From sequence record KX397373.1: DNA of 64,000 nucleotides. One strand, written 5' to 3'. The position numbers and the translations under genes were made by a program. The notes under the pieces were generated by a model. The model was not told where the DNA came from and searched no databases. It saw only the letters and a program-made list of their open reading frames with translations. Shown here piece by piece: positions 1 to 64,000 of this stretch. Every line of letters starts with the position of its first letter. Position 1 is the first letter of the stretch.

Positions 1-722
1 ATGGCGTCGTGGGGTCAACCTGGTCGGGCAAAAAGAACGTGTTCTACGACCGTCTCCAGATTCAGGACTTGGTGGTGCTGATTGGTGACACGCTCTATAT
101 CGGGCCGTCAAACAACCATCTTCAGGAAGCTATCCCTGCCCTGAACCTGCGTTATGGTTTTGTGTTTGAAGCGGGTGATTTGCAAGAAGCAGAAATCCTG
201 TGGAACGAAGACAAAACGGCGGGCACGGTAAAAGTGAAAGCGGTTGAGACTTCACTGGGCTGGATTGGTGAGTACAACTTTAAAGTGGTGAAAGGTGACG
301 AATCCCTGCCGTCGAAAGTGTCAACCAACACTCTGTCCGGCCTGAAATACCCGAACGGCCAGATGGGTTCCGAGACGGTCGCTGCTACCATTGCGCAGGT
401 CTACTCGTACCCGTTCAACTTCACCGTGTACCACGACCTGTTCAAATCCTTCACACCGGGTGTGTTGACGGGCGACGCCCTGACCAACTTCGTCAACGCG
501 ATGAAGGTCATCACCGGCGGGTCGTGGGTCACTACCAACAACGCCACTTGGGGTCTGTCTGGTGCAGAGGTTACGTTCGTGGGCAACAACGACGCAGTTA
601 CCATGCCAACCAACAGCAAGTACAGCTTCGTGCTGGCGGTGAAACTGCCTGCGTCGCTGACGGCGATGGTCGGTACGATGTACCTGCAATTCAACAAACC
701 AGAAGACCCGAACGAGGTGTAA
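1..722 (+). CDS. Virion structural/fibre-associated protein, 5'-truncated at the window edge
   Basis: Frame is open upstream of the GTG at 9. The motif G..W.GKKNVFYDRL matches the G.G(Y/F).G...(L/F)YYDRL motif of the downstream paralogs. Confidence 0.7.
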   Translation, partial: GVVGSTWSGKKNVFYDRLQIQDLVVLIGDTLYIGPSNNHLQEAIPALNLRYGFVFEAGDLQEAEILWNEDKTAGTVKVKAVETSLGWIGEYNFKVVKGDESLPSKVSTNTLSGLKYPNGQMGSETVAATIAQVYSYPFNFTVYHDLFKSFTPGVLTGDALTNFVNAMKVITGGSWVTTNNATWGLSGAEVTFVGNNDAVTMPTNSKYSFVLAVKLPASLTAMVGTMYLQFNKPEDPNEV

Positions 723-725
723 TGT

Positions 726-1571
726 ATGGGACTCAACTACAGTAAGCCTTCTGACTTGCTGGTCTTCGATCTGTTAAACCGGGATAACCCCGGTTTACCG
801 ATTCCGGTGGATGCGAATAACGTAATCATCGAGAAGATTACGCAAGTGACGCCAGGCCCGGCCAATAACAACCGCAACACCCAGGCGCGTCTTCGCGGGG
901 TACAGGGAATGGGGTTCCGCGATTCCCTGACCTTGTACTACGACCGTATCAGTTTGGCACGTCTTATCCCGTGGTGGAGCTACGGTACAGCTACACGTAC
1001 TGCGTGCGGTATTACCAACTTCACAGCAGCGAACCTGCACGAACTTCTGCCATCCATTCTGGATACGTACGGTATTAACCTGCAACCCAAAGATGTGACC
1101 AATCAAAACTTTGGTGGTGTAGGCCAACCGAATTATAACTTTACCTACTCCTGTAACGCGTTGGCGACTTCGCCCGCGTATTTCAATGGTTTCACTGGTT
1201 ACCTGATGCGTGGTCTGCCGGTGCTGGATACGTCGATTACGATTGACACCTTGAACGTCATGAAGCACCCGATTGGCATTGACACCAATCAGATGTGTGT
1301 GGACTTGATGACCTGGGGTATCGATTTCACGGCGTACAAGAACCTGCTGACGGTCACGTCGGGTGGTCTGCCAAACTGGGCGGGCCTACGTAACCTGTTG
1401 GACAGCCTGGGTGTGCCGAACTACGCTGCGCCGATGAGCTCCAACACGGTGCAGGATGTCGCCACCACGGGGAACCAGTGGGCGAACAAAGACTACGACC
1501 GTGTGGTGATTCAAACCGGTATCGATGAGACCGGGGCGAAGGGTGTAGCCTACTATCACTACAACAACTAA
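726..1571 (+). CDS. Virion structural protein sharing the YS..S..L..D..NRDNP...G...LYYDR N-terminal domain
   Basis: 281 aa ORF with GAGG RBS. N-terminus is homologous to 1626, 4997 and 8335. Followed by a terminator. Confidence 0.75.
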   Translation: MGLNYSKPSDLLVFDLLNRDNPGLPIPVDANNVIIEKITQVTPGPANNNRNTQARLRGVQGMGFRDSLTLYYDRISLARLIPWWSYGTATRTACGITNFTAANLHELLPSILDTYGINLQPKDVTNQNFGGVGQPNYNFTYSCNALATSPAYFNGFTGYLMRGLPVLDTSITIDTLNVMKHPIGIDTNQMCVDLMTWGIDFTAYKNLLTVTSGGLPNWAGLRNLLDSLGVPNYAAPMSSNTVQDVATTGNQWANKDYDRVVIQTGIDETGAKGVAYYHYNN

Positions 1572-1574
1572 ACC

Positions 1575-1600
1575 AAGGGCCTGCGGGCCCTTTCTTTTTT
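1575..1600 (+). terminator. Intrinsic terminator
   Basis: AAGGGCC-TGCG-GGCCCTT hairpin followed by a T-run. Confidence 0.85.
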
Positions 1601-1625
1601 GTCGTAGGTGGGCTTAGGAGTCACT

Positions 1626-3044
1626 ATGCAATTCTATTCCAGTGCTGCGTTACAACTGATATACGACCAGGTGAACCGAGACAACCCGGATTTACCGGTA
1701 AAGCTTACCCAGGACGTCGCGGCACTCAAGAGTGGGCCGACGGCTAACTCTGCCAATGGGCGCAATACCCGTGCGGTATTTGTCGCCTATCCCGGTAAAG
1801 GGTACCGTGGTGAAATCACACTCTATTACGACCGTGTTAACTTAGGACAAATCTTTACCACGACACTCCGCCCGCTTATCAGCCTGCCTACGACAGTGAA
1901 GACGTTAGCAGATGCGTTGCCGTATTTGAACGACTTGCTCGGGCTCAGTCTGACCGTTGAGGATTTACAATCCCCTACGATGCCTCTGGCTCCGGATACC
2001 ACTGTTAAGAGTACCCAGGCGGCGATTGTCGCCACATCACCAGCGTTTCAGGGTGGGGTGAATTTCTCGTACCAGGCAGAAGGGCTTGGCTATTACCCGA
2101 ATTCAGGCCCAGGGCCAAAGACGCTCCGCGCGGGCAATACCCTGATGGGTTATTTCGGGAAGGTGGATGCGTCTGAACTGTATACGCACGCAGAGCTGTA
2201 TAACCTGACGCTGAAAGGCACACCAGCTACGCTGTATGCAGGAACCGAAGGGTGGTACAAGTTCTTTTACCAAGGCGGGATTATTTATCTACCGGTAACG
2301 CCACTCGCGTATAACGTTAACTGGTCTATCATCTATAACGCGGGGATTGCGTACGGTATCGAGGGTGTCGGGGCATACCCAACCGTCACACCGGTCAACC
2401 AGTCGAAGATTCTGACGAAGTCACTGCCTGAGGGCAAGTTCTATCTGCGGCCACGTTTACCGACAGCCAGTGTGAAAGACCCGATGACCGCAACCACCGG
2501 CACACTGCCAATTGCAGAATACATCGGCAGTATCCTCGAGTTAATGTTGAAGGTGCGTGACGGGACGTGGGAATCTAACACCGAAGGTCGGTGGAATGAC
2601 TGGGCAGTGTTCCTGAACAGCATCGCCGGGACAACCGGTAGTTTTAAACTGGTGGTGCCGCTGTCAAAGAACGGTACCAACGTCGTCAAAACCAATACCG
2701 CTACCGCCTGGTACTGGTGGCCGGTGTTAGAGTTGGTGGATACCAATACTACGTTGTTGAAACTGGAAGACCTGACCGGAAAACTGGAAACCTCCTTTAC
2801 CCCGATTGTGGCCAGCCGTGAACAGAAGTTCGCGTTAGCGCCTGCGGTGTTCAGCGGGCCGAAGACCACGTTGTTCCAGCCGGTTGTCGCGTCACGAGAA
2901 AACAGCTTGACCATTGCTCCGCCGATTTTCCAGTCACCGAAGACTGTTGATTTCCGACCGGTCGTTGCAACAGGCAGTCAGGTAGACGCACCATCCAAAA
3001 TCAATCTTTCCTCCCTCAATGGCGAATTGAGTGGGTTTAATTAG
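1626..3044 (+). CDS. Module 1, type A virion/fibre protein
   Basis: AGGAG RBS before ATG 1626. Shared N-terminal domain, central GPGP..L..G....GYFG domain, C-terminal tandem repeats and NGELSGF end. Confidence 0.75.
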   Translation: MQFYSSAALQLIYDQVNRDNPDLPVKLTQDVAALKSGPTANSANGRNTRAVFVAYPGKGYRGEITLYYDRVNLGQIFTTTLRPLISLPTTVKTLADALPYLNDLLGLSLTVEDLQSPTMPLAPDTTVKSTQAAIVATSPAFQGGVNFSYQAEGLGYYPNSGPGPKTLRAGNTLMGYFGKVDASELYTHAELYNLTLKGTPATLYAGTEGWYKFFYQGGIIYLPVTPLAYNVNWSIIYNAGIAYGIEGVGAYPTVTPVNQSKILTKSLPEGKFYLRPRLPTASVKDPMTATTGTLPIAEYIGSILELMLKVRDGTWESNTEGRWNDWAVFLNSIAGTTGSFKLVVPLSKNGTNVVKTNTATAWYWWPVLELVDTNTTLLKLEDLTGKLETSFTPIVASREQKFALAPAVFSGPKTTLFQPVVASRENSLTIAPPIFQSPKTVDFRPVVATGSQVDAPSKINLSSLNGELSGFN

Positions 3045-3056
3045 AGGTAAGACGCC

Positions 3057-4046
3057 ATGGCATTTATATTGCGCTGGACGAACCCAAACGCAATGAGCAC
3101 GGTGATTAATATTTACCGTGACACCAAAGACATCCTCACCAGTGCCTTGCCTGCACCAATCGCCACACTAAGTAACGGCGAGACCGAGTGGCGGGATACT
3201 ACCGCACTGGGTGGAAAAACCTACTACTACCTGATGACCGTTACCGCTAACGGGAAAACCGTCGCAGGCCCTTCGACACCATACACCATTGCGGTGAAAC
3301 GCGGTATCGGGCCAAACACCTTTATCCACGGCGATGACAAACTGGGCTTTATGGGCGTGGTGCCGTACGAAGAACGTTTCGATGTGAACCAACTCCCCGC
3401 AGCATTCCTGGCCATGTTCCCAGCATCGTTCACTGACCGGCCGGTACTGCTCAAGTTCAGTTACTACGGCAAGATTCTGTACATTCCTGAGTTCAGCCCA
3501 GCCATTGGGTTTGCCAGCTGGGCTGCACTGTATAGCGCTGGGTTGATTTACGGTCGGGACGACAACGGGCCCGCGGGCGGATGGGGTACATTACCACCGA
3601 CGAAGCAGGATGCGAAGGTGATTCACAAAGGGGACACCTATCGAATGCGTGTCCCGCGGGGGTTAGTGGGTCAGAACGGCGAAGATGTCTTCCCGTTCAA
3701 TGACGCTTACCAGTTGAAAGACCATGATGCCACTGACCTCGTTACGTACAACGAATTTAACGATTTGTACTACGCGATGGTAATGGACTGTCCGGTTAAA
3801 CAACGGGCTATCAATGCCGCCAACTTCTCCTATTCGTTCTTCGGCGCTGGTACAGTTAACTCAGCGAACCCACACTACAACGGTGGGGCGGTGTGTATGG
3901 AACACGACAGCGTGAACGATCGTGTTCTGCACCGTGGGAAGTTTGATGCCGCCGGTGGGGCTAACCTGAGCATGATGCAAAAAATCAACTATGTCACCCC
4001 ACAGCAAACGGGCCGTTATCTCCCGCTTTTTGAACTGGTAGAATAG
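3057..4046 (+). CDS. Module 1, type B virion protein (FN3/Ig-like N-terminus plus shared GPG..GY(F/Y)G domain)
   Basis: L.W.NPN...T.I.IYR...YYY motif, paralogous to 6409 and 9870. Confidence 0.75.
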   Translation: MAFILRWTNPNAMSTVINIYRDTKDILTSALPAPIATLSNGETEWRDTTALGGKTYYYLMTVTANGKTVAGPSTPYTIAVKRGIGPNTFIHGDDKLGFMGVVPYEERFDVNQLPAAFLAMFPASFTDRPVLLKFSYYGKILYIPEFSPAIGFASWAALYSAGLIYGRDDNGPAGGWGTLPPTKQDAKVIHKGDTYRMRVPRGLVGQNGEDVFPFNDAYQLKDHDATDLVTYNEFNDLYYAMVMDCPVKQRAINAANFSYSFFGAGTVNSANPHYNGGAVCMEHDSVNDRVLHRGKFDAAGGANLSMMQKINYVTPQQTGRYLPLFELVE

Positions 4047-4054
4047 GAGCAGTT

Positions 4055-4984
4055 ATGACCATTCGTTTAAGCTGGGTTTCACAGGCCAGCAAAAACCTGA
4101 CTGCTATCGAAATCTATCGTAAAGTCGGGTATGCCGCAACCATCGACGTGAACGCCCCTGGAACGCCGTATAAGACGCTCTCTCCAACAGCCACAGAGTT
4201 TATCGAGAATGTGACTGACCTCACGGAGAAAACCATCTACAGCTACTGGGTGGTGGGTGTGAAGGATACCGAGCGGTTGTTCGGTGGGCGTATTGTGCAG
4301 GGGTTCTTCCTGGACACCGGACCTGGCCCGCAAACCATTCTTCGCGGAGACTGGTACTGTGGTTACTTCGGGCCGGTAGCGGCCGCAGATTTCTTCACCA
4401 CGGCGGAGATTAAAGCGTTACTGACCACCACTCAAGCAGGTGTGGTCAGTAACGAACCGGGGACATGGTACAAGTTCATCTACCTCGGTAAAATCATCTT
4501 TGTTCCCGCAACCCAACACGGCCAGAACATCCTTGCCAACATCTACAACCGTGGGATGATGTTTGGTACGGATGACAACGGGAACTTCGTCCCGCCGGGG
4601 GCGTCGGCAACTAAACAAGATGTCCGCATCAGTAAAAACGGCCGTAGCTATCGGATTCGTTTACCGCGTGGGGATGCGTATGACGGGAAACTGGATCAGA
4701 TTAACGGGGAGTGGTTCTCGACCATGGGACGTATGTTCCTGACATCAATTGACACCTCGAAAAACGTGGATGCGAACGGTGTAGGGCGGGGGAAAATGGG
4801 TAGTCTGGCCGTATTGGGTAACAGTGGCAACCAGTACGATACCGGTGCACAGGCATTAACCCCGATGTATAGCGCAAGTACGATTTTCTTCGCGTATGGA
4901 TACCGTCCCGATACCTGGTCAACCACGTCCTCGCTCTCCTCAAACGTAGGTTACAGTTTCGTGTTTGAATTAATCCTCCCGTAA
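4055..4984 (+). CDS. Module 1, type C virion protein
   Basis: I.L.W..Q....L.AIEIYR motif, paralogous to 7435 and 10864. AGGAG RBS. Confidence 0.75.
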   Translation: MTIRLSWVSQASKNLTAIEIYRKVGYAATIDVNAPGTPYKTLSPTATEFIENVTDLTEKTIYSYWVVGVKDTERLFGGRIVQGFFLDTGPGPQTILRGDWYCGYFGPVAAADFFTTAEIKALLTTTQAGVVSNEPGTWYKFIYLGKIIFVPATQHGQNILANIYNRGMMFGTDDNGNFVPPGASATKQDVRISKNGRSYRIRLPRGDAYDGKLDQINGEWFSTMGRMFLTSIDTSKNVDANGVGRGKMGSLAVLGNSGNQYDTGAQALTPMYSASTIFFAYGYRPDTWSTTSSLSSNVGYSFVFELILP

Positions 4985-4996
4985 TGGAGAACCACC

Positions 4997-6397
4997 ATGG
5001 GGTTTTACAGTGATACGTCGTTGGAACTACTGTGCCAACAGATTCTCCGTGATAACCCCGGATTACCTTACCCGCTGACGAAAGACAATGTGCTTATCTT
5101 AAGCGGGCCTTTGACTTCCGGTGTCAGTGGAAGCGGCCGTAATAGCCGCATCACCCTCAACGGGAAAATGGGGTCAGGTTTTTCTGGGCGAAAGGAGTTC
5201 TTTTACGATCGTCTGAAAATGGAATCGATTTATACCAGCTTGCTTTCAACGCTGGTGTTGACGATGCCGAACGATGCCAAGACCAATGCCGACTTACTGC
5301 CGACCATCAACGATGCGTTAGGGCTGGGGTTAACTGCAACCGATTTGGCAGCGCCTACCACAGCGTTAGCGCTCGGACGGACACCCACCACAGCCAGCCT
5401 GGTTATTGCCAGTAACTGTCCGTGTTTTACCGGGACACTGACGGTGAAATGGCAACGTGGCAGCGCTGCACTGTACCCAGACTCAGGGCCAGGCAGTAAA
5501 ATGATGCTGATGGGCGACATGAACGAAGGTTACTTCGGGATGGTGACGCAGCAGGAACTGGCACGCGGCTCCGACGTCTACAGCGCCTTCGCCGAGGGGA
5601 AATCCCTGAAAGCGGCAGTGGGGATAGACACCGCGGATATGTTCTGGTTGAAGTTTGCGTTAGACGGCAAGATTTGTTATTTCCCGTCCCGCAATATCGC
5701 AGCGAGTCTGGTCTGGAATGACCTGGCAGATAATGGCGCAGCGCGTGGCGATGCCAAATACCCGACGACCTTTGTTGCCGGGGACGGCACTACCGTGTTT
5801 GCCCAGTTCCGCCTGCCCAACATCAGCACCACCGAAGTGGTTAACCCGTCTCGTGGGGATGCGACCTCTGACCCGGTACGATTGTTTAATAAGGTACACA
5901 AACAAACCTACGGGACGGGTGTGTGGGATGAGCTCACCACCATTAACATGGCGGAAGTGTTCTGGTGGTTAAACCGCTATACGGCTTCCAGCGGTAACTC
6001 AGCGGTTATCAGTCAGTTTAACCTGGCATCTGTTAATCCCAATGCCATTGTGAACACCCACAACTGGCGGCCGTTTGTTATTTTGGTGGACGGTAACCTG
6101 TATATCGTGCCAGTACGGAACATCGAAGGGAAACTGGAGAAAAGCGTCAGGGGCTTTGATGTCCTTGTCTCCTCGACCGTTGACCCGAACATGCTGCGGG
6201 CCATGGAAAATGTTGAGGGCAGTATTGTTCTTAGCAGCCCAACACCACTCGTGTACGCGCCGAGTTATAATGTCTTTAAAGCCGTGCAAGATGTCCGTGG
6301 TGGTACTCCACTGCGTTCTATCGGGTTCGACTTTACTGCAACGTACGAAACCAAGTTTAACCTGTCCGCTGCCAATGGTGAGCTGACCGGTTTCTAA
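4997..6397 (+). CDS. Module 2, type A virion/fibre protein
   Basis: MGFY..SLELLCQQI.RDNP; KEFFYDRL; ends NGELTGF. Confidence 0.75.
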   Translation: MGFYSDTSLELLCQQILRDNPGLPYPLTKDNVLILSGPLTSGVSGSGRNSRITLNGKMGSGFSGRKEFFYDRLKMESIYTSLLSTLVLTMPNDAKTNADLLPTINDALGLGLTATDLAAPTTALALGRTPTTASLVIASNCPCFTGTLTVKWQRGSAALYPDSGPGSKMMLMGDMNEGYFGMVTQQELARGSDVYSAFAEGKSLKAAVGIDTADMFWLKFALDGKICYFPSRNIAASLVWNDLADNGAARGDAKYPTTFVAGDGTTVFAQFRLPNISTTEVVNPSRGDATSDPVRLFNKVHKQTYGTGVWDELTTINMAEVFWWLNRYTASSGNSAVISQFNLASVNPNAIVNTHNWRPFVILVDGNLYIVPVRNIEGKLEKSVRGFDVLVSSTVDPNMLRAMENVEGSIVLSSPTPLVYAPSYNVFKAVQDVRGGTPLRSIGFDFTATYETKFNLSAANGELTGF

Positions 6398-6408
6398 AGG
6401 ATGCGATC

Positions 6409-7425
6409 ATGTCATTAAAGCTTACATGGGCTAACCCGAATACGGCAGCCACAGCGATTCGTATCTACCGCAAAGATACGACCTTCGATTCTTCTTCATT
6501 ACCCGCGCCGTTGGCAGAAATTGGGCCACTGGAGACCACCTACACCGACACCACAGCAGTAGAAGGCAACACCTACTACTACATCATCGGTACGGTGAAC
6601 GCTATCGACGAAGTGTTCACACCCACGCAAAAAATCACCGTCAGTGATAACCGTGGCGTGGGGCCGGGGGTATTACTCGGTGGTAACGGTGTGTTGGGGT
6701 ACTTTGGTACAGTGGCTCCGGAAGACTTTATCAACAGTTCTTCTATTCTGGCACAGGCCGCATCAGTTACGGGTATCCCAAGCACCTTGATTTCACCCAC
6801 CTGGCACAAGTTCATTCGTAACGGGAAAATCCTTTACGTCCCCGATACCTTCTTCGGTACTAGCGACTGGCGTTATCTGTACCAGGCGGGGTTTGTGTAC
6901 GGGGTTGATGGGAATGGGCCACCGGGGTTCGTCAGCACCGGTGTAACATTAACTAACCAGTTGCGGGTTGTTGTGTTTAAAGGCCAACGTTACAAAATTC
7001 GCCTGTTACGCGGGTGGAGTGACGGCCCTGAAACCGACATCATCAATTTCAATGGGGCGGTATCGAACCACGATAATCTGGCCAATACCCCCGATAACGA
7101 ATACAACGATTTGGTGTACGCACTCTGCAAGTTCACCCCGTACAAACAACGGGTGCCGAACTTTGCCAATCTGGAGTGGGACAAACTTATCGGTCTCCCC
7201 ACCACGGACTGGAGCAGCAGTGGTAGCCAGGCTAACCAAATTAACACTTATCGTTTTGTTTGCCAGGAACGCTGGCCGAGCGGTAGCGTGTTAAACCGTG
7301 GGCAACGTGAAGTGACCTGGGGACAGAACGCCTCCCCGCACCGTCGCGATCATGTCAGTCAGATTGCGGCATCGATTGTCACCCAGTCGTTGTATTGGCT
7401 TCCAGTTCTGGAACTCATCGATTAA
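6409..7425 (+). CDS. Module 2, type B virion protein
   Basis: LKLTWANPN..IRIYR; paralog of 3057 and 9870. Confidence 0.75.
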   Translation: MSLKLTWANPNTAATAIRIYRKDTTFDSSSLPAPLAEIGPLETTYTDTTAVEGNTYYYIIGTVNAIDEVFTPTQKITVSDNRGVGPGVLLGGNGVLGYFGTVAPEDFINSSSILAQAASVTGIPSTLISPTWHKFIRNGKILYVPDTFFGTSDWRYLYQAGFVYGVDGNGPPGFVSTGVTLTNQLRVVVFKGQRYKIRLLRGWSDGPETDIINFNGAVSNHDNLANTPDNEYNDLVYALCKFTPYKQRVPNFANLEWDKLIGLPTTDWSSSGSQANQINTYRFVCQERWPSGSVLNRGQREVTWGQNASPHRRDHVSQIAASIVTQSLYWLPVLELID

Positions 7426-7434
7426 GAGGCTACC

Positions 7435-8325
7435 ATGGGTATCAAATTGAATTGGGCGGATCAGTCTGCCCAGCAACTGACCGCGATTGAGATTTATCGC
7501 GGCAGTGCACCAATCTCCTCGGCAAACCCTGGAACGCCTCTTGTCGTGTTGGCGGGAACGGCAACGCAGTATGAGGATAACAACGTCAAAAACAAGACCC
7601 GCTACTACTACCGGGTGGCAGCGGTCAAAGGCAGCGAGCGGAGTTGGGGAAACAACCAGTTGGCTGGCTACTTCTCTGAAACGGGGCCAGGTCGTGCGAC
7701 ACCACTGCGTGGGTCGTGGGATGCTGGGTTAATGGACGTCGTAGCACCTGGCGACTTTATCACCTTGGCACAGTTACGTGCCCGCCTTCCTAAACTCGCT
7801 ATCGGTGGGGGAAATGAACCTACCCAGTGGTACAAGATGGTGAGTAAAGGCAAGGTGTTCTTTTTCCCCAATTCGAACATCGTCACTGCTAACTGGCAGA
7901 CGCTGTACGCGGCGGGACTGGTCTACGGGACGAACGATACCGGGACAATGCCAGCGGGTGCGAATCCAGGCGTCGCCCTCACGAATCAGTACACGACAGT
8001 GAACATTCGTGGTCTCGACTATATCGTCCGCTGTCCAAGTACCACCGATGCGCCACTAACGGAATTCGTTAATGCTCAAGAACCGACCGTGGGTTCTGAA
8101 TGGCGTAATACGTTGGCCCGACTTGTGCAGGACAAAGTCGACCCCTCGCCCGGCAAAGCATCGCGGTTAGGTGATGCCGATTCTCTGCCAAATATGTTTG
8201 GTGAACACTTCACCGCCAGCGGGTTTATCGGCTACCACGCGGGTGCAACGCCCGAAACGTACCGAGGCACGGTGACCAGCACGTCACAACCCTGTGCGTT
8301 GTTGTTCGAATTAATCATGCCTTAA
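7435..8325 (+). CDS. Module 2, type C virion protein
   Basis: GIKLNWADQ..LTAIEIYR; paralog of 4055 and 10864. Confidence 0.75.
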   Translation: MGIKLNWADQSAQQLTAIEIYRGSAPISSANPGTPLVVLAGTATQYEDNNVKNKTRYYYRVAAVKGSERSWGNNQLAGYFSETGPGRATPLRGSWDAGLMDVVAPGDFITLAQLRARLPKLAIGGGNEPTQWYKMVSKGKVFFFPNSNIVTANWQTLYAAGLVYGTNDTGTMPAGANPGVALTNQYTTVNIRGLDYIVRCPSTTDAPLTEFVNAQEPTVGSEWRNTLARLVQDKVDPSPGKASRLGDADSLPNMFGEHFTASGFIGYHAGATPETYRGTVTSTSQPCALLFELIMP

Positions 8326-8334
8326 GGAGGGGTT

Positions 8335-9858
8335 ATGGGGCTTTATAACAAGGCGTCCCTCGAACTGTTGTGTCAGCAAATCGAACGGGACAATCCCGCA
8401 ACCGCGGGAATGCTTGACGCGGCATCGATATTGGTGCTGAGCGGGCCCTTAACCACTGGTCTTGGAACAAGCGGGCGCAATGCCCGCATTATCCTGAATG
8501 GTCGTTTAGGTAATGGTTTCGTTGGGAAGAAGGAATTCTTTTACGACCGTTTGAATATTGGACAAATGTTCAAAGGCATCACAGTGGTGTTTCAGGCAGA
8601 GGGGTCGTCGAAGACGTACGCCGATTTACTGCCAGCGCTCAATGCGCAATACGGGCTAGGGTTGACCACCGAGGACATTACCAACGGGACAACCAAACTG
8701 CCTTATGGCTACGCACCAACACAGCTTACGTTAACCATCGCTGCAACGTCCTTGGCTTATACGGGCACGTTAGCAGTGACCTGGTCACGGAAACCGGTGG
8801 GTGTCTTCCCGGAATCTGGCCCAGGTTCGAAAGTCATGCTTATCGGGGACATGAATGAAGGCTACTTCGGGGTTGTCACCGAAGCCGAACTGTTCAGTCC
8901 TGTCGAGGTTCTCAGTCAACTGAACGAAGGGCGTACTGAGCCTTACGGAACCTTGACGGCAATGCCAACCAGCCGATTCTGGTATAAGTTCGCCCGCGAT
9001 GGAAAAATCTTCTATCTCGCGAACTACAACCACATCAGTATTCGCTGGCAGGAGTTGTACCGCTTAGGGGGTATCTACGAAACGGATACCCCGGACAATA
9101 AACAGTTCCCGCCCGATGGGGTGCTGTCTCGTCAAAAGAGCGTGTTGAAAAAGAAAGAAAATGGTCGCGATTGGTATCTTTCACCAACCACACCGAAACT
9201 CGCGGGGAGTGACCCGTGGGAGTACGCCGGAACAAATCAAACCCCCGACCCGAACGGGGATGTAGCGAGACTGTTTGCGAAGATTGTGCCGTCGGGTGGT
9301 TTCGCCACCGGGGAATGGGATGGGCAAGCCATCAATGCGGACGGGTTCTGGATGTCGACGACGTCACAGGCCACACCTGCAAATACCTACGGCAGCAGCA
9401 TGATCGGCACTAACCAGGGTCAGTACAATAAGACCAACTTTGTTGGGGGCTGGCGGCCCTTCCTGGAACTGGTTGATGTAACCAAAATCGCATTAGGCTT
9501 GAACCCGTTCAGTGGGGTACCGGAAGGGGTGTTAAGAAAACCTCTGGTCTCCATCAGTCCAGAAGTGACGGATGTGTTGTTAACTCTGAGTGATGTGAAG
9601 TGGGAACAAAACGGGGCATTGCGTATTCCGTTAGTGTCGCAGACATTGCAACCGTTACAAATGACCACGTATTTTGGCTGGACACGGTTACTTCGTCCGG
9701 CACTCGTCACGGTAAAGCATGAGCCAATACGTAACGTCAACCAGGTAGGGTGGACTCGCCCTCTCCGGCGACCTGTCGCGGCACTGACCGTGGACTACAA
9801 GGAATCAACAGCCTTTAACTTAGCCAACGCCAACGGTGAGCTAAACGGCTTTAAATAA
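8335..9858 (+). CDS. Module 3, type A virion/fibre protein
   Basis: MGLY..SLELLCQQI.RDNP; KEFFYDRL; ends NGELNGFK. Confidence 0.75.
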   Translation: MGLYNKASLELLCQQIERDNPATAGMLDAASILVLSGPLTTGLGTSGRNARIILNGRLGNGFVGKKEFFYDRLNIGQMFKGITVVFQAEGSSKTYADLLPALNAQYGLGLTTEDITNGTTKLPYGYAPTQLTLTIAATSLAYTGTLAVTWSRKPVGVFPESGPGSKVMLIGDMNEGYFGVVTEAELFSPVEVLSQLNEGRTEPYGTLTAMPTSRFWYKFARDGKIFYLANYNHISIRWQELYRLGGIYETDTPDNKQFPPDGVLSRQKSVLKKKENGRDWYLSPTTPKLAGSDPWEYAGTNQTPDPNGDVARLFAKIVPSGGFATGEWDGQAINADGFWMSTTSQATPANTYGSSMIGTNQGQYNKTNFVGGWRPFLELVDVTKIALGLNPFSGVPEGVLRKPLVSISPEVTDVLLTLSDVKWEQNGALRIPLVSQTLQPLQMTTYFGWTRLLRPALVTVKHEPIRNVNQVGWTRPLRRPVAALTVDYKESTAFNLANANGELNGFK

Positions 9859-9869
9859 CAGGTGGAAAC

Positions 9870-10853
9870 ATGGCACTTAAACTTCTCTGGAAGAATCCCA
9901 ATACCGTTGCAACCACGATTGACATTTACCGTGGTGATACAGCGAACGTTAGCTTAACCACGCCACTGAAAACCGTGGATGGTGCGGAGACGTCGTGGAT
10001 TGACACCACGGCATTGTTTGGGAAAACGTACTATTACGTCTGGGCAGTAAACTCGGCAGTTGACCGGGTCGTGTCTCGTCCGCAGAAAATCGAAGTCTCT
10101 GACCGTCGTGGGCCAGGGTCGAACTTGTTGCGTCACGGTGATGAGAACTACGGTTACTACGGTGCGGTGTCGGCGGCAGACTTCGTTAACAGCACCACGC
10201 TGTATAACGCAGCGAAAAACACCTCCGGTTTACCGACCACCGTTATCTACCCGACGTGGCACAAATTTGCCCGTAAAGGGAAAGTCGTCTTTGTACCCAA
10301 CCAGTGGTTCGGGGATGCTACCTGGCAGAGTCTGTATGATGCGGGTCTGGTCTACGGGACGGATGATGTTGGCGGAGCCAATCCGGCAGGCACCGTTAAC
10401 CAGTTGACCACTTTTGATTTCAACGGTGAAACGTTCCTGATTCGTTTGATGAAAGGAATGCCAGAGGGTCTCGTGTGGGACGGGTCAAACTTTAACCCGA
10501 ATACCTTCGCCCCGATGAAAGACGTCTACGCCGAATACGAGGACTTCCTCTACCCGTTGTGTAAAGACGCGCCGTTACGCCAAAGAATGGTCTCGGTCGA
10601 TACACTCGACGGCAGGGCTTGGATACCAGGGGCAGCCTACAACAACCGTGTCAACTATGGGGTGATTTGTCAGGAAGCTCTGGCCAACGTGTTGGTACGT
10701 GGTACGCCGAACTACAACAACGACCCGTCAACACGCAGTTCCATGGAATCCACGATTGCCCGCAGTCGTACCGCCGGGACACCGTGGGTACCGGTTGTCG
10801 AATACGTGGGTCGTGTAGGTGAGACCTTTACCCTGCCGAAGACGGTCAAGTAA
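9870..10853 (+). CDS. Module 3, type B virion protein
   Basis: LKLLWKNPN..IDIYR; paralog of 3057 and 6409. Confidence 0.75.
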   Translation: MALKLLWKNPNTVATTIDIYRGDTANVSLTTPLKTVDGAETSWIDTTALFGKTYYYVWAVNSAVDRVVSRPQKIEVSDRRGPGSNLLRHGDENYGYYGAVSAADFVNSTTLYNAAKNTSGLPTTVIYPTWHKFARKGKVVFVPNQWFGDATWQSLYDAGLVYGTDDVGGANPAGTVNQLTTFDFNGETFLIRLMKGMPEGLVWDGSNFNPNTFAPMKDVYAEYEDFLYPLCKDAPLRQRMVSVDTLDGRAWIPGAAYNNRVNYGVICQEALANVLVRGTPNYNNDPSTRSSMESTIARSRTAGTPWVPVVEYVGRVGETFTLPKTVK

Positions 10854-10863
10854 GGAGTAGAAT

Positions 10864-11760
10864 GTGGGTATTAAAATTAACTGGGATGACCAGACTGACC
10901 AGGCACTGGATGCGGTAGAAATATACCGCAGCACTTCACCTATCGATGAGAACGCACCTGGTACCCCCATTGCAACATTGGCGGGTACGGCACGAGAGTA
11001 CGAAGACACCGGTGTGAAAAACGGGAACACGTACTACTACCGTGTGGCAGTGGTGAAGGGTGGTAACCGTTCCTTCGGGGCGCAGCAAACCGCGGGCTAC
11101 TACTCGAACCTCGGGCCGGGGCCGAAGAAGATTCTACGTGGGGATTGGATTGCCGGGTACTTCGGTGAGATACTGAACGCAGACTGGGTATTGCCGCTGG
11201 ATGTGGCGAACAAAATTACCGCGGCTCTGAAATCCACCGTTGGGATTAACTACATCACCTCGTCTGACCGTTGGCACAAGTTTATCTATAAAGGTAAAGT
11301 GCTGTTCGTGCCTTCCACTCGACTGATCTACTCGACGTATGCAAACGCGTACAACGCCGGGTTCTTGTTCGGTGAAGATGGCGTTGGTCAACTGCCAACA
11401 GGGCCTGCCGGTAACGTTAATCAGAAAACGGTTATCGAGATTGGCGGATACCAATTCTTGGTACGCCCTATCCGTATGTCGGACAAACCCACATCGCAAT
11501 ACCTGACCGCACAAGCGGACTTTGTGGAAAGCGAATGGAAGAAGACGTTTGCCCGTTTGCGTATCGATGCGAACGCACAAACCGACCCAACCATCTTTGC
11601 CCGGTTCAGCGACTACACCACCATCGACTGGTGCGGTGGTCCACACCAGGCAAGCGCAACGACGTGTGCAACTGCGGTTAACGGCAACCCGGAGAATCTC
11701 GGCACCACGGCGAACACCAGTAACATCAACTGGTGTATTGCATTGGAATTGATTCCGTAA
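10864..11760 (+). CDS. Module 3, type C virion protein
   Basis: GIKINWDDQ..LDAVEIYR; paralog of 4055 and 7435. Confidence 0.75.
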   Translation: MGIKINWDDQTDQALDAVEIYRSTSPIDENAPGTPIATLAGTAREYEDTGVKNGNTYYYRVAVVKGGNRSFGAQQTAGYYSNLGPGPKKILRGDWIAGYFGEILNADWVLPLDVANKITAALKSTVGINYITSSDRWHKFIYKGKVLFVPSTRLIYSTYANAYNAGFLFGEDGVGQLPTGPAGNVNQKTVIEIGGYQFLVRPIRMSDKPTSQYLTAQADFVESEWKKTFARLRIDANAQTDPTIFARFSDYTTIDWCGGPHQASATTCATAVNGNPENLGTTANTSNINWCIALELIP

Positions 11761-11765
11761 GCCTT

Positions 11766-11802
11766 ACCCTCTCGCCTTCGGGTGGGAGGGGTTTTATTTT
11801 TT
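11766..11802 (+). terminator. Intrinsic terminator (UUCG loop)
   Basis: CCCTCTCGCC-TTCG-GGTGGGAGGG followed by a T-run. Confidence 0.85.
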
Positions 11803-11849
11803 ACGCGTATGGTATGAACCATTGTTGTTAATGCTATAAGGAGGCCATT

Positions 11850-12449
11850 GTGGCTGCTGTTGCTCGTTTTAGTAAAGAAGGTATCATCCGTGCGAAGACT
11901 GCGATTGAAGCAGGCTACGTGAACAATCCCAATGACCTGGGCGGGGAAACCAACCACGGGATTACCATTGCAACTGCGCGTGAATTTGGCTATACCGGAA
12001 ACATGCGTGACCTGACGGTTGAACAGGCGTTGGTCATCTACGACAAAGGTTGGTGGCAGCGTATGCGTCTTGACCAGATTCTGGCCATGAACGTAATGCT
12101 GGCTGACCGTCTGTTCGACTTCGGTATTAATGCCGGTCGTGCAAACGCCATCAAATCCTTACAGCGTGTACTGAACGTGTTAAACCGTCAAGGTAAACTG
12201 TACAGCGACATTGATGCGGATGGCGGTATCGGGACATTGACCCTGACAGCACTGGCGGGCTTTATCAAAGCGCGTGGTGCCGATGGTCTGAACCGTCTGA
12301 TGTTTGCACTGACCTGTCACCAGGTGGCGTACTACACGGAAATCAGTGAGAAGCGTGTACAGAACGAAGAGTTCACGTACGGCTGGTACGACCGTGTGTA
12401 TCGCGAAATGCCGGACTATGTTGTCCAGCTGGGAATGTGCTCAAAATGA
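11850..12449 (+). CDS. Glycoside hydrolase family 108 lysozyme (endolysin) with C-terminal peptidoglycan-binding region
   Basis: IEAGYVNNPNDLGGETNHGIT matches the GH108 E-G-G-Y..D.GG.T..GI signature. FDFGINAG and DG.IG..TL motifs. AGGAGG RBS, GTG start. Confidence 0.9.
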   Translation: MAAVARFSKEGIIRAKTAIEAGYVNNPNDLGGETNHGITIATAREFGYTGNMRDLTVEQALVIYDKGWWQRMRLDQILAMNVMLADRLFDFGINAGRANAIKSLQRVLNVLNRQGKLYSDIDADGGIGTLTLTALAGFIKARGADGLNRLMFALTCHQVAYYTEISEKRVQNEEFTYGWYDRVYREMPDYVVQLGMCSK

Positions 12450-12553
12450 AATCCAACTGGTTCGTCACGTTAATGCGTGCGGTTGGACGTGCTCTGTTAG
12501 CGGCAATGCGGAGAAAACGTCATGACAAACCCGAAAGCGGATTTAAAGCCTGA
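12446..12553 (+). CDS. Putative 35-aa cationic amphipathic peptide (MKSNWFVTLMRAVGRALLAAMRRKRHDKPESGFKA)
   Basis: ATG overlaps the endolysin stop (ATGA). Translated by hand; not in the ORF track. Confidence 0.5.
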   Translation: MKSNWFVTLMRAVGRALLAAMRRKRHDKPESGFKA

Positions 12554-12608
12554 CGCAGGCTTCTTCAAACTGTTACGGGCCATCTTTCTGCGGAGAGTGG
12601 TCGAGTAG
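12522..12608 (+). CDS. Putative 28-aa peptide (MTNPKADLKPDAGFFKLLRAIFLRRVVE)
   Basis: GGAG RBS upstream; fills the gap to the next gene. Translated by hand. Confidence 0.45.
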   Translation: MTNPKADLKPDAGFFKLLRAIFLRRVVE

Positions 12609-12616
12609 GCACACCC

Positions 12617-13258
12617 ATGGAAAAGCTCAACTATAAGCTGTTAGAGAAGCCGTGGTTCGTTCTCACGGAAGATTTCCACTTCGCCTTTACCTTACGGTCG
12701 CTTTACCGTGAAGTCGGTGGGATGGATGAGATGGTGAAATTGTCAGGCGTGTTGCCCGACAAAGAACTGTTTGTGACTGCACCAAAAGGTTTCGTAACCG
12801 ACATGGCCAGTATCCCTGAACCGCTCCAGCCTATCCTGCATCCGGATGGGCCGTGGGCGGCGGCAGCCTGTGTCCATGACCTGTTCTACCAGAAATGTTC
12901 CAGTGTGGGGGTTTATCCAACCGGTGATGCGGGTGATCTCTCCCGTGCGGTGGATAAACGGTTCGCGGACATTATGTTCCTGCGGATTATGGAAGCGCTC
13001 GGGGTTGACCCGTTTATTCGCAAGTCATTCTACGAAGCGGTTCACCAGTTTGGTTGGCCGTCATACGTGGACAACAACGCGAAAGTGCAATACAGCCACC
13101 CGGTGGAGAAAACCCTGACGTATAATCGCAACTACCTGTTCATTCGTGAGCAGTGTGAAGTGGCGATTCCGGAACACGAGCGGGTAGACCTCACCACAGG
13201 ACATTCCGTCAATGTGAAGTATTTGAACATTAAACGGGCTTTCCTGAGCCTCGATTAA
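12617..13258 (+). CDS. DUF1353-family protein
   Basis: VPKGFVTD.ASIP-like motif (APKGFVTDMASIP) ...GPW..AACVHD.FY...AD..F...M...GV matches DUF1353. Confidence 0.8.
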   Translation: MEKLNYKLLEKPWFVLTEDFHFAFTLRSLYREVGGMDEMVKLSGVLPDKELFVTAPKGFVTDMASIPEPLQPILHPDGPWAAAACVHDLFYQKCSSVGVYPTGDAGDLSRAVDKRFADIMFLRIMEALGVDPFIRKSFYEAVHQFGWPSYVDNNAKVQYSHPVEKTLTYNRNYLFIREQCEVAIPEHERVDLTTGHSVNVKYLNIKRAFLSLD

Positions 13259-13331
13259 TTCGTAAGGTCATTTATCGTCTTACGGATTAAAAGCGCTTAG
13301 AACGCTTCCTAGGCGCTTGTAGGGGGCAAAT

Positions 13332-13377
13332 AAAGAAAGAATTACCCACTCCTTTGCGGGAGTGGGTAATCTCTTTT
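13332..13377. terminator. Bidirectional intrinsic terminator between convergent genes
   Basis: ATTACCCACTCC / GGAGTGGGTAAT stem flanked by A-rich and T-rich runs. Confidence 0.8.
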
Positions 13378-13891
13378 ATTTCGCGTCGACTTTGTCTGTC
13401 GTTTCGCTTGGAGACGGGGTAATTAACACGGGTACCGATGGCTGGTCGAGGGGCCCGATGATACAACGGAAGAAGGTCATGCCGGAACCGCTGCCCGTCA
13501 GTGGGCTGACAGTTGAATAATCAAACGACGGTGAGCCTGTCAGTAATCCGTTGGTACGGTAAAAGCGTTTCCCCGACTTGGTATCGATGTTCCCGTCAAT
13601 CTTACCGGTGGCATCTTTATACAACTGCGGTGCTTCTAACTTACCACCGTCCCAGGTCGCTACCCAATTCGCCCCTACATCCATAACCGTAACGGCACGA
13701 GGGAAAACAGCGATGCTGGAAGCAACGGGTCGGTAATCAACAAATTCCGTCTCCACACCCGTACAGGTGTAGATGACCATATCGTGATTAGTGACAGGGA
13801 CAGTGGAGAACTGCCCTTTATCATCTGCGTTCATGGCACAACCTGAAAGCAACATGATAAACGCGAGCACGCACAACAAGTGCTTGGTCAT
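13376..13891 (-). CDS. Predicted lipoprotein
   Basis: N-terminal basic residue, hydrophobic stretch and LLSG-C lipobox. Confidence 0.7.
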   Translation of the reverse strand: MTKHLLCVLAFIMLLSGCAMNADDKGQFSTVPVTNHDMVIYTCTGVETEFVDYRPVASSIAVFPRAVTVMDVGANWVATWDGGKLEAPQLYKDATGKIDGNIDTKSGKRFYRTNGLLTGSPSFDYSTVSPLTGSGSGMTFFRCIIGPLDQPSVPVLITPSPSETTDKVDAK

Positions 13892-14025
13892 GATGAGATT
13901 CCTGTTCGGTGAAAGTGAGTTTTATTCCAGACGAGATTAACAATCGTCATATAAACCTAATAATAGCGTGAATTTTTATTGCTTTTTATATGCACCCCAA
14001 CAGCCTGTTGTAAGAGGAACTACCC

Positions 14026-14550
14026 ATGGCAAAAACAGCACAAGCGCAATTTATTGCGATGTTCAACGCGGATAACACTGGTCTGGCGCAAGCACTGGTC
14101 GAAGCAGATGTTACCTTTGGCGCAGTGGCCGAATATGACCCTGCCGACGAGGCCGATACCCGCAACTCCAAAGTGACGCTGACTGCCGTTGCAGAAAGCA
14201 CGCACTTTACCGGGGAAAAGGAATTCCACTTCACCCGTCTGGCTGCAAGCATCGTTGGCGCGAAAGCAGTTACCGATGACCAGGCCGACTGGGACACCGA
14301 TGCCGAAGTCCTGGCATTCCTGAATGCTGACGTTATCACTGCCGGTAAAACGGACGATGCGTTTGCACTCAGCGAGCTGGACATTGTTCGTACCGATGGT
14401 GCGGATGATGCGAAAGTGATTACCGTCACTATCAAAGCCGGTCACCTGAAGTTCCTGCCAGGCGATGTGGCAGTCTACACCATTACGCAAGAGATCACTA
14501 AAACTGACCTCTCTACCACAAATGGTGAGCTCAACGGTTTCACAGCTTAA
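14026..14550 (+). CDS. Small acidic virion protein ending NGELNGF
   Basis: RNSKVTLTA...FTGEKEFHFTRL resembles the RNTR..L....F.G.KEFFYDRL domain. GAGGA RBS. Confidence 0.7.
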   Translation: MAKTAQAQFIAMFNADNTGLAQALVEADVTFGAVAEYDPADEADTRNSKVTLTAVAESTHFTGEKEFHFTRLAASIVGAKAVTDDQADWDTDAEVLAFLNADVITAGKTDDAFALSELDIVRTDGADDAKVITVTIKAGHLKFLPGDVAVYTITQEITKTDLSTTNGELNGFTA

Positions 14551-14573
14551 TAAGCTACTAAAACCGCTATTCA

Positions 14574-14606
14574 CGGGAGACCTGATGGTCTCCCGCTTTT
14601 TATTTT
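14574..14606 (+). terminator. Intrinsic terminator
   Basis: CGGGAGACC-TGAT-GGTCTCCCG followed by a T-run. Confidence 0.8.
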
Positions 14607-14632
14607 GTTTACTTTAACGGAGTGAAGTAAGT

Positions 14633-15139
14633 ATGGCTAAGTCGTTGCAAGAACTGTTTGTCGATATGATCAACGAAGTCAATCCAGATTTAGGGTTAAC
14701 GCTCAGTGACGTCACATTCGGTGCGCCTTCCGAATACACCCCTGCGGATTCAGGGGACACCCGCAATACCGTGTTGACTTTAGTGGCAAAAGATGACAGC
14801 CCGAATTTCAAGGGCAGTAAAGATTACCACTTCTTCCGCTTCAATTTCACTAACCCTGGTGGTGTCACTACCCCAACATTAACCACCGGGGATTTGATTG
14901 GGAACTGGCAGGACGATGCAAAGGTCTTGATGGTCATGAACATGATGCTGCCGAATTACAAACTGACAGCAGAAGAGATTGCCATCGAACGCGTGACCGT
15001 GGATGACACCACGTTAGATGTACGCATCACTATCGACCCCAACCATTTAAAGTGGCACGGGACATTTGTGACACGCGTAATCGACGAAGGAAAAACCAAC
15101 CTGCAATGGTTGAATCCCGAGTTGAGCGGGTTCAAATAA
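14633..15139 (+). CDS. Small virion protein, paralog of 14026
   Basis: DVTFGA..EY.PAD..DTRN..(V/L)TL.A shared with 14026; ends NPELSGFK. Confidence 0.7.
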   Translation: MAKSLQELFVDMINEVNPDLGLTLSDVTFGAPSEYTPADSGDTRNTVLTLVAKDDSPNFKGSKDYHFFRFNFTNPGGVTTPTLTTGDLIGNWQDDAKVLMVMNMMLPNYKLTAEEIAIERVTVDDTTLDVRITIDPNHLKWHGTFVTRVIDEGKTNLQWLNPELSGFK

Positions 15140-15189
15140 AAAGAAAGCGACCTACTACCCGTAAAGGTAGTAGGTCTGCTTATTTTATT
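15138..15189. terminator. Bidirectional terminator ending the minus-strand rSAM/fibre gene run
   Basis: GACCTACTACC / GGTAGTAGGTC stem with A-run to the left and T-run to the right. Confidence 0.85.
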
Positions 15190-15192
15190 CGC

Positions 15193-15861
15193 TTACAACA
15201 AGCCTTCTTCGGTCGCCACGGATTTGATACCCGTGAAGTCCTGTGCTTCGGCCAGTGTGCGAATCTTACGCTTGAGCTCCGTCATCGCTGCGTGCAGTTG
15301 CGCATCACGCTCAACAATAGCGGCCAGCACCGCTTTACACGCTGCAACGTCGAACGGGTGTTCTTCACTGCCTAAGCGGTTGTTCTGCGCATCCAGCCAA
15401 TACCCCGGCGAGGTATCGGATTGAACGTACGAGGCCAAGGACGCACGAGACTTCTCATCGGCTTGCAGCAGGATGCCCTGGAATTCGATGTTCTCGTGAC
15501 GCTGAGTTTCGTAGCGTTCCGCGATACGGGTATAGATAGGCTGAATCTCTTGGTAGAGATAGTTTACCGTCGAGGTCAAGCCTTTGCGGATTTCATCCAA
15601 CGGCAGCTCTAACACGGTTTCGATAAACTCTTTCGCCTTACGCAGCGTGAACTGGGCTTCCGGTTCACTGAGGTCGTACTCACGCAGCTTTTTGACGGCT
15701 GCTTTATCCGATACCCCGTTCAACAGATGATAATGCAGCAGGGTACAGTACCCCTGCTTGGTTTCATCGTCTTTCGCCAGAATGGTCATGTAATTACCGT
15801 GGCGGTCAATCGGGTTACCGAATTCGAAGTAACGGGCCTTTATCTCGTCATTACTAAGCAT
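15193..15861 (-). CDS. DUF4376-like tail-fibre assembly protein with a possible PqqD/RRE-like N-terminal domain
   Basis: C-terminal half FQG..LQADEKSR.SL...W.DA.N.......AI..R......H.....LK..I resembles DUF4376. AGGAG RBS. Confidence 0.65.
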   Translation of the reverse strand: MLSNDEIKARYFEFGNPIDRHGNYMTILAKDDETKQGYCTLLHYHLLNGVSDKAAVKKLREYDLSEPEAQFTLRKAKEFIETVLELPLDEIRKGLTSTVNYLYQEIQPIYTRIAERYETQRHENIEFQGILLQADEKSRASLASYVQSDTSPGYWLDAQNNRLGSEEHPFDVAACKAVLAAIVERDAQLHAAMTELKRKIRTLAEAQDFTGIKSVATEEGLL

Positions 15862-16430
15862 TCAGATTCTCCTGCTAACCCGAGGTCCATCAGCAGGCCG
15901 AAGTCAACCATCTGGAAGTGTTCGGATAATTCCTCACCCCAGATAAATTTCATCTTCTCTGCTAAGTCCCCGTTCTGTTCCTGGAAGATAAAGATTTGGT
16001 GCATTTCCTCACCAAACGAGTCGAACTGATGGTTAGAACGCAGCGCACGTACGCGCACACCGATCAAATCCGCAGCTTCCGGATTCTCCGGGTCGGCCCA
16101 GTTTAATGCCAGACCAATCAGGTTATCGGTATCCAGGTTCTGCGTAGAGCGACGCAGGATTTCGATTTTGTGGCGCGGGAATTCCGCAACACGCTGTTCG
16201 AAGCCCGGATTACGGATGGCCACCTGCTCCACAGAGTTGTGTGTTTTCTCAACCCCGTCCAGCGGCAGAATGACGTTCAGCCCGAAGCGCACACACAGAC
16301 GACGAATCTCATCAGTAAACGTGTCTGGTTCCACAATCGCGTGGATGTTGTACATGCCGTGCTTTTGCATAAACGCGGCAACAAGGTGAAGATTACGCTT
16401 CGTAAAATTGTGTATCAGCAACGACTTCAT
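15840..16430 (-). CDS. Hypothetical protein in the rSAM cluster
   Basis: 196 aa, AGGAG RBS, overlaps both neighbours. Confidence 0.7.
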   Translation of the reverse strand: MKSLLIHNFTKRNLHLVAAFMQKHGMYNIHAIVEPDTFTDEIRRLCVRFGLNVILPLDGVEKTHNSVEQVAIRNPGFEQRVAEFPRHKIEILRRSTQNLDTDNLIGLALNWADPENPEAADLIGVRVRALRSNHQFDSFGEEMHQIFIFQEQNGDLAEKMKFIWGEELSEHFQMVDFGLLMDLGLAGESECLVMTR

Positions 16431-17736
16431 TCGCTGGTGCTCCTAATTGGTTTTTCTTCTCGGCTGCTAATTTGCGATCGCGCACACAAGACACACAGTA
16501 GCACTGGGTCTTATCGTTCAGATCGGTATAACGGGTAGTACCGGTTTTCTGGTAGAAGTATTCTGCTACCAGCAGTTTGGCGGTAGTCCAGCCACACTGA
16601 CGACGCTCGGCGTGATACGCTTTGCGGTCTTCCATTTCCCCGTCACCGTTCTCGTATGACGCCGCGGCACAACTACCACACGCGTGCTTCATCGGGCAAC
16701 CCAGGCACGTTTCTGGGTAGTTGGTGTACTGCGTTTGAATTTCGTTCAACAGCTTATTGTCGTCGATATTGACAATCTCACGGCCACGCAGTTCTGCGAT
16801 AGCCTGACGTGTCGTTACCGTGGACATAAAGCGGTTACAGCCGTAAATCTTGCGGTCGAAGCCCAGGCAGGTCATGTGGGTTACGGTACCGCAGAACGGA
16901 CGCACACGCTCCGGGTTCAGACGCGTTGCTTCGTCGTCCAGGAGCTTCTGACGCCAATCCGGGTCCCAGGTTGCCATGAAGTCCAGGCCATCCGGGAAGA
17001 TGTGGGTCAGGCGGTTACGTGGGTCTTTCTCAAACCCTTTGTCGAACCAGTAGTCAATCACGTCCATCATCTGCAACGCAATCGACATTGCCATGGTGCG
17101 CGGCAGAATGTCTTCGTACGTGACGTTACCGGAAATGGTACCACCGCCAGTGACGTCCATCAGGTGCTTCATGGACTCGGCGTATTTCGGCAGGGTCTCA
17201 GACGTAAAGGTGGCTTTGATACCCAGTTCCAGGATACCGACCGATTTCAGGTAGTTGTAACCACGCATCGCTTTTTCGTACGACCCTTCACGGGTCGTGG
17301 TGAAGATACGATAGCGGTCGTGCACTTCCGGCAGACCATCGATAGACACACCGATGGACAGTTTGTCACGCCAGCGTTCGATAATCTCGCGGTTCAGCGG
17401 CTTGTCGAATAACGTGCCGTTCGTCGAGATGGAGAAGATAACATCACGGTTATCACGCTTCGCCAGTTCTTCGGCCGTTTCAAATACGGCTTTCAGAATC
17501 TTCGGCTGCATCATGGGTTCACCACCGATGATATCGATGATAACTTCCACGTTCTTCAAATGACGGTCACGGTCGAAACACGCATGAATGAAGTCCACTG
17601 CATCATCGGCTTTATTGTTACGCGGGTATTTACGCTCGTAGCAATATTCACAGTCGAGGTTACAGGAGAGGTTGGTCACCACCTGATAGGTTTTGGTGAT
17701 TTTGGGCTCTTGGGCCGGTGCTTTGGTATCACGCAT
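16393..17736 (-). CDS. Radical SAM/SPASM-domain peptide maturase
   Basis: CNLDCEYC (CX3CX2C); IIGGEP; SISTNGTL; SIDG. SPASM-like cysteines: CGTV..C..DRKIYGCNRF and CLGCPMKHACGSCAA...C. Confidence 0.92.
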   Translation of the reverse strand: MRDTKAPAQEPKITKTYQVVTNLSCNLDCEYCYERKYPRNNKADDAVDFIHACFDRDRHLKNVEVIIDIIGGEPMMQPKILKAVFETAEELAKRDNRDVIFSISTNGTLFDKPLNREIIERWRDKLSIGVSIDGLPEVHDRYRIFTTTREGSYEKAMRGYNYLKSVGILELGIKATFTSETLPKYAESMKHLMDVTGGGTISGNVTYEDILPRTMAMSIALQMMDVIDYWFDKGFEKDPRNRLTHIFPDGLDFMATWDPDWRQKLLDDEATRLNPERVRPFCGTVTHMTCLGFDRKIYGCNRFMSTVTTRQAIAELRGREIVNIDDNKLLNEIQTQYTNYPETCLGCPMKHACGSCAAASYENGDGEMEDRKAYHAERRQCGWTTAKLLVAEYFYQKTGTTRYTDLNDKTQCYCVSCVRDRKLAAEKKNQLGAPANEVVADTQFYEA

Positions 17737-18634
17737 TGCGATTTAACCCCGCTTGTATTACACGATTCATGTACTGGTAAGCGTCATAGCCAATGACTTC
17801 GGCCAGACGGTTACAGCCCGAGTTCAACACATCAATGGCATTGTCAGACTGGTCAAACGTGGCATCGGATTTTACCCACACCAGATTGCTACAGTCGTCA
17901 CAGTGCTGCTTGAAGAACTTGTTGATGCTGAGCGTTTGGTGGAACCCGTTCAGCGTGTTCAGCTCGGTCAACTGGTCGTGCATTTTGTTGTACCCGTACA
18001 TAAAGTTCATGACGAGATCCTGGTTAAGCGGCTTAGGCATGAAGTTATCAAACATCACACGGTAACCGTTTAAGCGGTAATGGTACAACGACTCGTGGAG
18101 TTTCAACAGGTCGTAGAACCAGTGCTTCGGTGCTAACTGGGCACGGGTAATCACCGACCATAACGTGATGTTGTCCAGCGCGTCAAACACCTCGAAAGCA
18201 TCGTAGCGACGCTCCTCAGCGATACGCAGCAACGGACGTTCGGATTCTGCATAGCCGTCAAAGGAGACGAAGATGCGATCCATTTGCTCGAGCACCGGCA
18301 GCTGGGCCGGGGTCAGTCGCAGACCGTTGGTGTACATTTCATGCTGTAGGTGCGGATAACGTTCCTTCAACTCAGCCATAAAGTCCTGGATTTTATTGAA
18401 CGCCAACAGGGGTTCACCGCCCGTCCAGTTAATTTGCTGAATAGTAGGATGCGCTTCCAGCGTTTCAAACAGCTTCTCTCTTTGGATGTCGCGCGCACTG
18501 TCCTTGACATCCATATACCCAACACCGCCACAGAAGCTACAATCGAGATTGCACTTCGAGGTGGTGACAATCGACAGCTCCATCGGAGTTGACGAAGGGT
18601 CGCGACGAATAGCCGACACAGCTTCTTCACTCAT
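17729..18634 (-). CDS. Second, shorter radical SAM protein
   Basis: CNLDCSFC; WTGGEPLL; YTNG; VSFDG. Only CDDC..C at the C-terminus. GGAG RBS. Confidence 0.88.
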   Translation of the reverse strand: MSEEAVSAIRRDPSSTPMELSIVTTSKCNLDCSFCGGVGYMDVKDSARDIQREKLFETLEAHPTIQQINWTGGEPLLAFNKIQDFMAELKERYPHLQHEMYTNGLRLTPAQLPVLEQMDRIFVSFDGYAESERPLLRIAEERRYDAFEVFDALDNITLWSVITRAQLAPKHWFYDLLKLHESLYHYRLNGYRVMFDNFMPKPLNQDLVMNFMYGYNKMHDQLTELNTLNGFHQTLSINKFFKQHCDDCSNLVWVKSDATFDQSDNAIDVLNSGCNRLAEVIGYDAYQYMNRVIQAGLNRNA

Positions 18635-18650
18635 TGCAGATTTACTCCAG

Positions 18651-19538
18651 TTATTCGAAAGTCAGCTTGAACAGCGGGTCATCTTTGATGTCCACACCCG
18701 TCTTTAACACGAACGGGTCGTTATAAGCATCAAGGATCTGGTTCAGAATAGCCTGACGGTCATTCACACGCCGTAAGTCATCTAACGTGACCGTGCGAGC
18801 ATGGAAGGCAGACACTGCGGTTTTCTCTTCAGCCGTCAGTTCTACTTTCGTCAGCAGGAACGCTACCAGTTTGTTCAGGTCTGCTTCGGTTGCAGGTGCT
18901 TCACCGAACTGCGTCTGCACCAGGTACTGCATCCACGGTTTGCGGATACGCTTGGTGATGTCGTGTTCGTCAAAGATTGCTTCGAATTGTTTCTCAGCCG
19001 GGTTCCAGACAAACTTGTAGCTGTAGGCCAGCAGGTCAAGCATGTTGGTAATGCCGTGCTTTTCAAAGCCAACGATAGGGTAATACTCTTCGACACCGGT
19101 ATACTGCTCAGTGTCTTGCGTTACCTGCGTAAACCAGCCAGGCATAGACCCCATGTAGTCCCAGCTCCATTCACGGCGGGCCATCGGTTTCAGGCCACTT
19201 TCGGTAAACGGAATCAGGAACATTTCCAGGTCAACCACCTGGTTCAATACCGCATCGCTCAGGAAGTATTTCCCATCCACTAAGCGACCTTTCACATCTT
19301 GCTCACCGGCCGTGATGTGAATGTGCTGCACGCTACGACCCGCTAACGTATAATCGGCTTCCACCGTATAGTTCTTCGGGTTAGCCAGCTCACGTCCACG
19401 AACCTTTGGCCACTCCCCTGGCAACTGACTGATCAGTCGCACCTGGTCTAACAGGTGGAATTTCACACTGTCGTACAGGCTGATATGCAGTGGGAAGTTT
19501 TGCGTTGTCTTAAACGCAAGGTGTAGATCGTTCTTCAT
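18651..19538 (-). CDS. Hypothetical protein between the precursors and the rSAM genes
   Basis: 295 aa, AGGGG RBS, short gaps to neighbours. Confidence 0.75.
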   Translation of the reverse strand: MKNDLHLAFKTTQNFPLHISLYDSVKFHLLDQVRLISQLPGEWPKVRGRELANPKNYTVEADYTLAGRSVQHIHITAGEQDVKGRLVDGKYFLSDAVLNQVVDLEMFLIPFTESGLKPMARREWSWDYMGSMPGWFTQVTQDTEQYTGVEEYYPIVGFEKHGITNMLDLLAYSYKFVWNPAEKQFEAIFDEHDITKRIRKPWMQYLVQTQFGEAPATEADLNKLVAFLLTKVELTAEEKTAVSAFHARTVTLDDLRRVNDRQAILNQILDAYNDPFVLKTGVDIKDDPLFKLTFE

Positions 19539-19548
19539 TTAAGTCCCC

Positions 19549-19755
19549 TTATCGGTTCCCCGCTCCGTGACTACAACCACCGCTACATGTCCAGCTACAA
19601 GACCCGCCGCAGTTATAGTGCGATAACGGTAACCCAGCAAGGTTGTTAGTCGTACTAACCGTCCCCTGGGTTGCGATGAACGAGTTAGCGTCCGCCGTCT
19701 TGATATAGCCTTCCACTTGCACCATTTTGTCACGGATGTTTTTGAGTGAAATCAC
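19549..19755 (-). CDS. Short Cys-rich precursor-like peptide P3 (4 Cys)
   Basis: GTG start after GGGGG RBS. ISLKNIRDKM leader and HYNCGGSCSWTCSGGC core are homologous to P1 and P2. Confidence 0.8.
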   Translation of the reverse strand: MISLKNIRDKMVQVEGYIKTADANSFIATQGTVSTTNNLAGLPLSHYNCGGSCSWTCSGGCSHGAGNR

Positions 19756-19799
19756 ACTAACCCCCAAATTTGTAAAAAGTTAACTGGGAGACGAGGGCG

Positions 19800-20198
19800 T
19801 TACCGCGTTGGCCCGGAACAACCGGAACAACCAGAGCAGCTTGAGGAACATGAAGAAGAACAACCTGTTGAACACGTTCCTGAACAGCCGTTTGCACAGC
19901 CTCCTGAACATGCACCCGAACAGCCCGTACAGGTCGAAGAACAACCCGAAGTACAGCTGGACGAACAACTTGCCCCACACGTTCCCGACGCAGAACCTGA
20001 GCACCCGCCGGAACACGACGAACATGTCCAGCTACAGGTACCGCCACAATCATAATGCGCACGCGGCTGGCCGCCAAACAACGTCGAGTTGTTCGTGGCT
20101 TTATTGCGAATATAGGTCTGCACCCCTGCCGCGTTTTTCAATGCGGTATTATCAATACTATTCAGACGGTTCTGAATATCTTTTAGGTTGATAGCCAT
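19800..20198 (-). CDS. CX2-3-repeat precursor-like peptide P2 (132 aa, 20 Cys)
   Basis: AGGAG RBS, ATG 20198. MAINLKDIQNRL leader; HYDCGGTCSWTC then a Ser/Gly/Thr-Cys repeat. Confidence 0.88.
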   Translation of the reverse strand: MAINLKDIQNRLNSIDNTALKNAAGVQTYIRNKATNNSTLFGGQPRAHYDCGGTCSWTCSSCSGGCSGSASGTCGASCSSSCTSGCSSTCTGCSGACSGGCANGCSGTCSTGCSSSCSSSCSGCSGCSGPTR

Positions 20199-20209
20199 GA
20201 TGTCTCCTA

Positions 20210-20593
20210 CTACGGCCCAGAGCAGCCAGAACAGCCCGTACAGCTCGATGAGCACGACCCCGAGCACCCGCTACATTTACCGGAGCACCCGCCGGAGCAA
20301 CTGCCTGAACAACCTGAGCAACCCGAACACCCGGTAGAACAACCACCCGTACAGCTGCCGGTACACGTCGACGTACACGTTCCCGAACAACTGGTACAAC
20401 TTGCCGAACACCCGTTAGAGCACGACCAGCTACACGTACCACCACAATCTAATTGACCCGGTGTCCAACCCGCAAAGCGCTCTTGCGCGTTATACGCTTG
20501 CGAGGCAACTTGCGCATCAACGCGAGGTCCGGTGGCGACATTGGCTTCCACTATTTGCAGGCGGTCGCGTATGTTTTTAAGTGAGATTGCCAT
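20210..20593 (-). CDS. CX2-3-repeat precursor-like peptide P1 (127 aa, 21 Cys)
   Basis: AAGGA RBS. MAISLKNIRDRL leader; DCGGTCSWSC then a Ser/Gly/Thr-Cys repeat. Confidence 0.88.
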   Translation of the reverse strand: MAISLKNIRDRLQIVEANVATGPRVDAQVASQAYNAQERFAGWTPGQLDCGGTCSWSCSNGCSASCTSCSGTCTSTCTGSCTGGCSTGCSGCSGCSGSCSGGCSGKCSGCSGSCSSSCTGCSGCSGP

Positions 20594-20610
20594 ACGTTTC
20601 CTTTAAGAAT

Positions 20611-20644
20611 AAAAAAGAGGACACTGCCATAAAGACAGGTCCTC
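20611..20644 (-). terminator. Terminator-like hairpin between the fibre gene and the first precursor
   Basis: Minus strand GAGGAC-CTG...CAG-T-GTCCTC followed by TTTTTT. Confidence 0.55.
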
Positions 20645-20659
20645 GTGTTTTTAAAAAGT

Positions 20660-21859
20660 TTAGCGTGTACCAGCTTCTGCTTGTACGTCGTCGCGAGTCG
20701 TGAGACTGTTGTTGACGTGAACCGCAGCTTGCACCACACCACCGTACGTCTTGTGGAGGTAGTTCGGGTGTGGGTTGTCCGCTGCAACGTGGTTCGCCAG
20801 GTTCTGGTTTGCCTGCGAGATAGCGTTGGTATTGTTCGTGATGCGGGTGTTCTGCGCGGTAATCTGGGCTTGCAGGTTATCAATCTTCTGTTGGAAGTCT
20901 TGACCTTGCGATTCCAAATCACCGACACGCTGCGTTAACGCGTTCAGGGCAGACTGCAAATCATTGACAGCTTTCTGCAACTGCAACACCAGGGAGTTGA
21001 GGTTCGCCAAGGCGAGCGACATCTTCTGGTAGTTCTGCGCCACGGTGTTCAGCTGGTCATTCCATGCCACCAGAGATTGCACCACTGCATCGATACGGGC
21101 TCCCAGTGCAGTATCGGCGGTTTTCAGTGAAGCAATTTCTTTTAAGGTGTCATCAATCTGCGTTTGAACCGCGGCAATCAGTGCACGAATCTCGGTTTCT
21201 GTCAGACCGTTGATCTGGTGAATATTGAGACTGTGGACGTTGCCTTGTGCATTAACGTGCGCATTCAACGCATCAAGGAAGTCTTGTTTCAGACCGTCGA
21301 TGATACCTTTGATTTGTTCGAGCTGTACCGCCGACCCGGAGTTAATCGCGTCTTTGATGCCCGACAGTACCGTGATGATAAACTCGAACCCGTAGATGTC
21401 ACCCACGTCTTTAAACGTAGGTGCTGACGGGAACGTATCCGGAACGTTACGCAAGTCTTTGAAATCAACCGTGCGGTCTTCCAGTTTCAGCTCTGCAATC
21501 GCCTGAGTAATGGCAACAACGTTTGCTGACTGTGGACCACCGATGACCTGAGCCGAGATAGTGATGTCGGTTGGAATAGCAGAGTTGGTGACCACCACCC
21601 CCATCAGGATTTCTTGGTTCTTGGTAAGCTTCTCGTACGCCGGGTGAGCGAAGATCAGCTCATAGTCCGTCCCACGTTTATAGAAGGTACCGGGTTTGTT
21701 CGTTGCAGCCAGACGAAACGACTCCGCGTAAAACGGCCCGTCTGGGAATGCAAAGGCCCGGTTAACCTTACCGGAACCTAACGTAACGCGTCGTGTGACT
21801 GCGTTCGACGTCAGTGTCCCCTTTAGGTCAAACGGGTACTGATATACAATAGCGGCCAT
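20660..21859 (-). CDS. Tail fibre/baseplate-associated protein with a long C-terminal coiled coil
   Basis: AAGGAG RBS, ATG 21859. YPFD..G N-terminus, GPFY, G.DY.L, DLRNVPDTFP, heptad region, H....NPH motif. Confidence 0.75.
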   Translation of the reverse strand: MAAIVYQYPFDLKGTLTSNAVTRRVTLGSGKVNRAFAFPDGPFYAESFRLAATNKPGTFYKRGTDYELIFAHPAYEKLTKNQEILMGVVVTNSAIPTDITISAQVIGGPQSANVVAITQAIAELKLEDRTVDFKDLRNVPDTFPSAPTFKDVGDIYGFEFIITVLSGIKDAINSGSAVQLEQIKGIIDGLKQDFLDALNAHVNAQGNVHSLNIHQINGLTETEIRALIAAVQTQIDDTLKEIASLKTADTALGARIDAVVQSLVAWNDQLNTVAQNYQKMSLALANLNSLVLQLQKAVNDLQSALNALTQRVGDLESQGQDFQQKIDNLQAQITAQNTRITNNTNAISQANQNLANHVAADNPHPNYLHKTYGGVVQAAVHVNNSLTTRDDVQAEAGTR

Positions 21860-21902
21860 AGCCAAACTCCTTTGATTGGGGCGTCCGTGCCCCACAGCGC
21901 TG

Positions 21903-24900
21903 TTAAGACTTGAACATAAGATTGACCTGAATCTCGTCCAAGTCAACCAGCGAGTTACCTCCAGCGTATTCACAGGCCACTGTCAGAGTCAGCGTTCCGG
22001 AATTGTAACTGGCAACAAACGGAGGGTTCAGCGCATCTTTCCCGGTGTTCAGTACCACCGCCGGTTCAGAAGGCAGATTCGGGATGACCAGCTCACGCGC
22101 TACCCGCACCACACCAAAGCTCGATGTCAAATCGCTCAATGCATACAGCATGAACGGGGTATCAACATCGGTCTGTCGGAAGACGGTGCCGGTACTGTCG
22201 TCCACCACCTGTATCGCCAACATCTTCGTCTTCAGTGTTTGATACTGAGCCGCGGTCAGTTGCGCAGACAAAGTGGCCACAAACTCCACCCCAGCCGGAA
22301 GTCCTGAGCCGGTGACATTCACGAGGTCAGGACCCGTTGCAAACGGTATCTCCGCAGCGGACGGATTCACCCCGGACGTCAGGCAATACCAGAACATCGG
22401 GATACCGTTCGGTACCGCGTAACGCAGGCTAATCTGGCGAGCCGGATCACCAATATTCCCCGGCACCGTAAAACGCAACCTGGCCACCGCCATGTAGGTT
22501 TCCCCGGCGACGTGCGGCACAGACTCAGCACCGATCCACTTCATGTTAAAACTGGCCGCGCGGGCATTGTCTGCCGTTACGGCGGCCGTCTCAACCGGAG
22601 GTTTCAACCAGAAGCGCTCAGAGACATTCACCAGGTCTTGCCACCGCGTGGCACCAAACCCGCTATAGCGTTTCTGGATAGGGAGCGCAGGACGAGTTTG
22701 TCGTGTAATCCCTTTGGACAGCTCTTGTCCATCGGCATACCCGGCAGTGCCCGAGCCCGGTGTCGCTAACGGCACTTTGCTCAGTTGCGCCATTGACCCG
22801 ATACGGGCTTCACGGGCAGCGGACACATCGTGACGGTTAGCGACCGCAGCGTGCTCTACCAACTGCTTGACGTTACCGAAACGTTTCACCTTATCAAACG
22901 TCGACAGGGTAATGCGTTCGCTGTCCGTCACAACCGTACCGATATACAGCTGGGTATCGCTGTCCGGTTCCTGTTGCTCCAGCAGGCGGTATTGCGGAAC
23001 CCCGTTGACCAGCGCAGCGTGCATGTAGAACGTGCGGTTCTGGTAGTTAGTTGGGTACAAGTCACGGATATCGGAACTGTATTCGCCCAACGTGTAGTAC
23101 GCTGAACCGAATCGCAGCAACTCCTGTTCCGTGATGTACAGCGCCCAACCTTCCGCAGTCTTCGTCCCGGCGAGGATGTTATCCTCAGGTGTCCCGGTAC
23201 GGAAATTGCGGACGGTGTTCTTGTAGACACTGGCGGCAAAGTACAACCCATTAAACAACCATTTGGTCATCCCGATATAACCGGTCTCTGGCATCACCAC
23301 AATGTCGACTTCATTCGAAGACGGGTTCATGGAAATGAGCGAGTTCGTCCAGCCCCCGAAAGTCGTATCACACGACAACAGGAAAGAACGCCAGCGACTG
23401 TCTCCAACCACCCCCATTCGGTACAACGCCCCCAGGAACAACACATAGCCGTCGTCACGCTGAATCAACTTCGAGTTGGTGTACTGGTCGTGTGCCAAAG
23501 AGATACCGGCATCCGGGTCGCGGTAGTTCTCGACCACCGGTGACAACATCGTGGTACCCAACTGCACGTTCCCGTTGGTCACCGACATCGGCAGTTTCCA
23601 CACCCAGGTAAAGGTGTGGGTTACCAGCCGACTGGTGTTGTCCCACATGCGCACAGACGCCATGGCGAATGCCGCATTTAACCCACCGACATCGAACACT
23701 TGCAGCTTGGTTAATGTTTGCACGACCAACTCGTCGTTCCACACCGGCACCGCTGCTGCAATCGCCGCATTCAATGCTGCCCAGGTCGCATCCGATACCG
23801 TGATACGATCTGCGGTAAAGGTGGACGTCCCGGTCACGGTCTTGTACGGGAAAGACCCTGCCTCGGTAATAACACGACCGTTGATGTACAGTTGGCCATC
23901 TTTCCAGATATTCGGCGAAGACAGCAAGGTTCGGTAGTCAGGGTCGGTCACCGCGATACGCGCATTGTCTGGCCCCCAGCCCGGATAGTCCGGGAAGTAG
24001 CGAGACGATTGGGTATAACGGAGCTGGATAACCTCTGCGGCCACATTGAGGTGTCGCATCAATACCGTGTTGGCAGTCCCACCGAGGTGGATAAGGCCAC
24101 GCATGTATTGCTGGTACACCGACCCTACTGCACCACCCACGGTGGCGTTTGCGGTTTCGATAAGCGTTGTGCTGCTACCGAGTAAATCGTACAAACTCGT
24201 GTTCGGTGCTGGACTGATACCGATACGTGGCGGGTTGTTTGAATAAACGTCACAGAAGGAGTTCATCAACAACCCTGAGGACAGGAAGACCCTGTTCGTC
24301 AGCGCCACACCTTTGTTACGGTTGGTCACCGAGGGCAGAGGCTGGGCATTTGGGAACTCAATCTTGTTCTCGGTTAATGCGATCGGGAAGATTTTGTTCT
24401 CAAGCGTCAATAACCAGTTCTCCGTGTTAAGGGAGAGTGATACCGACCAGGCATCTGTCCACTGTGCCGAGGTATTATCGGAGAAGTACCCGTGCATCTC
24501 TGCACGCAACCGCACCATGTTCACCTGTGAGGCTGAATAAAACGAAGGGAGGTAGTTAACCGCATTCCCGTTCGGCCAACGGGCTTTCCCCTCCGCGGTA
24601 CGGTAGGCCAGGAACTTGGTTGTGGCATCGTCGCCATAACCGCCTTCTTGTACAATCAGCGCCACGTCGCCGTCTTTGTCTGGGTAATTGAAATTAATTA
24701 CCGGGATAGTCGAACTGTTTTTACTGCGCAGTTCGCTCAGACTGATACTCCAACCGCCAACAGTAAAGCGGGTGTTGTTGACAATAGACATCAACACAAC
24801 CACACGACCTTTGGTCACCGTCACTGTCGAATACTGACGATAATCTTTAAAGGCGAGGGTACTGCCGTTCGACCGGACACAGTCGGGCAGAGTGATCTGG

Positions 24901-26933
24901 TACACGTCGTTGTGGGTCGCGTAGTTCATCGTCCCGTTGAACAACACCAGATAGAACAACCCGTCGCTCGCCTCAAAGATACCGGCATCAGAATCCCCCA
25001 CCACTACACGCGTCAATACCACACCAGGGAATTTACTCATCCCAGCTGGATGGTACGGGAACGTCGTGGGGTAGTTCTTCAGGAAATTATTAGACCCCCC
25101 GATAGACGCATACCAGTAATAGACCCGGCGGGTGTCTTCTGGCCCATCGCTGCCGTTACGCAGCACATAGACGTTACCGCCTTCGTAACGGGCAACCGCC
25201 CAGTTATTGGAACGATCGTAACCAAAGCCCGCGTAGTTACTGACGGTAGGAATAGGCAGGAAACTCGGGTTACCGTATTCCGCGCCCCCGACTGTCCAGG
25301 ATGGCAGTAAAGTGTTCACCTTCTCATTCAGCGACTTGATAGACTGGTCGATAGCGTACCCCTGTTTCGAGGTCACCATCTTATCATCGGTCGAGTCAAT
25401 CGCATCCCACAGTTTCACCAGACCACTGACAGACGTTGACCCGTACGGGACGTTGTCCAAATCAGCGAGGGTATGCGTGTGGTCTGTTTTTGCCTTACTC
25501 GCCAATGCCGCAGTTAGTGCTTTAGTAACCGGCTTCTCTAACGGGGCAGTGTTGTCCATTTTGTCGATACCGAAATCGGTTTTCGTCAAGGTCAACACTT
25601 GTTTCCCATCAGACCCTTTCACAAACTTCTTGCCGTTGATGCTGTAAGTGTCATCAACGTACAAGTCCAGTTTGTTTTTCAGGTCATTCACCGCCTTCTG
25701 CGAAATAGCAGCACCGGTGGCTACTGAGTTCGAGATATTGGTGATAGAGAACAGACCCGCTACCGCCGTCGTTGCGGTAGGCAGTTCCACGTTCATGTAC
25801 ACCCGGTTGGTGTCTTTCCCGCTACCGTAAATCTTGAGTGTGTCGCTCGATTTAAAGTAGGCGTTCGCCGGTAACAGTTTCACCGAGGTCAGATACATCC
25901 CGACCATCTCCGGCGTCACCAGATACACAGAGTTAAACACCGGGGCCAAGACATCGGCTGCTGCACCGGAGTGTACCCAGAGGGTATTCAGACCCGCAGA
26001 GAACTCTACCCCGATACCAGGGTCGTTGTTGTCCTGGTCAGCTTTCAAGACCAGCGGTTTCGGCGAGGTAATAATGAACTTCTCGCCCTTCATGCTGATC
26101 AGGTGACCTGCGGTGGTCTGGAAAGTAATCGCGTCGTTGTTCAGAACACGCAGACGTCCCAGTAAATCCCCCAGGGTGTTGTCCATCAACAGGTCAACGT
26201 GCGCCTGTGAGATGCCCGAGGTGGACATCAACGTCACCAGCTCTGCCAAGGTACGGCCGAAGGCTTTCGTCGCGTCTACGGCCTTCCCAACGACCGGGAG
26301 CGCCCCTACGTCAGCGGTGGTGTAACCGTGGGCATTACTTTTCAGGTGGTGCTGGTACATCTCCTGCTCGAACACGGTGTTACCGTTCTGGTAAATCATG
26401 TCGGTCAGTTCAGTAAAGGCACCGTCCAGCTCACTGGCACGCTCGAGGATACCCAGACGAATATCTTCCAGCGCTTTCACCACTTCATCACGCAGAATCG
26501 CCTCATCCAGATTCTCTGGTGGGTCGATAGGTGAGATAACCGGGGCATACTTCATTAACTCTGACCAATCCACGTTACGCGGATCAGGCAAGTCGGTTTT
26601 CACCAGGTACTTACCAATCTCTGACTGAGGCAGGCGATATTGACGCCCCACGGCCAGGAACTCGTAATCCACTTCGGAGGCAGTCAGTAGGATGAAGCCC
26701 CCGTAGATTTGGTCTTGCTCAGCTTCGGCCAGCTCTTTGAAATAGTAACCGAGATAGTAATCCAGACCCTCAATCAGGGTGCGTTTACCGCCGGGTGCTA
26801 TTGCATCCTTAACGGTGAGTTTCAGACCAATGCGGTAGAAAGGCCCTTCGGCAGGAATCACCGCATTGTATTTGTTCGGGTACGTTGCGGTCTTAAGCGT
26901 ACCGTTAAACTGCGCCGCATCTTCTCTCGGCAT
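21903..26933 (-). CDS. Large tail fibre protein (about 1676 aa)
   Basis: AGGAG RBS, ATG 26933. Fibre-repeat motifs ATTAVAGL, STSVSGLVKL, HTHTLADL, GIDKMDNT..LEKPV. Confidence 0.8.
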   Translation of the reverse strand: MPREDAAQFNGTLKTATYPNKYNAVIPAEGPFYRIGLKLTVKDAIAPGGKRTLIEGLDYYLGYYFKELAEAEQDQIYGGFILLTASEVDYEFLAVGRQYRLPQSEIGKYLVKTDLPDPRNVDWSELMKYAPVISPIDPPENLDEAILRDEVVKALEDIRLGILERASELDGAFTELTDMIYQNGNTVFEQEMYQHHLKSNAHGYTTADVGALPVVGKAVDATKAFGRTLAELVTLMSTSGISQAHVDLLMDNTLGDLLGRLRVLNNDAITFQTTAGHLISMKGEKFIITSPKPLVLKADQDNNDPGIGVEFSAGLNTLWVHSGAAADVLAPVFNSVYLVTPEMVGMYLTSVKLLPANAYFKSSDTLKIYGSGKDTNRVYMNVELPTATTAVAGLFSITNISNSVATGAAISQKAVNDLKNKLDLYVDDTYSINGKKFVKGSDGKQVLTLTKTDFGIDKMDNTAPLEKPVTKALTAALASKAKTDHTHTLADLDNVPYGSTSVSGLVKLWDAIDSTDDKMVTSKQGYAIDQSIKSLNEKVNTLLPSWTVGGAEYGNPSFLPIPTVSNYAGFGYDRSNNWAVARYEGGNVYVLRNGSDGPEDTRRVYYWYASIGGSNNFLKNYPTTFPYHPAGMSKFPGVVLTRVVVGDSDAGIFEASDGLFYLVLFNGTMNYATHNDVYQITLPDCVRSNGSTLAFKDYRQYSTVTVTKGRVVVLMSIVNNTRFTVGGWSISLSELRSKNSSTIPVINFNYPDKDGDVALIVQEGGYGDDATTKFLAYRTAEGKARWPNGNAVNYLPSFYSASQVNMVRLRAEMHGYFSDNTSAQWTDAWSVSLSLNTENWLLTLENKIFPIALTENKIEFPNAQPLPSVTNRNKGVALTNRVFLSSGLLMNSFCDVYSNNPPRIGISPAPNTSLYDLLGSSTTLIETANATVGGAVGSVYQQYMRGLIHLGGTANTVLMRHLNVAAEVIQLRYTQSSRYFPDYPGWGPDNARIAVTDPDYRTLLSSPNIWKDGQLYINGRVITEAGSFPYKTVTGTSTFTADRITVSDATWAALNAAIAAAVPVWNDELVVQTLTKLQVFDVGGLNAAFAMASVRMWDNTSRLVTHTFTWVWKLPMSVTNGNVQLGTTMLSPVVENYRDPDAGISLAHDQYTNSKLIQRDDGYVLFLGALYRMGVVGDSRWRSFLLSCDTTFGGWTNSLISMNPSSNEVDIVVMPETGYIGMTKWLFNGLYFAASVYKNTVRNFRTGTPEDNILAGTKTAEGWALYITEQELLRFGSAYYTLGEYSSDIRDLYPTNYQNRTFYMHAALVNGVPQYRLLEQQEPDSDTQLYIGTVVTDSERITLSTFDKVKRFGNVKQLVEHAAVANRHDVSAAREARIGSMAQLSKVPLATPGSGTAGYADGQELSKGITRQTRPALPIQKRYSGFGATRWQDLVNVSERFWLKPPVETAAVTADNARAASFNMKWIGAESVPHVAGETYMAVARLRFTVPGNIGDPARQISLRYAVPNGIPMFWYCLTSGVNPSAAEIPFATGPDLVNVTGSGLPAGVEFVATLSAQLTAAQYQTLKTKMLAIQVVDDSTGTVFRQTDVDTPFMLYALSDLTSSFGVVRVARELVIPNLPSEPAVVLNTGKDALNPPFVASYNSGTLTLTVACEYAGGNSLVDLDEIQVNLMFKS

Positions 26934-26952
26934 TGCAAAGACTCCTACTTTG

Positions 26953-26989
26953 AAATAAAACGGATACCCCACCCCGGAGGGTGGGGTTA
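26953..26989 (-). terminator. Terminator-like hairpin between fibre genes
   Basis: ACCCCACCC / GGGTGGGGT stem with a T-rich tail on the minus strand. Confidence 0.6.
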
Positions 26990-27023
26990 CCTACGGACGC
27001 AAAACGTCCGCAGACGTTCCGTC

Positions 27024-30000
27024 CTAAGAGGACCACTCACCTAATGCGTTACCTGCCGCAGTCTGCTCACGCTTCAGCTCAGACAACACCCACAGCCAGG
27101 CTGTAGAAGTGAGATGGAAGGGGTTACGCTTCTCAGCCACGTACTGCGGGCTGGCGCTACGTAACTCCCACGCAGAGTCCGGCGTCAGTGTGGTGATGGT
27201 CGCCCCACTGCTGTCCAACACGTTTAAACTGAACGACAAGTTCAAAGACTCACCATTCACAGTGTCCGCAGGTTTAAACCACAGGTACACTGCTTGCCCG
27301 GCACAGATAACCGTTGCATCAACGGCCGCCGACGGCGAACCTGACTGCGCGGCCCAACTACGACCACTGCCCCCATCCACGATACGCGACCCCAAGATAA
27401 TCCCACCGGCCATAACTGGCCCAGTGATATTCCCAGTAATCTTCGCAATCGCTTTCGCGGTTGCTTTATCAGGACGCCAACACAACATCACCGGTTCGCG
27501 GAACCGCATCGGGGTTTTACCAGCTGCCGTCGCTTTCGCCACTGTCCAGTTAACCGGAAGTTTCCCTGCCGGGTACAGTAATGAACCGCGCTCGGCCCGT
27601 GAGGCATGGAACGGTAACCCCAGTTGTCCACGGTGTGAGATTTCGGCATTGCCTTGCCCACACGGCACGGACACCCATTCAGTCAATTCCCAGTTCACCG
27701 GTTCCCCATACGTTGTCGGGTCAACGACCTTTAACACATACTCGGAATCACGAGTGTTGTCTGTACGCCGTTCGATATTGGTATCGACGTAGGCTTCAAA
27801 CAAGGGGCGCAGGAACTGGTATTTGTCCAAATCGATTGCAGGGACGTTCGGGTTCATTAAGGCATGGCCCACACGCAAACGTTCACTAGGGGCAAGACCA
27901 TTGAACAGCACACCCACACCGTCACCCAGGAAGTACGAGAGTAAATCAAACGGCAGTTTAATCTCGACTTGTTGTTCACGCACCCCAGTAAAGCCAGGCT
28001 GACCACACAGGACAGACATACGCAAAATACCGGTAGTGACGTTATAACGGTAACGTACTGCCCAACGTGGGGAATACGTGCCGGTGAACGGCGCATTGGT
28101 TCCCAGGTCGACGTAGTCCAGGCAATCACCGGTTGCAATGGTGGTATCGGAAAGTTTGGTCACGGTAATTCCGCGCGTCACTTCCGTCAAGCCAATAACT
28201 GGGATGTTGCCACTGTTACGTACGTCATTCGCTTCTTGCGTCGTACGACTCAAATACCCGTAATGGCACTTGAAGTCTTTCAACGAAATGCGCAACACCT
28301 TACTGCTGCCCGGCATGGCGTTCTTCGCCGCAATCAGCACCAGGTACGGTTCTTCGGCATGAGCAACCGCTGCTGCCGTGTTCGCCACGTCAATGGTCAG
28401 CGTCCCTTCAAACGTCGGAGCGTTATTCTCTTTCGGGTTGAATGGGGTGAACCAACACATCGGGTGGTTACCGAGGGTTTCGAACCAGGCCAAAATATCC
28501 GATGAACCGTTACCGGTGTGGTACCAGTCAATCATTCCGCGGGTACCGAAGTACATATTGCTGAACGTGTTGTTGGAGTTGTTCTTCGTGATAGCATGGT
28601 TGTACGGTTCCGGCTGCACTTTACCCAACATCTTAAACCTCGGGTTATCACTGAACGCCCAGTCACTGGCTTTGGAGCCGTGGGCTTTGCGTATCGCGAT
28701 ATGATCGGAGATTTCATCCGACGGCCCGAAGTCGAAGGTAGTATTAAAGGTAAGTGTGCTGGCGGCACCCGGACTGTTAGGCAAGTCAACGTACCCGATG
28801 AGACCGCGCTCGATATCCAAGTCTTGCGAGAGGATAGGTTCGGCACGGGAATACAACGAGGTGGTCAACATGTTCACGTACAGGTAATGACGCAGCCCGC
28901 CCGGTTTGGTCACAAACTCTTGCAGGTGCTCCAGACGTGTCTCTGTCCCGGACGTATACAACGGATAGATGTCATCGTAGATGTCGAACTGCAAGGCAGC
29001 GGCTTTCGCAGGGTCGTTACACTCTGCTTTAATCGCGATGCAGTGCTCCTCAACACCCAACGGTGGTTCAGCCACGACATACAGCGGTGAGTTCCCCGTC
29101 GCAACTTGTTCCCCGTTCAGGTACACGGTGATTTTACCGCCACCGGCGATGTACATCTTAAAGGCACCGGTTGCTGATTTCAAACGCATCTTGGCGAGCA
29201 CAGACACCACGGACAGATTCCCCATCCCGGTAGCCGACTTACCGATTTGCTTCCCTTGAATGGCGATTGGTGGTTGTTCCGTCATCCCGGTAAAGGTCAA
29301 CCCCGCGCCGGTATTGATAACCCCGGTACCCCAGGTGTCTTCCATCTGGTTATCCGGAGAGAACCAGTTGAACATCGGCGTCGTCTGCAAATCAATCGAC
29401 CCGGATACCACACCCTCTTTGCGTGTCCCGTCTTGCAGATAGAAATATTTCAAATCTGTGACAGACATGCGGTAGGTGTTGAGTGTCCAGGTAGACGCAT
29501 TCACCGCGGTGAAGTCTGTGACGGTACCAGACTTCGCATTGGCAAGGGCGGCTGCCACCACCGCTAAGCGGTCAGACAACGCTTTCAACACCGACGGAGT
29601 CACGCCACGACCCGCAGCCAATCCAGCTTGGTTCTTGGAATAACGCCCAATCCCCTGGAGCTGTTGTGAGGCTTCGTAGATGTTCAGTTCCGACCAGTCA
29701 TGGTGGTGCCCGGTCGGGCTGAGGTCTGTAAGCGCTTCACTGAGGTCATCAGACAGCGGTTTGTCGGCATCGGGGATGTTGTTCGCATTCCCCAGTCCCA
29801 GGTCGGTCTTGGTCAGCGTACGACTACCATCGTCCATTGCTTTGTTGTTCAGCAAAGTCGATTTCAGCACGTACCCGCCCATGTCCGCTTCGTATCCCGT
29901 CAGTGAGTCAGGCGTTGCCGCCACTCCCGAGGTTTCTGTCCCTGGCCCTTTCTTCAGTTTGACCACACCTTTAACAGTAGTGGTCGCGTTCTGCGGCGTG

Positions 30001-31193
30001 ACGGTGCCAGTGACCGGGTCGACTTTCGACCCTTTGCCCGTAAAGTTAATCCCGTTACGTCCTTCGATGTACACCTTGGTGTCGTCCGGGTCGGACGTTC
30101 CGCCACCGTCGTTCGGGTCTTGTTGGTACTCCATCAGTGCCGTGGTGGTCAGCAGTGTCACCCCGTTAAGGGTGAGTTTGTCCATGCCCAACGCTGAACC
30201 CGTAGATTCGATGCGTAAAGTGTTGGTGCCTGCTTTCCATTCCATAAACCGTACAGTGCTGTCGCCCGAAACATACCCGGCGGCCAGAATAATCGAGCCG
30301 TTCGATTTCAGAGTAAAAGCATCGGTGGAGAACACAATCTCAGACTCACCCCCAGGCGAACGGAACAATGCCCGCGTCCCTGAGATGGTGGCATTGAAGA
30401 CACCCTTGGCATCTTTCGATACCCACTTCGAGATGTACTTATCAATGTCAGCCTGTTGCAACCCCAACGCGCGAATCTCACTGGTGAGCTGACGGAGTTT
30501 CTTTCCGTAAGCCAGGAAGGTGTCCGGCGTTTTCAACGACACTGGGTGTGCGCCATTCTGCGCCACCGTGGTGCTGTGTGGGTTTTTCGCAGCAGTGTGT
30601 GCCGGGAAGTTAAACGTCACAATCTCGTTGGCCAGTCCCTGCACTTCGGCTTTCAATGCGGTAAGCTTATCGCGAATCAAATCGTTCGCCGCGCCCGCGT
30701 CGACTTCTACATCATGAACCGCAGAAGCCAGGTACTTCTTATTCAGCATATCCGCCCAGGAGGTGGCGGCTGGGGTGGCCGGATACAATGAAGGTCGGTT
30801 AGCCAGTAGCAGGAAGTCCGCACTGGTCGGGTTGTTGATGTACTTAATCAATTCATCGAGAATCTCAACGAATGCATCGTAGAACGTACCCCCGAGCATT
30901 TGCCCTTCAAAGGACACCAAACCTTTGATTGTAGGGTTAATCAGGTGCACCCCACAAAACACTGGGGTCGTTACCGAGTCGTCCAGCGCTGTTAGCGCAT
31001 ACTCCAGTTCGTAATCCACCCCGCGGGTCAGCGGGTTAGACGAACCAGGTTGGCGAACCACCAACCCGTCGAAGAACGGGGAGTGGTCTAAGACCACCAC
31101 CCGGTCGTTGGAGTTATCGGACTCGATGATACGTTCCTCAGTGAAGTGATTCTCGGTATTAGTGCCCCGAGGATCGTAAGGATACGTTTTCAT
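27024..31193 (-). CDS. Large tail fibre protein (1389 aa)
   Basis: YPYDPRG N-terminus; ATTTVKGVVKL; DLGLGNANN..DADKPLS; HHHDWSEL. Confidence 0.8.
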   Translation of the reverse strand: MKTYPYDPRGTNTENHFTEERIIESDNSNDRVVVLDHSPFFDGLVVRQPGSSNPLTRGVDYELEYALTALDDSVTTPVFCGVHLINPTIKGLVSFEGQMLGGTFYDAFVEILDELIKYINNPTSADFLLLANRPSLYPATPAATSWADMLNKKYLASAVHDVEVDAGAANDLIRDKLTALKAEVQGLANEIVTFNFPAHTAAKNPHSTTVAQNGAHPVSLKTPDTFLAYGKKLRQLTSEIRALGLQQADIDKYISKWVSKDAKGVFNATISGTRALFRSPGGESEIVFSTDAFTLKSNGSIILAAGYVSGDSTVRFMEWKAGTNTLRIESTGSALGMDKLTLNGVTLLTTTALMEYQQDPNDGGGTSDPDDTKVYIEGRNGINFTGKGSKVDPVTGTVTPQNATTTVKGVVKLKKGPGTETSGVAATPDSLTGYEADMGGYVLKSTLLNNKAMDDGSRTLTKTDLGLGNANNIPDADKPLSDDLSEALTDLSPTGHHHDWSELNIYEASQQLQGIGRYSKNQAGLAAGRGVTPSVLKALSDRLAVVAAALANAKSGTVTDFTAVNASTWTLNTYRMSVTDLKYFYLQDGTRKEGVVSGSIDLQTTPMFNWFSPDNQMEDTWGTGVINTGAGLTFTGMTEQPPIAIQGKQIGKSATGMGNLSVVSVLAKMRLKSATGAFKMYIAGGGKITVYLNGEQVATGNSPLYVVAEPPLGVEEHCIAIKAECNDPAKAAALQFDIYDDIYPLYTSGTETRLEHLQEFVTKPGGLRHYLYVNMLTTSLYSRAEPILSQDLDIERGLIGYVDLPNSPGAASTLTFNTTFDFGPSDEISDHIAIRKAHGSKASDWAFSDNPRFKMLGKVQPEPYNHAITKNNSNNTFSNMYFGTRGMIDWYHTGNGSSDILAWFETLGNHPMCWFTPFNPKENNAPTFEGTLTIDVANTAAAVAHAEEPYLVLIAAKNAMPGSSKVLRISLKDFKCHYGYLSRTTQEANDVRNSGNIPVIGLTEVTRGITVTKLSDTTIATGDCLDYVDLGTNAPFTGTYSPRWAVRYRYNVTTGILRMSVLCGQPGFTGVREQQVEIKLPFDLLSYFLGDGVGVLFNGLAPSERLRVGHALMNPNVPAIDLDKYQFLRPLFEAYVDTNIERRTDNTRDSEYVLKVVDPTTYGEPVNWELTEWVSVPCGQGNAEISHRGQLGLPFHASRAERGSLLYPAGKLPVNWTVAKATAAGKTPMRFREPVMLCWRPDKATAKAIAKITGNITGPVMAGGIILGSRIVDGGSGRSWAAQSGSPSAAVDATVICAGQAVYLWFKPADTVNGESLNLSFSLNVLDSSGATITTLTPDSAWELRSASPQYVAEKRNPFHLTSTAWLWVLSELKREQTAAGNALGEWSS

Positions 31194-31205
31194 TCAGAGT
31201 TCTCC

Positions 31206-34200
31206 TTAATCGCGGAAAATCGCCGCACGAGCTAAATTGTTTTGACAGTACGCAATCACACGTTCTTCATTAACCTGCGTCGGGATAGGCAACACGTTCA
31301 CGTTCTGAACCAATGTCCGTTCCGCATCTGCGATGGTCATGGCCAGCGTTTCGAGCGTGCTGTCGCCCCCAACATAATTGAACTCCAGGAAACGGGCGCG
31401 GTTTAACACCGAGAAGTTTGCCAGGTAGTCCAGGAAGGTTGCGTTAAAGAACCGGGTGTAGGTCGTGTCAGCCGGGTGCGTCACGGTGGCGCGTGTAGAC
31501 GCGTTGAACAACCCACCCAGTCCTTGGTAAACCGGGGTCGTCGGTTCTTTCCACAGCGCGCTGATGTCAAGGTAATCCGGACGGATACGGTTTGACAAAT
31601 CGATGGTTTGGGTAGTTCCCGCTGCACGAGCGGTACACTTCACCGTCTTCACCGCTTCACCCAGGGTTAACACAATGTCGTACACCAGACTTGCCATCGT
31701 CAGCACGCAAGTGATGGTCAGGGTACCGTCAGTGGCCCGTGAGTTGCTAAAGGTTAATGACGGTGACAGCTCCGTCCAGGCAGGTGCAGGGGACGCAACA
31801 CGCATGGGGGTAAAGCCGATGACCACGTTACGCCCTGCACCAAAGTTGATACCGAGACCGGCATAACAGAACAGACCGTTACTGTCGGCAATACGGGTAC
31901 CTCGGCTCATCAGGATGGAGACACGATTAAAGAAGTTGTCTTTATCGTGCCAGCCTGCAACGATGGATTCGAGCAGCGTGTTATAGCTCTGGTCGGCGAG
32001 TGCCCAGCTGTGGGTGATCCCTGCGTTGCGATACAGCGGGAACGTGTGGTGGATAAAGCGATAATCGTTCATCGTCACACCCGCAGGGTCAAACTCCCAA
32101 CGGCTCGTCTGGCTATCGTACAACATCCCCGACATCGGCCAATACTGGTCAACCAACCCCATACGCCAATCGGCTTCACCACGCGAGGCATTCGGTACAC
32201 CCGAAGACCAACACGGGCCACCTTTCCCGTAACCTAACGTATACCCGAAGTCTGCCATTGACATCGTCCGACGGATGTGGGCGTTGTCATTAGCCTTATG
32301 CTCCTCCAGTTCACGGTAATCACCGAGACGAGTCACGTTGTGAATCTCAGCAATCTCGATACCGTCCTCAGACGTATCAATCGTACCGACCTTCGTCATC
32401 GTGTCCGTTTCAGCCGTGTCTGGGTTGGCCAGGATATAGTATTTCGCGGCCCCGTCAGCAATATCGACAAAGATACCAAAGGTGGTGTCTTCGTACGCGT
32501 CCGGGAAAGCCTCGGTTAAGTTCACGGTGGTAAGGGGAGCTTTGTACAGCTGACCCACGAAGTAGTTCTCTTCCGCCAGGGTGACCATCCAACCGGTGAC
32601 CGTAGCCCCGTTTTGAATGATGTTACTGCCCGGCACCCCAAAGCGCAGGATATTGACAGAAGCGGCAGAGTCTACCCCTTTGGCCGTGGCTTCCAGCGTC
32701 CCAATACGGGTAGTCTGGTCAATCACCACCGAACCATCCAGTGCCAGTGTCGCATTGTCGACGGCTAAACCGTACTGAATCAACCCGAACTGGGTAGCCG
32801 TGGCGGCCTTCACACCGAAGACAGCCGCAGCGTGGGTGTGACCGACTACCGCATATTTCGCCATCTCCGCACTCTGAAGCGTCGAAACCGGCAAGTCCAC
32901 ATCCGCGGTGTTCACCACCTTATCCAGGTTAAAGGTTAACTTGTCGATAAACACAGAGCTGGTTAACGGCAGGTCATTGATGTACGCCTTCACTTTCTCG
33001 AGCTTACCGGTGAACATCGCATCGAGTTTAGCAATCAACGCCGGGGTGGCTGCCAGGTCTTCCGCAGTACCGAAGTCGTTGGCCAGTGAACGCATGGCCA
33101 GGATGTTGACATCGGCAGAGGTCGGTGGCACGAAAGTACAGATAAAGGGTACAGACTGTATCCCGTTCCCGTTGATGGTCACCGTTGCGGTATTCGTCCC
33201 GTAGAACAACCCATCATTACCACCGCCTGTTACACCCGGCAAATACGGCCCTACCGTGGTTGGGTCGAGTAACTTCTTCCCGTTCCAGAGTAAGCCGCGG
33301 CTATCCGGGTAGAGAATCAGTTGGTTCGCCCCCGACTGGAAAGTGATCGGGTTGTTGCCCGCATTCACGGTCTGCGAATCACGACCCAGGAAACGAATGA
33401 CTTTCGGGTCAACCGTAAACTGTGCCCCAACACCACCCGTTTCTGTTGCTCCGGTAACAGACGTCACGGAGGTCAGACCCGGTTTGGTACCGAACGTACC
33501 GTTGATAGCCTGCGGGTTAGCCGAATTACGCAACAGTTTGTTGGCGAGGTTACTGAGTTTCGGCAACAGGTTATTGATGTAGTCGGCTAATTGGGCCTGG
33601 GTACGTCCGTAGACGAGCGTGGCATCCGAGGCAATACCATTTAACTCCAATGCACGAATTGCGCCCCAGGAGTCGTTGTGTGGGTTATCCTTGCGGGGAA
33701 CGTGGGCGTGGGCTGGTGCGTCGTCGTAGAGCTTACGCACAATCGCGTGATACTCTTTTAACAACGTCAGTACATCGCTACCGTCGGGCACGGTCATGCC
33801 AGGGAAAACAGCGTGACGCCAACTGTCACCTTTCACCACCGTAAACACCGTACGGACATCCGTACCCCGATGCAGAATAGCCAGCGTGTTGTTGGCTGCC
33901 ATCGGGGCCACTAACGCCGCCGGTGGGTTACGAAGGTCGAGGAGGAAGTCCATCTTCTTCGCGCCGTTCGCATCCGAAACAATACAGTGCACCGTGTCGA
34001 GGTCGTAGTTACGATCCCACTGCACCCGGAACTTCCCAGCCATAAACGATTTCGGGGCGGCGAAGCTGGCTACCGGGTATGCCGTGTTAGCGATGGTCAC
34101 ATTCAGTGACATCACAAGCGTCGTGCTGTCCCAGGCCAAGCCGATGTTCTGATATGGGCTTGCCCATGACGCCAGAATCAACTGACCCCAGGTCTTCGCG

Positions 34201-34916
34201 TTGGCGTTGGTGGCATAACCCGGCATGGTGTACGTGGTATCGTACTGGAAGTTCTTCAGCAAATAATCGTTAGACGAATGGTACACCTGGATGCTGCCAG
34301 CACTCTTGGCTTTATATCCCCCCTGCTGATCGTAATCAACCAACGACCGGCCGTTACTCATGAAGATGTCAGGGAACACCGGAGCATAGATGTTATTCAG
34401 ATACGGGTCTGGAATCGGTGGTGGGGTACCAATCTTTTTACCGATGGCCGCAATCGCTTCCATTAATTCCAGCTCACCCCGCCAGTTCTCACGGTCGAAC
34501 TGAATATCCACCGGTGGGAAGTAAACGTCACCAATAACCTCTTCCCACTGGCACAGACTTGGGAACTTGCCCGCATTCGCGGTACGCTCCGCGGTAATCT
34601 GTGCCTGGGTGGCAATGCCGTTACCAACCGCGTGGTAATCGACTGTGAAGTCTTTGTAATACTTAGGGTTTGTTACCCAAATCATCCCGTGTGACACGTA
34701 GCCTGTGCGCAACATAGCCATCATGTACGGGTGAGTGATAACGTAGTCATCGCCTAAGGTTAAAACTTTGCCGCCGCTCTTGACCACCAGGGATGTGGTG
34801 TAAAAAGGGGCGTACGCGGGAACGAGCATCTTGTACGTCGTACCAATCAGCGTCACCGCTTCACCGGTCTGCATGTTCCCCGGTTCTTTGAAGTGTGGGT
34901 CTAAGACGACAGCCAT
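31206..34916 (-). CDS. Large tail fibre protein (1236 aa)
   Basis: APFY, LG.DY, WEEVIG N-terminal domain; ATATQFGLIQ; LDKVVNTAD.D.PVS; HTH. Confidence 0.8.
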   Translation of the reverse strand: MAVVLDPHFKEPGNMQTGEAVTLIGTTYKMLVPAYAPFYTTSLVVKSGGKVLTLGDDYVITHPYMMAMLRTGYVSHGMIWVTNPKYYKDFTVDYHAVGNGIATQAQITAERTANAGKFPSLCQWEEVIGDVYFPPVDIQFDRENWRGELELMEAIAAIGKKIGTPPPIPDPYLNNIYAPVFPDIFMSNGRSLVDYDQQGGYKAKSAGSIQVYHSSNDYLLKNFQYDTTYTMPGYATNANAKTWGQLILASWASPYQNIGLAWDSTTLVMSLNVTIANTAYPVASFAAPKSFMAGKFRVQWDRNYDLDTVHCIVSDANGAKKMDFLLDLRNPPAALVAPMAANNTLAILHRGTDVRTVFTVVKGDSWRHAVFPGMTVPDGSDVLTLLKEYHAIVRKLYDDAPAHAHVPRKDNPHNDSWGAIRALELNGIASDATLVYGRTQAQLADYINNLLPKLSNLANKLLRNSANPQAINGTFGTKPGLTSVTSVTGATETGGVGAQFTVDPKVIRFLGRDSQTVNAGNNPITFQSGANQLILYPDSRGLLWNGKKLLDPTTVGPYLPGVTGGGNDGLFYGTNTATVTINGNGIQSVPFICTFVPPTSADVNILAMRSLANDFGTAEDLAATPALIAKLDAMFTGKLEKVKAYINDLPLTSSVFIDKLTFNLDKVVNTADVDLPVSTLQSAEMAKYAVVGHTHAAAVFGVKAATATQFGLIQYGLAVDNATLALDGSVVIDQTTRIGTLEATAKGVDSAASVNILRFGVPGSNIIQNGATVTGWMVTLAEENYFVGQLYKAPLTTVNLTEAFPDAYEDTTFGIFVDIADGAAKYYILANPDTAETDTMTKVGTIDTSEDGIEIAEIHNVTRLGDYRELEEHKANDNAHIRRTMSMADFGYTLGYGKGGPCWSSGVPNASRGEADWRMGLVDQYWPMSGMLYDSQTSRWEFDPAGVTMNDYRFIHHTFPLYRNAGITHSWALADQSYNTLLESIVAGWHDKDNFFNRVSILMSRGTRIADSNGLFCYAGLGINFGAGRNVVIGFTPMRVASPAPAWTELSPSLTFSNSRATDGTLTITCVLTMASLVYDIVLTLGEAVKTVKCTARAAGTTQTIDLSNRIRPDYLDISALWKEPTTPVYQGLGGLFNASTRATVTHPADTTYTRFFNATFLDYLANFSVLNRARFLEFNYVGGDSTLETLAMTIADAERTLVQNVNVLPIPTQVNEERVIAYCQNNLARAAIFRD

Positions 34917-34982
34917 GTTCTACTCCTATAATCGAGGGCGTCGAGTTCATACTATGACCTGAACCCTTGGAGGAATAAGCCT

Positions 34983-36245
34983 GTGACTACTGCTTATCAA
35001 GTGCGGGCCGACAGCGCTTTTGGCTTCTCTCGAGACACCCGTACCTGGGTAGCCATTGACGTCACGCAGCCCTTAAATACCTTGTGCACGAACTACCAGT
35101 TTTTCGAAGTTGGGGTATCCGCACTCGAGAAAGATTACACCTTCTTTAGCCAGTACCATCTGGCTGACCTGCAAAACCGTACCGACACCTTGCAGGACTG
35201 GTTGAACAGCAAAGCTGGTACTGTTATCACCACCCTGAAAGCAGGCTTACCGGTGCTGGAGTTTGTCGAAGCTCATTACCAGTCGATTAATGCGGACATC
35301 GGTGTAGAAACCCACCTGTGCCCACCGGGTTATCACTATACCCAGGACTTCGCCTTGGAAGATGCGCATGATGTGGTGATTGTGGCTGACGACCAGTGGA
35401 AAGACAAATACCGTAATGCGGTGTTGTACAACATCAACGGTCAATGGGTACCACACCAGAACGATGCCGTGGGTGTGCGTTTAAACGGCGCAGGTAACAT
35501 CGTAAGGCGTGCAGGCACACCGGACATAGGTTGCCTTGTCATGGACGGGATTGGGGCAGTGAAGACCTATCCTATCGCCAATCTGACGATGAACAAGCTC
35601 GACACCACCCGCGACTACTACTCCACGCTGATGTTATCCTTGCCGGACTCGATTACCGGTAAGACCGTGGGCTTTGTCCTGGGCGGGATATTACACTGGT
35701 TGCCTCCGCAGGGTTATTTCAGTGACAAAGCGATTATGCTGTCACTGCCAAACTTCGATGTGGCGCAAACTGTACTGGAAACCCGGAAGTATTACGACTG
35801 GGATGCTATTGGTGTTGGTGACTTAGCCTCGCCCACGAACGTGCAGCGTATCCGTAACCCAGAAACCTTGAAAGCGTTACTGACCCACGAATCGTCGTTT
35901 GTGTTTACCATCGATAACCCGTATCTCGAACGGGAAAAGGTTGGGGTAAGCCATAACGCGGTCTGGGGACGCTTCTACCTGAAAGACTCCACCGACCCCG
36001 ATGGGAAGAAGCCATTAGGTTTCTTGCAAAACCGCTTTGGTAAAACGGTGGCCTATTGGCCGACGTGGGAAGAAGGGGAGTGGGTGTTCAATACCACCGA
36101 GTATGACCGCGCTAATTACGTGTTCGTCAATGCACGCTGGCAGAACCAGAACAAAATCAACGACGCACAAGCTATCGTCGGGCCACAAGGTGCCTGGGTA
36201 AAAGTGTACGTTGAGATGCACCGCTTCAAAGCACGAAAAAAATAA
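34983..36245 (+). CDS. Probable virion structural protein
   Basis: 420 aa, GGAGG RBS with GTG start, divergent from the fibre genes, followed by a terminator. Confidence 0.6.
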   Translation: MTTAYQVRADSAFGFSRDTRTWVAIDVTQPLNTLCTNYQFFEVGVSALEKDYTFFSQYHLADLQNRTDTLQDWLNSKAGTVITTLKAGLPVLEFVEAHYQSINADIGVETHLCPPGYHYTQDFALEDAHDVVIVADDQWKDKYRNAVLYNINGQWVPHQNDAVGVRLNGAGNIVRRAGTPDIGCLVMDGIGAVKTYPIANLTMNKLDTTRDYYSTLMLSLPDSITGKTVGFVLGGILHWLPPQGYFSDKAIMLSLPNFDVAQTVLETRKYYDWDAIGVGDLASPTNVQRIRNPETLKALLTHESSFVFTIDNPYLEREKVGVSHNAVWGRFYLKDSTDPDGKKPLGFLQNRFGKTVAYWPTWEEGEWVFNTTEYDRANYVFVNARWQNQNKINDAQAIVGPQGAWVKVYVEMHRFKARKK

Positions 36246-36250
36246 GGATA

Positions 36251-36293
36251 CTCCTACTCCCGTTTCGGGGAGTAGGAGACCTGCTTTTTTTTT
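36251..36293 (+). terminator. Intrinsic terminator
   Basis: CTCCTACTCCC / GGGAGTAGGAG stem followed by a T9 run. Confidence 0.8.
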
Positions 36294-36296
36294 CGC

Positions 36297-36512
36297 TTAC
36301 TCTGCTTTGTAAACGATGGCGCTGCCGTGCTGCTGGTTGTTACCAGAAATACCGATCACTTTGAACGCGTCGCCGCCAGCTTTTTCAGCTTCGGCTGCCA
36401 GCTTAGCGGTTACGTCGTCAACAGTGCTACCGGTTGCAGTCACATTACCGATTTTCTTGTAGTTCGCAGGAACGTCTTCGTTGCTTGCAATTTCTTTGAT
36501 GCTCATTTCCAT
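36297..36512 (-). CDS. DUF1471 (BhsA/McbA/YdgH-like) protein
   Basis: KIGNVTATG.T.DD...KLA..AEKAGGDAFKVIG.SG.N..HGSAIVYK matches the DUF1471 pattern. Confidence 0.8.
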   Translation of the reverse strand: MEMSIKEIASNEDVPANYKKIGNVTATGSTVDDVTAKLAAEAEKAGGDAFKVIGISGNNQQHGSAIVYKAE

Positions 36513-36589
36513 ATCTCCATAGCAGTGGAAGTAGAAAGACCCTATGTCTTAATACCGTACATCTGTGCATACTAACGGGCACAAACTGT

Positions 36590-36629
36590 AAAAAAGAATA
36601 CCCTCCTACCCGAAGGTAAGAGGGTTCTT
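36590..36629 (-). terminator. Intrinsic terminator (UUCG loop on the minus strand)
   Basis: Plus strand AAAAAAGAATACCCTCCTACC-CGAA-GGTAAGAGGGT, downstream of the spike gene. Confidence 0.65.
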
Positions 36630-36739
36630 CGCAACATCTTTTTTTGCTGAAAAAAGTGGCAACGCTTAACAAACGAGGGTTTGACCTCGAGAGTGAGGCA
36701 TTAGGGGGTATGTTGCTATACTCATGGCCACTGCCGTAA

Positions 36740-37666
36740 TTAATGCGGCGCGGAGACGTCTTTACCGTCACCTTGTTCGGTGTGCGTGTGCACGGTGAAT
36801 GTGATACCGTTGATGATGGCATCGCTGACCGTGAACTTGCCAATACCGGTACCCTCGCCTTCGTACCTGAAGTCTTTGAGCACTTTAAGGTTGCCGGTGA
36901 ACACACCTTCCGCCCCGTCCATTTTCCACTTCGGCGTTTTAAAGGTGACGGATTCCGCGGCATCAGTAATACGGACTTTGCATTTCTCATTAATCGTCTG
37001 CGTTTCCAGATTGATGGAACGCTTCGAGAACAAGAAAATGTCTTCTTTATTGATATTGATTTTAGACAGCATCGGGTTCTCAAACCCAAGGTCATCTTCC
37101 ACCGAGTTCATGTAGAACTTGTTACCCTTCTGGTCAACACACTGCCATGTTCCATTGGCATTGTCGAACTGGAACAAGAACGCAGCTTTCTCGCCGTTAA
37201 GCATGGTGGTGCGCAAGGTAATGTGTTTGTCGATACTCGAGACGTTTAACACGTACGCATTCGACAGGTCATCCGCCATCTGGTTCTCAGGGTCAGCCGA
37301 CCACGCATACACCGCATCTTCCAGACGCTTCACGTTGGCAAAGTTCAAATCAATCCAGAAGTAAATGTCGGTCTTCCCTAAACGGAGAATCAACACGTAA
37401 TCTTCTTTCTTTACATCGGGGGGATTCACCCGGTTCGAGTTGAACTTCCACCACTTCGCGGTAATCGCGTTACCGGTCGTGACTTCTAAGTTGTCCATCG
37501 CGTTTTCGGATGCGTGCTGCTTTTCGTTCGGGGACTCAATCGATTGTACTTGAGTCGGGTTTACAAAATTGGTTTCGATAGGAATTATCTTGCATCGTTC
37601 GTTACCGCGGGGTTTATCTTCTGCCACGATACCGATCGAGAAGAAATCCACACTGGACTTTTCCAT
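36740..37666 (-). CDS. Baseplate central spike (gpV/gp138-like)
   Basis: N-terminal OB-like region with PP.V, beta-rich middle, C-terminal NGITFTVHTH.E.GDG with the HxH metal-binding tip motif. Confidence 0.8.
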   Translation of the reverse strand: MEKSSVDFFSIGIVAEDKPRGNERCKIIPIETNFVNPTQVQSIESPNEKQHASENAMDNLEVTTGNAITAKWWKFNSNRVNPPDVKKEDYVLILRLGKTDIYFWIDLNFANVKRLEDAVYAWSADPENQMADDLSNAYVLNVSSIDKHITLRTTMLNGEKAAFLFQFDNANGTWQCVDQKGNKFYMNSVEDDLGFENPMLSKININKEDIFLFSKRSINLETQTINEKCKVRITDAAESVTFKTPKWKMDGAEGVFTGNLKVLKDFRYEGEGTGIGKFTVSDAIINGITFTVHTHTEQGDGKDVSAPH

Positions 37667-37843
37667 ACAGCACTCCTCTTCGTCATACTATCTTCTTTTT
37701 TACGTTTTGGTTTATTCATCTGCTAGGGAGGTGTGCCTGGGGGACCGGGGGCGATCTATTAGCGGAGGTGACAACGGTCACCGACATCCTTATTCCAAGG
37801 AACGCAGTGACATCCTTATTCGTCTTTTAACAGGAAGAGAACC

Positions 37844-38161
37844 ATGTCGTTATTTGCAGTTGTAACCGAACACTTAAAACGTCAGGAAAACGAAGACGCC
37901 CTTACTGCCATTAAAAATGCGGCCGGGGGAAAACTCAACGGGGTATTGGATAACCGCCGCCGGATACGGGCGTACATGGTCGGGGAAGACGACACCTTCT
38001 ATTCTGACCTCAGTAACCGGGTGGTCAGTTGTGCGGTACTGGTGATTCCAGACGGTACGTTTGACCAGTTCGAAAACGGTAAGCATTACGGGGAGCTGAT
38101 GAACGATTACTCCACGTTGAACCTGCGTATCGATGACGCGATTATCATCGTGGCCTGCTGA
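37844..38161 (+). CDS. Hypothetical protein
   Basis: 105 aa ORF with AGGA RBS. Confidence 0.65.
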   Translation: MSLFAVVTEHLKRQENEDALTAIKNAAGGKLNGVLDNRRRIRAYMVGEDDTFYSDLSNRVVSCAVLVIPDGTFDQFENGKHYGELMNDYSTLNLRIDDAIIIVAC

Positions 38162-38174
38162 TTACAATAATTCA

Positions 38175-38197
38175 CAGATATATATCATCCTAGTGAG
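38175..38197 (+). promoter_or_regulatory. Candidate early promoter (CAGATATATATCAT..TAGTGAG)
   Basis: Near-copy of the motif at 41289; intergenic, upstream of a plus-strand gene run. Confidence 0.45.
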
Positions 38198-38278
38198 TGA
38201 TGTTCCTTATCGCTTAAACACCGACTGTGCTTTAGTCACAGCTTTTCGGTCACTTAGTGTATTTTACAGGAAAGAAAA

Positions 38279-38950
38279 ATGAAACGTGAACAAATGATTG
38301 AAATGTCCGCAAAGGGTTTGATGATTCTGTTACAGGATACGTTAGCCGCAGAGAGGCGTACCCCGGAATTGATGCAGCCTTTGCTGGAAGATGCGGTTGA
38401 CGCGTTCCTGCAACCGAGCATGGATATCCGAGTACGGACGAACTGGGTACCTACCGAGCTTTCCCCGGTGATGGTGGGACAGGATGGCTGGATTGCACCG
38501 ACAGACGAAATGCTCCGTATTCCGCCAGTCTCAATAATCATGATTCGTCTGCAAGAACTGGCGAACGTTAACGTGGTGCGCGTCGGGATTAATGCGTGGA
38601 CAATGCCCGAGAGCATTGGCCATGGCCCGCAAGCCGCGTTCGTTATCTGGGTACAAGCCGGTGATGGCCCGGTGCACTCATTACACATTCGTACCGAGAC
38701 CTTCCCGCGGGGTCTCCCAAACCATACCAAGCAATACATCCCTGACGTTGACAGCCGTTCCATCAACGAACCCTGCTACCTGATGTCCGCGAAAGACGTG
38801 CGCAACATCTTCGGTGGTCACTACCCGGAATACTGGGAGTTCGAAAAGCTCAAGAAGCTGGCCGAAGGGTTAGGTTGGTACGAAGTGGAACAGCACGGTA
38901 ACCAAATCCTGTTCCGCGCCAAACTCGCTATCCGTCGGGAGGAAGCGTAA
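38279..38950 (+). CDS. Hypothetical protein
   Basis: 223 aa, AGGA RBS. Confidence 0.7.
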   Translation: MKREQMIEMSAKGLMILLQDTLAAERRTPELMQPLLEDAVDAFLQPSMDIRVRTNWVPTELSPVMVGQDGWIAPTDEMLRIPPVSIIMIRLQELANVNVVRVGINAWTMPESIGHGPQAAFVIWVQAGDGPVHSLHIRTETFPRGLPNHTKQYIPDVDSRSINEPCYLMSAKDVRNIFGGHYPEYWEFEKLKKLAEGLGWYEVEQHGNQILFRAKLAIRREEA

Positions 38951-39531
38951 TGGCTAAGGTTATCATTGAACAGCGCGAGATGAATTTCGACGAGCTGAAA
39001 GAACGTTACAGTGTGAAAGCCCCACGGGTCGTTGAAAGCTGCGAGAAGTATGCCGAGGCTGAACTGGTGGTCTTCCAGCAGGATAAACTGCCGCTGATGG
39101 TGTTCGTGAAAACGTTCATCACCGAAGGCACGATGAAGCTCTGCTGTTTGACCAACGTGATTTCCAGTACGCTTGAAGTGGACGTGACGTTGATGCGCCG
39201 TTACAAAGACGCCTACATGAAGAAGGTCAATCTCGTGACCTTTGACTTCCCGCGTTCGATTATGGTGAACGGGTGCCGTCCTGCGATTCTGCGTTTCTCG
39301 CATCTGGAAGAAGATGAGCAGCCGGTGGAGAAATTCCAGCCGTATTCCATTACGCAGGAAACGTACCAACAGCGCGGTGGGATAGATTGGCTGGACACGG
39401 TTGCCCCCAATATTTCTCGTGGGCAGGAAGTGCATCTTATCTGCTATAACCCGGCGATTGAACACACCATCTCTCGTCATCTGGTTGAGCAACACGGCTT
39501 CCAGCAACACCGTGCTATTTACATCCCGTAG
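38950..39531 (+). CDS. Hypothetical protein
   Basis: 193 aa, start overlaps the upstream stop (TAATG). Confidence 0.7.
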   Translation: MAKVIIEQREMNFDELKERYSVKAPRVVESCEKYAEAELVVFQQDKLPLMVFVKTFITEGTMKLCCLTNVISSTLEVDVTLMRRYKDAYMKKVNLVTFDFPRSIMVNGCRPAILRFSHLEEDEQPVEKFQPYSITQETYQQRGGIDWLDTVAPNISRGQEVHLICYNPAIEHTISRHLVEQHGFQQHRAIYIP

Positions 39532-39539
39532 GAGCTGCT

Positions 39540-40100
39540 ATGCGTGTTGTTGAAATTCGTAAAGATGTCTGGATGGAGTCGATTGCTGAAAGCGGTGGTT
39601 GGGAAGGGATTGAAGCAGACCTGCCTGAAACCAATGACGCCCCGTTGGTGCTATTGGTGCAGACGAAAGGCGAGCGTTTAATCCGCGGTATCTTCCACCG
39701 GGTAAATTTGGTTAACCCGCTGCTGCGCGCCACCGCAGTGGGGTTATCTGAAATTGACCCAGATTGGTTTAAAGACTACATCAAACGCAAATCACCGAAC
39801 AACGTGATTAACATCGAGCTGAGCGATGAAACCCGCATGGCAAGATTACAACCAACCGCGTTGTGTATTTACGATCCTAATCTGGAACAGGATACCCCGT
39901 CTGATATCAATCTCAAACTGGGTACCATTCTGGAGAGTAACATTGTTCGTTTGGTCACGGACACATTAGAGCATCTGCAACCCCCGATGCTGATTATCCG
40001 TAATCCGAACGAGCTGGCGTTAGACCACCTGATGAATTACCTCGAGCATAACACGACCTATCTGGTTAACTCCAGAACTTACACCCTTAAAGGAGAATGA
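39540..40100 (+). CDS. Hypothetical protein
   Basis: 186 aa, AGGAG RBS. Confidence 0.7.
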   Translation: MRVVEIRKDVWMESIAESGGWEGIEADLPETNDAPLVLLVQTKGERLIRGIFHRVNLVNPLLRATAVGLSEIDPDWFKDYIKRKSPNNVINIELSDETRMARLQPTALCIYDPNLEQDTPSDINLKLGTILESNIVRLVTDTLEHLQPPMLIIRNPNELALDHLMNYLEHNTTYLVNSRTYTLKGE

Positions 40101-40633
40101 AAATGCAATACGAAGGCTTCGTTGTAACCCAGCAACCGTTTGTTGACACTAACCTGATGCGTTCTCAGGTCGTGTACGCTGATAAAGACACCGCGGTAGA
40201 AATCGCCCGTGGTCGTCCTACTGGTCAACATATCAGCAAGGTGTCTATCGACATCACCAACCCGTTCATTACCGACAAGTCCGACCCGTTTGTGGACATC
40301 GGCAAAATCAAGCCGTACGTCTCTCGTGAGCAGTTCCAACAAATCGCGCAGGGTAATCCGGTTGAGCTGACCGAAACCAATGAATGGGAACGAATTCAGG
40401 AACGTCATCCGGGCTTAGGTCTGATGGAAGTGTTCCACGAATTCCCGGACGAGTTCGATAAGCTGCCGATGTGGGCCGAGCAGCTTTATAACAGCACCAC
40501 CGTTCACGATATGTTAGTCATGAACAATTTCGACGGGGCGATCCATGCTGTTCATGGGCCGTATCCGGGTGCCGTTGCCTACCACACTTTCCACCCCGCA
40601 CGCATTACCTTCATTGAAAAGGTAAGCCTGTAA
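40097..40633 (+). CDS. Hypothetical protein with weak ART-PolyVal-like (ADP-ribosyltransferase-fold) pattern
   Basis: SKVSIDITNPF...NFDGAIH....G.VAYHTFHPARI resembles the vyL.i.NP...GyDGii...yvvF.p.qI pattern. Confidence 0.4.
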   Translation: MKMQYEGFVVTQQPFVDTNLMRSQVVYADKDTAVEIARGRPTGQHISKVSIDITNPFITDKSDPFVDIGKIKPYVSREQFQQIAQGNPVELTETNEWERIQERHPGLGLMEVFHEFPDEFDKLPMWAEQLYNSTTVHDMLVMNNFDGAIHAVHGPYPGAVAYHTFHPARITFIEKVSL

Positions 40634-40640
40634 GTTGTAC

Positions 40641-40677
40641 GGTAGAGACCTTCGGGTCTCTACCTTTCTCTTTTTTT
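40641..40677 (+). terminator. Intrinsic terminator (UUCG loop)
   Basis: GGTAGAGACC-TTCG-GGTCTCTACC followed by a T-run. Confidence 0.9.
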
Positions 40678-40708
40678 ACACTTAAGCCAAATATTAGTAG
40701 GAGCATCG

Positions 40709-41281
40709 ATGTTACAACTCCAATTGCACGAAAACGCCACCCAGTTAAAGAACTGGGCAAAAGGTGATCACCTACCGAAAGGTGCAACGTTATCCAGCGT
40801 GTCTATCCTGTTTAACGATGACACCAATCGGGTATTGACCCTGAACGACCCCGCAACGAATCTGCCTCTGGGTATCTTTGTTGACGAATGTCATGGACTG
40901 CTGCACACCATCCGCCCGGTCTTCTGGGATGCCTCCCTGCAAGGCGAGGTTAAGCTGGACGCATTCAAAGAGTACAGCAAAGACCGCTGCTACTTAGAAG
41001 CGTTCCTCTTATTACCTCCGGGACTGGTGAAAGCGGTGTACGGGAAAATCCGCTATCGCATCTGGGTACCTGAGAAGGCACCACTGGGGCGGACGCTCAC
41101 GAATTTCAATCTCTACATCGATGGGATGTGGAAAATGAAACTGGATTTGGTCGAAGGGCACCCGGATTTAAATCTGATGCTGATTCGTACTTATGGCTTT
41201 GCCGGGACGGAATACAATATGGTCTCGGCACGGTTAAAGCAACTCGGTTTTAAGCGTACCGCTACAGCATTCGTAATATAA
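40709..41281 (+). CDS. Hypothetical protein
   Basis: 190 aa, AGGAG RBS. Confidence 0.7.
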   Translation: MLQLQLHENATQLKNWAKGDHLPKGATLSSVSILFNDDTNRVLTLNDPATNLPLGIFVDECHGLLHTIRPVFWDASLQGEVKLDAFKEYSKDRCYLEAFLLLPPGLVKAVYGKIRYRIWVPEKAPLGRTLTNFNLYIDGMWKMKLDLVEGHPDLNLMLIRTYGFAGTEYNMVSARLKQLGFKRTATAFVI

Positions 41282-41288
41282 ATCATTT

Positions 41289-41311
41289 CAGATATATATT
41301 ACTTAGGTGAG
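41289..41311 (+). promoter_or_regulatory. Candidate early promoter containing TATATTAC
   Basis: TATATTAC at 41295-41302 is the early-promoter consensus described for phiKZ; intergenic position. Confidence 0.5.
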
Positions 41312-41413
41312 CATTGAATGTCTCAATGCTTTTATAACCCGGTAGACTACCTGTATCTAACCCTGTCCCAAATACGTTGGACAGCCAGAGTCAGTCTGCC
41401 AAAGGAGAGTATC

Positions 41414-42745
41414 ATGGTTTGGAACGTAGACGTTTTTGTTAAGTCATTAAACATCCCCGGTTTTCAGGTGTTTGTTGAAAGTATCGACATCCCTAAAGTA
41501 GGCGACTTCACCGGGGTAGATTACCAGAAGCGCCAGAAATTCATTGACGGTCTGGTCTCTTGGGTACAGTTGAAAAACCTGCACCTGCCGGAAATCGCCT
41601 GGGAAGTATCTGACATGCAGTACGGTGTCGTGGTGCGTACCCAGGACAAACACCCGGAATTGAAAAAGATCGTGGTCGAGTTTGTGAACGATCAGATTTC
41701 CTACATGCTGACCCACGGCACGTTTGCAGAGTTTGCCTATGATAAGTATTTCTGGGTGGATGCTGACGTAATGCCTAAGCAGGACACCCCTGACGTGAGC
41801 GAGGTGGGTAAAGCGCTTTACGAAGCAGCCCCCAATACCGTCAGAAAGGAACCGTCACCAGACGCAAGCGTCGAACAATTACGGACGCCGCCATTCCCTG
41901 CACGCCTTATGTCTCTTGTTGCATCAATGCAAGTGCCAAACGTTAACGGGTTAGTTGGTTGGGATTCTGCGATGATCCCGCGTGATATGGTGTTGCGCCA
42001 TGCGCACAGTTACCTACGTGGCGTTGTGAAATACTTCGCTCTGGAAGACCCGGACGTTCGCTACAAATGGCTTGACCTGAAAGCGTACCCGGCCAATGAA
42101 TCTAATCCAGCTGAGAAAGTGCCTTGTACTCGAGAAGAAGCGACACATGTCGTTATCGGCATCGAAAAACCTGGCCATGTCTTCGAGTTCATTCTCGATG
42201 TGGCTGCAATGGTGCGAGCGAGTCGTTCACGACAGCTTAACCCTGCGGACTTCGAGAAAGAGTTCTGGCTCCCTATTCCTTTCAATTGGGCAGACGAACA
42301 AATCGTAGAATCTGAAGGGTTGGATACGCACTTTACTCGCGCCATCGAAAACATGGATGCGAAAGAGAAGGTAGAGTTGGAATTCCACCACTTCCAGGAA
42401 AAACTTTCTCAACTCATGGCTACCACGCTTTATCGTGCAACTGACGGTAATCTACCGCAGCGTAACGATGGCTTCATTCCATTGCGTGCTGTTCATGGGT
42501 TGCTGAACGATTTCATGGATTGGCTGAAGTACAACTTTAGCAACATCATCAGGTACGATGTCTGTGAGTGGGATATGAATGTGTATTTATCAGACACCAC
42601 TACCGCCACCTTAGAAGTAACAGACCGAGTCTCTTTCCGTCGGTTTATCGTAACGTACAATTACGATAACTTCTTTAAAGGGCATATTGCCGCAGGGTTA
42701 GATTGGCACCCTGAAGCGCGCACCTTCTGGCGCTTACCAAGCTAA
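41414..42745 (+). CDS. Hypothetical protein
   Basis: AAGGAG RBS before ATG 41414; about 443 aa. Confidence 0.7.
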   Translation: MVWNVDVFVKSLNIPGFQVFVESIDIPKVGDFTGVDYQKRQKFIDGLVSWVQLKNLHLPEIAWEVSDMQYGVVVRTQDKHPELKKIVVEFVNDQISYMLTHGTFAEFAYDKYFWVDADVMPKQDTPDVSEVGKALYEAAPNTVRKEPSPDASVEQLRTPPFPARLMSLVASMQVPNVNGLVGWDSAMIPRDMVLRHAHSYLRGVVKYFALEDPDVRYKWLDLKAYPANESNPAEKVPCTREEATHVVIGIEKPGHVFEFILDVAAMVRASRSRQLNPADFEKEFWLPIPFNWADEQIVESEGLDTHFTRAIENMDAKEKVELEFHHFQEKLSQLMATTLYRATDGNLPQRNDGFIPLRAVHGLLNDFMDWLKYNFSNIIRYDVCEWDMNVYLSDTTTATLEVTDRVSFRRFIVTYNYDNFFKGHIAAGLDWHPEARTFWRLPS

Positions 42746-42750
42746 TTGTT

Positions 42751-42783
42751 AGGCGACCTTCGGGTCGCCTACTTTCTATTTAT
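42751..42783 (+). terminator. Intrinsic terminator (UUCG loop)
   Basis: AGGCGACC-TTCG-GGTCGCCT followed by a T-rich tail. Confidence 0.8.
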
Positions 42784-42799
42784 TTCACCGGGGACCATC

Positions 42800-43039
42800 A
42801 TGGAACTTATCATCGCCGATCGTGCTGGTAAGACTGTGGAGCGTTACAGAGTTATTTACTGTAGCCAAGCTTTGGATGATGTCATGCACTTTGTGGCCTA
42901 TCCAGACGGGTATGTTATACCCATTAGTCGCGAAATTAGAGAATGCAAAGTTCCACTTACTGCGACTATCCTCGCCTTAAACATCGCCACTCAAGAATCG
43001 CGCCGATTCGAGATTGGCCAATATAAACTGTTAAATTAA
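42800..43039 (+). CDS. Hypothetical protein
   Basis: GGGGA RBS before ATG 42800. Confidence 0.55.
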   Translation: MELIIADRAGKTVERYRVIYCSQALDDVMHFVAYPDGYVIPISREIRECKVPLTATILALNIATQESRRFEIGQYKLLN

Positions 43040-43058
43040 TTCGACTATTGAGAAGAAT

Positions 43059-43493
43059 ATGAAAATCAAAACTTTCCTGAAAGTGGTTATTGCTGTTTGC
43101 GTTATCGGTGTGTTTCTGACGTATCTCGTGCCTGAGAAAGCGTTGGCAGATTCCATCCCTGCTGACGAAGCCTCTATGTTAAACCCGGACGAAGAACCGG
43201 TGTTAATGAAGAAGGTCGAGACGCTCAACATCTATAAGCTCATGGCAGCAGGTAAGTGTACGGGATTGGTCATTGAAGACGCAGACAAACGCCGCGGACA
43301 TAAAGTCTATCAGCGGTTATACGACATCAGCTGTACCCAACCGGATATTTCGTCCGTGAGCGTACAGCCTCTCGAACTGCCCAATCTCGTCGCCATTGAT
43401 TTCTTTCACAATGCGACCATGGTTGGGAGAGTCACCCTCAATCGTGGAGATATAAAGGATGAAATCGTATCGCACAAACGCACACGCCATTAA
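43059..43493 (+). CDS. Predicted exported or membrane-anchored protein
   Basis: MKIK followed by a hydrophobic helix; 2 Cys in the mature part. Confidence 0.65.
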   Translation: MKIKTFLKVVIAVCVIGVFLTYLVPEKALADSIPADEASMLNPDEEPVLMKKVETLNIYKLMAAGKCTGLVIEDADKRRGHKVYQRLYDISCTQPDISSVSVQPLELPNLVAIDFFHNATMVGRVTLNRGDIKDEIVSHKRTRH

Positions 43494-43944
43494 AGTTATC
43501 CTGTTCACCGTGTTCCTGATGGGTATCGTGTTGTTCGCCCATCAGGCAAACGCCAACATTGAAAACGGGTGGTCTGGGAGTGTCTCTGGCGGTATCCCGG
43601 CCATCACCAAAGAATCCAGCTCAGGTAAGCCATTCTGGTGCAATCAGTATGGTTTACTGCACAAAACATGTCGGGTCACTGACATCTCGCCTAGCAAGCG
43701 AATTGCAATCGTCAACCAGCCTCGTCCGGATGCCAATTGTCCGAATGGGGTCTGGGGTATCGTTGACCGGTTGTCTGGTGTTGCTATGACGCTTTATCCA
43801 AACGATAAAGTGACTTTCGAAGAATATTGTCGTGGCAATTTCAAAGTGGGGTTTGTACATACCCGCAATCCGAACTCCCTGGCAGATGTAGTGATGTACT
43901 TTAACAATAAGCCAGTGGAATCTTTAGAATACGTTACGGAGTAG
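43459..43944 (+). CDS. Predicted secreted Cys-containing protein
   Basis: Signal peptide ending ANA; FWC..C..CP..C pattern. Confidence 0.7.
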   Translation: MKSYRTNAHAIKVILFTVFLMGIVLFAHQANANIENGWSGSVSGGIPAITKESSSGKPFWCNQYGLLHKTCRVTDISPSKRIAIVNQPRPDANCPNGVWGIVDRLSGVAMTLYPNDKVTFEEYCRGNFKVGFVHTRNPNSLADVVMYFNNKPVESLEYVTE

Positions 43945-43967
43945 TTCTCTACTTAAAGGGTGTAATC

Positions 43968-44381
43968 ATGAAACATTTCATGCTTCCATTGTTGTTTGCT
44001 GCACTGGTGAGTTTCTTCGCTAACGCTGCGGCACCGACCGTCGAATTGCCAAGGCAGGTTACGGATGTGTCGGACGGTTCGCTGTTCTGGTGTCAGAACA
44101 GCGATGTGGCGGATAAATCTTGTAACATTATCGCGCTCTCGGATAATGCCCGTTATGCGTTGGTCAAGATAGTTGGGGGTGTAGGTTGCCCCGACCCGCA
44201 ATACGGCGTCATCAATCTCTCGACCGGTAAGGCGGGGATTATGATGTACAACAACAACCAAACGTGTCGCGGAGAGGCGGTGGCAGAATTTGCCCGCTCC
44301 CCCGAGGATAATACGTTGACCGTTATCCTGTACGACCCGACCAATCGCAAGAACGTCGGGGTTAACTCAATTACTTATTAA
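43968..44381 (+). CDS. Predicted secreted Cys-containing protein, paralog of 43459
   Basis: Signal peptide ending ANA; FWC..C..CP..TCRG. Confidence 0.7.
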   Translation: MKHFMLPLLFAALVSFFANAAAPTVELPRQVTDVSDGSLFWCQNSDVADKSCNIIALSDNARYALVKIVGGVGCPDPQYGVINLSTGKAGIMMYNNNQTCRGEAVAEFARSPEDNTLTVILYDPTNRKNVGVNSITY

Positions 44382-44392
44382 GGACTGTTGCC

Positions 44393-44788
44393 ATGCGTGG
44401 AGTTGTTGGTTGTTTGATGTTCGTTGTTGTTCTCGTGTCTTCTTTCGCGGTGAGCGCCTCGACGTCGGTTGGTGATTTGTTACTCACCGATTCTCAGTAT
44501 CAGTATAATCCGCCGCCGTTTGAAGTTTGTACGACCAAGACGGATGTGTGTAGCGAACTCGGACAACACGACCACTTCATTCTGGTAAAAGCAGACGGAG
44601 GTGCGACGTGTCCCGCAGGTTACTATTTCGTGTTGGACTCCGCAGCAAAAGAAATTATTCCGGTTGACACGGTGACGTGTGACCCTACGCTTAAGGTCAC
44701 CCTCGCCAAGAACACTAAAACGAAGAAGCACTTAGTCGTCGTAGAACAGCAAGGTAAGACAGTCGGCTCTGTGCCACTAGACAACTAA
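44393..44788 (+). CDS. Predicted secreted Cys-containing protein, distant paralog
   Basis: Signal peptide ending VSA; C..C..CP..TC. Confidence 0.65.
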   Translation: MRGVVGCLMFVVVLVSSFAVSASTSVGDLLLTDSQYQYNPPPFEVCTTKTDVCSELGQHDHFILVKADGGATCPAGYYFVLDSAAKEIIPVDTVTCDPTLKVTLAKNTKTKKHLVVVEQQGKTVGSVPLDN

Positions 44789-44929
44789 GCAGCCTACACA
44801 CAGGTGCCAACTGTAAGACGTCCACGACAACGTCTTACTTGACCTCGTAGTCTAAGTCCCCAACACTTCCGGGCTACGAGGTCCTTTTTGACCCCCCACT
44901 AATCGACTATCAAACCTTAAGGATTACCC

Positions 44930-45439
44930 ATGAATACTCAAACTGCACTTGATGCTCGCGTTGGTTTCTTTGCTCAACATAACGCCCGCCCTGATTACTT
45001 ACGTTCTGTGCTATCTACCGCATGGAAGATGATTCAACTCGACGACCTCACTCGCCACACCAATGCAAGTGAATGGGATGAGACCGTCTATGCTCTCGCG
45101 AACACCATTGATTACGCGTGGGTGGAAGACGTGCTGCAATGTCGTCAACTGGATGTTTACTATCGCCGTATCATCGGCGCACAGCGCGTGCTCATGGCCA
45201 TCGGTGCCAATCGTCGACTCCCGTCGTATCTTCTGACCGAGCGTCAGGACGACGAGACGTTAGACCACGTTCTTATCAGCGACTTCTGGGACAACAGTGC
45301 GGACGTTCTCGAACTGTCCAGCGGTGAACGTATCGCCGCTAACCTAGTGTTCAGCTGTAACGCAGACATGTACAAACCGTATGCCGTGATTAATGGGAAA
45401 GAGGTTCCTGTTATTTCGCTTATGCATATGGGACTGTAA
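44930..45439 (+). CDS. Hypothetical protein
   Basis: 169 aa, AAGGA RBS. Confidence 0.7.
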   Translation: MNTQTALDARVGFFAQHNARPDYLRSVLSTAWKMIQLDDLTRHTNASEWDETVYALANTIDYAWVEDVLQCRQLDVYYRRIIGAQRVLMAIGANRRLPSYLLTERQDDETLDHVLISDFWDNSADVLELSSGERIAANLVFSCNADMYKPYAVINGKEVPVISLMHMGL

Positions 45440-45445
45440 TCATAG

Positions 45446-45474
45446 AGGTAGCCTACGGGCTACCTTCTTTTTTT
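45446..45474 (+). terminator. Intrinsic terminator
   Basis: AGGTAGCC-TACG-GGCTACCT followed by a T-run. Confidence 0.85.
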
Positions 45475-45492
45475 GATTAATAAGGATACACC

Positions 45493-46101
45493 ATGAACGA
45501 ATTGACGTTGGTCCGTTTTATCCAGGCGATGCGCGTCCACGAACTGACCCCGACCAATAAACTGTACATCGACTTGATGGCCGAAGAAATCGAGGGCTTC
45601 CTGGAGTACCCGCGACTAGCTGCGTATTTCGAGAAGTACACTCCGCAGGCATACGCGGAATTAAAAGACGCCCTGGCAAATCAGCAGACACTTACGCTGA
45701 ACACGACGCCGTTCAAGGCGTTAACCGCCATTGAACCTAACGGTTCGGTTGATGTACCACGCCGGGTACTCTTCTTCTACGTAGACGGCGACAACATGGT
45801 CGCTGAGCGGGTTAACTGGATTGGTGAGGAACTCACAACAGAGAACTGGGTGGTGGGTGAGGTGGCCAATGCCTGGAAAGAAGAAAACCACCAAACCTTC
45901 CCGTACGAAGAAATCCCGATGACCTATCTGTTCCCGGTTTACCTGGATAAAGCAGCGCCAGGCAAAACTGCGGAACTGACAGCCTTGCTCTGTCAGCAAA
46001 CGGCCGAGGTGGTAATGAGTACCGCTGGTAAAGCGTGGTGCGACCGGTCAAAAGCAGGGGACTATTGGCTGACCTGTGGCTACAAAAAGTTTAAAGAGTA
46101 A
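45493..46101 (+). CDS. Hypothetical protein
   Basis: 202 aa, TAAGGA RBS. Confidence 0.7.
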   Translation: MNELTLVRFIQAMRVHELTPTNKLYIDLMAEEIEGFLEYPRLAAYFEKYTPQAYAELKDALANQQTLTLNTTPFKALTAIEPNGSVDVPRRVLFFYVDGDNMVAERVNWIGEELTTENWVVGEVANAWKEENHQTFPYEEIPMTYLFPVYLDKAAPGKTAELTALLCQQTAEVVMSTAGKAWCDRSKAGDYWLTCGYKKFKE

Positions 46102-46115
46102 TGGTATCAAAGACT

Positions 46116-46149
46116 TGGAGACCTTCGGGTCTCCATCTCTATTTTTTTA
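46116..46149 (+). terminator. Intrinsic terminator (UUCG loop)
   Basis: TGGAGACC-TTCG-GGTCTCCA followed by a T-run. Confidence 0.85.
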
Positions 46150-46202
46150 CGCTTGAAATCATGGATATGTAGAAACTAATACTTTTTCATTAGAAGGCAA
46201 CC

Positions 46203-48713
46203 ATGCTAAAGGTCGAGCGTATTATTCTGAAAGGATTTACCGGGATGGGGTTGCATGAAATCGAAACCTTTGATTTCACGTTACAATCCACCGTGACGAT
46301 TATCCTCGGCGGCAACGGCTGTGGCAAGACAAGCTTGTTGTCTGTCTTCCTTCCCTTAGCACCCTCCAAAACAGAATTCCGAGACGGGGGCTCTTACACG
46401 AATTATGCACTCGTGGGAGACCAACGTTTCAAGTTCCACGTCAAACGTAAAGGTAGCTCGCTTGTCTGTGACATCGAGAACCTGACCACCGGTGAAAAAC
46501 TGATAGACAATGCCAATTCTAAAGTCTACAACTCCCGCATTGAAGAACTGACGGGTATCACCAAAGAAATCAAAGAACTCATTAACGGGGAAATGCTCCT
46601 TACAGACGCTGGTACTGATTTGCGTCGTAAGTGGCTGAATAAAATGTCCTCTTCTGACCTGACGTACGCGCTTGGCTTCTATGCCCGTTTACGTAAGAAC
46701 CTGACAGGTCTGAACGGGGCGATGGATCACACCAGTCGTAAAATCGCAGAGTTGAAGATGCGGGTTGTCGAAGATAACGACGAACGTAAACAGCTCGGTG
46801 AGCGGCTGAAAGAGTTGGACGGGGATTTGCGTGAGTTGAACCGCACCATCGAACAACTGCCCGGTGTGAACAACGCGGTATCGAAACACAGCATTGAGAA
46901 GTTACTCCAGCAACTCAAGCCGATGACAGATATGATCCAACGCCATAAGGGTGTTATCCCGTCTGACGAAACCCTGCGTGCGACGCGGGCGAACGAATCG
47001 TGTCTGCGTGAATTTGCCGTTGCGGCTGAAACCGAAGTTACGATGCTGAATAAAGAACTGTCAGCCTTGCTCGATGAGTCGACGCGCCAGGATTACCTGA
47101 TGCGTAACCACGAAGGGTTGAAACAAACTTTAACCACGTTGCGCGAAGAGATTGCCAGTTGGGATAACCAGCAGTGGCTGTTCCCGGACTTGTTCGTGGG
47201 TGATACCATCACTATTGACCAGTTACGTGGGGCACAAGACGCACGCGTGTGGGGTCAAAAGCTCGGTACCACATTGGATGCGGTTCACTCCAACGAACGC
47301 TTAGCGATATTGGAAGAACGGCTGTGTCGTTTTGACCAAATCTCTGCGGGATTGAGTGAGCGCCTGCAACGCGTCAAGAACGTGCTGCATGGCTTGGAGC
47401 ATGAACGTGGACATTTCCTGGACACCGCGGAAGTTGACTGTCCGAAATGTACGCACCGTTTCCGTCCGGGTGTACGCAAGTCACTGCAAACCATTGAAAA
47501 GGAAATCAATGAGAACGTAGTGTGGAAGAAACAGGTTGAGGAAGAATTGGAAACCTTGCTGGCGAACCGCAAAGATGTGGAGAGCGATGTAGGGTACTTG
47601 CGCCAGGTGCGTGAAATCGTTTTGACCTATTCCAAAGACCCGGTACTGTGTTTGTTCTTTAAAAAGTTGCAAGAGAAGGATGTGTTCACGGATAACCGTC
47701 ATCAGTTCGCTGGTATTGCGAACACATTTGGCCAGGAGCTGGAACAAGCCGTGGATTGTTTGATCAGTCGTCGCAAGTTAGCGAAAGCTGAGAAGGATTG
47801 GATGGAAGCCGTGGCGGCGGTAGGAAATGTAGACGGGGCGCTGCACCAGAAAATCGAACACCTGCGAAACAGGCTAGGGAATGCGACTGAGCGTCTCTCA
47901 GAGCGACGCAGAGCTGTCGAAGAGGTGTCAGATGTCCTGACGTACCAGGAAAACGTGAAACGTGCTGTAGACCAATTTAACACGCTTTACTCACGGCTCG
48001 GTTCCGACGTGCAAACGTCCATGACCAACACCTTAGTGAACGAGTTGTTGTCTGCGCGTGAAAGTAAGCTTGATGCTTTCACCACCGCCCGCGAACGTTT
48101 CCGTCAGATGGAAAATGAAATGGCGAATCTTGACGGGTTGGAAAAAGAGTTGGCCGAGTTACAAGCCCACCACTTTAACAACAAGTTAATGATTCAAGCC
48201 TGGTCACCGGAGAAAGGTGTGCTGCGCAAATACTTCTATAACGCCATTGTGCGTATTACGGAGTTGATGTCACGCTACATTGACAGGGTCTGGTCTTACC
48301 CGATGCGGGTAATGCCTTGTGATTTGTCTGAGGGGGATTTAGACTACACCTTCCCCGTTCAGCTCAAAACACATCCTGAACCGGTACCGGATGTTCGAAA
48401 AGGGTCAAAAGCACAACGGGCCATCTTTAACCTGATGTTTCGTTTGACAGCCTATAAGGCCCTCAATTTACAACATTACCCCTTGGTATTGGATGAACCC
48501 TCAGAAGGCATGGATGAAGAACACAAAAATAGTTTGGTGGGCTTTATCAAAAGTATCGCGCAATCTGGCGAGTTCTCCCAACTGTTGGTGGTCTCTCATG
48601 AGGCGGAAGTACATTCCAAGCTGAACGAAGCAACCTATTGTGTCGTTGAGCCTGAGGGGGTTACGCTGCCTCCTGTTTACAATGAAGGAGTGAAGATTGT
48701 ATACGCGGCGTGA
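46203..48713 (+). CDS. sbcC: SbcC/Rad50-like SMC-family ATPase
   Basis: Walker A GGNGCGKT, long coiled coils, central CPKC zinc hook, signature-like GSKAQ, Walker B LVLDEP, VVSH. Confidence 0.9.
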   Translation: MLKVERIILKGFTGMGLHEIETFDFTLQSTVTIILGGNGCGKTSLLSVFLPLAPSKTEFRDGGSYTNYALVGDQRFKFHVKRKGSSLVCDIENLTTGEKLIDNANSKVYNSRIEELTGITKEIKELINGEMLLTDAGTDLRRKWLNKMSSSDLTYALGFYARLRKNLTGLNGAMDHTSRKIAELKMRVVEDNDERKQLGERLKELDGDLRELNRTIEQLPGVNNAVSKHSIEKLLQQLKPMTDMIQRHKGVIPSDETLRATRANESCLREFAVAAETEVTMLNKELSALLDESTRQDYLMRNHEGLKQTLTTLREEIASWDNQQWLFPDLFVGDTITIDQLRGAQDARVWGQKLGTTLDAVHSNERLAILEERLCRFDQISAGLSERLQRVKNVLHGLEHERGHFLDTAEVDCPKCTHRFRPGVRKSLQTIEKEINENVVWKKQVEEELETLLANRKDVESDVGYLRQVREIVLTYSKDPVLCLFFKKLQEKDVFTDNRHQFAGIANTFGQELEQAVDCLISRRKLAKAEKDWMEAVAAVGNVDGALHQKIEHLRNRLGNATERLSERRRAVEEVSDVLTYQENVKRAVDQFNTLYSRLGSDVQTSMTNTLVNELLSARESKLDAFTTARERFRQMENEMANLDGLEKELAELQAHHFNNKLMIQAWSPEKGVLRKYFYNAIVRITELMSRYIDRVWSYPMRVMPCDLSEGDLDYTFPVQLKTHPEPVPDVRKGSKAQRAIFNLMFRLTAYKALNLQHYPLVLDEPSEGMDEEHKNSLVGFIKSIAQSGEFSQLLVVSHEAEVHSKLNEATYCVVEPEGVTLPPVYNEGVKIVYAA

Positions 48714-48897
48714 TTGGGGTCGTAAGCTGGCCAGTGCGGTGTTTTGGTTGTGTGCTGCATTGGTCGGCTTTTTCTATTTACTGTTCTGTGCGGTAGTGAT
48801 TATCATCCATTTGGTTCCGTATCTCCTTAAGGGGTTGGAGATGATTTGGGATTGGTTGTGGTCACAACGCGCGGTCTGTGAATGGCGGGGGAAATAA
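48697..48897 (+). CDS. Small membrane protein
   Basis: Long hydrophobic stretch; overlaps the sbcC end. Confidence 0.5.
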   Translation: MYTRRDWGRKLASAVFWLCAALVGFFYLLFCAVVIIIHLVPYLLKGLEMIWDWLWSQRAVCEWRGK

Positions 48898-49007
48898 TGG
48901 AAGTAGGCATTTTACTGGTACTGGGTTCCCTGTGGCTGATTGGTAAAGCCTGGGACTGGATTATCAAACATAAGGGATGGGCGTTCGATGGCAAAACGTC
49001 GCATTAA
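48897..49007 (+). CDS. 36-aa membrane peptide (MEVGILLVLGSLWLIGKAWDWIIKHKGWAFDGKTSH)
   Basis: TAATG overlap with the upstream stop, GGGG RBS. Translated by hand. Confidence 0.45.
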   Translation: MEVGILLVLGSLWLIGKAWDWIIKHKGWAFDGKTSH

Positions 49008-49200
49008 GTCTAAGCTGAAGATGGGTGTATTGTTGTCTTTGCATGTATTGGTGGTAGCCGGTGTTTTGTTTGCGGATGCTACCCCTATCATGTGGCTGTT
49101 TATTTTCCTCATCTTCATCGAAGGAATTTATGTCGGCCGCTTGACAACACGACCACCCTTATTGCGTGACCCGGCTTACGATAACCGGGAGACAGCATGA
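48988..49200 (+). CDS. Small two-TM membrane protein
   Basis: Basic N-terminus followed by two hydrophobic segments. Confidence 0.55.
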   Translation: MAKRRIKSKLKMGVLLSLHVLVVAGVLFADATPIMWLFIFLIFIEGIYVGRLTTRPPLLRDPAYDNRETA

Positions 49201-49304
49201 TCCGTGTACTCGGGCTGTTGTTTAAAGTGGCGCTCCTCGCGGGCGTCGCCGTCGTATGTGGTGTAGTTGGGGCAGTCACTGCACTTACGCAGGGCTGGTT
49301 TTAG
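49197..49304 (+). CDS. 35-aa hydrophobic peptide (MIRVLGLLFKVALLAGVAVVCGVVGAVTALTQGWF)
   Basis: ATGA overlap, GGAG RBS. Translated by hand. Confidence 0.45.
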   Translation: MIRVLGLLFKVALLAGVAVVCGVVGAVTALTQGWF

Positions 49305-49351
49305 CGAAAGGGGTTTTAAATGCGAGGTGTAACATGTAATACCCGGAAATT

Positions 49352-49621
49352 GTGCAGCTTAACGATTTCGATGGCAAGCGGGGTGCGATAATGGGAGAAC
49401 CCAAACGGACACTAACTGCTTGTATTATTGCAGTGCTTCAGCGGAACTTCGAGGGTTCCACATCACAGTTTGCGGATGAAGCTGCTGAATGTGGTCTTGA
49501 TGATGAACCTGAGGTTTCACGTCCAGTAGAAGAGAATTGGCGTGGTAGCCGCGTGCGACAGGCGAATATCGCGCGCACTAAGGCTACAACCAAACGGCTT
49601 TGGCGACCCCAACGTCGTTGA
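49352..49621 (+). CDS. Hypothetical protein (start uncertain)
   Basis: ORF track entry; acidic then basic composition. Confidence 0.4.
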   Translation: MQLNDFDGKRGAIMGEPKRTLTACIIAVLQRNFEGSTSQFADEAAECGLDDEPEVSRPVEENWRGSRVRQANIARTKATTKRLWRPQRR

Positions 49622-49788
49622 GATACTATCCCAGCAGAGGAAGATCTCACACCTGCACTAAAAGTATTAAAGTTATCTGCGTTATACCCAGAGTACACTT
49701 TGACTAATTACACAACTTTTCTTTCGTTATCATACTCCGTTTAATCCGCGTGGTGGATTTAAACGAGAATACTTAGGAACCGAAATCC

Positions 49789-50280
49789 ATGACCGAAATC
49801 GTAATTCTTTCATCCTCCTCCGATTTTTCGGAAGCCGCTAAAAAGCAGTTGTTGGCACTGCACTACAAGTTCCTGAATCATCAGCGCAACACTTTACATA
49901 TCGACAAAGCCGTCGTTCCGGAATTGTCAATTGAAAAGCTGATGGCGGGTAACCGTGTAGCGGTGGCAATGGAGTCAGGCAGCCCGGTGGGTTACTGTCT
50001 CTACCGTATCATCGGTGGGGTGTTAAAGATTCGTACGATGTTTGTCAGTGAAGCCTATCGTCGTCGTGGCTTCATGACGCAAATCCTCGATGCCCTGGGC
50101 AGCAAAGAGACGTTCCACCGCATTCATGCGGGCGTGTTTGCCAAAGAAGAACCAGCGGTCACGTTCTTCAAAGCACGCGACTTCAACTGCGTACCCAGTC
50201 GTGACGGGGATTGGTTAGAAGTAGATAAATTCATCATCTCTGATGAAATTAAAGCTGAAGGCACTTTAGCCGTAGCTTGA
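49789..50280 (+). CDS. GNAT-family acetyltransferase
   Basis: VGYC; IRTMFVSEAYRRRGFMTQIL (motif A, R.RG); A..FF...DF. Confidence 0.8.
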   Translation: MTEIVILSSSSDFSEAAKKQLLALHYKFLNHQRNTLHIDKAVVPELSIEKLMAGNRVAVAMESGSPVGYCLYRIIGGVLKIRTMFVSEAYRRRGFMTQILDALGSKETFHRIHAGVFAKEEPAVTFFKARDFNCVPSRDGDWLEVDKFIISDEIKAEGTLAVA

Positions 50281-50349
50281 TAACACAGCTCTCCTTTCGT
50301 ATAGATATCCCCCGATAACCGTGGGAATTTTACGTTAGGAGAGCTATTT

Positions 50350-50679
50350 ATGTTAAACCGTCCTCATGTACCTGGCATCGACTCTAACGTTTGTTGGTCG
50401 GAATATGCGCGGGTCGTTCCGTTCCTTCAAGAGGCTAAAATGAAAGCGCCTGTTCACGTTAACGTCGGCACCATTGGTCACGTTGACCATTCCCGTTCTG
50501 CGGTCTCTGCTTGCGTCGGTGGGGCATTGGGTACACTCCCAACGGCTAACCCGTTTGAGTTCCGCCCATTACACAGCCAACCGCTTGTGCTGATTCATGC
50601 CAGTGAAATGGATAACTTGCTCTCCATGCTGGAAAACGGGATGTCCCTGCACGTCGAGGTACACCACCCCGTAGAGTAA
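50350..50679 (+). CDS. Small protein containing an EF-Tu G1-region sequence
   Basis: AGGAG RBS; HVNVGTIGHVDH at 50455-50490. Confidence 0.7.
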   Translation: MLNRPHVPGIDSNVCWSEYARVVPFLQEAKMKAPVHVNVGTIGHVDHSRSAVSACVGGALGTLPTANPFEFRPLHSQPLVLIHASEMDNLLSMLENGMSLHVEVHHPVE

Positions 50680-50704
50680 CCGCCGTACCCTAAAGGATAA
50701 TGTA

Positions 50705-51265
50705 ATGGATAAATTAGTAATCGGTAATACAATGCGTTCTGCTGTGTCAACTGGTGCTAAACACCGTTTTGGGGATAGCGAGCCTGCTGTACGCATCCCT
50801 TACAAACGTTTATTTGCACTCCAGAAAGCCGACATGCTGCCTGGTGACTTCAATGGGCGTGGCATGACCCGTTCGCTGCTTACTGAATCACTGATGCGAA
50901 TGGAAGAAGAACAAAACCACGACCCGTCACTGATTAAGGCGTTGCAATGGCACAGCCTGCTGATTAACCGCGATCGCGTGAACAGTACCCCAGTAAACGC
51001 GTGCAGTCACTTACTGGGGTTAACCCCATCAATCCAAATCGCCCTTATCAAACCACGATACTGGCGTCCGGCTTTGATACGTGAAGCGTACCTGCTGGAG
51101 CGCTGCAAGGTTGACCCGCAGAAAGTCTGGCGCAAGATGGATGATCACACCTACCGCGAAGAAATTACACATTCACTTAATCTTTTGTTAGCCCTCCGCC
51201 GTCAAGGTATCCATCACGAGGGTTTTGAATCCGCGATGAGTACCTGGCTGAGGAAGCACAAATGA
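50705..51265 (+). CDS. Hypothetical protein
   Basis: 186 aa, AAGGA RBS. Confidence 0.65.
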   Translation: MDKLVIGNTMRSAVSTGAKHRFGDSEPAVRIPYKRLFALQKADMLPGDFNGRGMTRSLLTESLMRMEEEQNHDPSLIKALQWHSLLINRDRVNSTPVNACSHLLGLTPSIQIALIKPRYWRPALIREAYLLERCKVDPQKVWRKMDDHTYREEITHSLNLLLALRRQGIHHEGFESAMSTWLRKHK

Positions 51266-51453
51266 GTGGCGAAGCAGAAGTTGTTGAGTTAGTGGAAGAT
51301 GGTCGTTTGGTTGGCTTTTACTTTCCGCCAACCGAAGAAGAGAAGCGCATCCATCAATCGTGGTTGGTTACCAATATGAAACCCAACCCAGCGATGGACT
51401 GTATTGCAGTGACACTGCCAGGGAACAGTCCCTGGGGTTGGGGGAAGTGGTAA
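51262..51453 (+). CDS. Hypothetical protein
   Basis: ATGA overlap, GAGGA RBS. Confidence 0.55.
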   Translation: MSGEAEVVELVEDGRLVGFYFPPTEEEKRIHQSWLVTNMKPNPAMDCIAVTLPGNSPWGWGKW

Positions 51454-51893
51454 TGAGTGAGAAGCCTTATACCGGCACGGTCGTGCGTATCGGTGAAACG
51501 ATTTCAGTAGTGGATGCCTACGGTAACCCGGTGGCTGAACTGGTTGTTCCGACACTCGATGAGTTTCGTAATTCAGAACCTATCGGTGGTCGGGTAGTCA
51601 TCTTCTTTAAAGGATTAATCCGTAAAGCGGGTTTACGTCCGGACGGTGTGCCGGGTGAAGTATTGGCAGAGTTTCGTCAACGTTATAAAGAGTTAGGGTT
51701 GTCGTTGGGGGAAGTTACCCAATACCGTCCCAATCCTCACGATTTGGCCATGATTGGCTGGAAAGTGGGTGAGTATCGCGGAACCCTGCCTCGTGTCGCC
51801 GATGGGCTTCGTCGTGACATCTATTTTGCGAAACCTACGGGCGCACCATTTACGACTCTGTTCACGCACCGTGATGTGGAGTACGAAAAATGA
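51453..51893 (+). CDS. Hypothetical protein
   Basis: TAATG overlap; start at MSEKPY. Confidence 0.65.
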   Translation: MSEKPYTGTVVRIGETISVVDAYGNPVAELVVPTLDEFRNSEPIGGRVVIFFKGLIRKAGLRPDGVPGEVLAEFRQRYKELGLSLGEVTQYRPNPHDLAMIGWKVGEYRGTLPRVADGLRRDIYFAKPTGAPFTTLFTHRDVEYEK

Positions 51894-52192
51894 CAGTGGG
51901 GTACCTTCGTCTAAAAAGCGGGTACGTTGAAGCCCCACGTACCTGGAATCGTCGGACTACGATAGCGGCGCTGGTACACATGGCCTGCGGGTACCCTAAG
52001 CGGATACCGACTGAGCCGGAGTTTATTCCGAATGTGCCGGAAGAGGTTTCAGCCTTACGCCAGGCCGTCTTAGATCGTATCTGTGAAACGGTTGAGCACA
52101 TCGCCCAATCTGCATGGGCACAAATCGCTCAGGAGAGCATTGATGTCACTCGAACTGATAGACGAGGCCGTTATCTCCGCAGACCTGTTTAA
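51890..52192 (+). CDS. Hypothetical protein
   Basis: ATGA overlap, GGAG RBS. Confidence 0.55.
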   Translation: MTVGYLRLKSGYVEAPRTWNRRTTIAALVHMACGYPKRIPTEPEFIPNVPEEVSALRQAVLDRICETVEHIAQSAWAQIAQESIDVTRTDRRGRYLRRPV

Positions 52193-52643
52193 CGCGCCTG
52201 AGCGCTTCAAGGTCGTCACGGTAAACTGTGTGGGTGCAATGGGTGCGGGGATAGCGTTGGCCTGTAAGGAACGCTTCCCTGAGCTTTATCAGCACTACCG
52301 CAAACGGTGCTATGCCGGTGAGATTGTGGTCGGTAAGGTGTACCTTTATTCCGATGAAGGAATCATACTCCTGCCGACCAAGACCCACTTTAAGTACAAA
52401 TCTCAGGTTTCTTATGTTACTACCGGCGTTACGGCGTTGGCAGAACAAGGCGAAGACTTAGAAGGTGGCATTGCAGTCCCTCCTTTGGGGATGGCACACG
52501 GCTGGCTAAGCTTTAATGAACGGTGGGGTATTTACCAACACCTTCACAAGCGACTACACACCACGGAGCAACAGTATCGACTATACCTACCAGCAAAACT
52601 ATTAGCGGAAGCCGCAAGAGCTATCCCAAACGCTTTGAAATAG
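52143..52643 (+). CDS. Macro-domain protein (DarG/TARG1-like ADP-ribosylglycohydrolase)
   Basis: AGGAG RBS before ATG 52143. DLF...V.TVNCVGAMGAGIALA.KERFP...I.L.PTK.H...S....IAVPPLG...G.L. Confidence 0.85.
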   Translation: MSLELIDEAVISADLFNAPERFKVVTVNCVGAMGAGIALACKERFPELYQHYRKRCYAGEIVVGKVYLYSDEGIILLPTKTHFKYKSQVSYVTTGVTALAEQGEDLEGGIAVPPLGMAHGWLSFNERWGIYQHLHKRLHTTEQQYRLYLPAKLLAEAARAIPNALK

Positions 52644-52744
52644 ATATTATTAATTGGGCACGTAACAAAGGAGACTGAGCTGTCCGCGCCGTGATTCTAA
52701 TTCGAGAATACGGAAAAGTAATATAATTCCAACGGAGAACCGTC

Positions 52745-53461
52745 ATGTTTCGTCTTATTCTAACTTTGCTGGTAGTAGCTGTGTCGTTCAACACCCACGC
52801 ATCTTATCAGTCTTCGAGTACCAAGCAGCAAAAGGAATTCAAACTCATCGAGCAGCGCTTTGAGAAAGTCAGGCCGCTCATCGTTAAGGTAGCCAAAGAG
52901 CAGGGCGTCCACGCAGGCACACTGACCACGACCATCTACCGTGAATCCAAGTTCGACGTCAACGTCGGCAAAAATAAAAAGAGTAGCGCCCACAGCCTCG
53001 TGCAGATGACCATGCCGACGAAGCGTTACGTGCTTAAACTTTACGGAAGCCAACTGGGCATTCCGAAGAATGCGGATTTGAATAATCCGAAGTACGCTGT
53101 GATGTTAGCAGCAGCTTACTTTAACCACATCGAGGATCACCTGACCAAACAACTCAAACGCAAGCCGACTAATGCCGAAGTTGCCCTCGGTTATCGTTTC
53201 GGTGAAGGTGCCGCGGTCGCGATGATTAAAAAGAAATCATCTTCGGGTAAACGCTGGATGGCCAGCTTCCGTAAAGACGCCGCCTTCTATGGAGCCAAAG
53301 TGACTCCACCGAAAGTTATCGAAACACATCAGCTTGCTTTTGCGGAGAAGAAACCTGCTGTCAACGTAGCAGAGTTGCAGAGTATCTGGAACAACTTATA
53401 CAAACCCGCCGTTAACACACTCGTGGCGTTTAACGGCAACCTTAAAGGAGCATCGCTTTGA
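52745..53461 (+). CDS. SLT-family lytic transglycosylase with an N-terminal signal/anchor
   Basis: IYRESKFD (catalytic Glu), SAHSLVQM..T..Y, DL.NP...MLAAAY; hydrophobic N-terminus. Confidence 0.75.
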   Translation: MFRLILTLLVVAVSFNTHASYQSSSTKQQKEFKLIEQRFEKVRPLIVKVAKEQGVHAGTLTTTIYRESKFDVNVGKNKKSSAHSLVQMTMPTKRYVLKLYGSQLGIPKNADLNNPKYAVMLAAAYFNHIEDHLTKQLKRKPTNAEVALGYRFGEGAAVAMIKKKSSSGKRWMASFRKDAAFYGAKVTPPKVIETHQLAFAEKKPAVNVAELQSIWNNLYKPAVNTLVAFNGNLKGASL

Positions 53462-54036
53462 CAATTGTTACGCGCCCGTGGTACGACGGTTTCAAACGTG
53501 CTGCACAACTTACCGCCGAAGACGCTTTCACGTTGCTGAAAGCCGGTGCGGAGAGCGTGCAGACCAATCCCGATTACGTTGAGCCACCAGAAGGTGAAGA
53601 ACCTGCGGTGCAGCCGACGTACGTGGATTATAATGAGTGGTTCGCGACCAACCATGAATTCTACGACGCCCTGAACTCTGCGTTCGGTGACGATGAAGAC
53701 GAAGGTCTGGAGTTCGACTGGAACATCAACCTGGCGCTGCTGTGGATTCTGGGCTTACGTCCTCACATCGACGATACCGAAGCCGGTCACGTACTGACCT
53801 GGCGTCCGGTAGCCGGTTATAACCGTGAGCAGACGTTTAAAGAAGCGTACATGGCTGTCACGGTTGAACTGCAAACGATGTGGTTCGGTGACAGCGAATA
53901 CTGCCAGCGTTCTTTCCTGACCATTCTGGAAAAGCTTGGCCGTTGCCACAAGCTGTGGCGTTCGGAAACTGCACCGGAGCATCTGTTTGTGTTGGAATAC
54001 GCTGTGATTCCAAACGAACCGTTCTTCGATAAGTAA
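53458..54036 (+). CDS. Acidic hypothetical protein
   Basis: 192 aa, AAGGAG RBS, TTG start overlapping the upstream stop. Confidence 0.65.
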   Translation: MTIVTRPWYDGFKRAAQLTAEDAFTLLKAGAESVQTNPDYVEPPEGEEPAVQPTYVDYNEWFATNHEFYDALNSAFGDDEDEGLEFDWNINLALLWILGLRPHIDDTEAGHVLTWRPVAGYNREQTFKEAYMAVTVELQTMWFGDSEYCQRSFLTILEKLGRCHKLWRSETAPEHLFVLEYAVIPNEPFFDK

Positions 54037-54041
54037 TATCC

Positions 54042-54076
54042 ACCCCTACCCATTGTGGTAGGGGTTCTCTTATTTT
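54042..54076 (+). terminator. Intrinsic terminator
   Basis: ACCCCTACC / GGTAGGGGT followed by a T-rich tail. Confidence 0.7.
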
Positions 54077-54151
54077 AATCGCATCAACAGCTTAATATTT
54101 ACAAACCAACCACTTAATCTGAATAAACCAATCCCACTTAAGGATAATGTG

Positions 54152-55378
54152 ATGAAATTCCCAATTACCGTACTGAACGATTTAGCCAAGAAACTGCGTA
54201 GCCGTGAAGTGTCCGCACGCAACCCGGAACTGACTGCCTACACCAACGCACTGATTCATCAGAATCATGCAGGTGACAACCCGCTGGTATCCTCTGACTT
54301 CACCCAGGAGCAGTTCGCGTTACTGGCGGGCGAAGGTGATTTCGAATATTATTTCCCACTGCCGTATGCACGTACGCATGTCTGCGAGCCTTCAAATTCA
54401 CTCCAGTTCAACGATCTGCCGCCGATTGTGTTGGGGCCGTTCGCCGATTTCTTCGGCCTGGGTGGTTATACCGGCCCACGCTGGTCTATCGTAGCGCAGG
54501 GCGACGACGGTAAATATTACCTGCTGGCGTCAGAAGACGAACACGCCTTTGAGCCAGGTGTACTGATCCGTGAAGCAACAACACCTAACGCAGATGTGCG
54601 TGTGGGACATGCACACATTTACGGTGCCCACGTTGTTTACGAAGTGAAAAACTGGAACGCCGCGGCGCTCATCCTGGGTGACAACCAGAACCCTGGTGTG
54701 GAAATCACCCGCCATCGCGCGCCTTTGGCCATGATGGGGATGGATCTGTCTGATGCCGGTGGTGATGACACCGCCGATGCGGCTGGCACTGGTGATGACC
54801 GTGATTACGCACCGCGTGAAGAGTGTGAGCGTATCGCGAACATCGACTTCACGAAACTCTTCTCTGTGGGCCAGTCGGGTAACGCTAAACTGTTGCCGTT
54901 CACCATCAGTGGCGAAACCTCTTGGCAGGACTTTGTTCAGTATTGCGAACAGAACCTGCTGAACCACTGGGACTTCACGCTGAAACTTCCGTTCCCGGAA
55001 GACGACGGTGATGCTGCCGATTTCGGTGTAAAGGCCAACGGTAGTTTCACTAGCGCCGAGACAAAACGTGACCAGCCACTGATTCTGGAAACGTTGCACG
55101 ACATCGAACGCACCTTCGTGGCTGACGAAGTGTTCGAAGCACTGAACCTGAAAATCGATGCAGCCACACCACCTATCTCTGTGGCGGGTATCATCGGTCG
55201 TCTGATGACCATCGAAGACGAAACGGTTGAAGTTCACCTGAACGAAGACGAGATGCAGGCTCAGGCGAAAGTCATGAAAGTGCTGAACGTTGAAGCGATT
55301 GTGAAAGAAGTGATCGCGCTGCCGAAGTCTAAGCGTACGCCTAAGAACATCAAGGCCATCGCTGTAAACTACGCGTAA
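54152..55378 (+). CDS. Acidic hypothetical protein
   Basis: About 408 aa, TAAGGA RBS, followed by a strong terminator. Confidence 0.7.
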   Translation: MKFPITVLNDLAKKLRSREVSARNPELTAYTNALIHQNHAGDNPLVSSDFTQEQFALLAGEGDFEYYFPLPYARTHVCEPSNSLQFNDLPPIVLGPFADFFGLGGYTGPRWSIVAQGDDGKYYLLASEDEHAFEPGVLIREATTPNADVRVGHAHIYGAHVVYEVKNWNAAALILGDNQNPGVEITRHRAPLAMMGMDLSDAGGDDTADAAGTGDDRDYAPREECERIANIDFTKLFSVGQSGNAKLLPFTISGETSWQDFVQYCEQNLLNHWDFTLKLPFPEDDGDAADFGVKANGSFTSAETKRDQPLILETLHDIERTFVADEVFEALNLKIDAATPPISVAGIIGRLMTIEDETVEVHLNEDEMQAQAKVMKVLNVEAIVKEVIALPKSKRTPKNIKAIAVNYA

Positions 55379-55380
55379 GC

Positions 55381-55435
55381 AAATAAAATAAAGGCTACCT
55401 ACTCCTTCGGGAGTAGGTAGTTCTTTTTTTCTTTT
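55381..55435. terminator. Bidirectional terminator (UUCG loop)
   Basis: A-run, CTACCTACTCC-TTCG-GGAGTAGGTAG, T-run, between convergent genes. Confidence 0.9.
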
Positions 55436-56057
55436 AATTCGCTAACCCGTTGGCTTGCAGAATTTCCAACATCGCCGCATTGAGTGCTTTGAGTTTGGCA
55501 TTCTCCTGCTGGGCGGAAACCAACTGCTCAGAAACCGGTGTGGTATTACGAATCTTCGCTTTACGTACCGCCTCCATTTGCAAGTGATTCTCCTCAGTCA
55601 CTGTCCCTTCATAATCCATTGACGTGATATCAATAATCGGGTCAATGCCTAAGCCTGCGGTGATGATGTTCTTCACATCTTCCGAGATGGTCGTTGGGTC
55701 GACATAACTCGGAATGAAAGCCAGGTCAATCACCATGACATTACGCTTGTACTCTAAGCCATTAATCCCTGGGTACGACTCGATGTACGTATCCGGAATA
55801 TAGACGACTTGACCGTCACGCGATTTCAGGGTAAGAATCGACCCGCCAACATTCGCATCCGCCAGGTATGCTTCCCGTCCTAAACCAACAGGCAGGTAAT
55901 ACTTGTTGTAGACGTCTTCTTTCCGGTCAACCAGCTCAGGGAAGGTACGCACTGCTTCGACGGTATAGATAACGTCTTCGGCAATGGCGAACGGTTCCTT
56001 GACCTTGAACAGACCGGTAGTGTTAACGGTAACGACAACCGGTAATAACGTGGCCAT
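55434..56057 (-). CDS. Probable virion structural protein
   Basis: 207 aa, AAGGAG RBS, C-terminal coiled coil; co-oriented with 56067. Confidence 0.55.
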   Translation of the reverse strand: MATLLPVVVTVNTTGLFKVKEPFAIAEDVIYTVEAVRTFPELVDRKEDVYNKYYLPVGLGREAYLADANVGGSILTLKSRDGQVVYIPDTYIESYPGINGLEYKRNVMVIDLAFIPSYVDPTTISEDVKNIITAGLGIDPIIDITSMDYEGTVTEENHLQMEAVRKAKIRNTTPVSEQLVSAQQENAKLKALNAAMLEILQANGLAN

Positions 56058-56066
56058 TTAATCTCC

Positions 56067-57446
56067 TTACGGTGTTGTGTCTTCCCACACCGCTTTACGG
56101 GCAAGCACACGGTACTCAACGTTGTCGTACTCGAACACGTAGAAGTAAATCTCCGGGTTCGCATCATCGACCAGTTTCACGATGTCCAAATCTGTCTGAT
56201 ACGGATGGTACTCTTCGGCCGCGATTAACGCTTTGAAGAACAACTCGTACCATTCGGTGGTTGCTTTTGACATCCGGGCAATGTCCGGGTTGGTCGTGGC
56301 AATCAACGCATAGTCAGGAATGGTTTCGTGCAACGTGGCTTTGCGTGTGTCGTTTTCAGGGCCAGAAATAACCACACCATTTAACGACTTATAGATGCTC
56401 GGCAAGTCCGTCACGTCAGTAGTGGGTTTCGGAATCACACCACTATTTTTGTCGGAAACCGTCAGTGCCTCCCACTCCCCAAACTTGCTGATTGCTTTGA
56501 CCCAGAAATCATATGGGAGGATGGGGGAGTATTGCGCTGCGATATCTTCCTCGTTCGGGATACCGCGGATTTTCCAGCCCGGCACGATAGTGAATTTCGT
56601 GGTGGTGAAAATCTCGGGAAACACTTTAACGCCGAGTGGCACTGTAAAACTGGAGTTCGCTAAAATGTAATCACGTAACGCTTGTTTAATGCGGCTAGGG
56701 TTCTTCCCAGCGCGACCATAGATGATGACCGACATCGGAATAATCAGTGTCGCTTCATAATCTTCCTGGTCATGCCACGTATAATAATTCGTCTGAATAT
56801 TGGTATACGGGAAGCCGTCCATAAGCTCATTAATCTTCTTATGGTGATCGGAAAGGTTAAAACTTTCCATCGCTTTTTCGACTACTGACTTCACAGCTAA
56901 AAACGTATCGACCGGTAAAATCGGCATTTGGACTTCAATCTCAAAGCCGGTATAGTTCTGATCGAAATCTTCATCAGCAAACCAAACAATGATTTGGTTA
57001 CTAACGTCGGTTGGGTCTTGCAGTTTACCTGCCGTCGTTTCCAGTTTCCAACTGACCCAGCGTGGGAACCAGTTGCTATTCGTCTGGACCATCGCCCCAG
57101 ACTGAACACCGCTGATGGTGTTTTGGAACTGTCCAACCAGCAGTCGCTGGAATTCGATTTCATCGTTCTTCAAATTACCCAGGATGGCTTGATTGTAAAT
57201 CCACTGGGTAACAGTAAGAATGTGGTCGGAAAACTCGGACGGCACCACAACCGTCGCTTCATCTCGCTTAGAAGTAAACGTGACCAACTCCACCTGCAAA
57301 TTGGATTTCGCAAACGTTTGTTTACTCTTAGCGTAGGATTTTGTCAGTTCGGACAGCTCACCCACCGGAGCGGTGACGCCGTCCACGTTGTCAAACAGAG
57401 CCGGTATCTGAATAAAGCCTTGTAAATCTAACATAATTAAAAACAC
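56067..57446 (-). CDS. Probable virion structural protein
   Basis: 459 aa; likely start at the second Met (MLDLQG); orientation opposite to the flanking early genes. Confidence 0.55.
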   Translation of the reverse strand: MFLIMLDLQGFIQIPALFDNVDGVTAPVGELSELTKSYAKSKQTFAKSNLQVELVTFTSKRDEATVVVPSEFSDHILTVTQWIYNQAILGNLKNDEIEFQRLLVGQFQNTISGVQSGAMVQTNSNWFPRWVSWKLETTAGKLQDPTDVSNQIIVWFADEDFDQNYTGFEIEVQMPILPVDTFLAVKSVVEKAMESFNLSDHHKKINELMDGFPYTNIQTNYYTWHDQEDYEATLIIPMSVIIYGRAGKNPSRIKQALRDYILANSSFTVPLGVKVFPEIFTTTKFTIVPGWKIRGIPNEEDIAAQYSPILPYDFWVKAISKFGEWEALTVSDKNSGVIPKPTTDVTDLPSIYKSLNGVVISGPENDTRKATLHETIPDYALIATTNPDIARMSKATTEWYELFFKALIAAEEYHPYQTDLDIVKLVDDANPEIYFYVFEYDNVEYRVLARKAVWEDTTP

Positions 57447-57452
57447 TCCGAG

Positions 57453-57956
57453 GTGAGCATGATAGCATCGTTTATCAAACTGCTTCCATTCTTGCAGATG
57501 CTATTGGAAGCTTTTAAACCGGGAGAAGGAGAGCAGGTCACCCGAGCTGGCAAAATTCTGACACTTGTTATCGTGGCACTTATTGCTTTTTCAGGCTTTG
57601 TCTCCTATGCCTATGTGGTTCAGTACCATGCACTAATCAGTGTGCAATCACATGATCAATACCTGGATTTGTCGTACAAAGAGTTAAAAGAGAAAGCGGA
57701 CAAGCTCGGTGAGGAAAATGCCAAGCTGTACGACAGACTCTTTACCTGTCTTGGGCAAAGGCCGCCATATGAAGGCGACCATGCCAAGGATGAACCTGAG
57801 AAAAAACCAGAAGTGCCCGTAGCACCGACGGTTCCGGAAACGCCGGTCCACGCGGCTACACCTCCGGTTAAGAAGCAACAGGCGGCACAGCGTCCCGTGG
57901 GAGTACAAGACGCGAACGAGTTCCGCCAAGAGATTCTTAGAACCCTCAATCAGTAG
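57453..57956 (+). CDS. Inner-membrane protein with coiled coil (i-spanin/Rz-like candidate)
   Basis: TM segment ILTLVIVALIAFSGFVSYAYVV, coiled coil with one Cys, Pro-rich linker. Confidence 0.5.
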   Translation: MSMIASFIKLLPFLQMLLEAFKPGEGEQVTRAGKILTLVIVALIAFSGFVSYAYVVQYHALISVQSHDQYLDLSYKELKEKADKLGEENAKLYDRLFTCLGQRPPYEGDHAKDEPEKKPEVPVAPTVPETPVHAATPPVKKQQAAQRPVGVQDANEFRQEILRTLNQ

Positions 57957-57965
57957 GAGTCAACG

Positions 57966-58436
57966 ATGAAAGTTTTGCTGTTGGTTGGTGTGATGTTGCT
58001 TGTTGGGTGTAACATCGCACAACGTAACAGCGCTACGGTGCAAACCTCAACCGGCTGGCCTTTCCGGCAGCTGGATGAGCCACCTAAAGCACCGACGAAT
58101 GTGTCTGGGGCAGCGGGGGATTTGGCCAAGAAACTTTATGTGGCCGATGTAAACGCGTACGCTTATTACGTTTACTTATATGCTAAGTCCTTGAACAACT
58201 ACGCGGAGACCCAAGGATGGCACCCGCCGATGGTTGCGCCTTTGTGCGAAGAGTTTATTTATCCCGAGGTACACGATATTCCGATGTCCATTGTTTTGGA
58301 CGAACGTGCACGTACGCCTCAAGCCATCAGCCGTGATTTGTCACGTCAGCTGAAGGTGTTGCTGATTAATTACCGTAACGATCGTAAAGCGGTTAAAGAA
58401 GCAGCATTGGCCCATAAAGCCACCTGTCTGAACTGA
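57966..58436 (+). CDS. Lipoprotein (o-spanin/Rz1-like candidate)
   Basis: MKVLLLVGVMLLVG-C lipobox; Pro-rich; directly after 57453. Confidence 0.55.
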   Translation: MKVLLLVGVMLLVGCNIAQRNSATVQTSTGWPFRQLDEPPKAPTNVSGAAGDLAKKLYVADVNAYAYYVYLYAKSLNNYAETQGWHPPMVAPLCEEFIYPEVHDIPMSIVLDERARTPQAISRDLSRQLKVLLINYRNDRKAVKEAALAHKATCLN

Positions 58437-58440
58437 GTCA

Positions 58441-58480
58441 GTCCTCCTATGCCTTCGGGTGTAGGAGGACGCTCTTTTTT
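58441..58480 (+). terminator. Intrinsic terminator (UUCG loop)
   Basis: GTCCTCCTATGCC-TTCG-GGTGTAGGAGGAC followed by a T-run. Confidence 0.9.
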
Positions 58481-58519
58481 AACGTTTTTAGCCATCCTAA
58501 TGTAACCCCTTATAAGGAA

Positions 58520-59266
58520 TTGAAAATCATGCTGCCAATCTATCCCAAGCCATATATGCCGACCATGCCCTCGATTGTTGTGGGGGCGGATGTTGAAACC
58601 CAATCCTTGCGTGACGATGCGTATATCATCGCCATGGGCCTTGTAGGCTTTGATATCCCCACCATGAAAATGGTAGGGTCGTTCTACAAGACGATTGACC
58701 CGAAAGATCCAAAGGCGATGGAAATCTTTCACATCGACCCATCAACGTTAGGTTGGTGGGAAGGTAAAGACAACCCGGATTACGCCCCGACTGAGCAGGC
58801 CCGTATTGAAGCCTTCTCGGGTACGGAAAAAATCGACCAGGTATTGTGGGAAGCGAAAAAGTGGCTGGACACCATTTCGGCCAACCACGAAATCGTCATT
58901 ACCATGCGCGGGCCGGAATTCGACAGCCCGAAAATCATGAACGCGTTCCAGCAGTGCGATGTGCCTGCGGGCAAGTTCCGGAAGTTCTCTATTCTGGATT
59001 CTGACCGTACCACTGAGCGACTGGCTCACGCGTTTGGCCTGGTGCCGAATCACACCGCAGAAGCCCATCACTGGACACGCGGTAAAGACGCCTACGAACA
59101 CAATGCCGGTTTCGATGCAGCAAAAGAAGCGTACTGTACCGCTCGCATGTATCACCTCGCGCTCGTGGCGAAAACTTACGGCTTCGAAAGAATGCTGGAA
59201 TGCCACAACGAGATGTGCAGCGGCGAATACGTTGCTCCGCAGTTGAGAAACCAGTTACAAGCTTAA
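58520..59266 (+). CDS. DEDDh 3'-5' exonuclease (DnaQ-like)
   Basis: ADVET (ExoI), RGPEFD (ExoII), HNAGFDA (ExoIII). Confidence 0.8.
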   Translation: MKIMLPIYPKPYMPTMPSIVVGADVETQSLRDDAYIIAMGLVGFDIPTMKMVGSFYKTIDPKDPKAMEIFHIDPSTLGWWEGKDNPDYAPTEQARIEAFSGTEKIDQVLWEAKKWLDTISANHEIVITMRGPEFDSPKIMNAFQQCDVPAGKFRKFSILDSDRTTERLAHAFGLVPNHTAEAHHWTRGKDAYEHNAGFDAAKEAYCTARMYHLALVAKTYGFERMLECHNEMCSGEYVAPQLRNQLQA

Positions 59267-59276
59267 GAGAATAAGA

Positions 59277-60788
59277 ATGAGAGACGTCGATGTAGCTGTT
59301 ATCTACACAGACGGTAGCCACACATCTGCCCCGGTTGGTACCGGGGCAGGTATTCACGGTTACCTGTTTAACCACGGAGACTTGGAGCCGGATCACGGTT
59401 ATCGTCATCCAAGTATCTCGGAAGCCATCACAACAGGAGGTTATAAGCAAGTTCCGAAAGACACCAAACTTCCGGACGTGCCTGAGTCTGTACAGTTCGT
59501 CGACGCTGTGGTACCGGTACCCAAAGAATTCTATTCTGACGTGGGTGAGTTAATTGCTTTCCTGACGCTGTTCGAAAGCGCACCGTTTCAGGCGCGCAAT
59601 TACGTCATCTTCGTGGATGCCACGTATGTCCTCAATACGTACAACGATTGGATTGACGGGTGGGCCAGGAACGGTTGGCGTCGTGCAGACGGCACCCCGA
59701 TTGCTAACGTCGAGCTTATCAAACGTATCTGGGAAGTGAAGCAACGCCTTAAAAAGGAAGGTCGTGGTGTTAAGCTTCTTAAAATCAAAGGTCACTCTGG
59801 ACGATACGGGAATGACCGTGCTGATGAAATGGCGCGTAAAGGCTCTGCAATCTCTGCAACCGGTGAAGGGGTCATGTACCAAGCCTATTGGTCACAAGAC
59901 GAACTGCCGCAGTGTGCGGAACCGGAAGTCATAGGCGCGGGTAACAACATGGCAGCCTATTCGCCGATTTGCACCATGAAGTATTGCTATCCGGTTGTTG
60001 AGGAAACCCCACCGACGGCAGAGATCAAAGGTGAAACGTTCCACTACATGTTCGGGGGCAACCACGCAAAGAACAAAGACGACTTGGTGTTTATTGGGAA
60101 GATGATTCCCGAAGCCCACTTCGCGGTGCTCTTTACGAAAGAACCCTGGGACAACGTCTATACCATTGTGAATGCACACAATCAGGAAGCGTGGGACAAC
60201 GTGCCGGTACAACGACGTTATCAACCGGTGGCGGTACTGAACAACGAATTCGTCAAGCGTAAGAAGTTTGCCGAAGCGGCGAAGGATGGTATTCCGGTGT
60301 TGCAAATGCGGTTCAGTGAAGACAAGAATGTGTGGTTCTTTGATGACCTGGCCATTTCGCGAATGCTACGTCCGCCGTTGTTGTCGTATCGGGCGTTGAA
60401 GATTCGTGACGAGTTGGCGGGGTGGTTAAACGACTGTCTGACCGAGCAGCCACGGGTGGTGATGAACGACATTACCGATATGCTGTATGACGAAAACGGC
60501 AAGCCACGCAAAGACTTCTACCGCTCGGTTGACCGTAGTTTCGACGTGCAGTTGAAAATCCCAGCGGGCAAAGTTGAGATTCCGATTATCCTCACGCGTT
60601 CAATCGACATCCCTTCGCGTACGGAGCTGAACCGTATCAAAGAACCGGAAGGGCGTTTCTACGTGGCCGTAACGCGTCCACAGGAACGCTACATCGAGTA
60701 TGCGATTGTGTATGTTGGGAAAGAGTATCATGGGTTGTGGTGTGCGTACTACGCCAACAAACGCATCCTGAACGACAAAGAGGTGTAA
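59277..60788 (+). CDS. rnhA: Ribonuclease HI with a long C-terminal extension
   Basis: IYTDGS, GELIAF, FVDATYV, W..NGW, N..L, KIKGHSG..GNDRADEMARKG. Confidence 0.88.
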   Translation: MRDVDVAVIYTDGSHTSAPVGTGAGIHGYLFNHGDLEPDHGYRHPSISEAITTGGYKQVPKDTKLPDVPESVQFVDAVVPVPKEFYSDVGELIAFLTLFESAPFQARNYVIFVDATYVLNTYNDWIDGWARNGWRRADGTPIANVELIKRIWEVKQRLKKEGRGVKLLKIKGHSGRYGNDRADEMARKGSAISATGEGVMYQAYWSQDELPQCAEPEVIGAGNNMAAYSPICTMKYCYPVVEETPPTAEIKGETFHYMFGGNHAKNKDDLVFIGKMIPEAHFAVLFTKEPWDNVYTIVNAHNQEAWDNVPVQRRYQPVAVLNNEFVKRKKFAEAAKDGIPVLQMRFSEDKNVWFFDDLAISRMLRPPLLSYRALKIRDELAGWLNDCLTEQPRVVMNDITDMLYDENGKPRKDFYRSVDRSFDVQLKIPAGKVEIPIILTRSIDIPSRTELNRIKEPEGRFYVAVTRPQERYIEYAIVYVGKEYHGLWCAYYANKRILNDKEV

Positions 60789-60789
60789 G

Positions 60790-61524
60790 ATGAAGCGAGT
60801 CGTGAGTGAGTCACTCACGCTCCACGCACAGAGCCTGATTAAGTGTGTGGAGAAGTATGGGTGGGATTCATGGTTAAGCCATTTACGCCTGATGGACGAT
60901 ACCGTCGAGCGTGATTGGGACAAACTGGAAGCAGTGGGTGCTGAGGCTGCTCGCGACGTTGTGGCTGAACTGGTAACGGATACCATTGCTCGATACAACG
61001 CCCGTTGCGATGAACCCATTCCCAAAACTGTACCGCCCCAGATTCCGGCATTGCCAACCGTTGACCGGCAAGCGTGCCGTATCTGGACGATGGAGGAGTT
61101 GTACGACGAACACATCCGGATGCTTAAGCCGGACGTGTTAATCACCGGAGCATTGAACTGGTACCTCACCCGTTTCTGGTCTGAACTGTGCAATATCGGC
61201 AACGACTGGGACAACGACCCGCAGCTTATCTGGTACGATCGCCAGCATTTCCATGAATCACTGAAAAGCGGCACAATTTGCCCGCTGTACGTCATTACCA
61301 GCCCGCAACAGCTGCACTTCATTACCGAGGCGGATACCTACGGTGGGTTGGTTGAGGCGGTTGCTGAGAAACCGATGGGGTTCTTTAAGCAGGGTGAAGC
61401 GTGGGTACTGACGGATGACATGGCCGGGTATCTGATTGACCCGGATGATTTGCATTCTGATGACGATGACTTTATCGAATATTGGGTGTTAACACCGGAA
61501 GCCCTTCAAAAAACTTTCAAATAG
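60790..61524 (+). CDS. Hypothetical protein
   Basis: 244 aa, GAGG RBS. Confidence 0.7.
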   Translation: MKRVVSESLTLHAQSLIKCVEKYGWDSWLSHLRLMDDTVERDWDKLEAVGAEAARDVVAELVTDTIARYNARCDEPIPKTVPPQIPALPTVDRQACRIWTMEELYDEHIRMLKPDVLITGALNWYLTRFWSELCNIGNDWDNDPQLIWYDRQHFHESLKSGTICPLYVITSPQQLHFITEADTYGGLVEAVAEKPMGFFKQGEAWVLTDDMAGYLIDPDDLHSDDDDFIEYWVLTPEALQKTFK

Positions 61525-61564
61525 ATATTATCTGTACGACCAGCACCACCTTAAGGAGTATGTA

Positions 61565-62299
61565 ATGCTAAAGGTACAGGTGCCACAATTGCAGAAAATC
61601 AACCCCTCGTTATTCGAGGGGCTTTTCTTTAAATTTTGGCCTCACTATTTCCGTAATGAATTGCAGGGCAATCTGAACTGGGGACTGCTGCAAAGCGAGT
61701 TCTTTTATACCGGTCAGAGTATTGCCATCGCGGTCTATTCCGGAATGCTGCGTGAGCTGTTCGACGCAGTTAATCTTGGACGGTCGCCTAACTTCCAGCG
61801 TCTGGATGTCGATTTAGCGATGCATTTCGACGCCTATGAAGCGGATGATGTCGGTACGCCATACGGGTTTGAAAACGATGTTGTAGAAAGTCAAATCTAC
61901 GGGTGGTTAGACAGCTATTCCACCTGGCTGATGTCAAATGAGATGTTAGTGAATGTCACGCAGGTTTTCGAGGCAGTGTATAACGACTTGAAAATCATCA
62001 AAGAGCAACACGGTCTCCTCGGCTACTGGTACGAGTTTTATACCACGGAATCTAAACTATGGGAATCCAACTCGTTTGCGATTGGGATTCAAGAAGGGGA
62101 CTTTGAGGCTATCTATTACGGTCCGTGGCAAGGTCACGCCGGTGATGAGTTCTATAACCGGATGGATGTCCATTCGTGGGAGTTCTTTTTATCCGACGGT
62201 AAGTTGTATTTGGAAGACGGGGCAACCCAGATTCCGGTCGGTCAGATGACGACAATGTGTCGACTGAATGACCTTGTAGGTAAGATGATAAACTTTTAA
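61565..62299 (+). CDS. Hypothetical protein
   Basis: 244 aa, TAAGGAG RBS. Confidence 0.7.
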   Translation: MLKVQVPQLQKINPSLFEGLFFKFWPHYFRNELQGNLNWGLLQSEFFYTGQSIAIAVYSGMLRELFDAVNLGRSPNFQRLDVDLAMHFDAYEADDVGTPYGFENDVVESQIYGWLDSYSTWLMSNEMLVNVTQVFEAVYNDLKIIKEQHGLLGYWYEFYTTESKLWESNSFAIGIQEGDFEAIYYGPWQGHAGDEFYNRMDVHSWEFFLSDGKLYLEDGATQIPVGQMTTMCRLNDLVGKMINF

Positions 62300-62315
62300 C
62301 CCATTAGGAGCATGT

Positions 62316-62693
62316 ATGATTCACGCAGAAATGAAAGAACTGATTCAGAACAACCTGGACGCTGGCCTGGTACTCTACGTTGTTCATCCTGAACTGAAAC
62401 AAGAATGGTTGCAGGGTCAAATGACTGACCTGCGTTGGGCCGTACTGGACACCGATGGTCGCACTTCCATTACCGACATGGGGCGGATGCTACGCCAAAC
62501 CGCACTTGAAGCAAATAAGTTGGTACAAGTGCGCACCACACAAAACGAACCACATATCCGCTTTGCCAATGAAGCCGATGTAGTGGTATTAGTTGGCTTC
62601 GCGGAAGAGAACGTACCGTTCTTCGGTGAGAACGTCATTATCTCGAAGTTCCGTACTGTTCAAGAAATTCCCCGTAAAGTGTTCCCGATTTGA
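62316..62693 (+). CDS. Hypothetical protein
   Basis: 125 aa, AGGAG RBS. Confidence 0.7.
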   Translation: MIHAEMKELIQNNLDAGLVLYVVHPELKQEWLQGQMTDLRWAVLDTDGRTSITDMGRMLRQTALEANKLVQVRTTQNEPHIRFANEADVVVLVGFAEENVPFFGENVIISKFRTVQEIPRKVFPI

Positions 62694-63511
62694 AACGGGT
62701 CAAGATGTACGCGTTGTTGATGCTGGATGATTGGTTCCAGCACCAAACGACGAACAAGAAAGCGGCGAAAATCGCGTACTTCGTCATGGGCAAAGTTATT
62801 AGTGAACTGCGTTGGGATCACTCGTCTTTCTTCGAGCAGTTACTGCGGGGATTGTGCCACGATTTCGACAACTGGGACTACAGCATTAAACGTAGCCTGT
62901 TGTTTGATGCTTGGTGGGAGGTCTCCGAAGAAAACGAATCGTGGTTTAAGCGCGATACCGAAGAAGCGAGTCGCATTATCACCAAAATGTTGTTCGACCC
63001 GTCTGACCCTCGGCAGTTGCGGATTCATAACCGCATGTACCAGATGGGTGAGAACTGGTTGTGGGCCACGCAGGAAGTCGCTGCGGCTTTAGACAGTCCG
63101 GTTTCGCTTGCCTCCTACGAAGACCTACAAGCACACAACTTGTGGTTCGGAGGGGAGGAAGAAGAGTACGGCGATGCTGTTGTGGAGCTGTATCTCTATC
63201 CTGAGGATGAAGATTGGCCTGCACTCATTGCCAAGTACCCCACCGAAGACTACGTCTGGTTGGTACGGGGCGTATTCTGGGAACCGGTGCTCGATGTGGT
63301 GTGCCACAAAGGGGTGACGATTCTCGACCGGTCAGTGATAGTGCAGCAGATGATTAGGGATATCGGTTATGATGACGGTTTACAGTCAGTCTTTGCTCGA
63401 AGTTCAGAAATGGTTCGAGACCTGCGAGACAACATCGAGACGGGGAACTCTCTATCTCCTGATAGCGGAACTGATGATCAACAGCACGCTGACGATAATC
63501 AGCAAAGTTGA
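62690..63511 (+). CDS. Hypothetical protein
   Basis: 273 aa; TTG start overlapping the upstream stop. Confidence 0.6.
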   Translation: MKRVKMYALLMLDDWFQHQTTNKKAAKIAYFVMGKVISELRWDHSSFFEQLLRGLCHDFDNWDYSIKRSLLFDAWWEVSEENESWFKRDTEEASRIITKMLFDPSDPRQLRIHNRMYQMGENWLWATQEVAAALDSPVSLASYEDLQAHNLWFGGEEEEYGDAVVELYLYPEDEDWPALIAKYPTEDYVWLVRGVFWEPVLDVVCHKGVTILDRSVIVQQMIRDIGYDDGLQSVFARSSEMVRDLRDNIETGNSLSPDSGTDDQQHADDNQQS

Positions 63512-63800
63512 TAAGCAGGTCGACTTCACGCCGGGCGAATACCGTGAGGTATTAGAGGCGTTGAAAGAGAAGTATCGGGGAATGGCAGACGCGGATATGT
63601 GGCGGGAGGCGGATAAGCATTTTACTAACCTGCTCTCCGCCCAGCCCCGTATAATCGAGCAGTTTCTGAAAGAGCTGATTAGCACTAACCATCACGGTGT
63701 TGGCATGGTGTACAATGCTAAAGACCTGGTGAGTTGTTGTTATCGGCTGCGGCAACCGGCGGATGTTGTAATTGATAACTTGGCCTTAAGGAGTATGTAA
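63369..63800 (+). CDS. Hypothetical protein (start uncertain, may be downstream)
   Basis: ORF track entry; overlaps the 62690 ORF. Confidence 0.5.
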   Translation: MMTVYSQSLLEVQKWFETCETTSRRGTLYLLIAELMINSTLTIISKVDKQVDFTPGEYREVLEALKEKYRGMADADMWREADKHFTNLLSAQPRIIEQFLKELISTNHHGVGMVYNAKDLVSCCYRLRQPADVVIDNLALRSM

Positions 63801-64000
63801 TGCGCCTGATAGTTGACTTTGCGTTAAGCGCCTCGCGGAATAATTTAAACATTGCTCTAACCGCTCTGCGTAAAGAAGTTCAATTTGAGCTGCATGATAA
63901 ACTGGCGGAGTATGAAAATAAGTATTCCGAGGAACAGGGCGGTGAAGAGGTTGCTATTCTTGATGTGGACGCAATGGTTAACTCATTGATCGGACAGATG
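63800..64000 (+). CDS. Hypothetical protein, 3'-truncated
   Basis: TAAGGAG RBS, ATG 63800, open to the window end (MRLIVDFALSASRNNL...). Confidence 0.6.
   Translation, partial: MRLIVDFALSASRNNLNIALTALRKEVQFELHDKLAEYENKYSEEQGGEEVAILDVDAMVNSLIGQM

Follow-up and report, generated by a model that had tools for sequence, protein, structure and literature searches.

Positions 16393 to 18634 of the window (the whole stretch of 64,000 nt of KX397373.1 analysed here, from the Erwinia jumbo phage Stratton) encode two remotely paralogous radical SAM enzymes, gp180 (rSAM-A, here A) and gp181 (rSAM-B, here B), and sequence comparisons indicate that these, together with the adjoining gp182, almost certainly form one unit that modifies the Cys-repeat tails of small proteins of the tail-fibre region. 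The account that we favour, and consider reasonably probable as a whole, is that the pair lies in the tail-fibre operon of a jumbo phage and jointly modifies the tails of gp185, gp184 and gp183, with A as the core cross-linker, B carrying out a second step and gp182 replacing the RRE. The features of the region are as follows.

15149..15176, no strand assigned: hairpin immediately past gp178, formed by a 12-bp palindrome and with T-runs on either strand
15193..15861, minus strand: gp178, 222 aa, with a DUF4376 domain (PF14301, 3.2e-9); final gene of the operon
15840..16430, minus strand: gp179, 196 aa, phrog_7988; shares 38 nt with the 3' end of A
16393..17736, minus strand: A, Stratton gp180, 447 aa; radical SAM/SPASM enzyme of CteB-like type, no RRE
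17729..18634, minus strand: B, Stratton gp181, 301 aa; distantly paralogous to A, its C-terminal domain SPASM/twitch-like but reduced
18651..19538, minus strand: gp182, 295 aa, zero Cys; conserved accessory protein, phrog_8030, fold without a match
19549..19767, minus strand: gp183, short Cys-repeat protein with a truncated 5-Cys tail and the junction CGGSCSWTC
19800..20198, minus strand: gp184, Cys-repeat protein, 132 aa from the conserved MAINLK start, 20 Cys
20210..20593, minus strand: gp185, Cys-repeat protein, 127 aa, 21 Cys, with the junction CGGTCSWSC
20660..26972, minus strand: gp186 (virion structural protein) and gp187 (1689 aa), immediately upstream on the same strand

The operon begins with the three Cys-repeat genes (gp185 to gp183) and continues through gp182, B, A, gp179 and gp178, the last five being tightly packed and ending at the hairpin, which is likely the operon terminator. 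Upstream, gp187 is a homologue of SPN3US gp168, a tail protein (PMC5105663). The 447-aa and 301-aa ORFs that an earlier note on this DNA had described as overlapping are both present, and they share 8 nt, ATGCGTGA. On the minus strand, which reads ...AAT GCG TGA here, the ATG start of A is at 17736-17734 and the TGA stop of B at 17731-17729. Conservation of gp179 is confined to the jumbo-phage clade. The start of gp184 is annotated in the record at 20267.

Both enzymes score above the Pfam gathering score of 29.5 for Radical_SAM (PF04055), A with 54.9 bits and B with 52.6 bits. In A, the CX3CX2C motif (Cys 25/29/32) is followed by eight SPASM-like cysteines (282, 290, 300, 344, 347, 353, 356 and 381) and by a CYCVSC sequence (412/414/417). 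An alignment of 29 homologues shows C25/29/32, C282, G283, C300, C344, C347, C353 and C356 to be invariant and C381 nearly so (≥90% conserved), while neither CX3CX2C nor the SAM-binding GGE varies anywhere in the family. The auxiliary cysteines and the additional CYCVSC reported earlier are both present, and after the barrel A carries the seven-Cys SPASM motif (C...G....C, CX2CX5CX2-3C, then C); the Pfam model PF13186 gave no match to A at E ≤0.1. The C-terminus has a clade-specific CxCxxC (412-417) and a terminal QFYEA motif. Against the PDB, the profile of A aligned with CteB (5wgg) across barrel and SPASM domain, from CteB residue 97, with an E-value of 4.8e-38, compared with 6e-14 for anSME. 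The best NCBIfam matches are PapB (NF047865, 1e-38) and TIGR04115 (6.8e-35), and A stays far short of the curated cut-off for any named maturase family.

The cysteines of B are far fewer, and agree with the earlier description of CDDC..C only: residues 28/32/35, then just 245/248 (CDDC) and 274, so that four of the seven SPASM cysteines are missing. This triad is invariant in an alignment of 22 homologues, even in the distant ones of locus L005. The conservation across homologues of the SPASM cysteines of A and the triad of B argues that these features are not due to chance. Every member of the B family, including those fused to A, has invariant CX3CX2C and GGE motifs, which argues for retained SAM cleavage. 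The model of B (pLDDT 82.8) aligned with CteB at a VIA Z of 20.1 (rmsd 3.0, 266 aligned residues) and can be superposed on the SPASM region of CteB as far as residue 446. The Z scores for other enzymes were 18.6 for ChlB and TigE, 18.3 for anSME, 14.7 for SkfB and 12.8 for EpeE, and the barrel matches viperin and MoaA at about 15, clearly beneath the SPASM peptide maturases. One SPFM2 record annotates B as MoaA.

A and B were previously called dissimilar, which holds for their identity (23%) but not for their descent, as they are remote paralogues: hhalign gives 98% over the barrel, and both belong to phrog_1802 (PHROG 1802; 1.1e-125 for A, 3.6e-81 for B). The barrels alone align; profile-profile alignment of the two C-terminal domains gave no match, so the triad of B is not assignable to particular SPASM cysteines.

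The CX3CX2C motif begins at residue 25 in A and 28 in B, which leaves no space for an N-terminal RRE and bears out what had been noted from the sequence, and the CteB alignments of both enzymes start past the RRE of CteB (residue 91-97). A PqqD-like RRE in the enzyme or a partner, the mark of an RRE-dependent RiPP maturase, was found in none of A, B and gp182. The suggestion that recognition is supplied in trans survives in part. A gp182-like third protein is always present, and gp182 is a reasonable candidate for a trans recognition or substrate-presenting factor, but it is not an RRE: Foldseek and VIA searches with its model (pLDDT 89.6) revealed no RRE/PqqD fold, nor any Foldseek match at E ≤1e-3, and the maximum VIA Z against the PDB was 4.2. 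It has no match in Pfam and NCBIfam, and in the protein atlas it matched viral hypothetical clusters only. Homologues of gp182 lie directly upstream of B/A at loci L005, L006, L008, L010, L012 and L032-L039. The picture of a leader peptide, on the other hand, is not supported, as in other phages it is fibre-like proteins that carry the Cys tail, at their C-terminus, and the substrate is for that reason probably a structural protein, not an exported peptide.

The A+B pair occurs in 62-64 jumbo-phage records and is conserved in all SPN3US-like jumbo phages, with synteny kept in SPN3US (where the cassette is gp161-gp168), CR5 and Kwan. B and A are also found together in unrelated smaller phages, and a scan of IMG/VR produced 337 relatives. 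At every one of the phage loci examined (84/84) the A-type gene adjoins a (CX2-3)n Cys-repeat ORF. A tree of A domains is split with 100/100 support into an A-only clade and a clade that has gp182 and B, so that B and the gp182-like protein are confined to one well-supported clade and B was gained once; one nested subclade has since lost B altogether. Within the gp182+B clade, B-A fusions with the same domain order as the gene order arose at least twice (P0261, P0322 and P0325, at L008, L010 and L039), each preceded by genes for a fibre-like protein with a Cys tail and for a gp182-like protein, and the fused B domains have lost their auxiliary cysteines. At locus L005, two B-type genes and A follow the gene for a fibre protein whose sequence finishes with CSGCSWTC and Cys repeats. 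Order and adjacency vary, with B after A at L036 and gp182 between B and A at L038, so fusion is not universal. Natural fusions are nevertheless classical evidence for physical or functional coupling and, taken with the conservation of the pair and its co-occurrence in smaller phages, they support joint action of A and B as one functional unit; from the same comparisons, the two are probably physically associated.

The Cys repeats contain hardly anything but Cys, Ser, Gly and Thr; Asp or Glu acceptors are absent, and Pfam gave no match to gp183-185. A conserved junction motif, CxxxC(S/T)W(S/T)C, marks the start of the tail in some clusters. All six A-clusters with this motif contain B, and it is found in none of the ten A-clusters that lack B (0/10); the sole B-less subclade within the B clade is also without it. 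The association (Fisher p = 0.003) is descriptive only, as it is not corrected for shared ancestry and, with a single gain of B in the tree, the test is not phylogenetically independent. B-like domains without a Trp junction occur at L010/L039 and L036, and fused B domains have no auxiliary cysteines, so that the link between junction and B is an imperfect one. As a working guess, B may act at this junction. A narrower idea, that the triad of B tracks the Trp junction, was rejected, as the triad occurs at L036 with no junction, and at L008 the junction accompanies a fused B domain from which the triad is missing.

How the two enzymes might share the work can be read in several ways. The earlier note had offered a division by ring size, in which one enzyme closes CX3 rings and the other CX2 rings in the same core, and there are indeed two enzymes and a mixture of spacings in the Stratton tails (14 CX3 and 6 CX2 in gp185). 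However, both spacings also occur in the tails of A-only phages (CX2/CX3 counts of 242/982 for the L053 cluster and 36/85 for that of L041), and Kwan retains B although one of its substrates has CX3 at 22/22 spacings, all of which makes the split very improbable. The note's other suggestion was crosslinking versus epimerisation, with B making D-residues in the tail in the manner of YydG/EpeE or PoyD while A cross-links. B is about the size of YydG, has a single auxiliary site and shows a weak N-terminal NCBIfam match to it (3e-6), but this spans the generic barrel only and reaches 26.9 bits, short of the 300 bits of TIGR04078, nor is EpeE the closest fold: the model of B lies nearer the SPASM thioether/oxidative maturases (Z 18-20) than EpeE (12.8). 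Epimerisation by B is accordingly distinctly unlikely. That B instead serves A mainly in a non-catalytic way, as scaffold, electron relay or chaperone, would fit its much faster evolution (identity between genera of 34-51%, versus 62-77% for A), the fused domains without auxiliary cysteines and the loss of B from one nested subclade, and yet the invariance of CX3CX2C and GGE, in fused copies too, speaks against it, and it is judged about as improbable as epimerisation.

Chemistry other than thioether formation would be either Cys oxidation (to formylglycine or a thioaldehyde, as with anSME) or the readying of a Cys rod for metal binding. Among the structural and sequence neighbours of both A and B, anSME ranks near the top, and repeats made up almost entirely of Cys, Ser, Gly and Thr offer no classical ranthipeptide acceptor. 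Set against this, the profile of A is closer to CteB than to anSME by many orders of magnitude (4.8e-38 vs 6e-14), its best NCBIfam matches are PapB and the CXXX-repeat maturases, and the anSME target motif C/S-x-P/A-x-R is missing from the tails; such chemistry is regarded as unlikely. It is also conceivable that A and B act on unrelated targets (nucleotides, DNA, tRNA or host factors) and that their Cys-repeat neighbourhood is incidental, given the resemblance of the barrel of B to viperin and MoaA (Z about 15) and the MoaA annotation. This is hard to reconcile with a Cys-repeat ORF adjoining A at all 84 loci, with the fusion of B to A in several phages and with the clearly higher scores of SPASM peptide maturases for the model of B, and we hold it to be extremely improbable.

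Joint modification of the tails thus remains the preferred reading. Gene anatomy, conservation, folds, co-occurrence and fusions were observed directly; they point to gp183-185 as the substrates and suggest a chemistry, a site for B and a role for gp182. In outline, gp181 and gp180 would be two active radical SAM enzymes, relatives of the CteB/anSME-type peptide-modifying SPASM enzymes, and as what is most likely a physical pair they would act on the (CX2-3)n tails of gp185, gp184 and gp183. A would be the core enzyme and the ancestral one, present with every such Cys-repeat tail in phages, and, by analogy with CteB and PapB, probably installs thioether-type, Cys-derived cross-links along the repeats by means of two auxiliary Fe-S clusters, which in the SPASM subgroup are 4Fe-4S clusters. 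As Asp acceptors like those in PapB substrates are missing from the repeats, thioether chemistry is proposed by analogy alone. B and the gp182-like protein would be an add-on acquired once, in one clade. B appears to keep its SAM-cleaving site and usually a three-Cys auxiliary site, in which one iron would be free, possibly for a substrate thiol, and it would perform a second, different step, for which the CxxxC(S/T)W(S/T)C junction is the guessed site; gp182 would stand in for the missing RRE as a substrate-handling partner. More specific, and only tentatively put forward, is a dedicated phage radical machine of three proteins (the SPASM enzyme, its reduced and in places fused paralogue, and the substitute for the RRE) that covalently cross-links a Cys-repeat rod at the tip of a tail-fibre component, B making a distinct cross-link at the invariant Cys-Ser-Trp-Thr-Cys junction.

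Bacterial peptide natural products are the known setting of radical SAM/SPASM maturases, and here the same type of enzyme is hard-wired into the gene clusters that many phages have for their tail fibres. Enzymatic cross-linking of the tails, if it does take place, would amount to a post-translational modification of virions of a new kind, with a bearing on fibre stability and host recognition, and if the three-protein machine is real, RiPP chemistry would be acting on a structural protein of the virion, and a protein of new fold would take the place of the RRE. The pair is also a natural experiment on multi-enzyme radical SAM systems, with the two domains found separate, duplicated, fused or reduced to one, in a system that has a partner of unmatched fold instead of an RRE. 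SPN3US has an amber-mutant genetic system and, as it carries the cassette, the question is directly testable. Literature searches on radical SAM enzymes in SPN3US/phiEaH2, CXXX-repeat systems, TIGR04115 and phage tail fibres turned up only annotations of these genes, and in the SPN3US supplement gp163 and gp164 appear only as common to phiEaH2 and CR5. A search of sequencing runs gave none with >19% of the words, and no RNA run.

Several known systems share parts of this arrangement. The best solved relative of both A and B is CteB (5wgg/5why), the SCIFF thioether maturase of Clostridium thermocellum, which likewise has a Cys-rich substrate, but it possesses an N-terminal RRE and works alone on a small leader-core peptide; with the NCBIfam SCIFF model the score was 68 bits (cut-off 425). 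A does not belong to TIGR04115, the CXXX-repeat target maturases (121.2 bits, cut-off 350), or to the PapB family of freyrasin ranthipeptide maturases (NF047865; 133.4 bits, cut-off 340), although both models are, like A, without an N-terminal RRE, and the tandem CXXX-repeat substrate gene next to TIGR04115 enzymes has its counterpart in gp183-185 and at all 84 loci. PapB substrates have a CX3D acceptor that the phage tails lack, and the phage clade differs from both families in its additional B and gp182 and in its substrates, which are proteins of the fibre region or fused to fibres. B resembles SkfB and other twitch-domain maturases in that its barrel is followed by one reduced domain for an auxiliary cluster. 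Foldseek placed SkfB among the top matches of B (3.3e-10), but its VIA Z (14.7) is below those of the full SPASM enzymes; it has an RRE-like N-terminal part, and the auxiliary site of B has just three Cys. The HxsB/HxsC pair, for which we know of no established function, similarly combines a longer SPASM enzyme with a non-SPASM radical SAM enzyme of ~290 aa beside a short-repeat substrate. A matches HxsB (1e-24, 87 bits, cut-off 370) and B matches HxsC (1.9e-10, 40 bits, cut-off 268), in each case over the barrel only, and the Hxs substrate is an HXS repeat while that of the phages is a Cys repeat.

The window is 100% identical to Erwinia phage vB_EamM_Stratton, an Erskinevirus with a jumbo-phage genome of 244 kb and a relative of Salmonella phage SPN3US. 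Its two paired enzymes, rSAM-A (gp180; A) and rSAM-B (gp181; B), are both annotated in the record KX397373.1 as 'putative radical SAM superfamily protein'. The features are as follows, window coordinates being record coordinates minus 124000.

16393-17736, (-), rSAM-A (gp180), ORF of 447 residues
17729-18634, (-), rSAM-B (gp181), ORF of 301 residues
15149-15176, hairpin, a perfect 12-bp palindrome with T-runs on both strands, between convergent gp177 and gp178

At the B/A junction, AATGCGTGA, the TGA of B is overlapped by the ATG of A, with 8 nt shared. The pair belongs to a tightly packed, same-strand series in the order gp187, gp186, gp185, gp184, gp183, gp182, B, A, gp179 and gp178, followed by the 12-bp hairpin, likely a bidirectional terminator. 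The SPN3US homologue of gp187 (1689 aa) is gp168, a tail protein that resembles gp131, a component of the phiKZ baseplate periphery (PMC5105663). A virion structural protein is encoded by gp186, gp178 has a DUF4376 domain, and gp183, gp184 and gp185 are three small paralogous genes.

A passes the Pfam Radical_SAM threshold, and has cysteines at 25/29/32, 282/290/300/344/347/353/356/381 and 412/414/417. Across a 29-sequence alignment the CX3CX2C motif, the GG motif (G71, G72), C282, G283, C300, C344, C347, C353 and C356 are invariant, C381 is nearly so, and the third residue of the GG motif is E or D; the conserved Cys set reads as the seven-Cys SPASM signature. The profile of this alignment matched CteB (5wgg) across both barrel and SPASM domain (E 4.8e-38), beginning at CteB residue 97. 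CteB is a thioether synthase with its own N-terminal RRE, whereas A has none, and the match starts past that domain; the earlier note's statement that neither enzyme shows an obvious N-terminal RRE is confirmed, and its anatomy of the pair (ORFs, 8-nt overlap, Cys motifs, radical SAM assignment) was right in every detail. Among NCBIfam models, A came closest to PapB (1e-38) and to TIGR04115, the CXXX-repeat-target maturase (6.8e-35), each time scoring far under the curated cut-off; by score, A belongs to no curated maturase family. The C-terminal CxCxxC (residues 412-417) is conserved only in the jumbo-phage clade, as is the terminal peptide ...NE..(A/S)D.QFYEA (C-terminus, 16393-16520, (-)), and the A-types of smaller phages stop right after the SPASM domain. 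CxCxxC and the QFYEA peptide may serve to bind a metal or in docking.

B also passes the Pfam Radical_SAM threshold and matches no curated maturase family. Beyond 28/32/35 its only cysteines are 245/248 and 274; CX3CX2C, GGE and the triad C245/C248/C274 are invariant in a 22-sequence alignment that takes in two distant homologues from an unrelated phage contig. Its AlphaFold model (pLDDT 82.8) overlays CteB with Z 20.1 and rmsd 3.0 over 266 residues (model 15-301 on CteB 91-446), followed by ChlB and TigE (both Z 18.6) and anSME (18.3). Viperin and MoaA, at about 15, fall clearly below these, as does EpeE, an epimerase, at 12.8. B is therefore a CteB-type peptide-modifying enzyme, with a SPASM domain cut down to one three-Cys site. 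That A and B are unrelated enzymes was rejected, since they share 23% identity across the barrel, align by hhalign with 98% probability (barrel only; the C-terminal domains are not aligned) and both match phrog_1802; they are, by these comparisons, remote paralogues.

A tblastn search recovered B at full length from 62 phage records and A from 64, every one of them an SPN3US-like jumbo phage (Erskinevirus, Seoulvirus, Derbicusvirus, Wellingtonvirus, plus other Erwinia/Salmonella jumbo phages), and SPN3US (gp168 to gp161), CR5 and Kwan keep Stratton's gene order. Identities to these three are 77, 62 and 62% for A, 51, 39 and 34% for B, and 56, 42 and 43% for the accessory protein gp182 (295 aa), indicating that B evolves at about the rate of gp182 and much faster than A. 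In several Salmonella phage SPFM genomes A, B and gp182 are broken up or frameshifted (matches of 5-40% coverage); faulty sequencing or assembly, and not true gene decay, is the probable cause. Some IMG/VR jumbo-phage relatives (L021, 4530-5450; L029, 4531) have, in addition to the A-adjacent B, a second full-length B paralogue between two Cys-repeat genes.

In the putative substrates gp185 and gp184, a conserved N-terminal stretch of about 50 residues leads through a junction CGGTCSW(S/T)C into a run of 20-21 Cys with gaps of mostly three, sometimes two, residues. Neighbours of this type are what defines the CXXX-repeat maturase family. The annotated GTG start of gp184 at 20267 (155 aa; window 19800-20267, (-)) probably lies upstream of the true one: ATG 20198 opens the N-terminus MAINLKDIQNRL that the paralogues and SPN3US have in common, and gives 132 aa and no overlap with gp185.

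A-type genes extend beyond jumbo phages. An A-profile scan of IMG/VR gave 337 relatives, from which 78 loci were fetched; at every one of these, and at six others, the A-type gene adjoins a (CX2-3)n repeat ORF. One Logan contig (L005), whose phage has a tail tip of the GpJ type, encodes a 258-aa fibre-repeat protein with CSGCSWTC and Cys repeats at its end; behind it come, in turn, a gp182 homologue, a pair of B-type genes and one gene of A type (36% identity). A maximum-likelihood tree of the A domain shows two clades with 100/100 support. In one, A occurs alone, without gp182 or B; the other, which holds the jumbo phages, has gp182 in all loci but one, and B throughout save one nested subclade (L012, L032, L035).

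A B-profile HMM search of 1.84 billion representatives recovered many full-length B-type proteins and three natural fusions (P0261, P0322, P0325), in which a B-like radical SAM domain comes first and an A-type domain follows at the C-terminus (A-profile E 1e-113 to 1e-119). At two loci (L008, L010) genes for a Cys-repeat-tailed fibre-like protein and a gp182 homologue immediately precede the fusion gene; the P0261 contigs have an equal order as judged by length, with a 570-aa protein (faint CXXX-repeat Pfam match) and then a 221-aa protein in the gp182 position by length alone. In the A-domain tree the fusion at L008 is not sister to those at L010/L039, so fusion (or fission) occurred more than once. 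Distinct from these fusions are dozens of further matches of the B profile, 560-2280 aa long and carrying two to five radical SAM domains in tandem (P0193, P0196, P0197, P0223 and many others).

These data strongly support joint action of A and B on one substrate, and the repeated fusions and translational coupling make their physical association likely. The earlier note had offered, besides a heterodimer, a division of labour between CX3 and CX2 rings or between crosslinking and epimerisation. The ring-size split fails, as A-only systems carry both spacings in large numbers and one Kwan substrate is all CX3 with B still present; epimerisation by B is not favoured by the fold comparison (EpeE Z 12.8 vs CteB 20.1). 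For the leader recognition in trans that it proposed, gp182 is the natural candidate, accompanying B/A in every lineage but one of the B-containing clade. It has no Cys, and its family is a PHROG of unknown function and none besides. An RRE identity for gp182 was ruled out: its confident model (pLDDT 89.6) gave no fold match among solved structures.

A role for B may lie at the start of the Cys tail. The junction motif CxxxC(S/T)W(S/T)C occurs there in six A-clusters, every one with B, and in none of the ten clusters without B, an association that is not independent, as B was gained once in the A-domain tree. The sole B-less subclade within the B clade also lacks the motif, and this joint loss, with the confinement to B-containing clusters, suggests the junction as the site of action of B, with the Trp or a flanking Cys as a possible target. 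We hold this only tentatively, as the less probable reading: B-like domains without the motif occur (L036, L010/L039), and the auxiliary Cys are lost in fused B domains. In CteB, a cluster iron is reported to be free for a substrate thiol, and by analogy the three-Cys cluster of B could leave one free as well.

A literature search found no functional study of these genes, whose radical SAM annotation dates from the sequencing of SPN3US. The A/B/gp182 system would work like CXXX-repeat/ranthipeptide-type maturation, from which it differs by a second enzyme, RRE-less recognition and, in several phages, a target at the C-terminus of a fibre-like protein. The present analysis adds the B-A fusions, the clade structure, the fold of B, the finding that gp182 is no RRE, and the case against a split by ring size. 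On a Margulisbacteria MAG contig (L011), an open frame of 668 codons that includes a CX3 repeat of 47 Cys stands beside an A-like enzyme (3117-5120 and 5998-7200), without gp182 or B; its neighbours are cellular (purL/purF, lepA), and it looks like a cellular, or old prophage, form of the core pair.

Follow-up and report, generated by a model that had tools for sequence, protein, structure and literature searches.

Cysteine-repeat proteins in the tail-fibre cluster of Erwinia jumbo phage vB_EamM_Stratton and their candidate radical SAM maturases

The genome of the Erwinia jumbo phage vB_EamM_Stratton encodes three paralogous proteins, here called P1, P2 and P3, whose repeats of regularly spaced cysteines stand beside two radical SAM (rSAM) enzymes. 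Since, in addition, the same module is fused to fibres in unrelated phages, it is probable that part of a fibre is cross-linked by phage enzymes, in a manner comparable to the bacterial production of modified peptide antibiotics. We lean, if not strongly, towards reading P1-P3 as small structural proteins of the tail-fibre or peripheral-baseplate apparatus, bearing a Cys-repeat rod cross-linked by rSAM enzymes, and not as precursors of diffusible peptides. No description of this module was found in the searchable literature on radical SAM, SPASM, tail fibres, SPN3US, CXXX repeats and phage RiPPs. All positions refer to the window, the whole stretch of 64,000 nucleotides from record KX397373.1 that was analysed.

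Architecture of P1, P2 and P3

The three genes and their junction motifs are located as follows.

20210..20593, minus strand: P1 (Stratton gp185), 127 aa, of which 49 form the N-terminal segment and 78 the Cys-repeat region with its 21 Cys
20417..20449, minus strand: junction motif of P1, DCGGTCSWSCS
19800..20198, minus strand: P2 (gp184), 132 aa from a corrected ATG start, 20 Cys and one in-register Cys position taken by Ala
20019..20051, minus strand: junction equivalent of P2, DCGGTCSWTCS
19549..19755, minus strand: P3 (gp183), 68 aa from a GTG start, 4 Cys, with N-terminal segment and junction as in P1 and P2
19582..19614, minus strand: junction equivalent of P3, NCGGSCSWTCS

The open reading frames are present on the minus strand at 19549-20593 as originally predicted, and the leaders, the junction, the C-termini and the Ala-for-Cys site (CSGSASGTC) are exactly those then described. 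A recount also returned the same numbers, i.e. 21, 20 and 4 Cys spaced by 4 or 3 residues (CX3 or CX2), with Ser or Thr directly following 20 of the 21 Cys of P1 and 17 of the 20 of P2. The first Cys falls at residue 50 in P1, 51 in P2 and 49 in P3. For P2 the start was taken at the ATG at the 5' end of 19800-20198, which has AGGAGA ahead of it, and the start recorded in GenBank (GTG, 20267; overlapping P1) is probably wrong.

The junction follows the consensus (D/N)CGG(S/T)CSW(S/T)CS in all three proteins, and across 45 sequences its C, G, C and S are invariant and its W nearly so. A conserved Gly is found about eight residues ahead of the core, G42 being invariant. The core consists of 27% Cys, the remainder being mostly Ser, Gly and Thr, while Asp and Glu are almost absent from the cores, none of which has more than one Lys or Arg. 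P1 matches phrog_6085 (1.3e-48). Concerning the NCBIfam CXXX-repeat target models, P2 weakly matches TIGR04114 (18.5 bits, cut-off 20) and TIGR04117 (16.8 bits, cut-off 50), and no match was obtained for P1 and P3.

A core of this composition resembles metal-thiolate proteins, and there are known cases of fibre tips in which metal ions are bound by short repeats, such as the T4 long tail fibre tip with its His-x-His iron sites. Both points would suit unmodified structural or metal-binding proteins, either metallothionein-like or stapled by disulfides or metal after lysis, with the rSAM enzymes acting elsewhere. We regard this possibility as improbable. An abundance of Cys alongside Ser, Gly and Thr and short Cys spacings are indeed shared with metallothioneins, but P1-P3 differ from these in having Trp, a strictly periodic CX3, a conserved N-terminal domain and obligatory rSAM neighbours, and the metallothionein family was not found in a Pfam scan of the three proteins (E <= 0.1). 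Metal binding alone does not account for the conserved, family-specific residue after each Cys, and it would leave unexplained why rSAM genes accompany Cys-repeat ORFs as obligatory partners in unrelated cassettes (see below); moreover, one jumbo lineage has gained an extra small rSAM gene, inserted between P1 and P2.

Conservation and selection

The ORFs constitute a real reading frame, with a repeat that goes far beyond chance. Substitutions between orthologs are concentrated at third codon positions; for the P1 core compared with that of ChrisDB, they amount to 6, 4 and 38 at codon positions 1, 2 and 3, respectively, corresponding to 34 synonymous versus 5 non-synonymous codon changes. A recent DNA tandem array as the origin of the Cys periodicity was considered and rejected, as only three 9-bp arrays of 2-3 copies each are present.

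The complete P1-P2-P3 triad is kept in 15 of the 15 related jumbo phage genomes examined. P1 orthologs have 21 Cys in every one of them, those of P2 have 20, 21 or 23 and those of P3 have 4, 3 or 2, and the Ala-for-Cys site of P2 is kept in 9 of the 15. The variable core length described in the original prediction is thus a property that holds between paralogs and does not extend to orthologs.

Purifying selection is stronger on the core than on the N-terminus, which bears directly on whether P1-P3 are true RiPPs. Were they so, the 48-residue leaders would guide the rSAM enzymes and then be cut off, and cross-linked Cys-rich peptides would be freed at lysis, with an antimicrobial, signalling or anti-defence role. 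Such peptides are compatible with small proteins in which a conserved N-terminus and an invariant junction precede a repetitive core, with the matches of P2 to the CXXX-repeat target models and with the invariant G42, which could be where a leader is cleaved; no exporter is recognisable in the cassette, but none would be necessary if release occurs by lysis. We nevertheless consider the RiPP reading unlikely. RiPP cores usually diversify, whereas the alignment of homologs has the core more conserved than the N-terminus and the Cys number of P1 fixed, which does not support the picture of conserved leader and variable core that was first proposed. In addition, the P3 slot is occupied in some phages by variants with an extra C-terminal domain. 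This same observation, together with the universal retention of the third paralog, makes the suggested role of P3 as a primer or cap not obvious.

The downstream operon

The genes following P3 on the same strand are listed below.

18651..19538, minus strand: gp182, conserved partner protein of 295 aa, with no Cys and no known fold; phrog_8030
17729..18634, minus strand: gp181, small radical SAM enzyme of 301 aa; PF04055 (7.9e-14)
16393..17736, minus strand: gp180, large SPASM-type radical SAM enzyme of 447 aa; PF04055
15840..16430, minus strand: gp179, 196 aa, for which a partial TIM barrel is predicted that resembles an rSAM core but lacks the Cys triad
15193..15861, minus strand: gp178, DUF4376 protein (PF14301, 3.2e-9), last gene of the operon

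In gp181 the CxxxCxxC motif at residues 28/32/35 and three C-terminal Cys are invariant. All Cys of gp180 are likewise invariant, comprising the CxxxCxxC motif (25/29/32), eight conserved Cys of auxiliary clusters and, towards the C-terminus, a CxCxxC; the protein gave no match to the Pfam SPASM model. Its best NCBIfam match is PapB (NF047865; 133.4 bits, 1e-38, below the cut-off of 340), it scores 121.2 bits against TIGR04115 (below the cut-off of 350; 5-345 of the 359 model positions aligned), and among solved structures it is closest to CteB (5WGG, 8.8e-14). Processive modification had been anticipated from the repeats, and the operon does encode dedicated modifying enzymes, namely two rSAM proteins; one of them is SPASM-type, with thioether-forming peptide maturases as its nearest matches. 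Their location directly downstream of P1-P3 supports the RiPP-like substrate-plus-maturase logic, which is further borne out by the rSAM enzymes that accompany Cys repeats in unrelated phages.

Since gp180 is closest to ranthipeptide and SCIFF maturases, this adjacent enzyme is a further point in favour of a RiPP. On the other side, no peptidase families were found in gp178-gp182 among Pfam, NCBIfam and PHROG matches, nor was an RRE found in the cassette by Pfam and NCBIfam scans. Furthermore, gp180 has no counterpart of the N-terminal extension that precedes the rSAM core in CteB, the alignment beginning at gp180 residue 21 versus CteB residue 103. In CteB these first ~100 residues form an N-terminal peptide-recognition (RRE) domain, a role that gp182 could fulfil here.

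The AF2 model of gp182 has a pLDDT of 84 and, searched against the PDB and BFVD, gave no match beyond its own ortholog. Homologs occur in two of the cassettes described below, L099 and L103 (hhalign 97% and 93%); a 250-aa protein of L036 and a 257-aa protein of L101 were also considered, but with hhalign values of just 25% and 33% their homology is not demonstrable. For gp179 the AF2 model has a pLDDT of 85, and Foldseek returned weak matches to SkfB, TigE, DesII and Cfr (E 2.5e-3 to 1.3e-2). A flavodoxin-like reductant was also considered for gp179 and no support for it was found.

A terminator-like hairpin lies at 15149-15176, after gp178, and apart from this hairpin at the operon end the promoter/terminator scan yielded nothing beyond shuffled expectation. 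The gp180 profile was also run against the genomes of bacteria and archaea (185,579 in all) and revealed no cellular source close to the cassette; its only matches were distant, confined to the N-terminal part (24-31% identity) and came from CPR, Omnitrophota and one unclassified MAG.

Tail-fibre neighbourhood

P1-P3 are encoded within a tail-fibre/baseplate gene cluster, beside assembly chaperone-like genes. On the upstream side the following genes are found.

20660..21859, minus strand: gp186, coiled-coil virion structural protein of 399 aa, encoded next to P1 on its upstream side; phrog_2163
21903..34916, minus strand: gp187, gp188 and gp189, giant paralogous virion proteins of 1689, 1389 and 1236 aa

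The N-terminal domain of gp186 is common to gp187, gp188 and gp189. Close to P1-P3 there are also a DUF1353/phrog_1158 tail assembly chaperone and DUF7941 proteins, the latter a kind that the Goslar preprint (10.64898/2026.04.21.720040) describes as peripheral-baseplate filaments. That the cassette is embedded in a fibre cluster is a further argument against a RiPP and for the fibre-type reading, in which P1-P3 would be present in the virion. An HMM of the N-terminal segment, run against all ORFs of the window and ~70 loci, found no other ORF carrying it and hence no shared baseplate adaptor, and P1-P3 have no recognisable baseplate-attachment domain. It should be noted that SPN3US and several further genome records carry no annotation for the three genes, and published virion searches may therefore have omitted them; no proteomic record of P1-P3 in virions was found.

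The module in unrelated phages

An rSAM gene and a Cys-repeat ORF occur together in at least eight unrelated non-jumbo cassettes (L014, L036, L037, L039/L041, L042, L099, L102 and L103), and in L040 a Cys-repeat ORF lies ~1.3 kb from an rSAM gene. Judged by sequence, a homologous module is present in a recognised tail-fibre protein and in fibre-like proteins of tail loci. The former belongs to the P2-like element L036, with the gene order Baseplate_J, Tail_P2_I, tail fibre, 250-aa protein, rSAM/SPASM, second rSAM, DUF1353 chaperone and sheath. Its tail fibre (384 aa; PF12571, 1.8e-40) bears at the C-terminus the Cys-repeat CNGCSGSCSGSC..., and its rSAM/SPASM enzyme shows 32% identity to gp180. 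For this fibre versus the P1-P3 junction hhalign gave 21%, and it is the enzyme and the composition of the repeat, not the junction, that connect L036 with Stratton.

The junction itself is recovered in other tail loci. In L099 a GpJ-like tail-tip gene precedes a 258-aa repeat fibre, whose end reads ...NASKLAGQTSGYYRCSGCSWTCTTNC..., followed by the gp182 homolog and three rSAMs; the 258-aa protein matches the junction profile (hhalign 95%) as well as phrog_6085. A search with the junction profile also recovered P0132 and P0133, which both match phrog_6085. P0133 directly follows a Phage-tail_3 (GpJ-like) gene in L102 and is itself followed by an rSAM, whereas in L103 the order is P0132, a small rSAM, the gp182-like protein and an rSAM with 35% identity to gp180. 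Finally, L042 encodes a LamG/CBM protein of >1300 aa with 44 C(Q/E)xx units at its end, just ahead of an rSAM. The residue after Cys is family-specific, being Ser or Thr in ~81% of cases in the P1-P3 family and Gln or Glu in 42 of 43 L042 units.

In these arrangements the 'leader' cannot be a removable one: junction and repeat form the C-terminal part of larger fibre proteins, in the L036 tail fibre as in the fibre-like proteins of tail loci, and removal of what precedes them would detach the repeat.

Concerning the N-terminal segment, a word-index search with that of P1 returned no candidate, while an exhaustive profile search of 1.84 billion proteins retrieved 28 relatives. In the same set, profile positions 5-34 match nine tandem repeats of the 654-aa protein P0131 (E 3.2e-6), which its sequence suggests to be fibre-like. 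A likeness by eye between the P1-P3 N-terminus and what precedes the core in L036 and L037 was discarded, having no statistical support.

Proposed mechanism

We propose that P1-P3 are built from an N-terminal segment of ~48 residues, which resembles one fibre-shaft unit and would probably serve oligomerisation and enzyme recognition, an invariant junction C-x-G-x-C-S-W and, in P1 and P2, C-(S/T)-G-x repeats. Late in infection, in the cytoplasm, the Cys repeats would be modified by a co-transcribed enzyme set made up of gp182, as a substrate-binding or scaffold partner, the small rSAM gp181, the SPASM-type gp180 and perhaps gp179. By analogy with the relatives of gp180 the cross-link is probably a thioether, and the most likely chemistry would place one thioether per Cys, to the conserved Ser or Thr following the previous Cys, giving (S/T)-x-x-C rings. 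The idea that the acceptor is the residue after Cys comes from its being a conserved non-Cys position with a family-specific identity. In this way ~80 residues would become a rigid rod of fixed length, covalently laddered and resistant to proteases; the rigid rod with multiple rings foreseen earlier for P1 and P2 remains a reasonable product.

A wider proposal, which we put forward tentatively, is that the rSAM enzymes represent an unrecognised class of tail-fibre maturases in siphoviruses, P2-like myoviruses and jumbo phages, and that in Stratton and SPN3US-type phages P1, P2 and P3 may co-assemble in register into a peripheral-baseplate mini-fibre, its ~80-residue tails laddered by ~40 thioethers. 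Assembly in register is suggested because the first Cys lies at 49-51 and all three proteins are retained in every genome examined.

Comparison with known systems

The closest parallel in layout is the CXXX-repeat system (TIGR04114/TIGR04117/TIGR04115), with tandem Cys-x-x-x units beside a SPASM-type rSAM. These families were reportedly defined by a 2011 paper and, to our knowledge, the chemistry of the bacterial family is uncharacterised. The Stratton cassette differs in that all its scores fall under the curated cut-offs and in being phage-encoded, within a tail-fibre cluster, with a second rSAM, a gp182-type partner and the CxGxCSW junction.

PapB (freyrasin) and CteB, the best NCBIfam and best solved-structure matches of gp180, are SPASM enzymes that join Cys to side-chain carbons through thioethers, PapB doing so repeatedly on Cys-x3-Asp units. 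Unlike this Cys-x3-Asp/Glu substrate, the Stratton cores are almost devoid of acidic residues and the candidate acceptor is Ser or Thr. With respect to ranthipeptides in general, the Stratton substrate is apparently structural, and the ~20 sites per chain are far above those of known ranthipeptides.

Known phage fibres fold with chaperones or bind metals, and we know of no fibre that has a Cys-repeat tip or radical SAM enzymes dedicated to it. As with T4 gp37 needles and P2 gpH-type fibres, the Stratton genes lie in a fibre cluster with DUF1353 and DUF4376 chaperone-like genes adjacent, and the P2 gpH-type likeness extends to the module at the C-terminus of the PF12571 tail fibre, although P1-P3 are much shorter than usual tail fibres. 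The HK97 capsid chainmail is comparable in that a virion part is stabilised by covalent cross-links, as proposed for P1-P3; those of HK97 are autocatalytic isopeptides in the capsid, whereas the ones proposed here would be the work of separate Fe-S radical enzymes acting on part of a fibre.

Significance

If confirmed, the cross-linking of P1-P3 would explain the conservation of these genes in model and biocontrol phages (SPN3US, Erwinia jumbo phages) despite their missing annotation in several records, and the three proteins are worth adding to the proteomic and cryo-EM search sets for these phages. It would also give a concrete biological role to the orphan CXXX-repeat rSAM families, and a compact, genetically encoded route to rigid, fixed-length and probably very stable peptide rods. 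Should the wider proposal of a maturase class and a mini-fibre hold, a virion structural protein would for the first time be seen to undergo post-translational modification by a radical enzyme. The cross-linking itself, if confirmed, would bring together RiPP-type radical SAM chemistry and the assembly of phage virions, two fields so far apart, and the apparatus by which phages contact their host would be built in part by enzymatic radical cross-linking, beyond folding, chaperones and autocatalysis.

The Cys-repeat genes and their reading frame

In Erwinia phage vB_EamM_Stratton, a 244-kb jumbo phage of the genus Erskinevirus (window coordinates are KX397373.1 record coordinates minus 124000), three small Cys-repeat proteins are encoded, all annotated as "hypothetical protein". 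Window bases 18000-23000 match the Stratton record at 100% identity.

20210-20593, minus strand: P1 (gp185), 127 aa, 21 Cys
preferred ATG start at 20198, preceded by AGGAGA, minus strand: P2 (gp184), 132 aa, 20 Cys
19549-19755, GTG start, minus strand: P3 (gp183), 68 aa, 4 Cys

The annotated gp184 start is a GTG at 20267, overlapping P1. ORF translation bears out the original prediction of three ORFs with leaders and these Cys counts, and its sequence details also hold: the junction (D/N)CGG(S/T)CSW(S/T)CS occurs in all three proteins, Ser or Thr follows Cys at 20 of 21 positions in P1 and 17 of 20 in P2, the C-termini are of CSGCSGP type, and Ala occupies one in-register Cys position. In each paralog the Cys series begins at residue 49-51, and consecutive core Cys are spaced by 4 or 3 residues. 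Several other frames are also open across the region because the DNA is of low complexity. Comparison of the P1 core with that of phage ChrisDB gives 6, 4 and 38 substitutions at codon positions 1, 2 and 3, and since ortholog substitutions concentrate on third positions, the Cys frame is the one under selection. A young DNA tandem array was considered as the source of the Cys periodicity and rejected.

In related genomes P1-P3 are often unannotated or displaced by opposite-strand ORFs. They lack annotation in SPN3US, phiEaH2, Caitlin and Proteus phage 7 (loci among L002, L003, L008, L009, L006 and L011, about 7000-8050), while opposite-strand ORFs are annotated in their place in Phobos, Huxley, ChrisDB and Kwan.

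Conservation among SPN3US-like phages

The P1 N-terminus was found by tblastn in 59 phage records, all of them SPN3US-like jumbo phages of Erwinia, Salmonella, Escherichia and Proteus, in which the entire cassette is syntenic. All three paralogs are present in 15 of 15 genomes examined, with 21 Cys in every P1; P2 has 20 (with the Ala site) in nine genomes, 21 in three and 23 in three, and P3 has 4, 3 or 2. Synonymous to non-synonymous codon changes relative to ChrisDB are 34:5 in the P1 core vs 18:11 in its N-terminus, and 41:8 vs 22:11 in P2, thus purifying selection is stronger on the core than on the N-terminal segment. The expected pattern of a conserved leader with a variable core is therefore contradicted, the core being more constrained and the P1 Cys count fixed. 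Constraint on the core and a fixed number of units are signs of a structure with a set length, not of a diversifying bioactive peptide. The same two features speak against a free RiPP, whose leader would be cut after the invariant Gly and whose product would be freed at lysis, a reading that we regard as unlikely.

P3 of Derbicus- and Wellington-type phages ends ...CNGSCSWSSS..., with the junction kept and the repeats lost. Some proteins in the P3 slot of other SPN3US-like contigs are extended at the C-terminus by a further domain of 80-140 residues: P0110 (L105 6001-6633, 210 aa) and P0121 (L106 and L107 6001-6444, 147 aa) share the N-terminus and 4-Cys junction of P3 and continue into this domain, which looks beta-rich by sequence. 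These additions can be likened to exchangeable fibre tips. Separately, two IMG/VR jumbo-phage contigs of one lineage (L026 3542-4453 and L034 3543-4454) encode a second small radical SAM (rSAM) enzyme of 303 aa between P1 and P2, the canonical copy also being present downstream.

Operon, enzymes and fibre context

P1-P3 form the head of an operon with five further genes.

minus strand: gp182, 295 aa, no family
minus strand: gp181, 301 aa, Radical_SAM (small rSAM)
minus strand: gp180, 447 aa, Radical_SAM (large, SPASM-type)
15840-16430, minus strand: gp179, 196 aa
minus strand: gp178, 222 aa, DUF4376

A hairpin with a perfect 12-bp stem (15149-15176), terminator-like on both strands, closes the operon between the convergent gp178 and gp177. 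The 66-nt gp186-P1 spacer (20594-20659) holds a short hairpin at 20624-20638 and then a T-run, TGTCCTCTTTTTTATT, hence P1-P3 may form a transcription unit apart from the fibre genes upstream.

The original prediction of a substrate with a processive enzyme, which had not mentioned the enzymes, proves well founded given the rSAM genes downstream of P1-P3. In gp180 a CxxxCxxC motif at 25/29/32 is accompanied by eight more conserved Cys, whose pattern is SPASM-like, and by a CxCxxC at the C-terminus, and all cluster Cys are invariant in seven orthologs. Its top family matches, both sub-threshold and far under the curated cut-offs, are PapB-type ranthipeptide maturases (133 bits) and TIGR04115 (121 bits, aligned at positions 5-345 of 359), described as "radical SAM peptide maturase, CXXX-repeat target family"; P2 in turn weakly matches the CXXX-repeat target models TIGR04114 and TIGR04117. 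The nearest solved structure is CteB, a SCIFF thioether maturase, whose N-terminal ~100 residues have no counterpart in gp180, as the alignment begins at CteB residue 103.

The SAM-cluster motif is retained in gp181, with three more invariant Cys. Its counterparts in SPN3US and Proteus phage 7 have their annotated start at an internal ATG (264 aa) and hence lack CxxxCxxC; an intact 304-aa ORF starts at 8962 in the SPN3US locus (L002 8962-9876), as annotated in phage EC001. The gp182 AlphaFold model is confident (pLDDT 84), and searches of PDB and BFVD returned no structural relative apart from its own ortholog. The gp179 model is a partial TIM barrel (pLDDT 85) in which the Cys triad is absent; SkfB, TigE, DesII and Cfr, all rSAM enzymes, are among its weak Foldseek matches, and the protein may be a degenerate rSAM fold.

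The cassette follows four virion proteins with a common N-terminal domain, and other tail-related genes lie near it.

20660-34916, minus strand: gp186, gp187, gp188 and gp189 (399, 1689, 1389 and 1236 aa), common domain phrog_2163
14026-14550 and 14633-15139, plus strand: gp176 and gp177, DUF7941 proteins
12617-13258, plus strand: gp174, DUF1353/phrog_1158 tail assembly chaperone

To all appearance gp186-gp189 are paralogous, fibre-like virion proteins of one family that differ in their distal parts. In Goslar phage, DUF7941 (a chimallivirus family) has been proposed to form peripheral-baseplate filaments (2026 preprint, 10.64898/2026.04.21.720040). No attachment domain is recognisable in P1-P3, and no paralog of their N-terminus was found elsewhere within the window.

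The same module in other tail-fibre loci

Distant gp180 relatives adjoin Cys-repeat ORFs that are not short peptides. In a P2-like element (L036) the order is Baseplate_J, Tail_P2_I, tail fibre, a 250-aa protein, rSAM/SPASM (32% identity with gp180 across residues 15-394), another rSAM, a chaperone of the gp174 family and tail sheath; the 384-aa fibre joins a PF12571 N-terminal domain (1.8e-40) and fibre repeats to the C-terminus CNGCSGSCSGSCSSGCTACSGCSGSCSG.... In a siphovirus-like contig (L099), the gene after that of a GpJ-like tail-tip protein encodes a 258-aa repeat fibre that ends ...NASKLAGQTSGYYRCSGCSWTCTTNCTGRC...; its junction matches the Stratton-type N-terminus profile (hhalign 95%, E 2.9e-8) and also phrog_6085. 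Then come a gp182 homolog (97%) and three rSAM genes, the last 36% identical to gp180.

An exhaustive search of 1.84 billion proteins with the N-terminus-plus-junction profile gave only 28 matches. Two of these, P0132 (211 aa) and P0133 (226 aa), are larger proteins with the module as their C-terminal half; the P0133 gene lies directly 3' of a Phage-tail_3 (GpJ-like) gene and 5' of an rSAM, and after P0132 come genes for a small rSAM, for a gp182-like protein (93%) and for an rSAM that shares 35% identity with gp180. P0131 (654 aa), whose nine tandem repeats match profile positions 5-34 (E 3.2e-6), is read as fibre-like on the basis of its sequence. L042 encodes a protein of >1300 aa (2976-7001) with Laminin_G_3 and CBM_4_9 domains; its C-terminal end is an unbroken run of 44 C(Q/E)xx units, and an rSAM gene comes directly after it. 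Taken together with the window context, these loci show that junction, Cys repeats, gp182-like protein, small rSAM and large rSAM constitute a portable module of tail-fibre loci.

Further Cys-repeat styles occur near related rSAMs in L037 (two ORFs with CxC-type repeats, 31-35 Cys), L040, L039/L041 and an Omnitrophota MAG (L014).

Proposed mechanism and novelty

P1-P3 would be short fibre-type proteins whose Cys repeats are modified by the rSAM enzymes prior to or in the course of assembly. PapB and CteB, the nearest characterised enzymes, form thioethers, and by analogy the likeliest product would be one thioether per Cys. The post-Cys residue is the only conserved non-Cys position of the repeat unit (Ser/Thr in about 81% of 597 units of the P1-P3 family, Gln/Glu in 42 of 43 units of L042), which leads us to suggest that the next Cys in the chain would be linked to it, with (S/T)-x-x-C rings adjoining one another; rSAM formation of Asn-x-x-Cys beta-thioethers has a precedent, which offers no more than a lead. 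As the junction is retained where repeats are lost, it may serve as a site of its own for modification or recognition, and the existence of two enzymes would agree with this. An unmodified protein stapled by metal or disulfides appears improbable to us.

The P1-P3 genes are already in public genomes, unannotated or labelled "hypothetical", and full-text literature searches returned no paper that connects tail fibres with radical SAM enzymes or that reports on such peptides. We class rSAM-modified Cys-repeat peptides as a known kind, and their recruitment as a structural module of phage fibres as the new part; there is a substantial chance that the system represents a new category of virion maturation.
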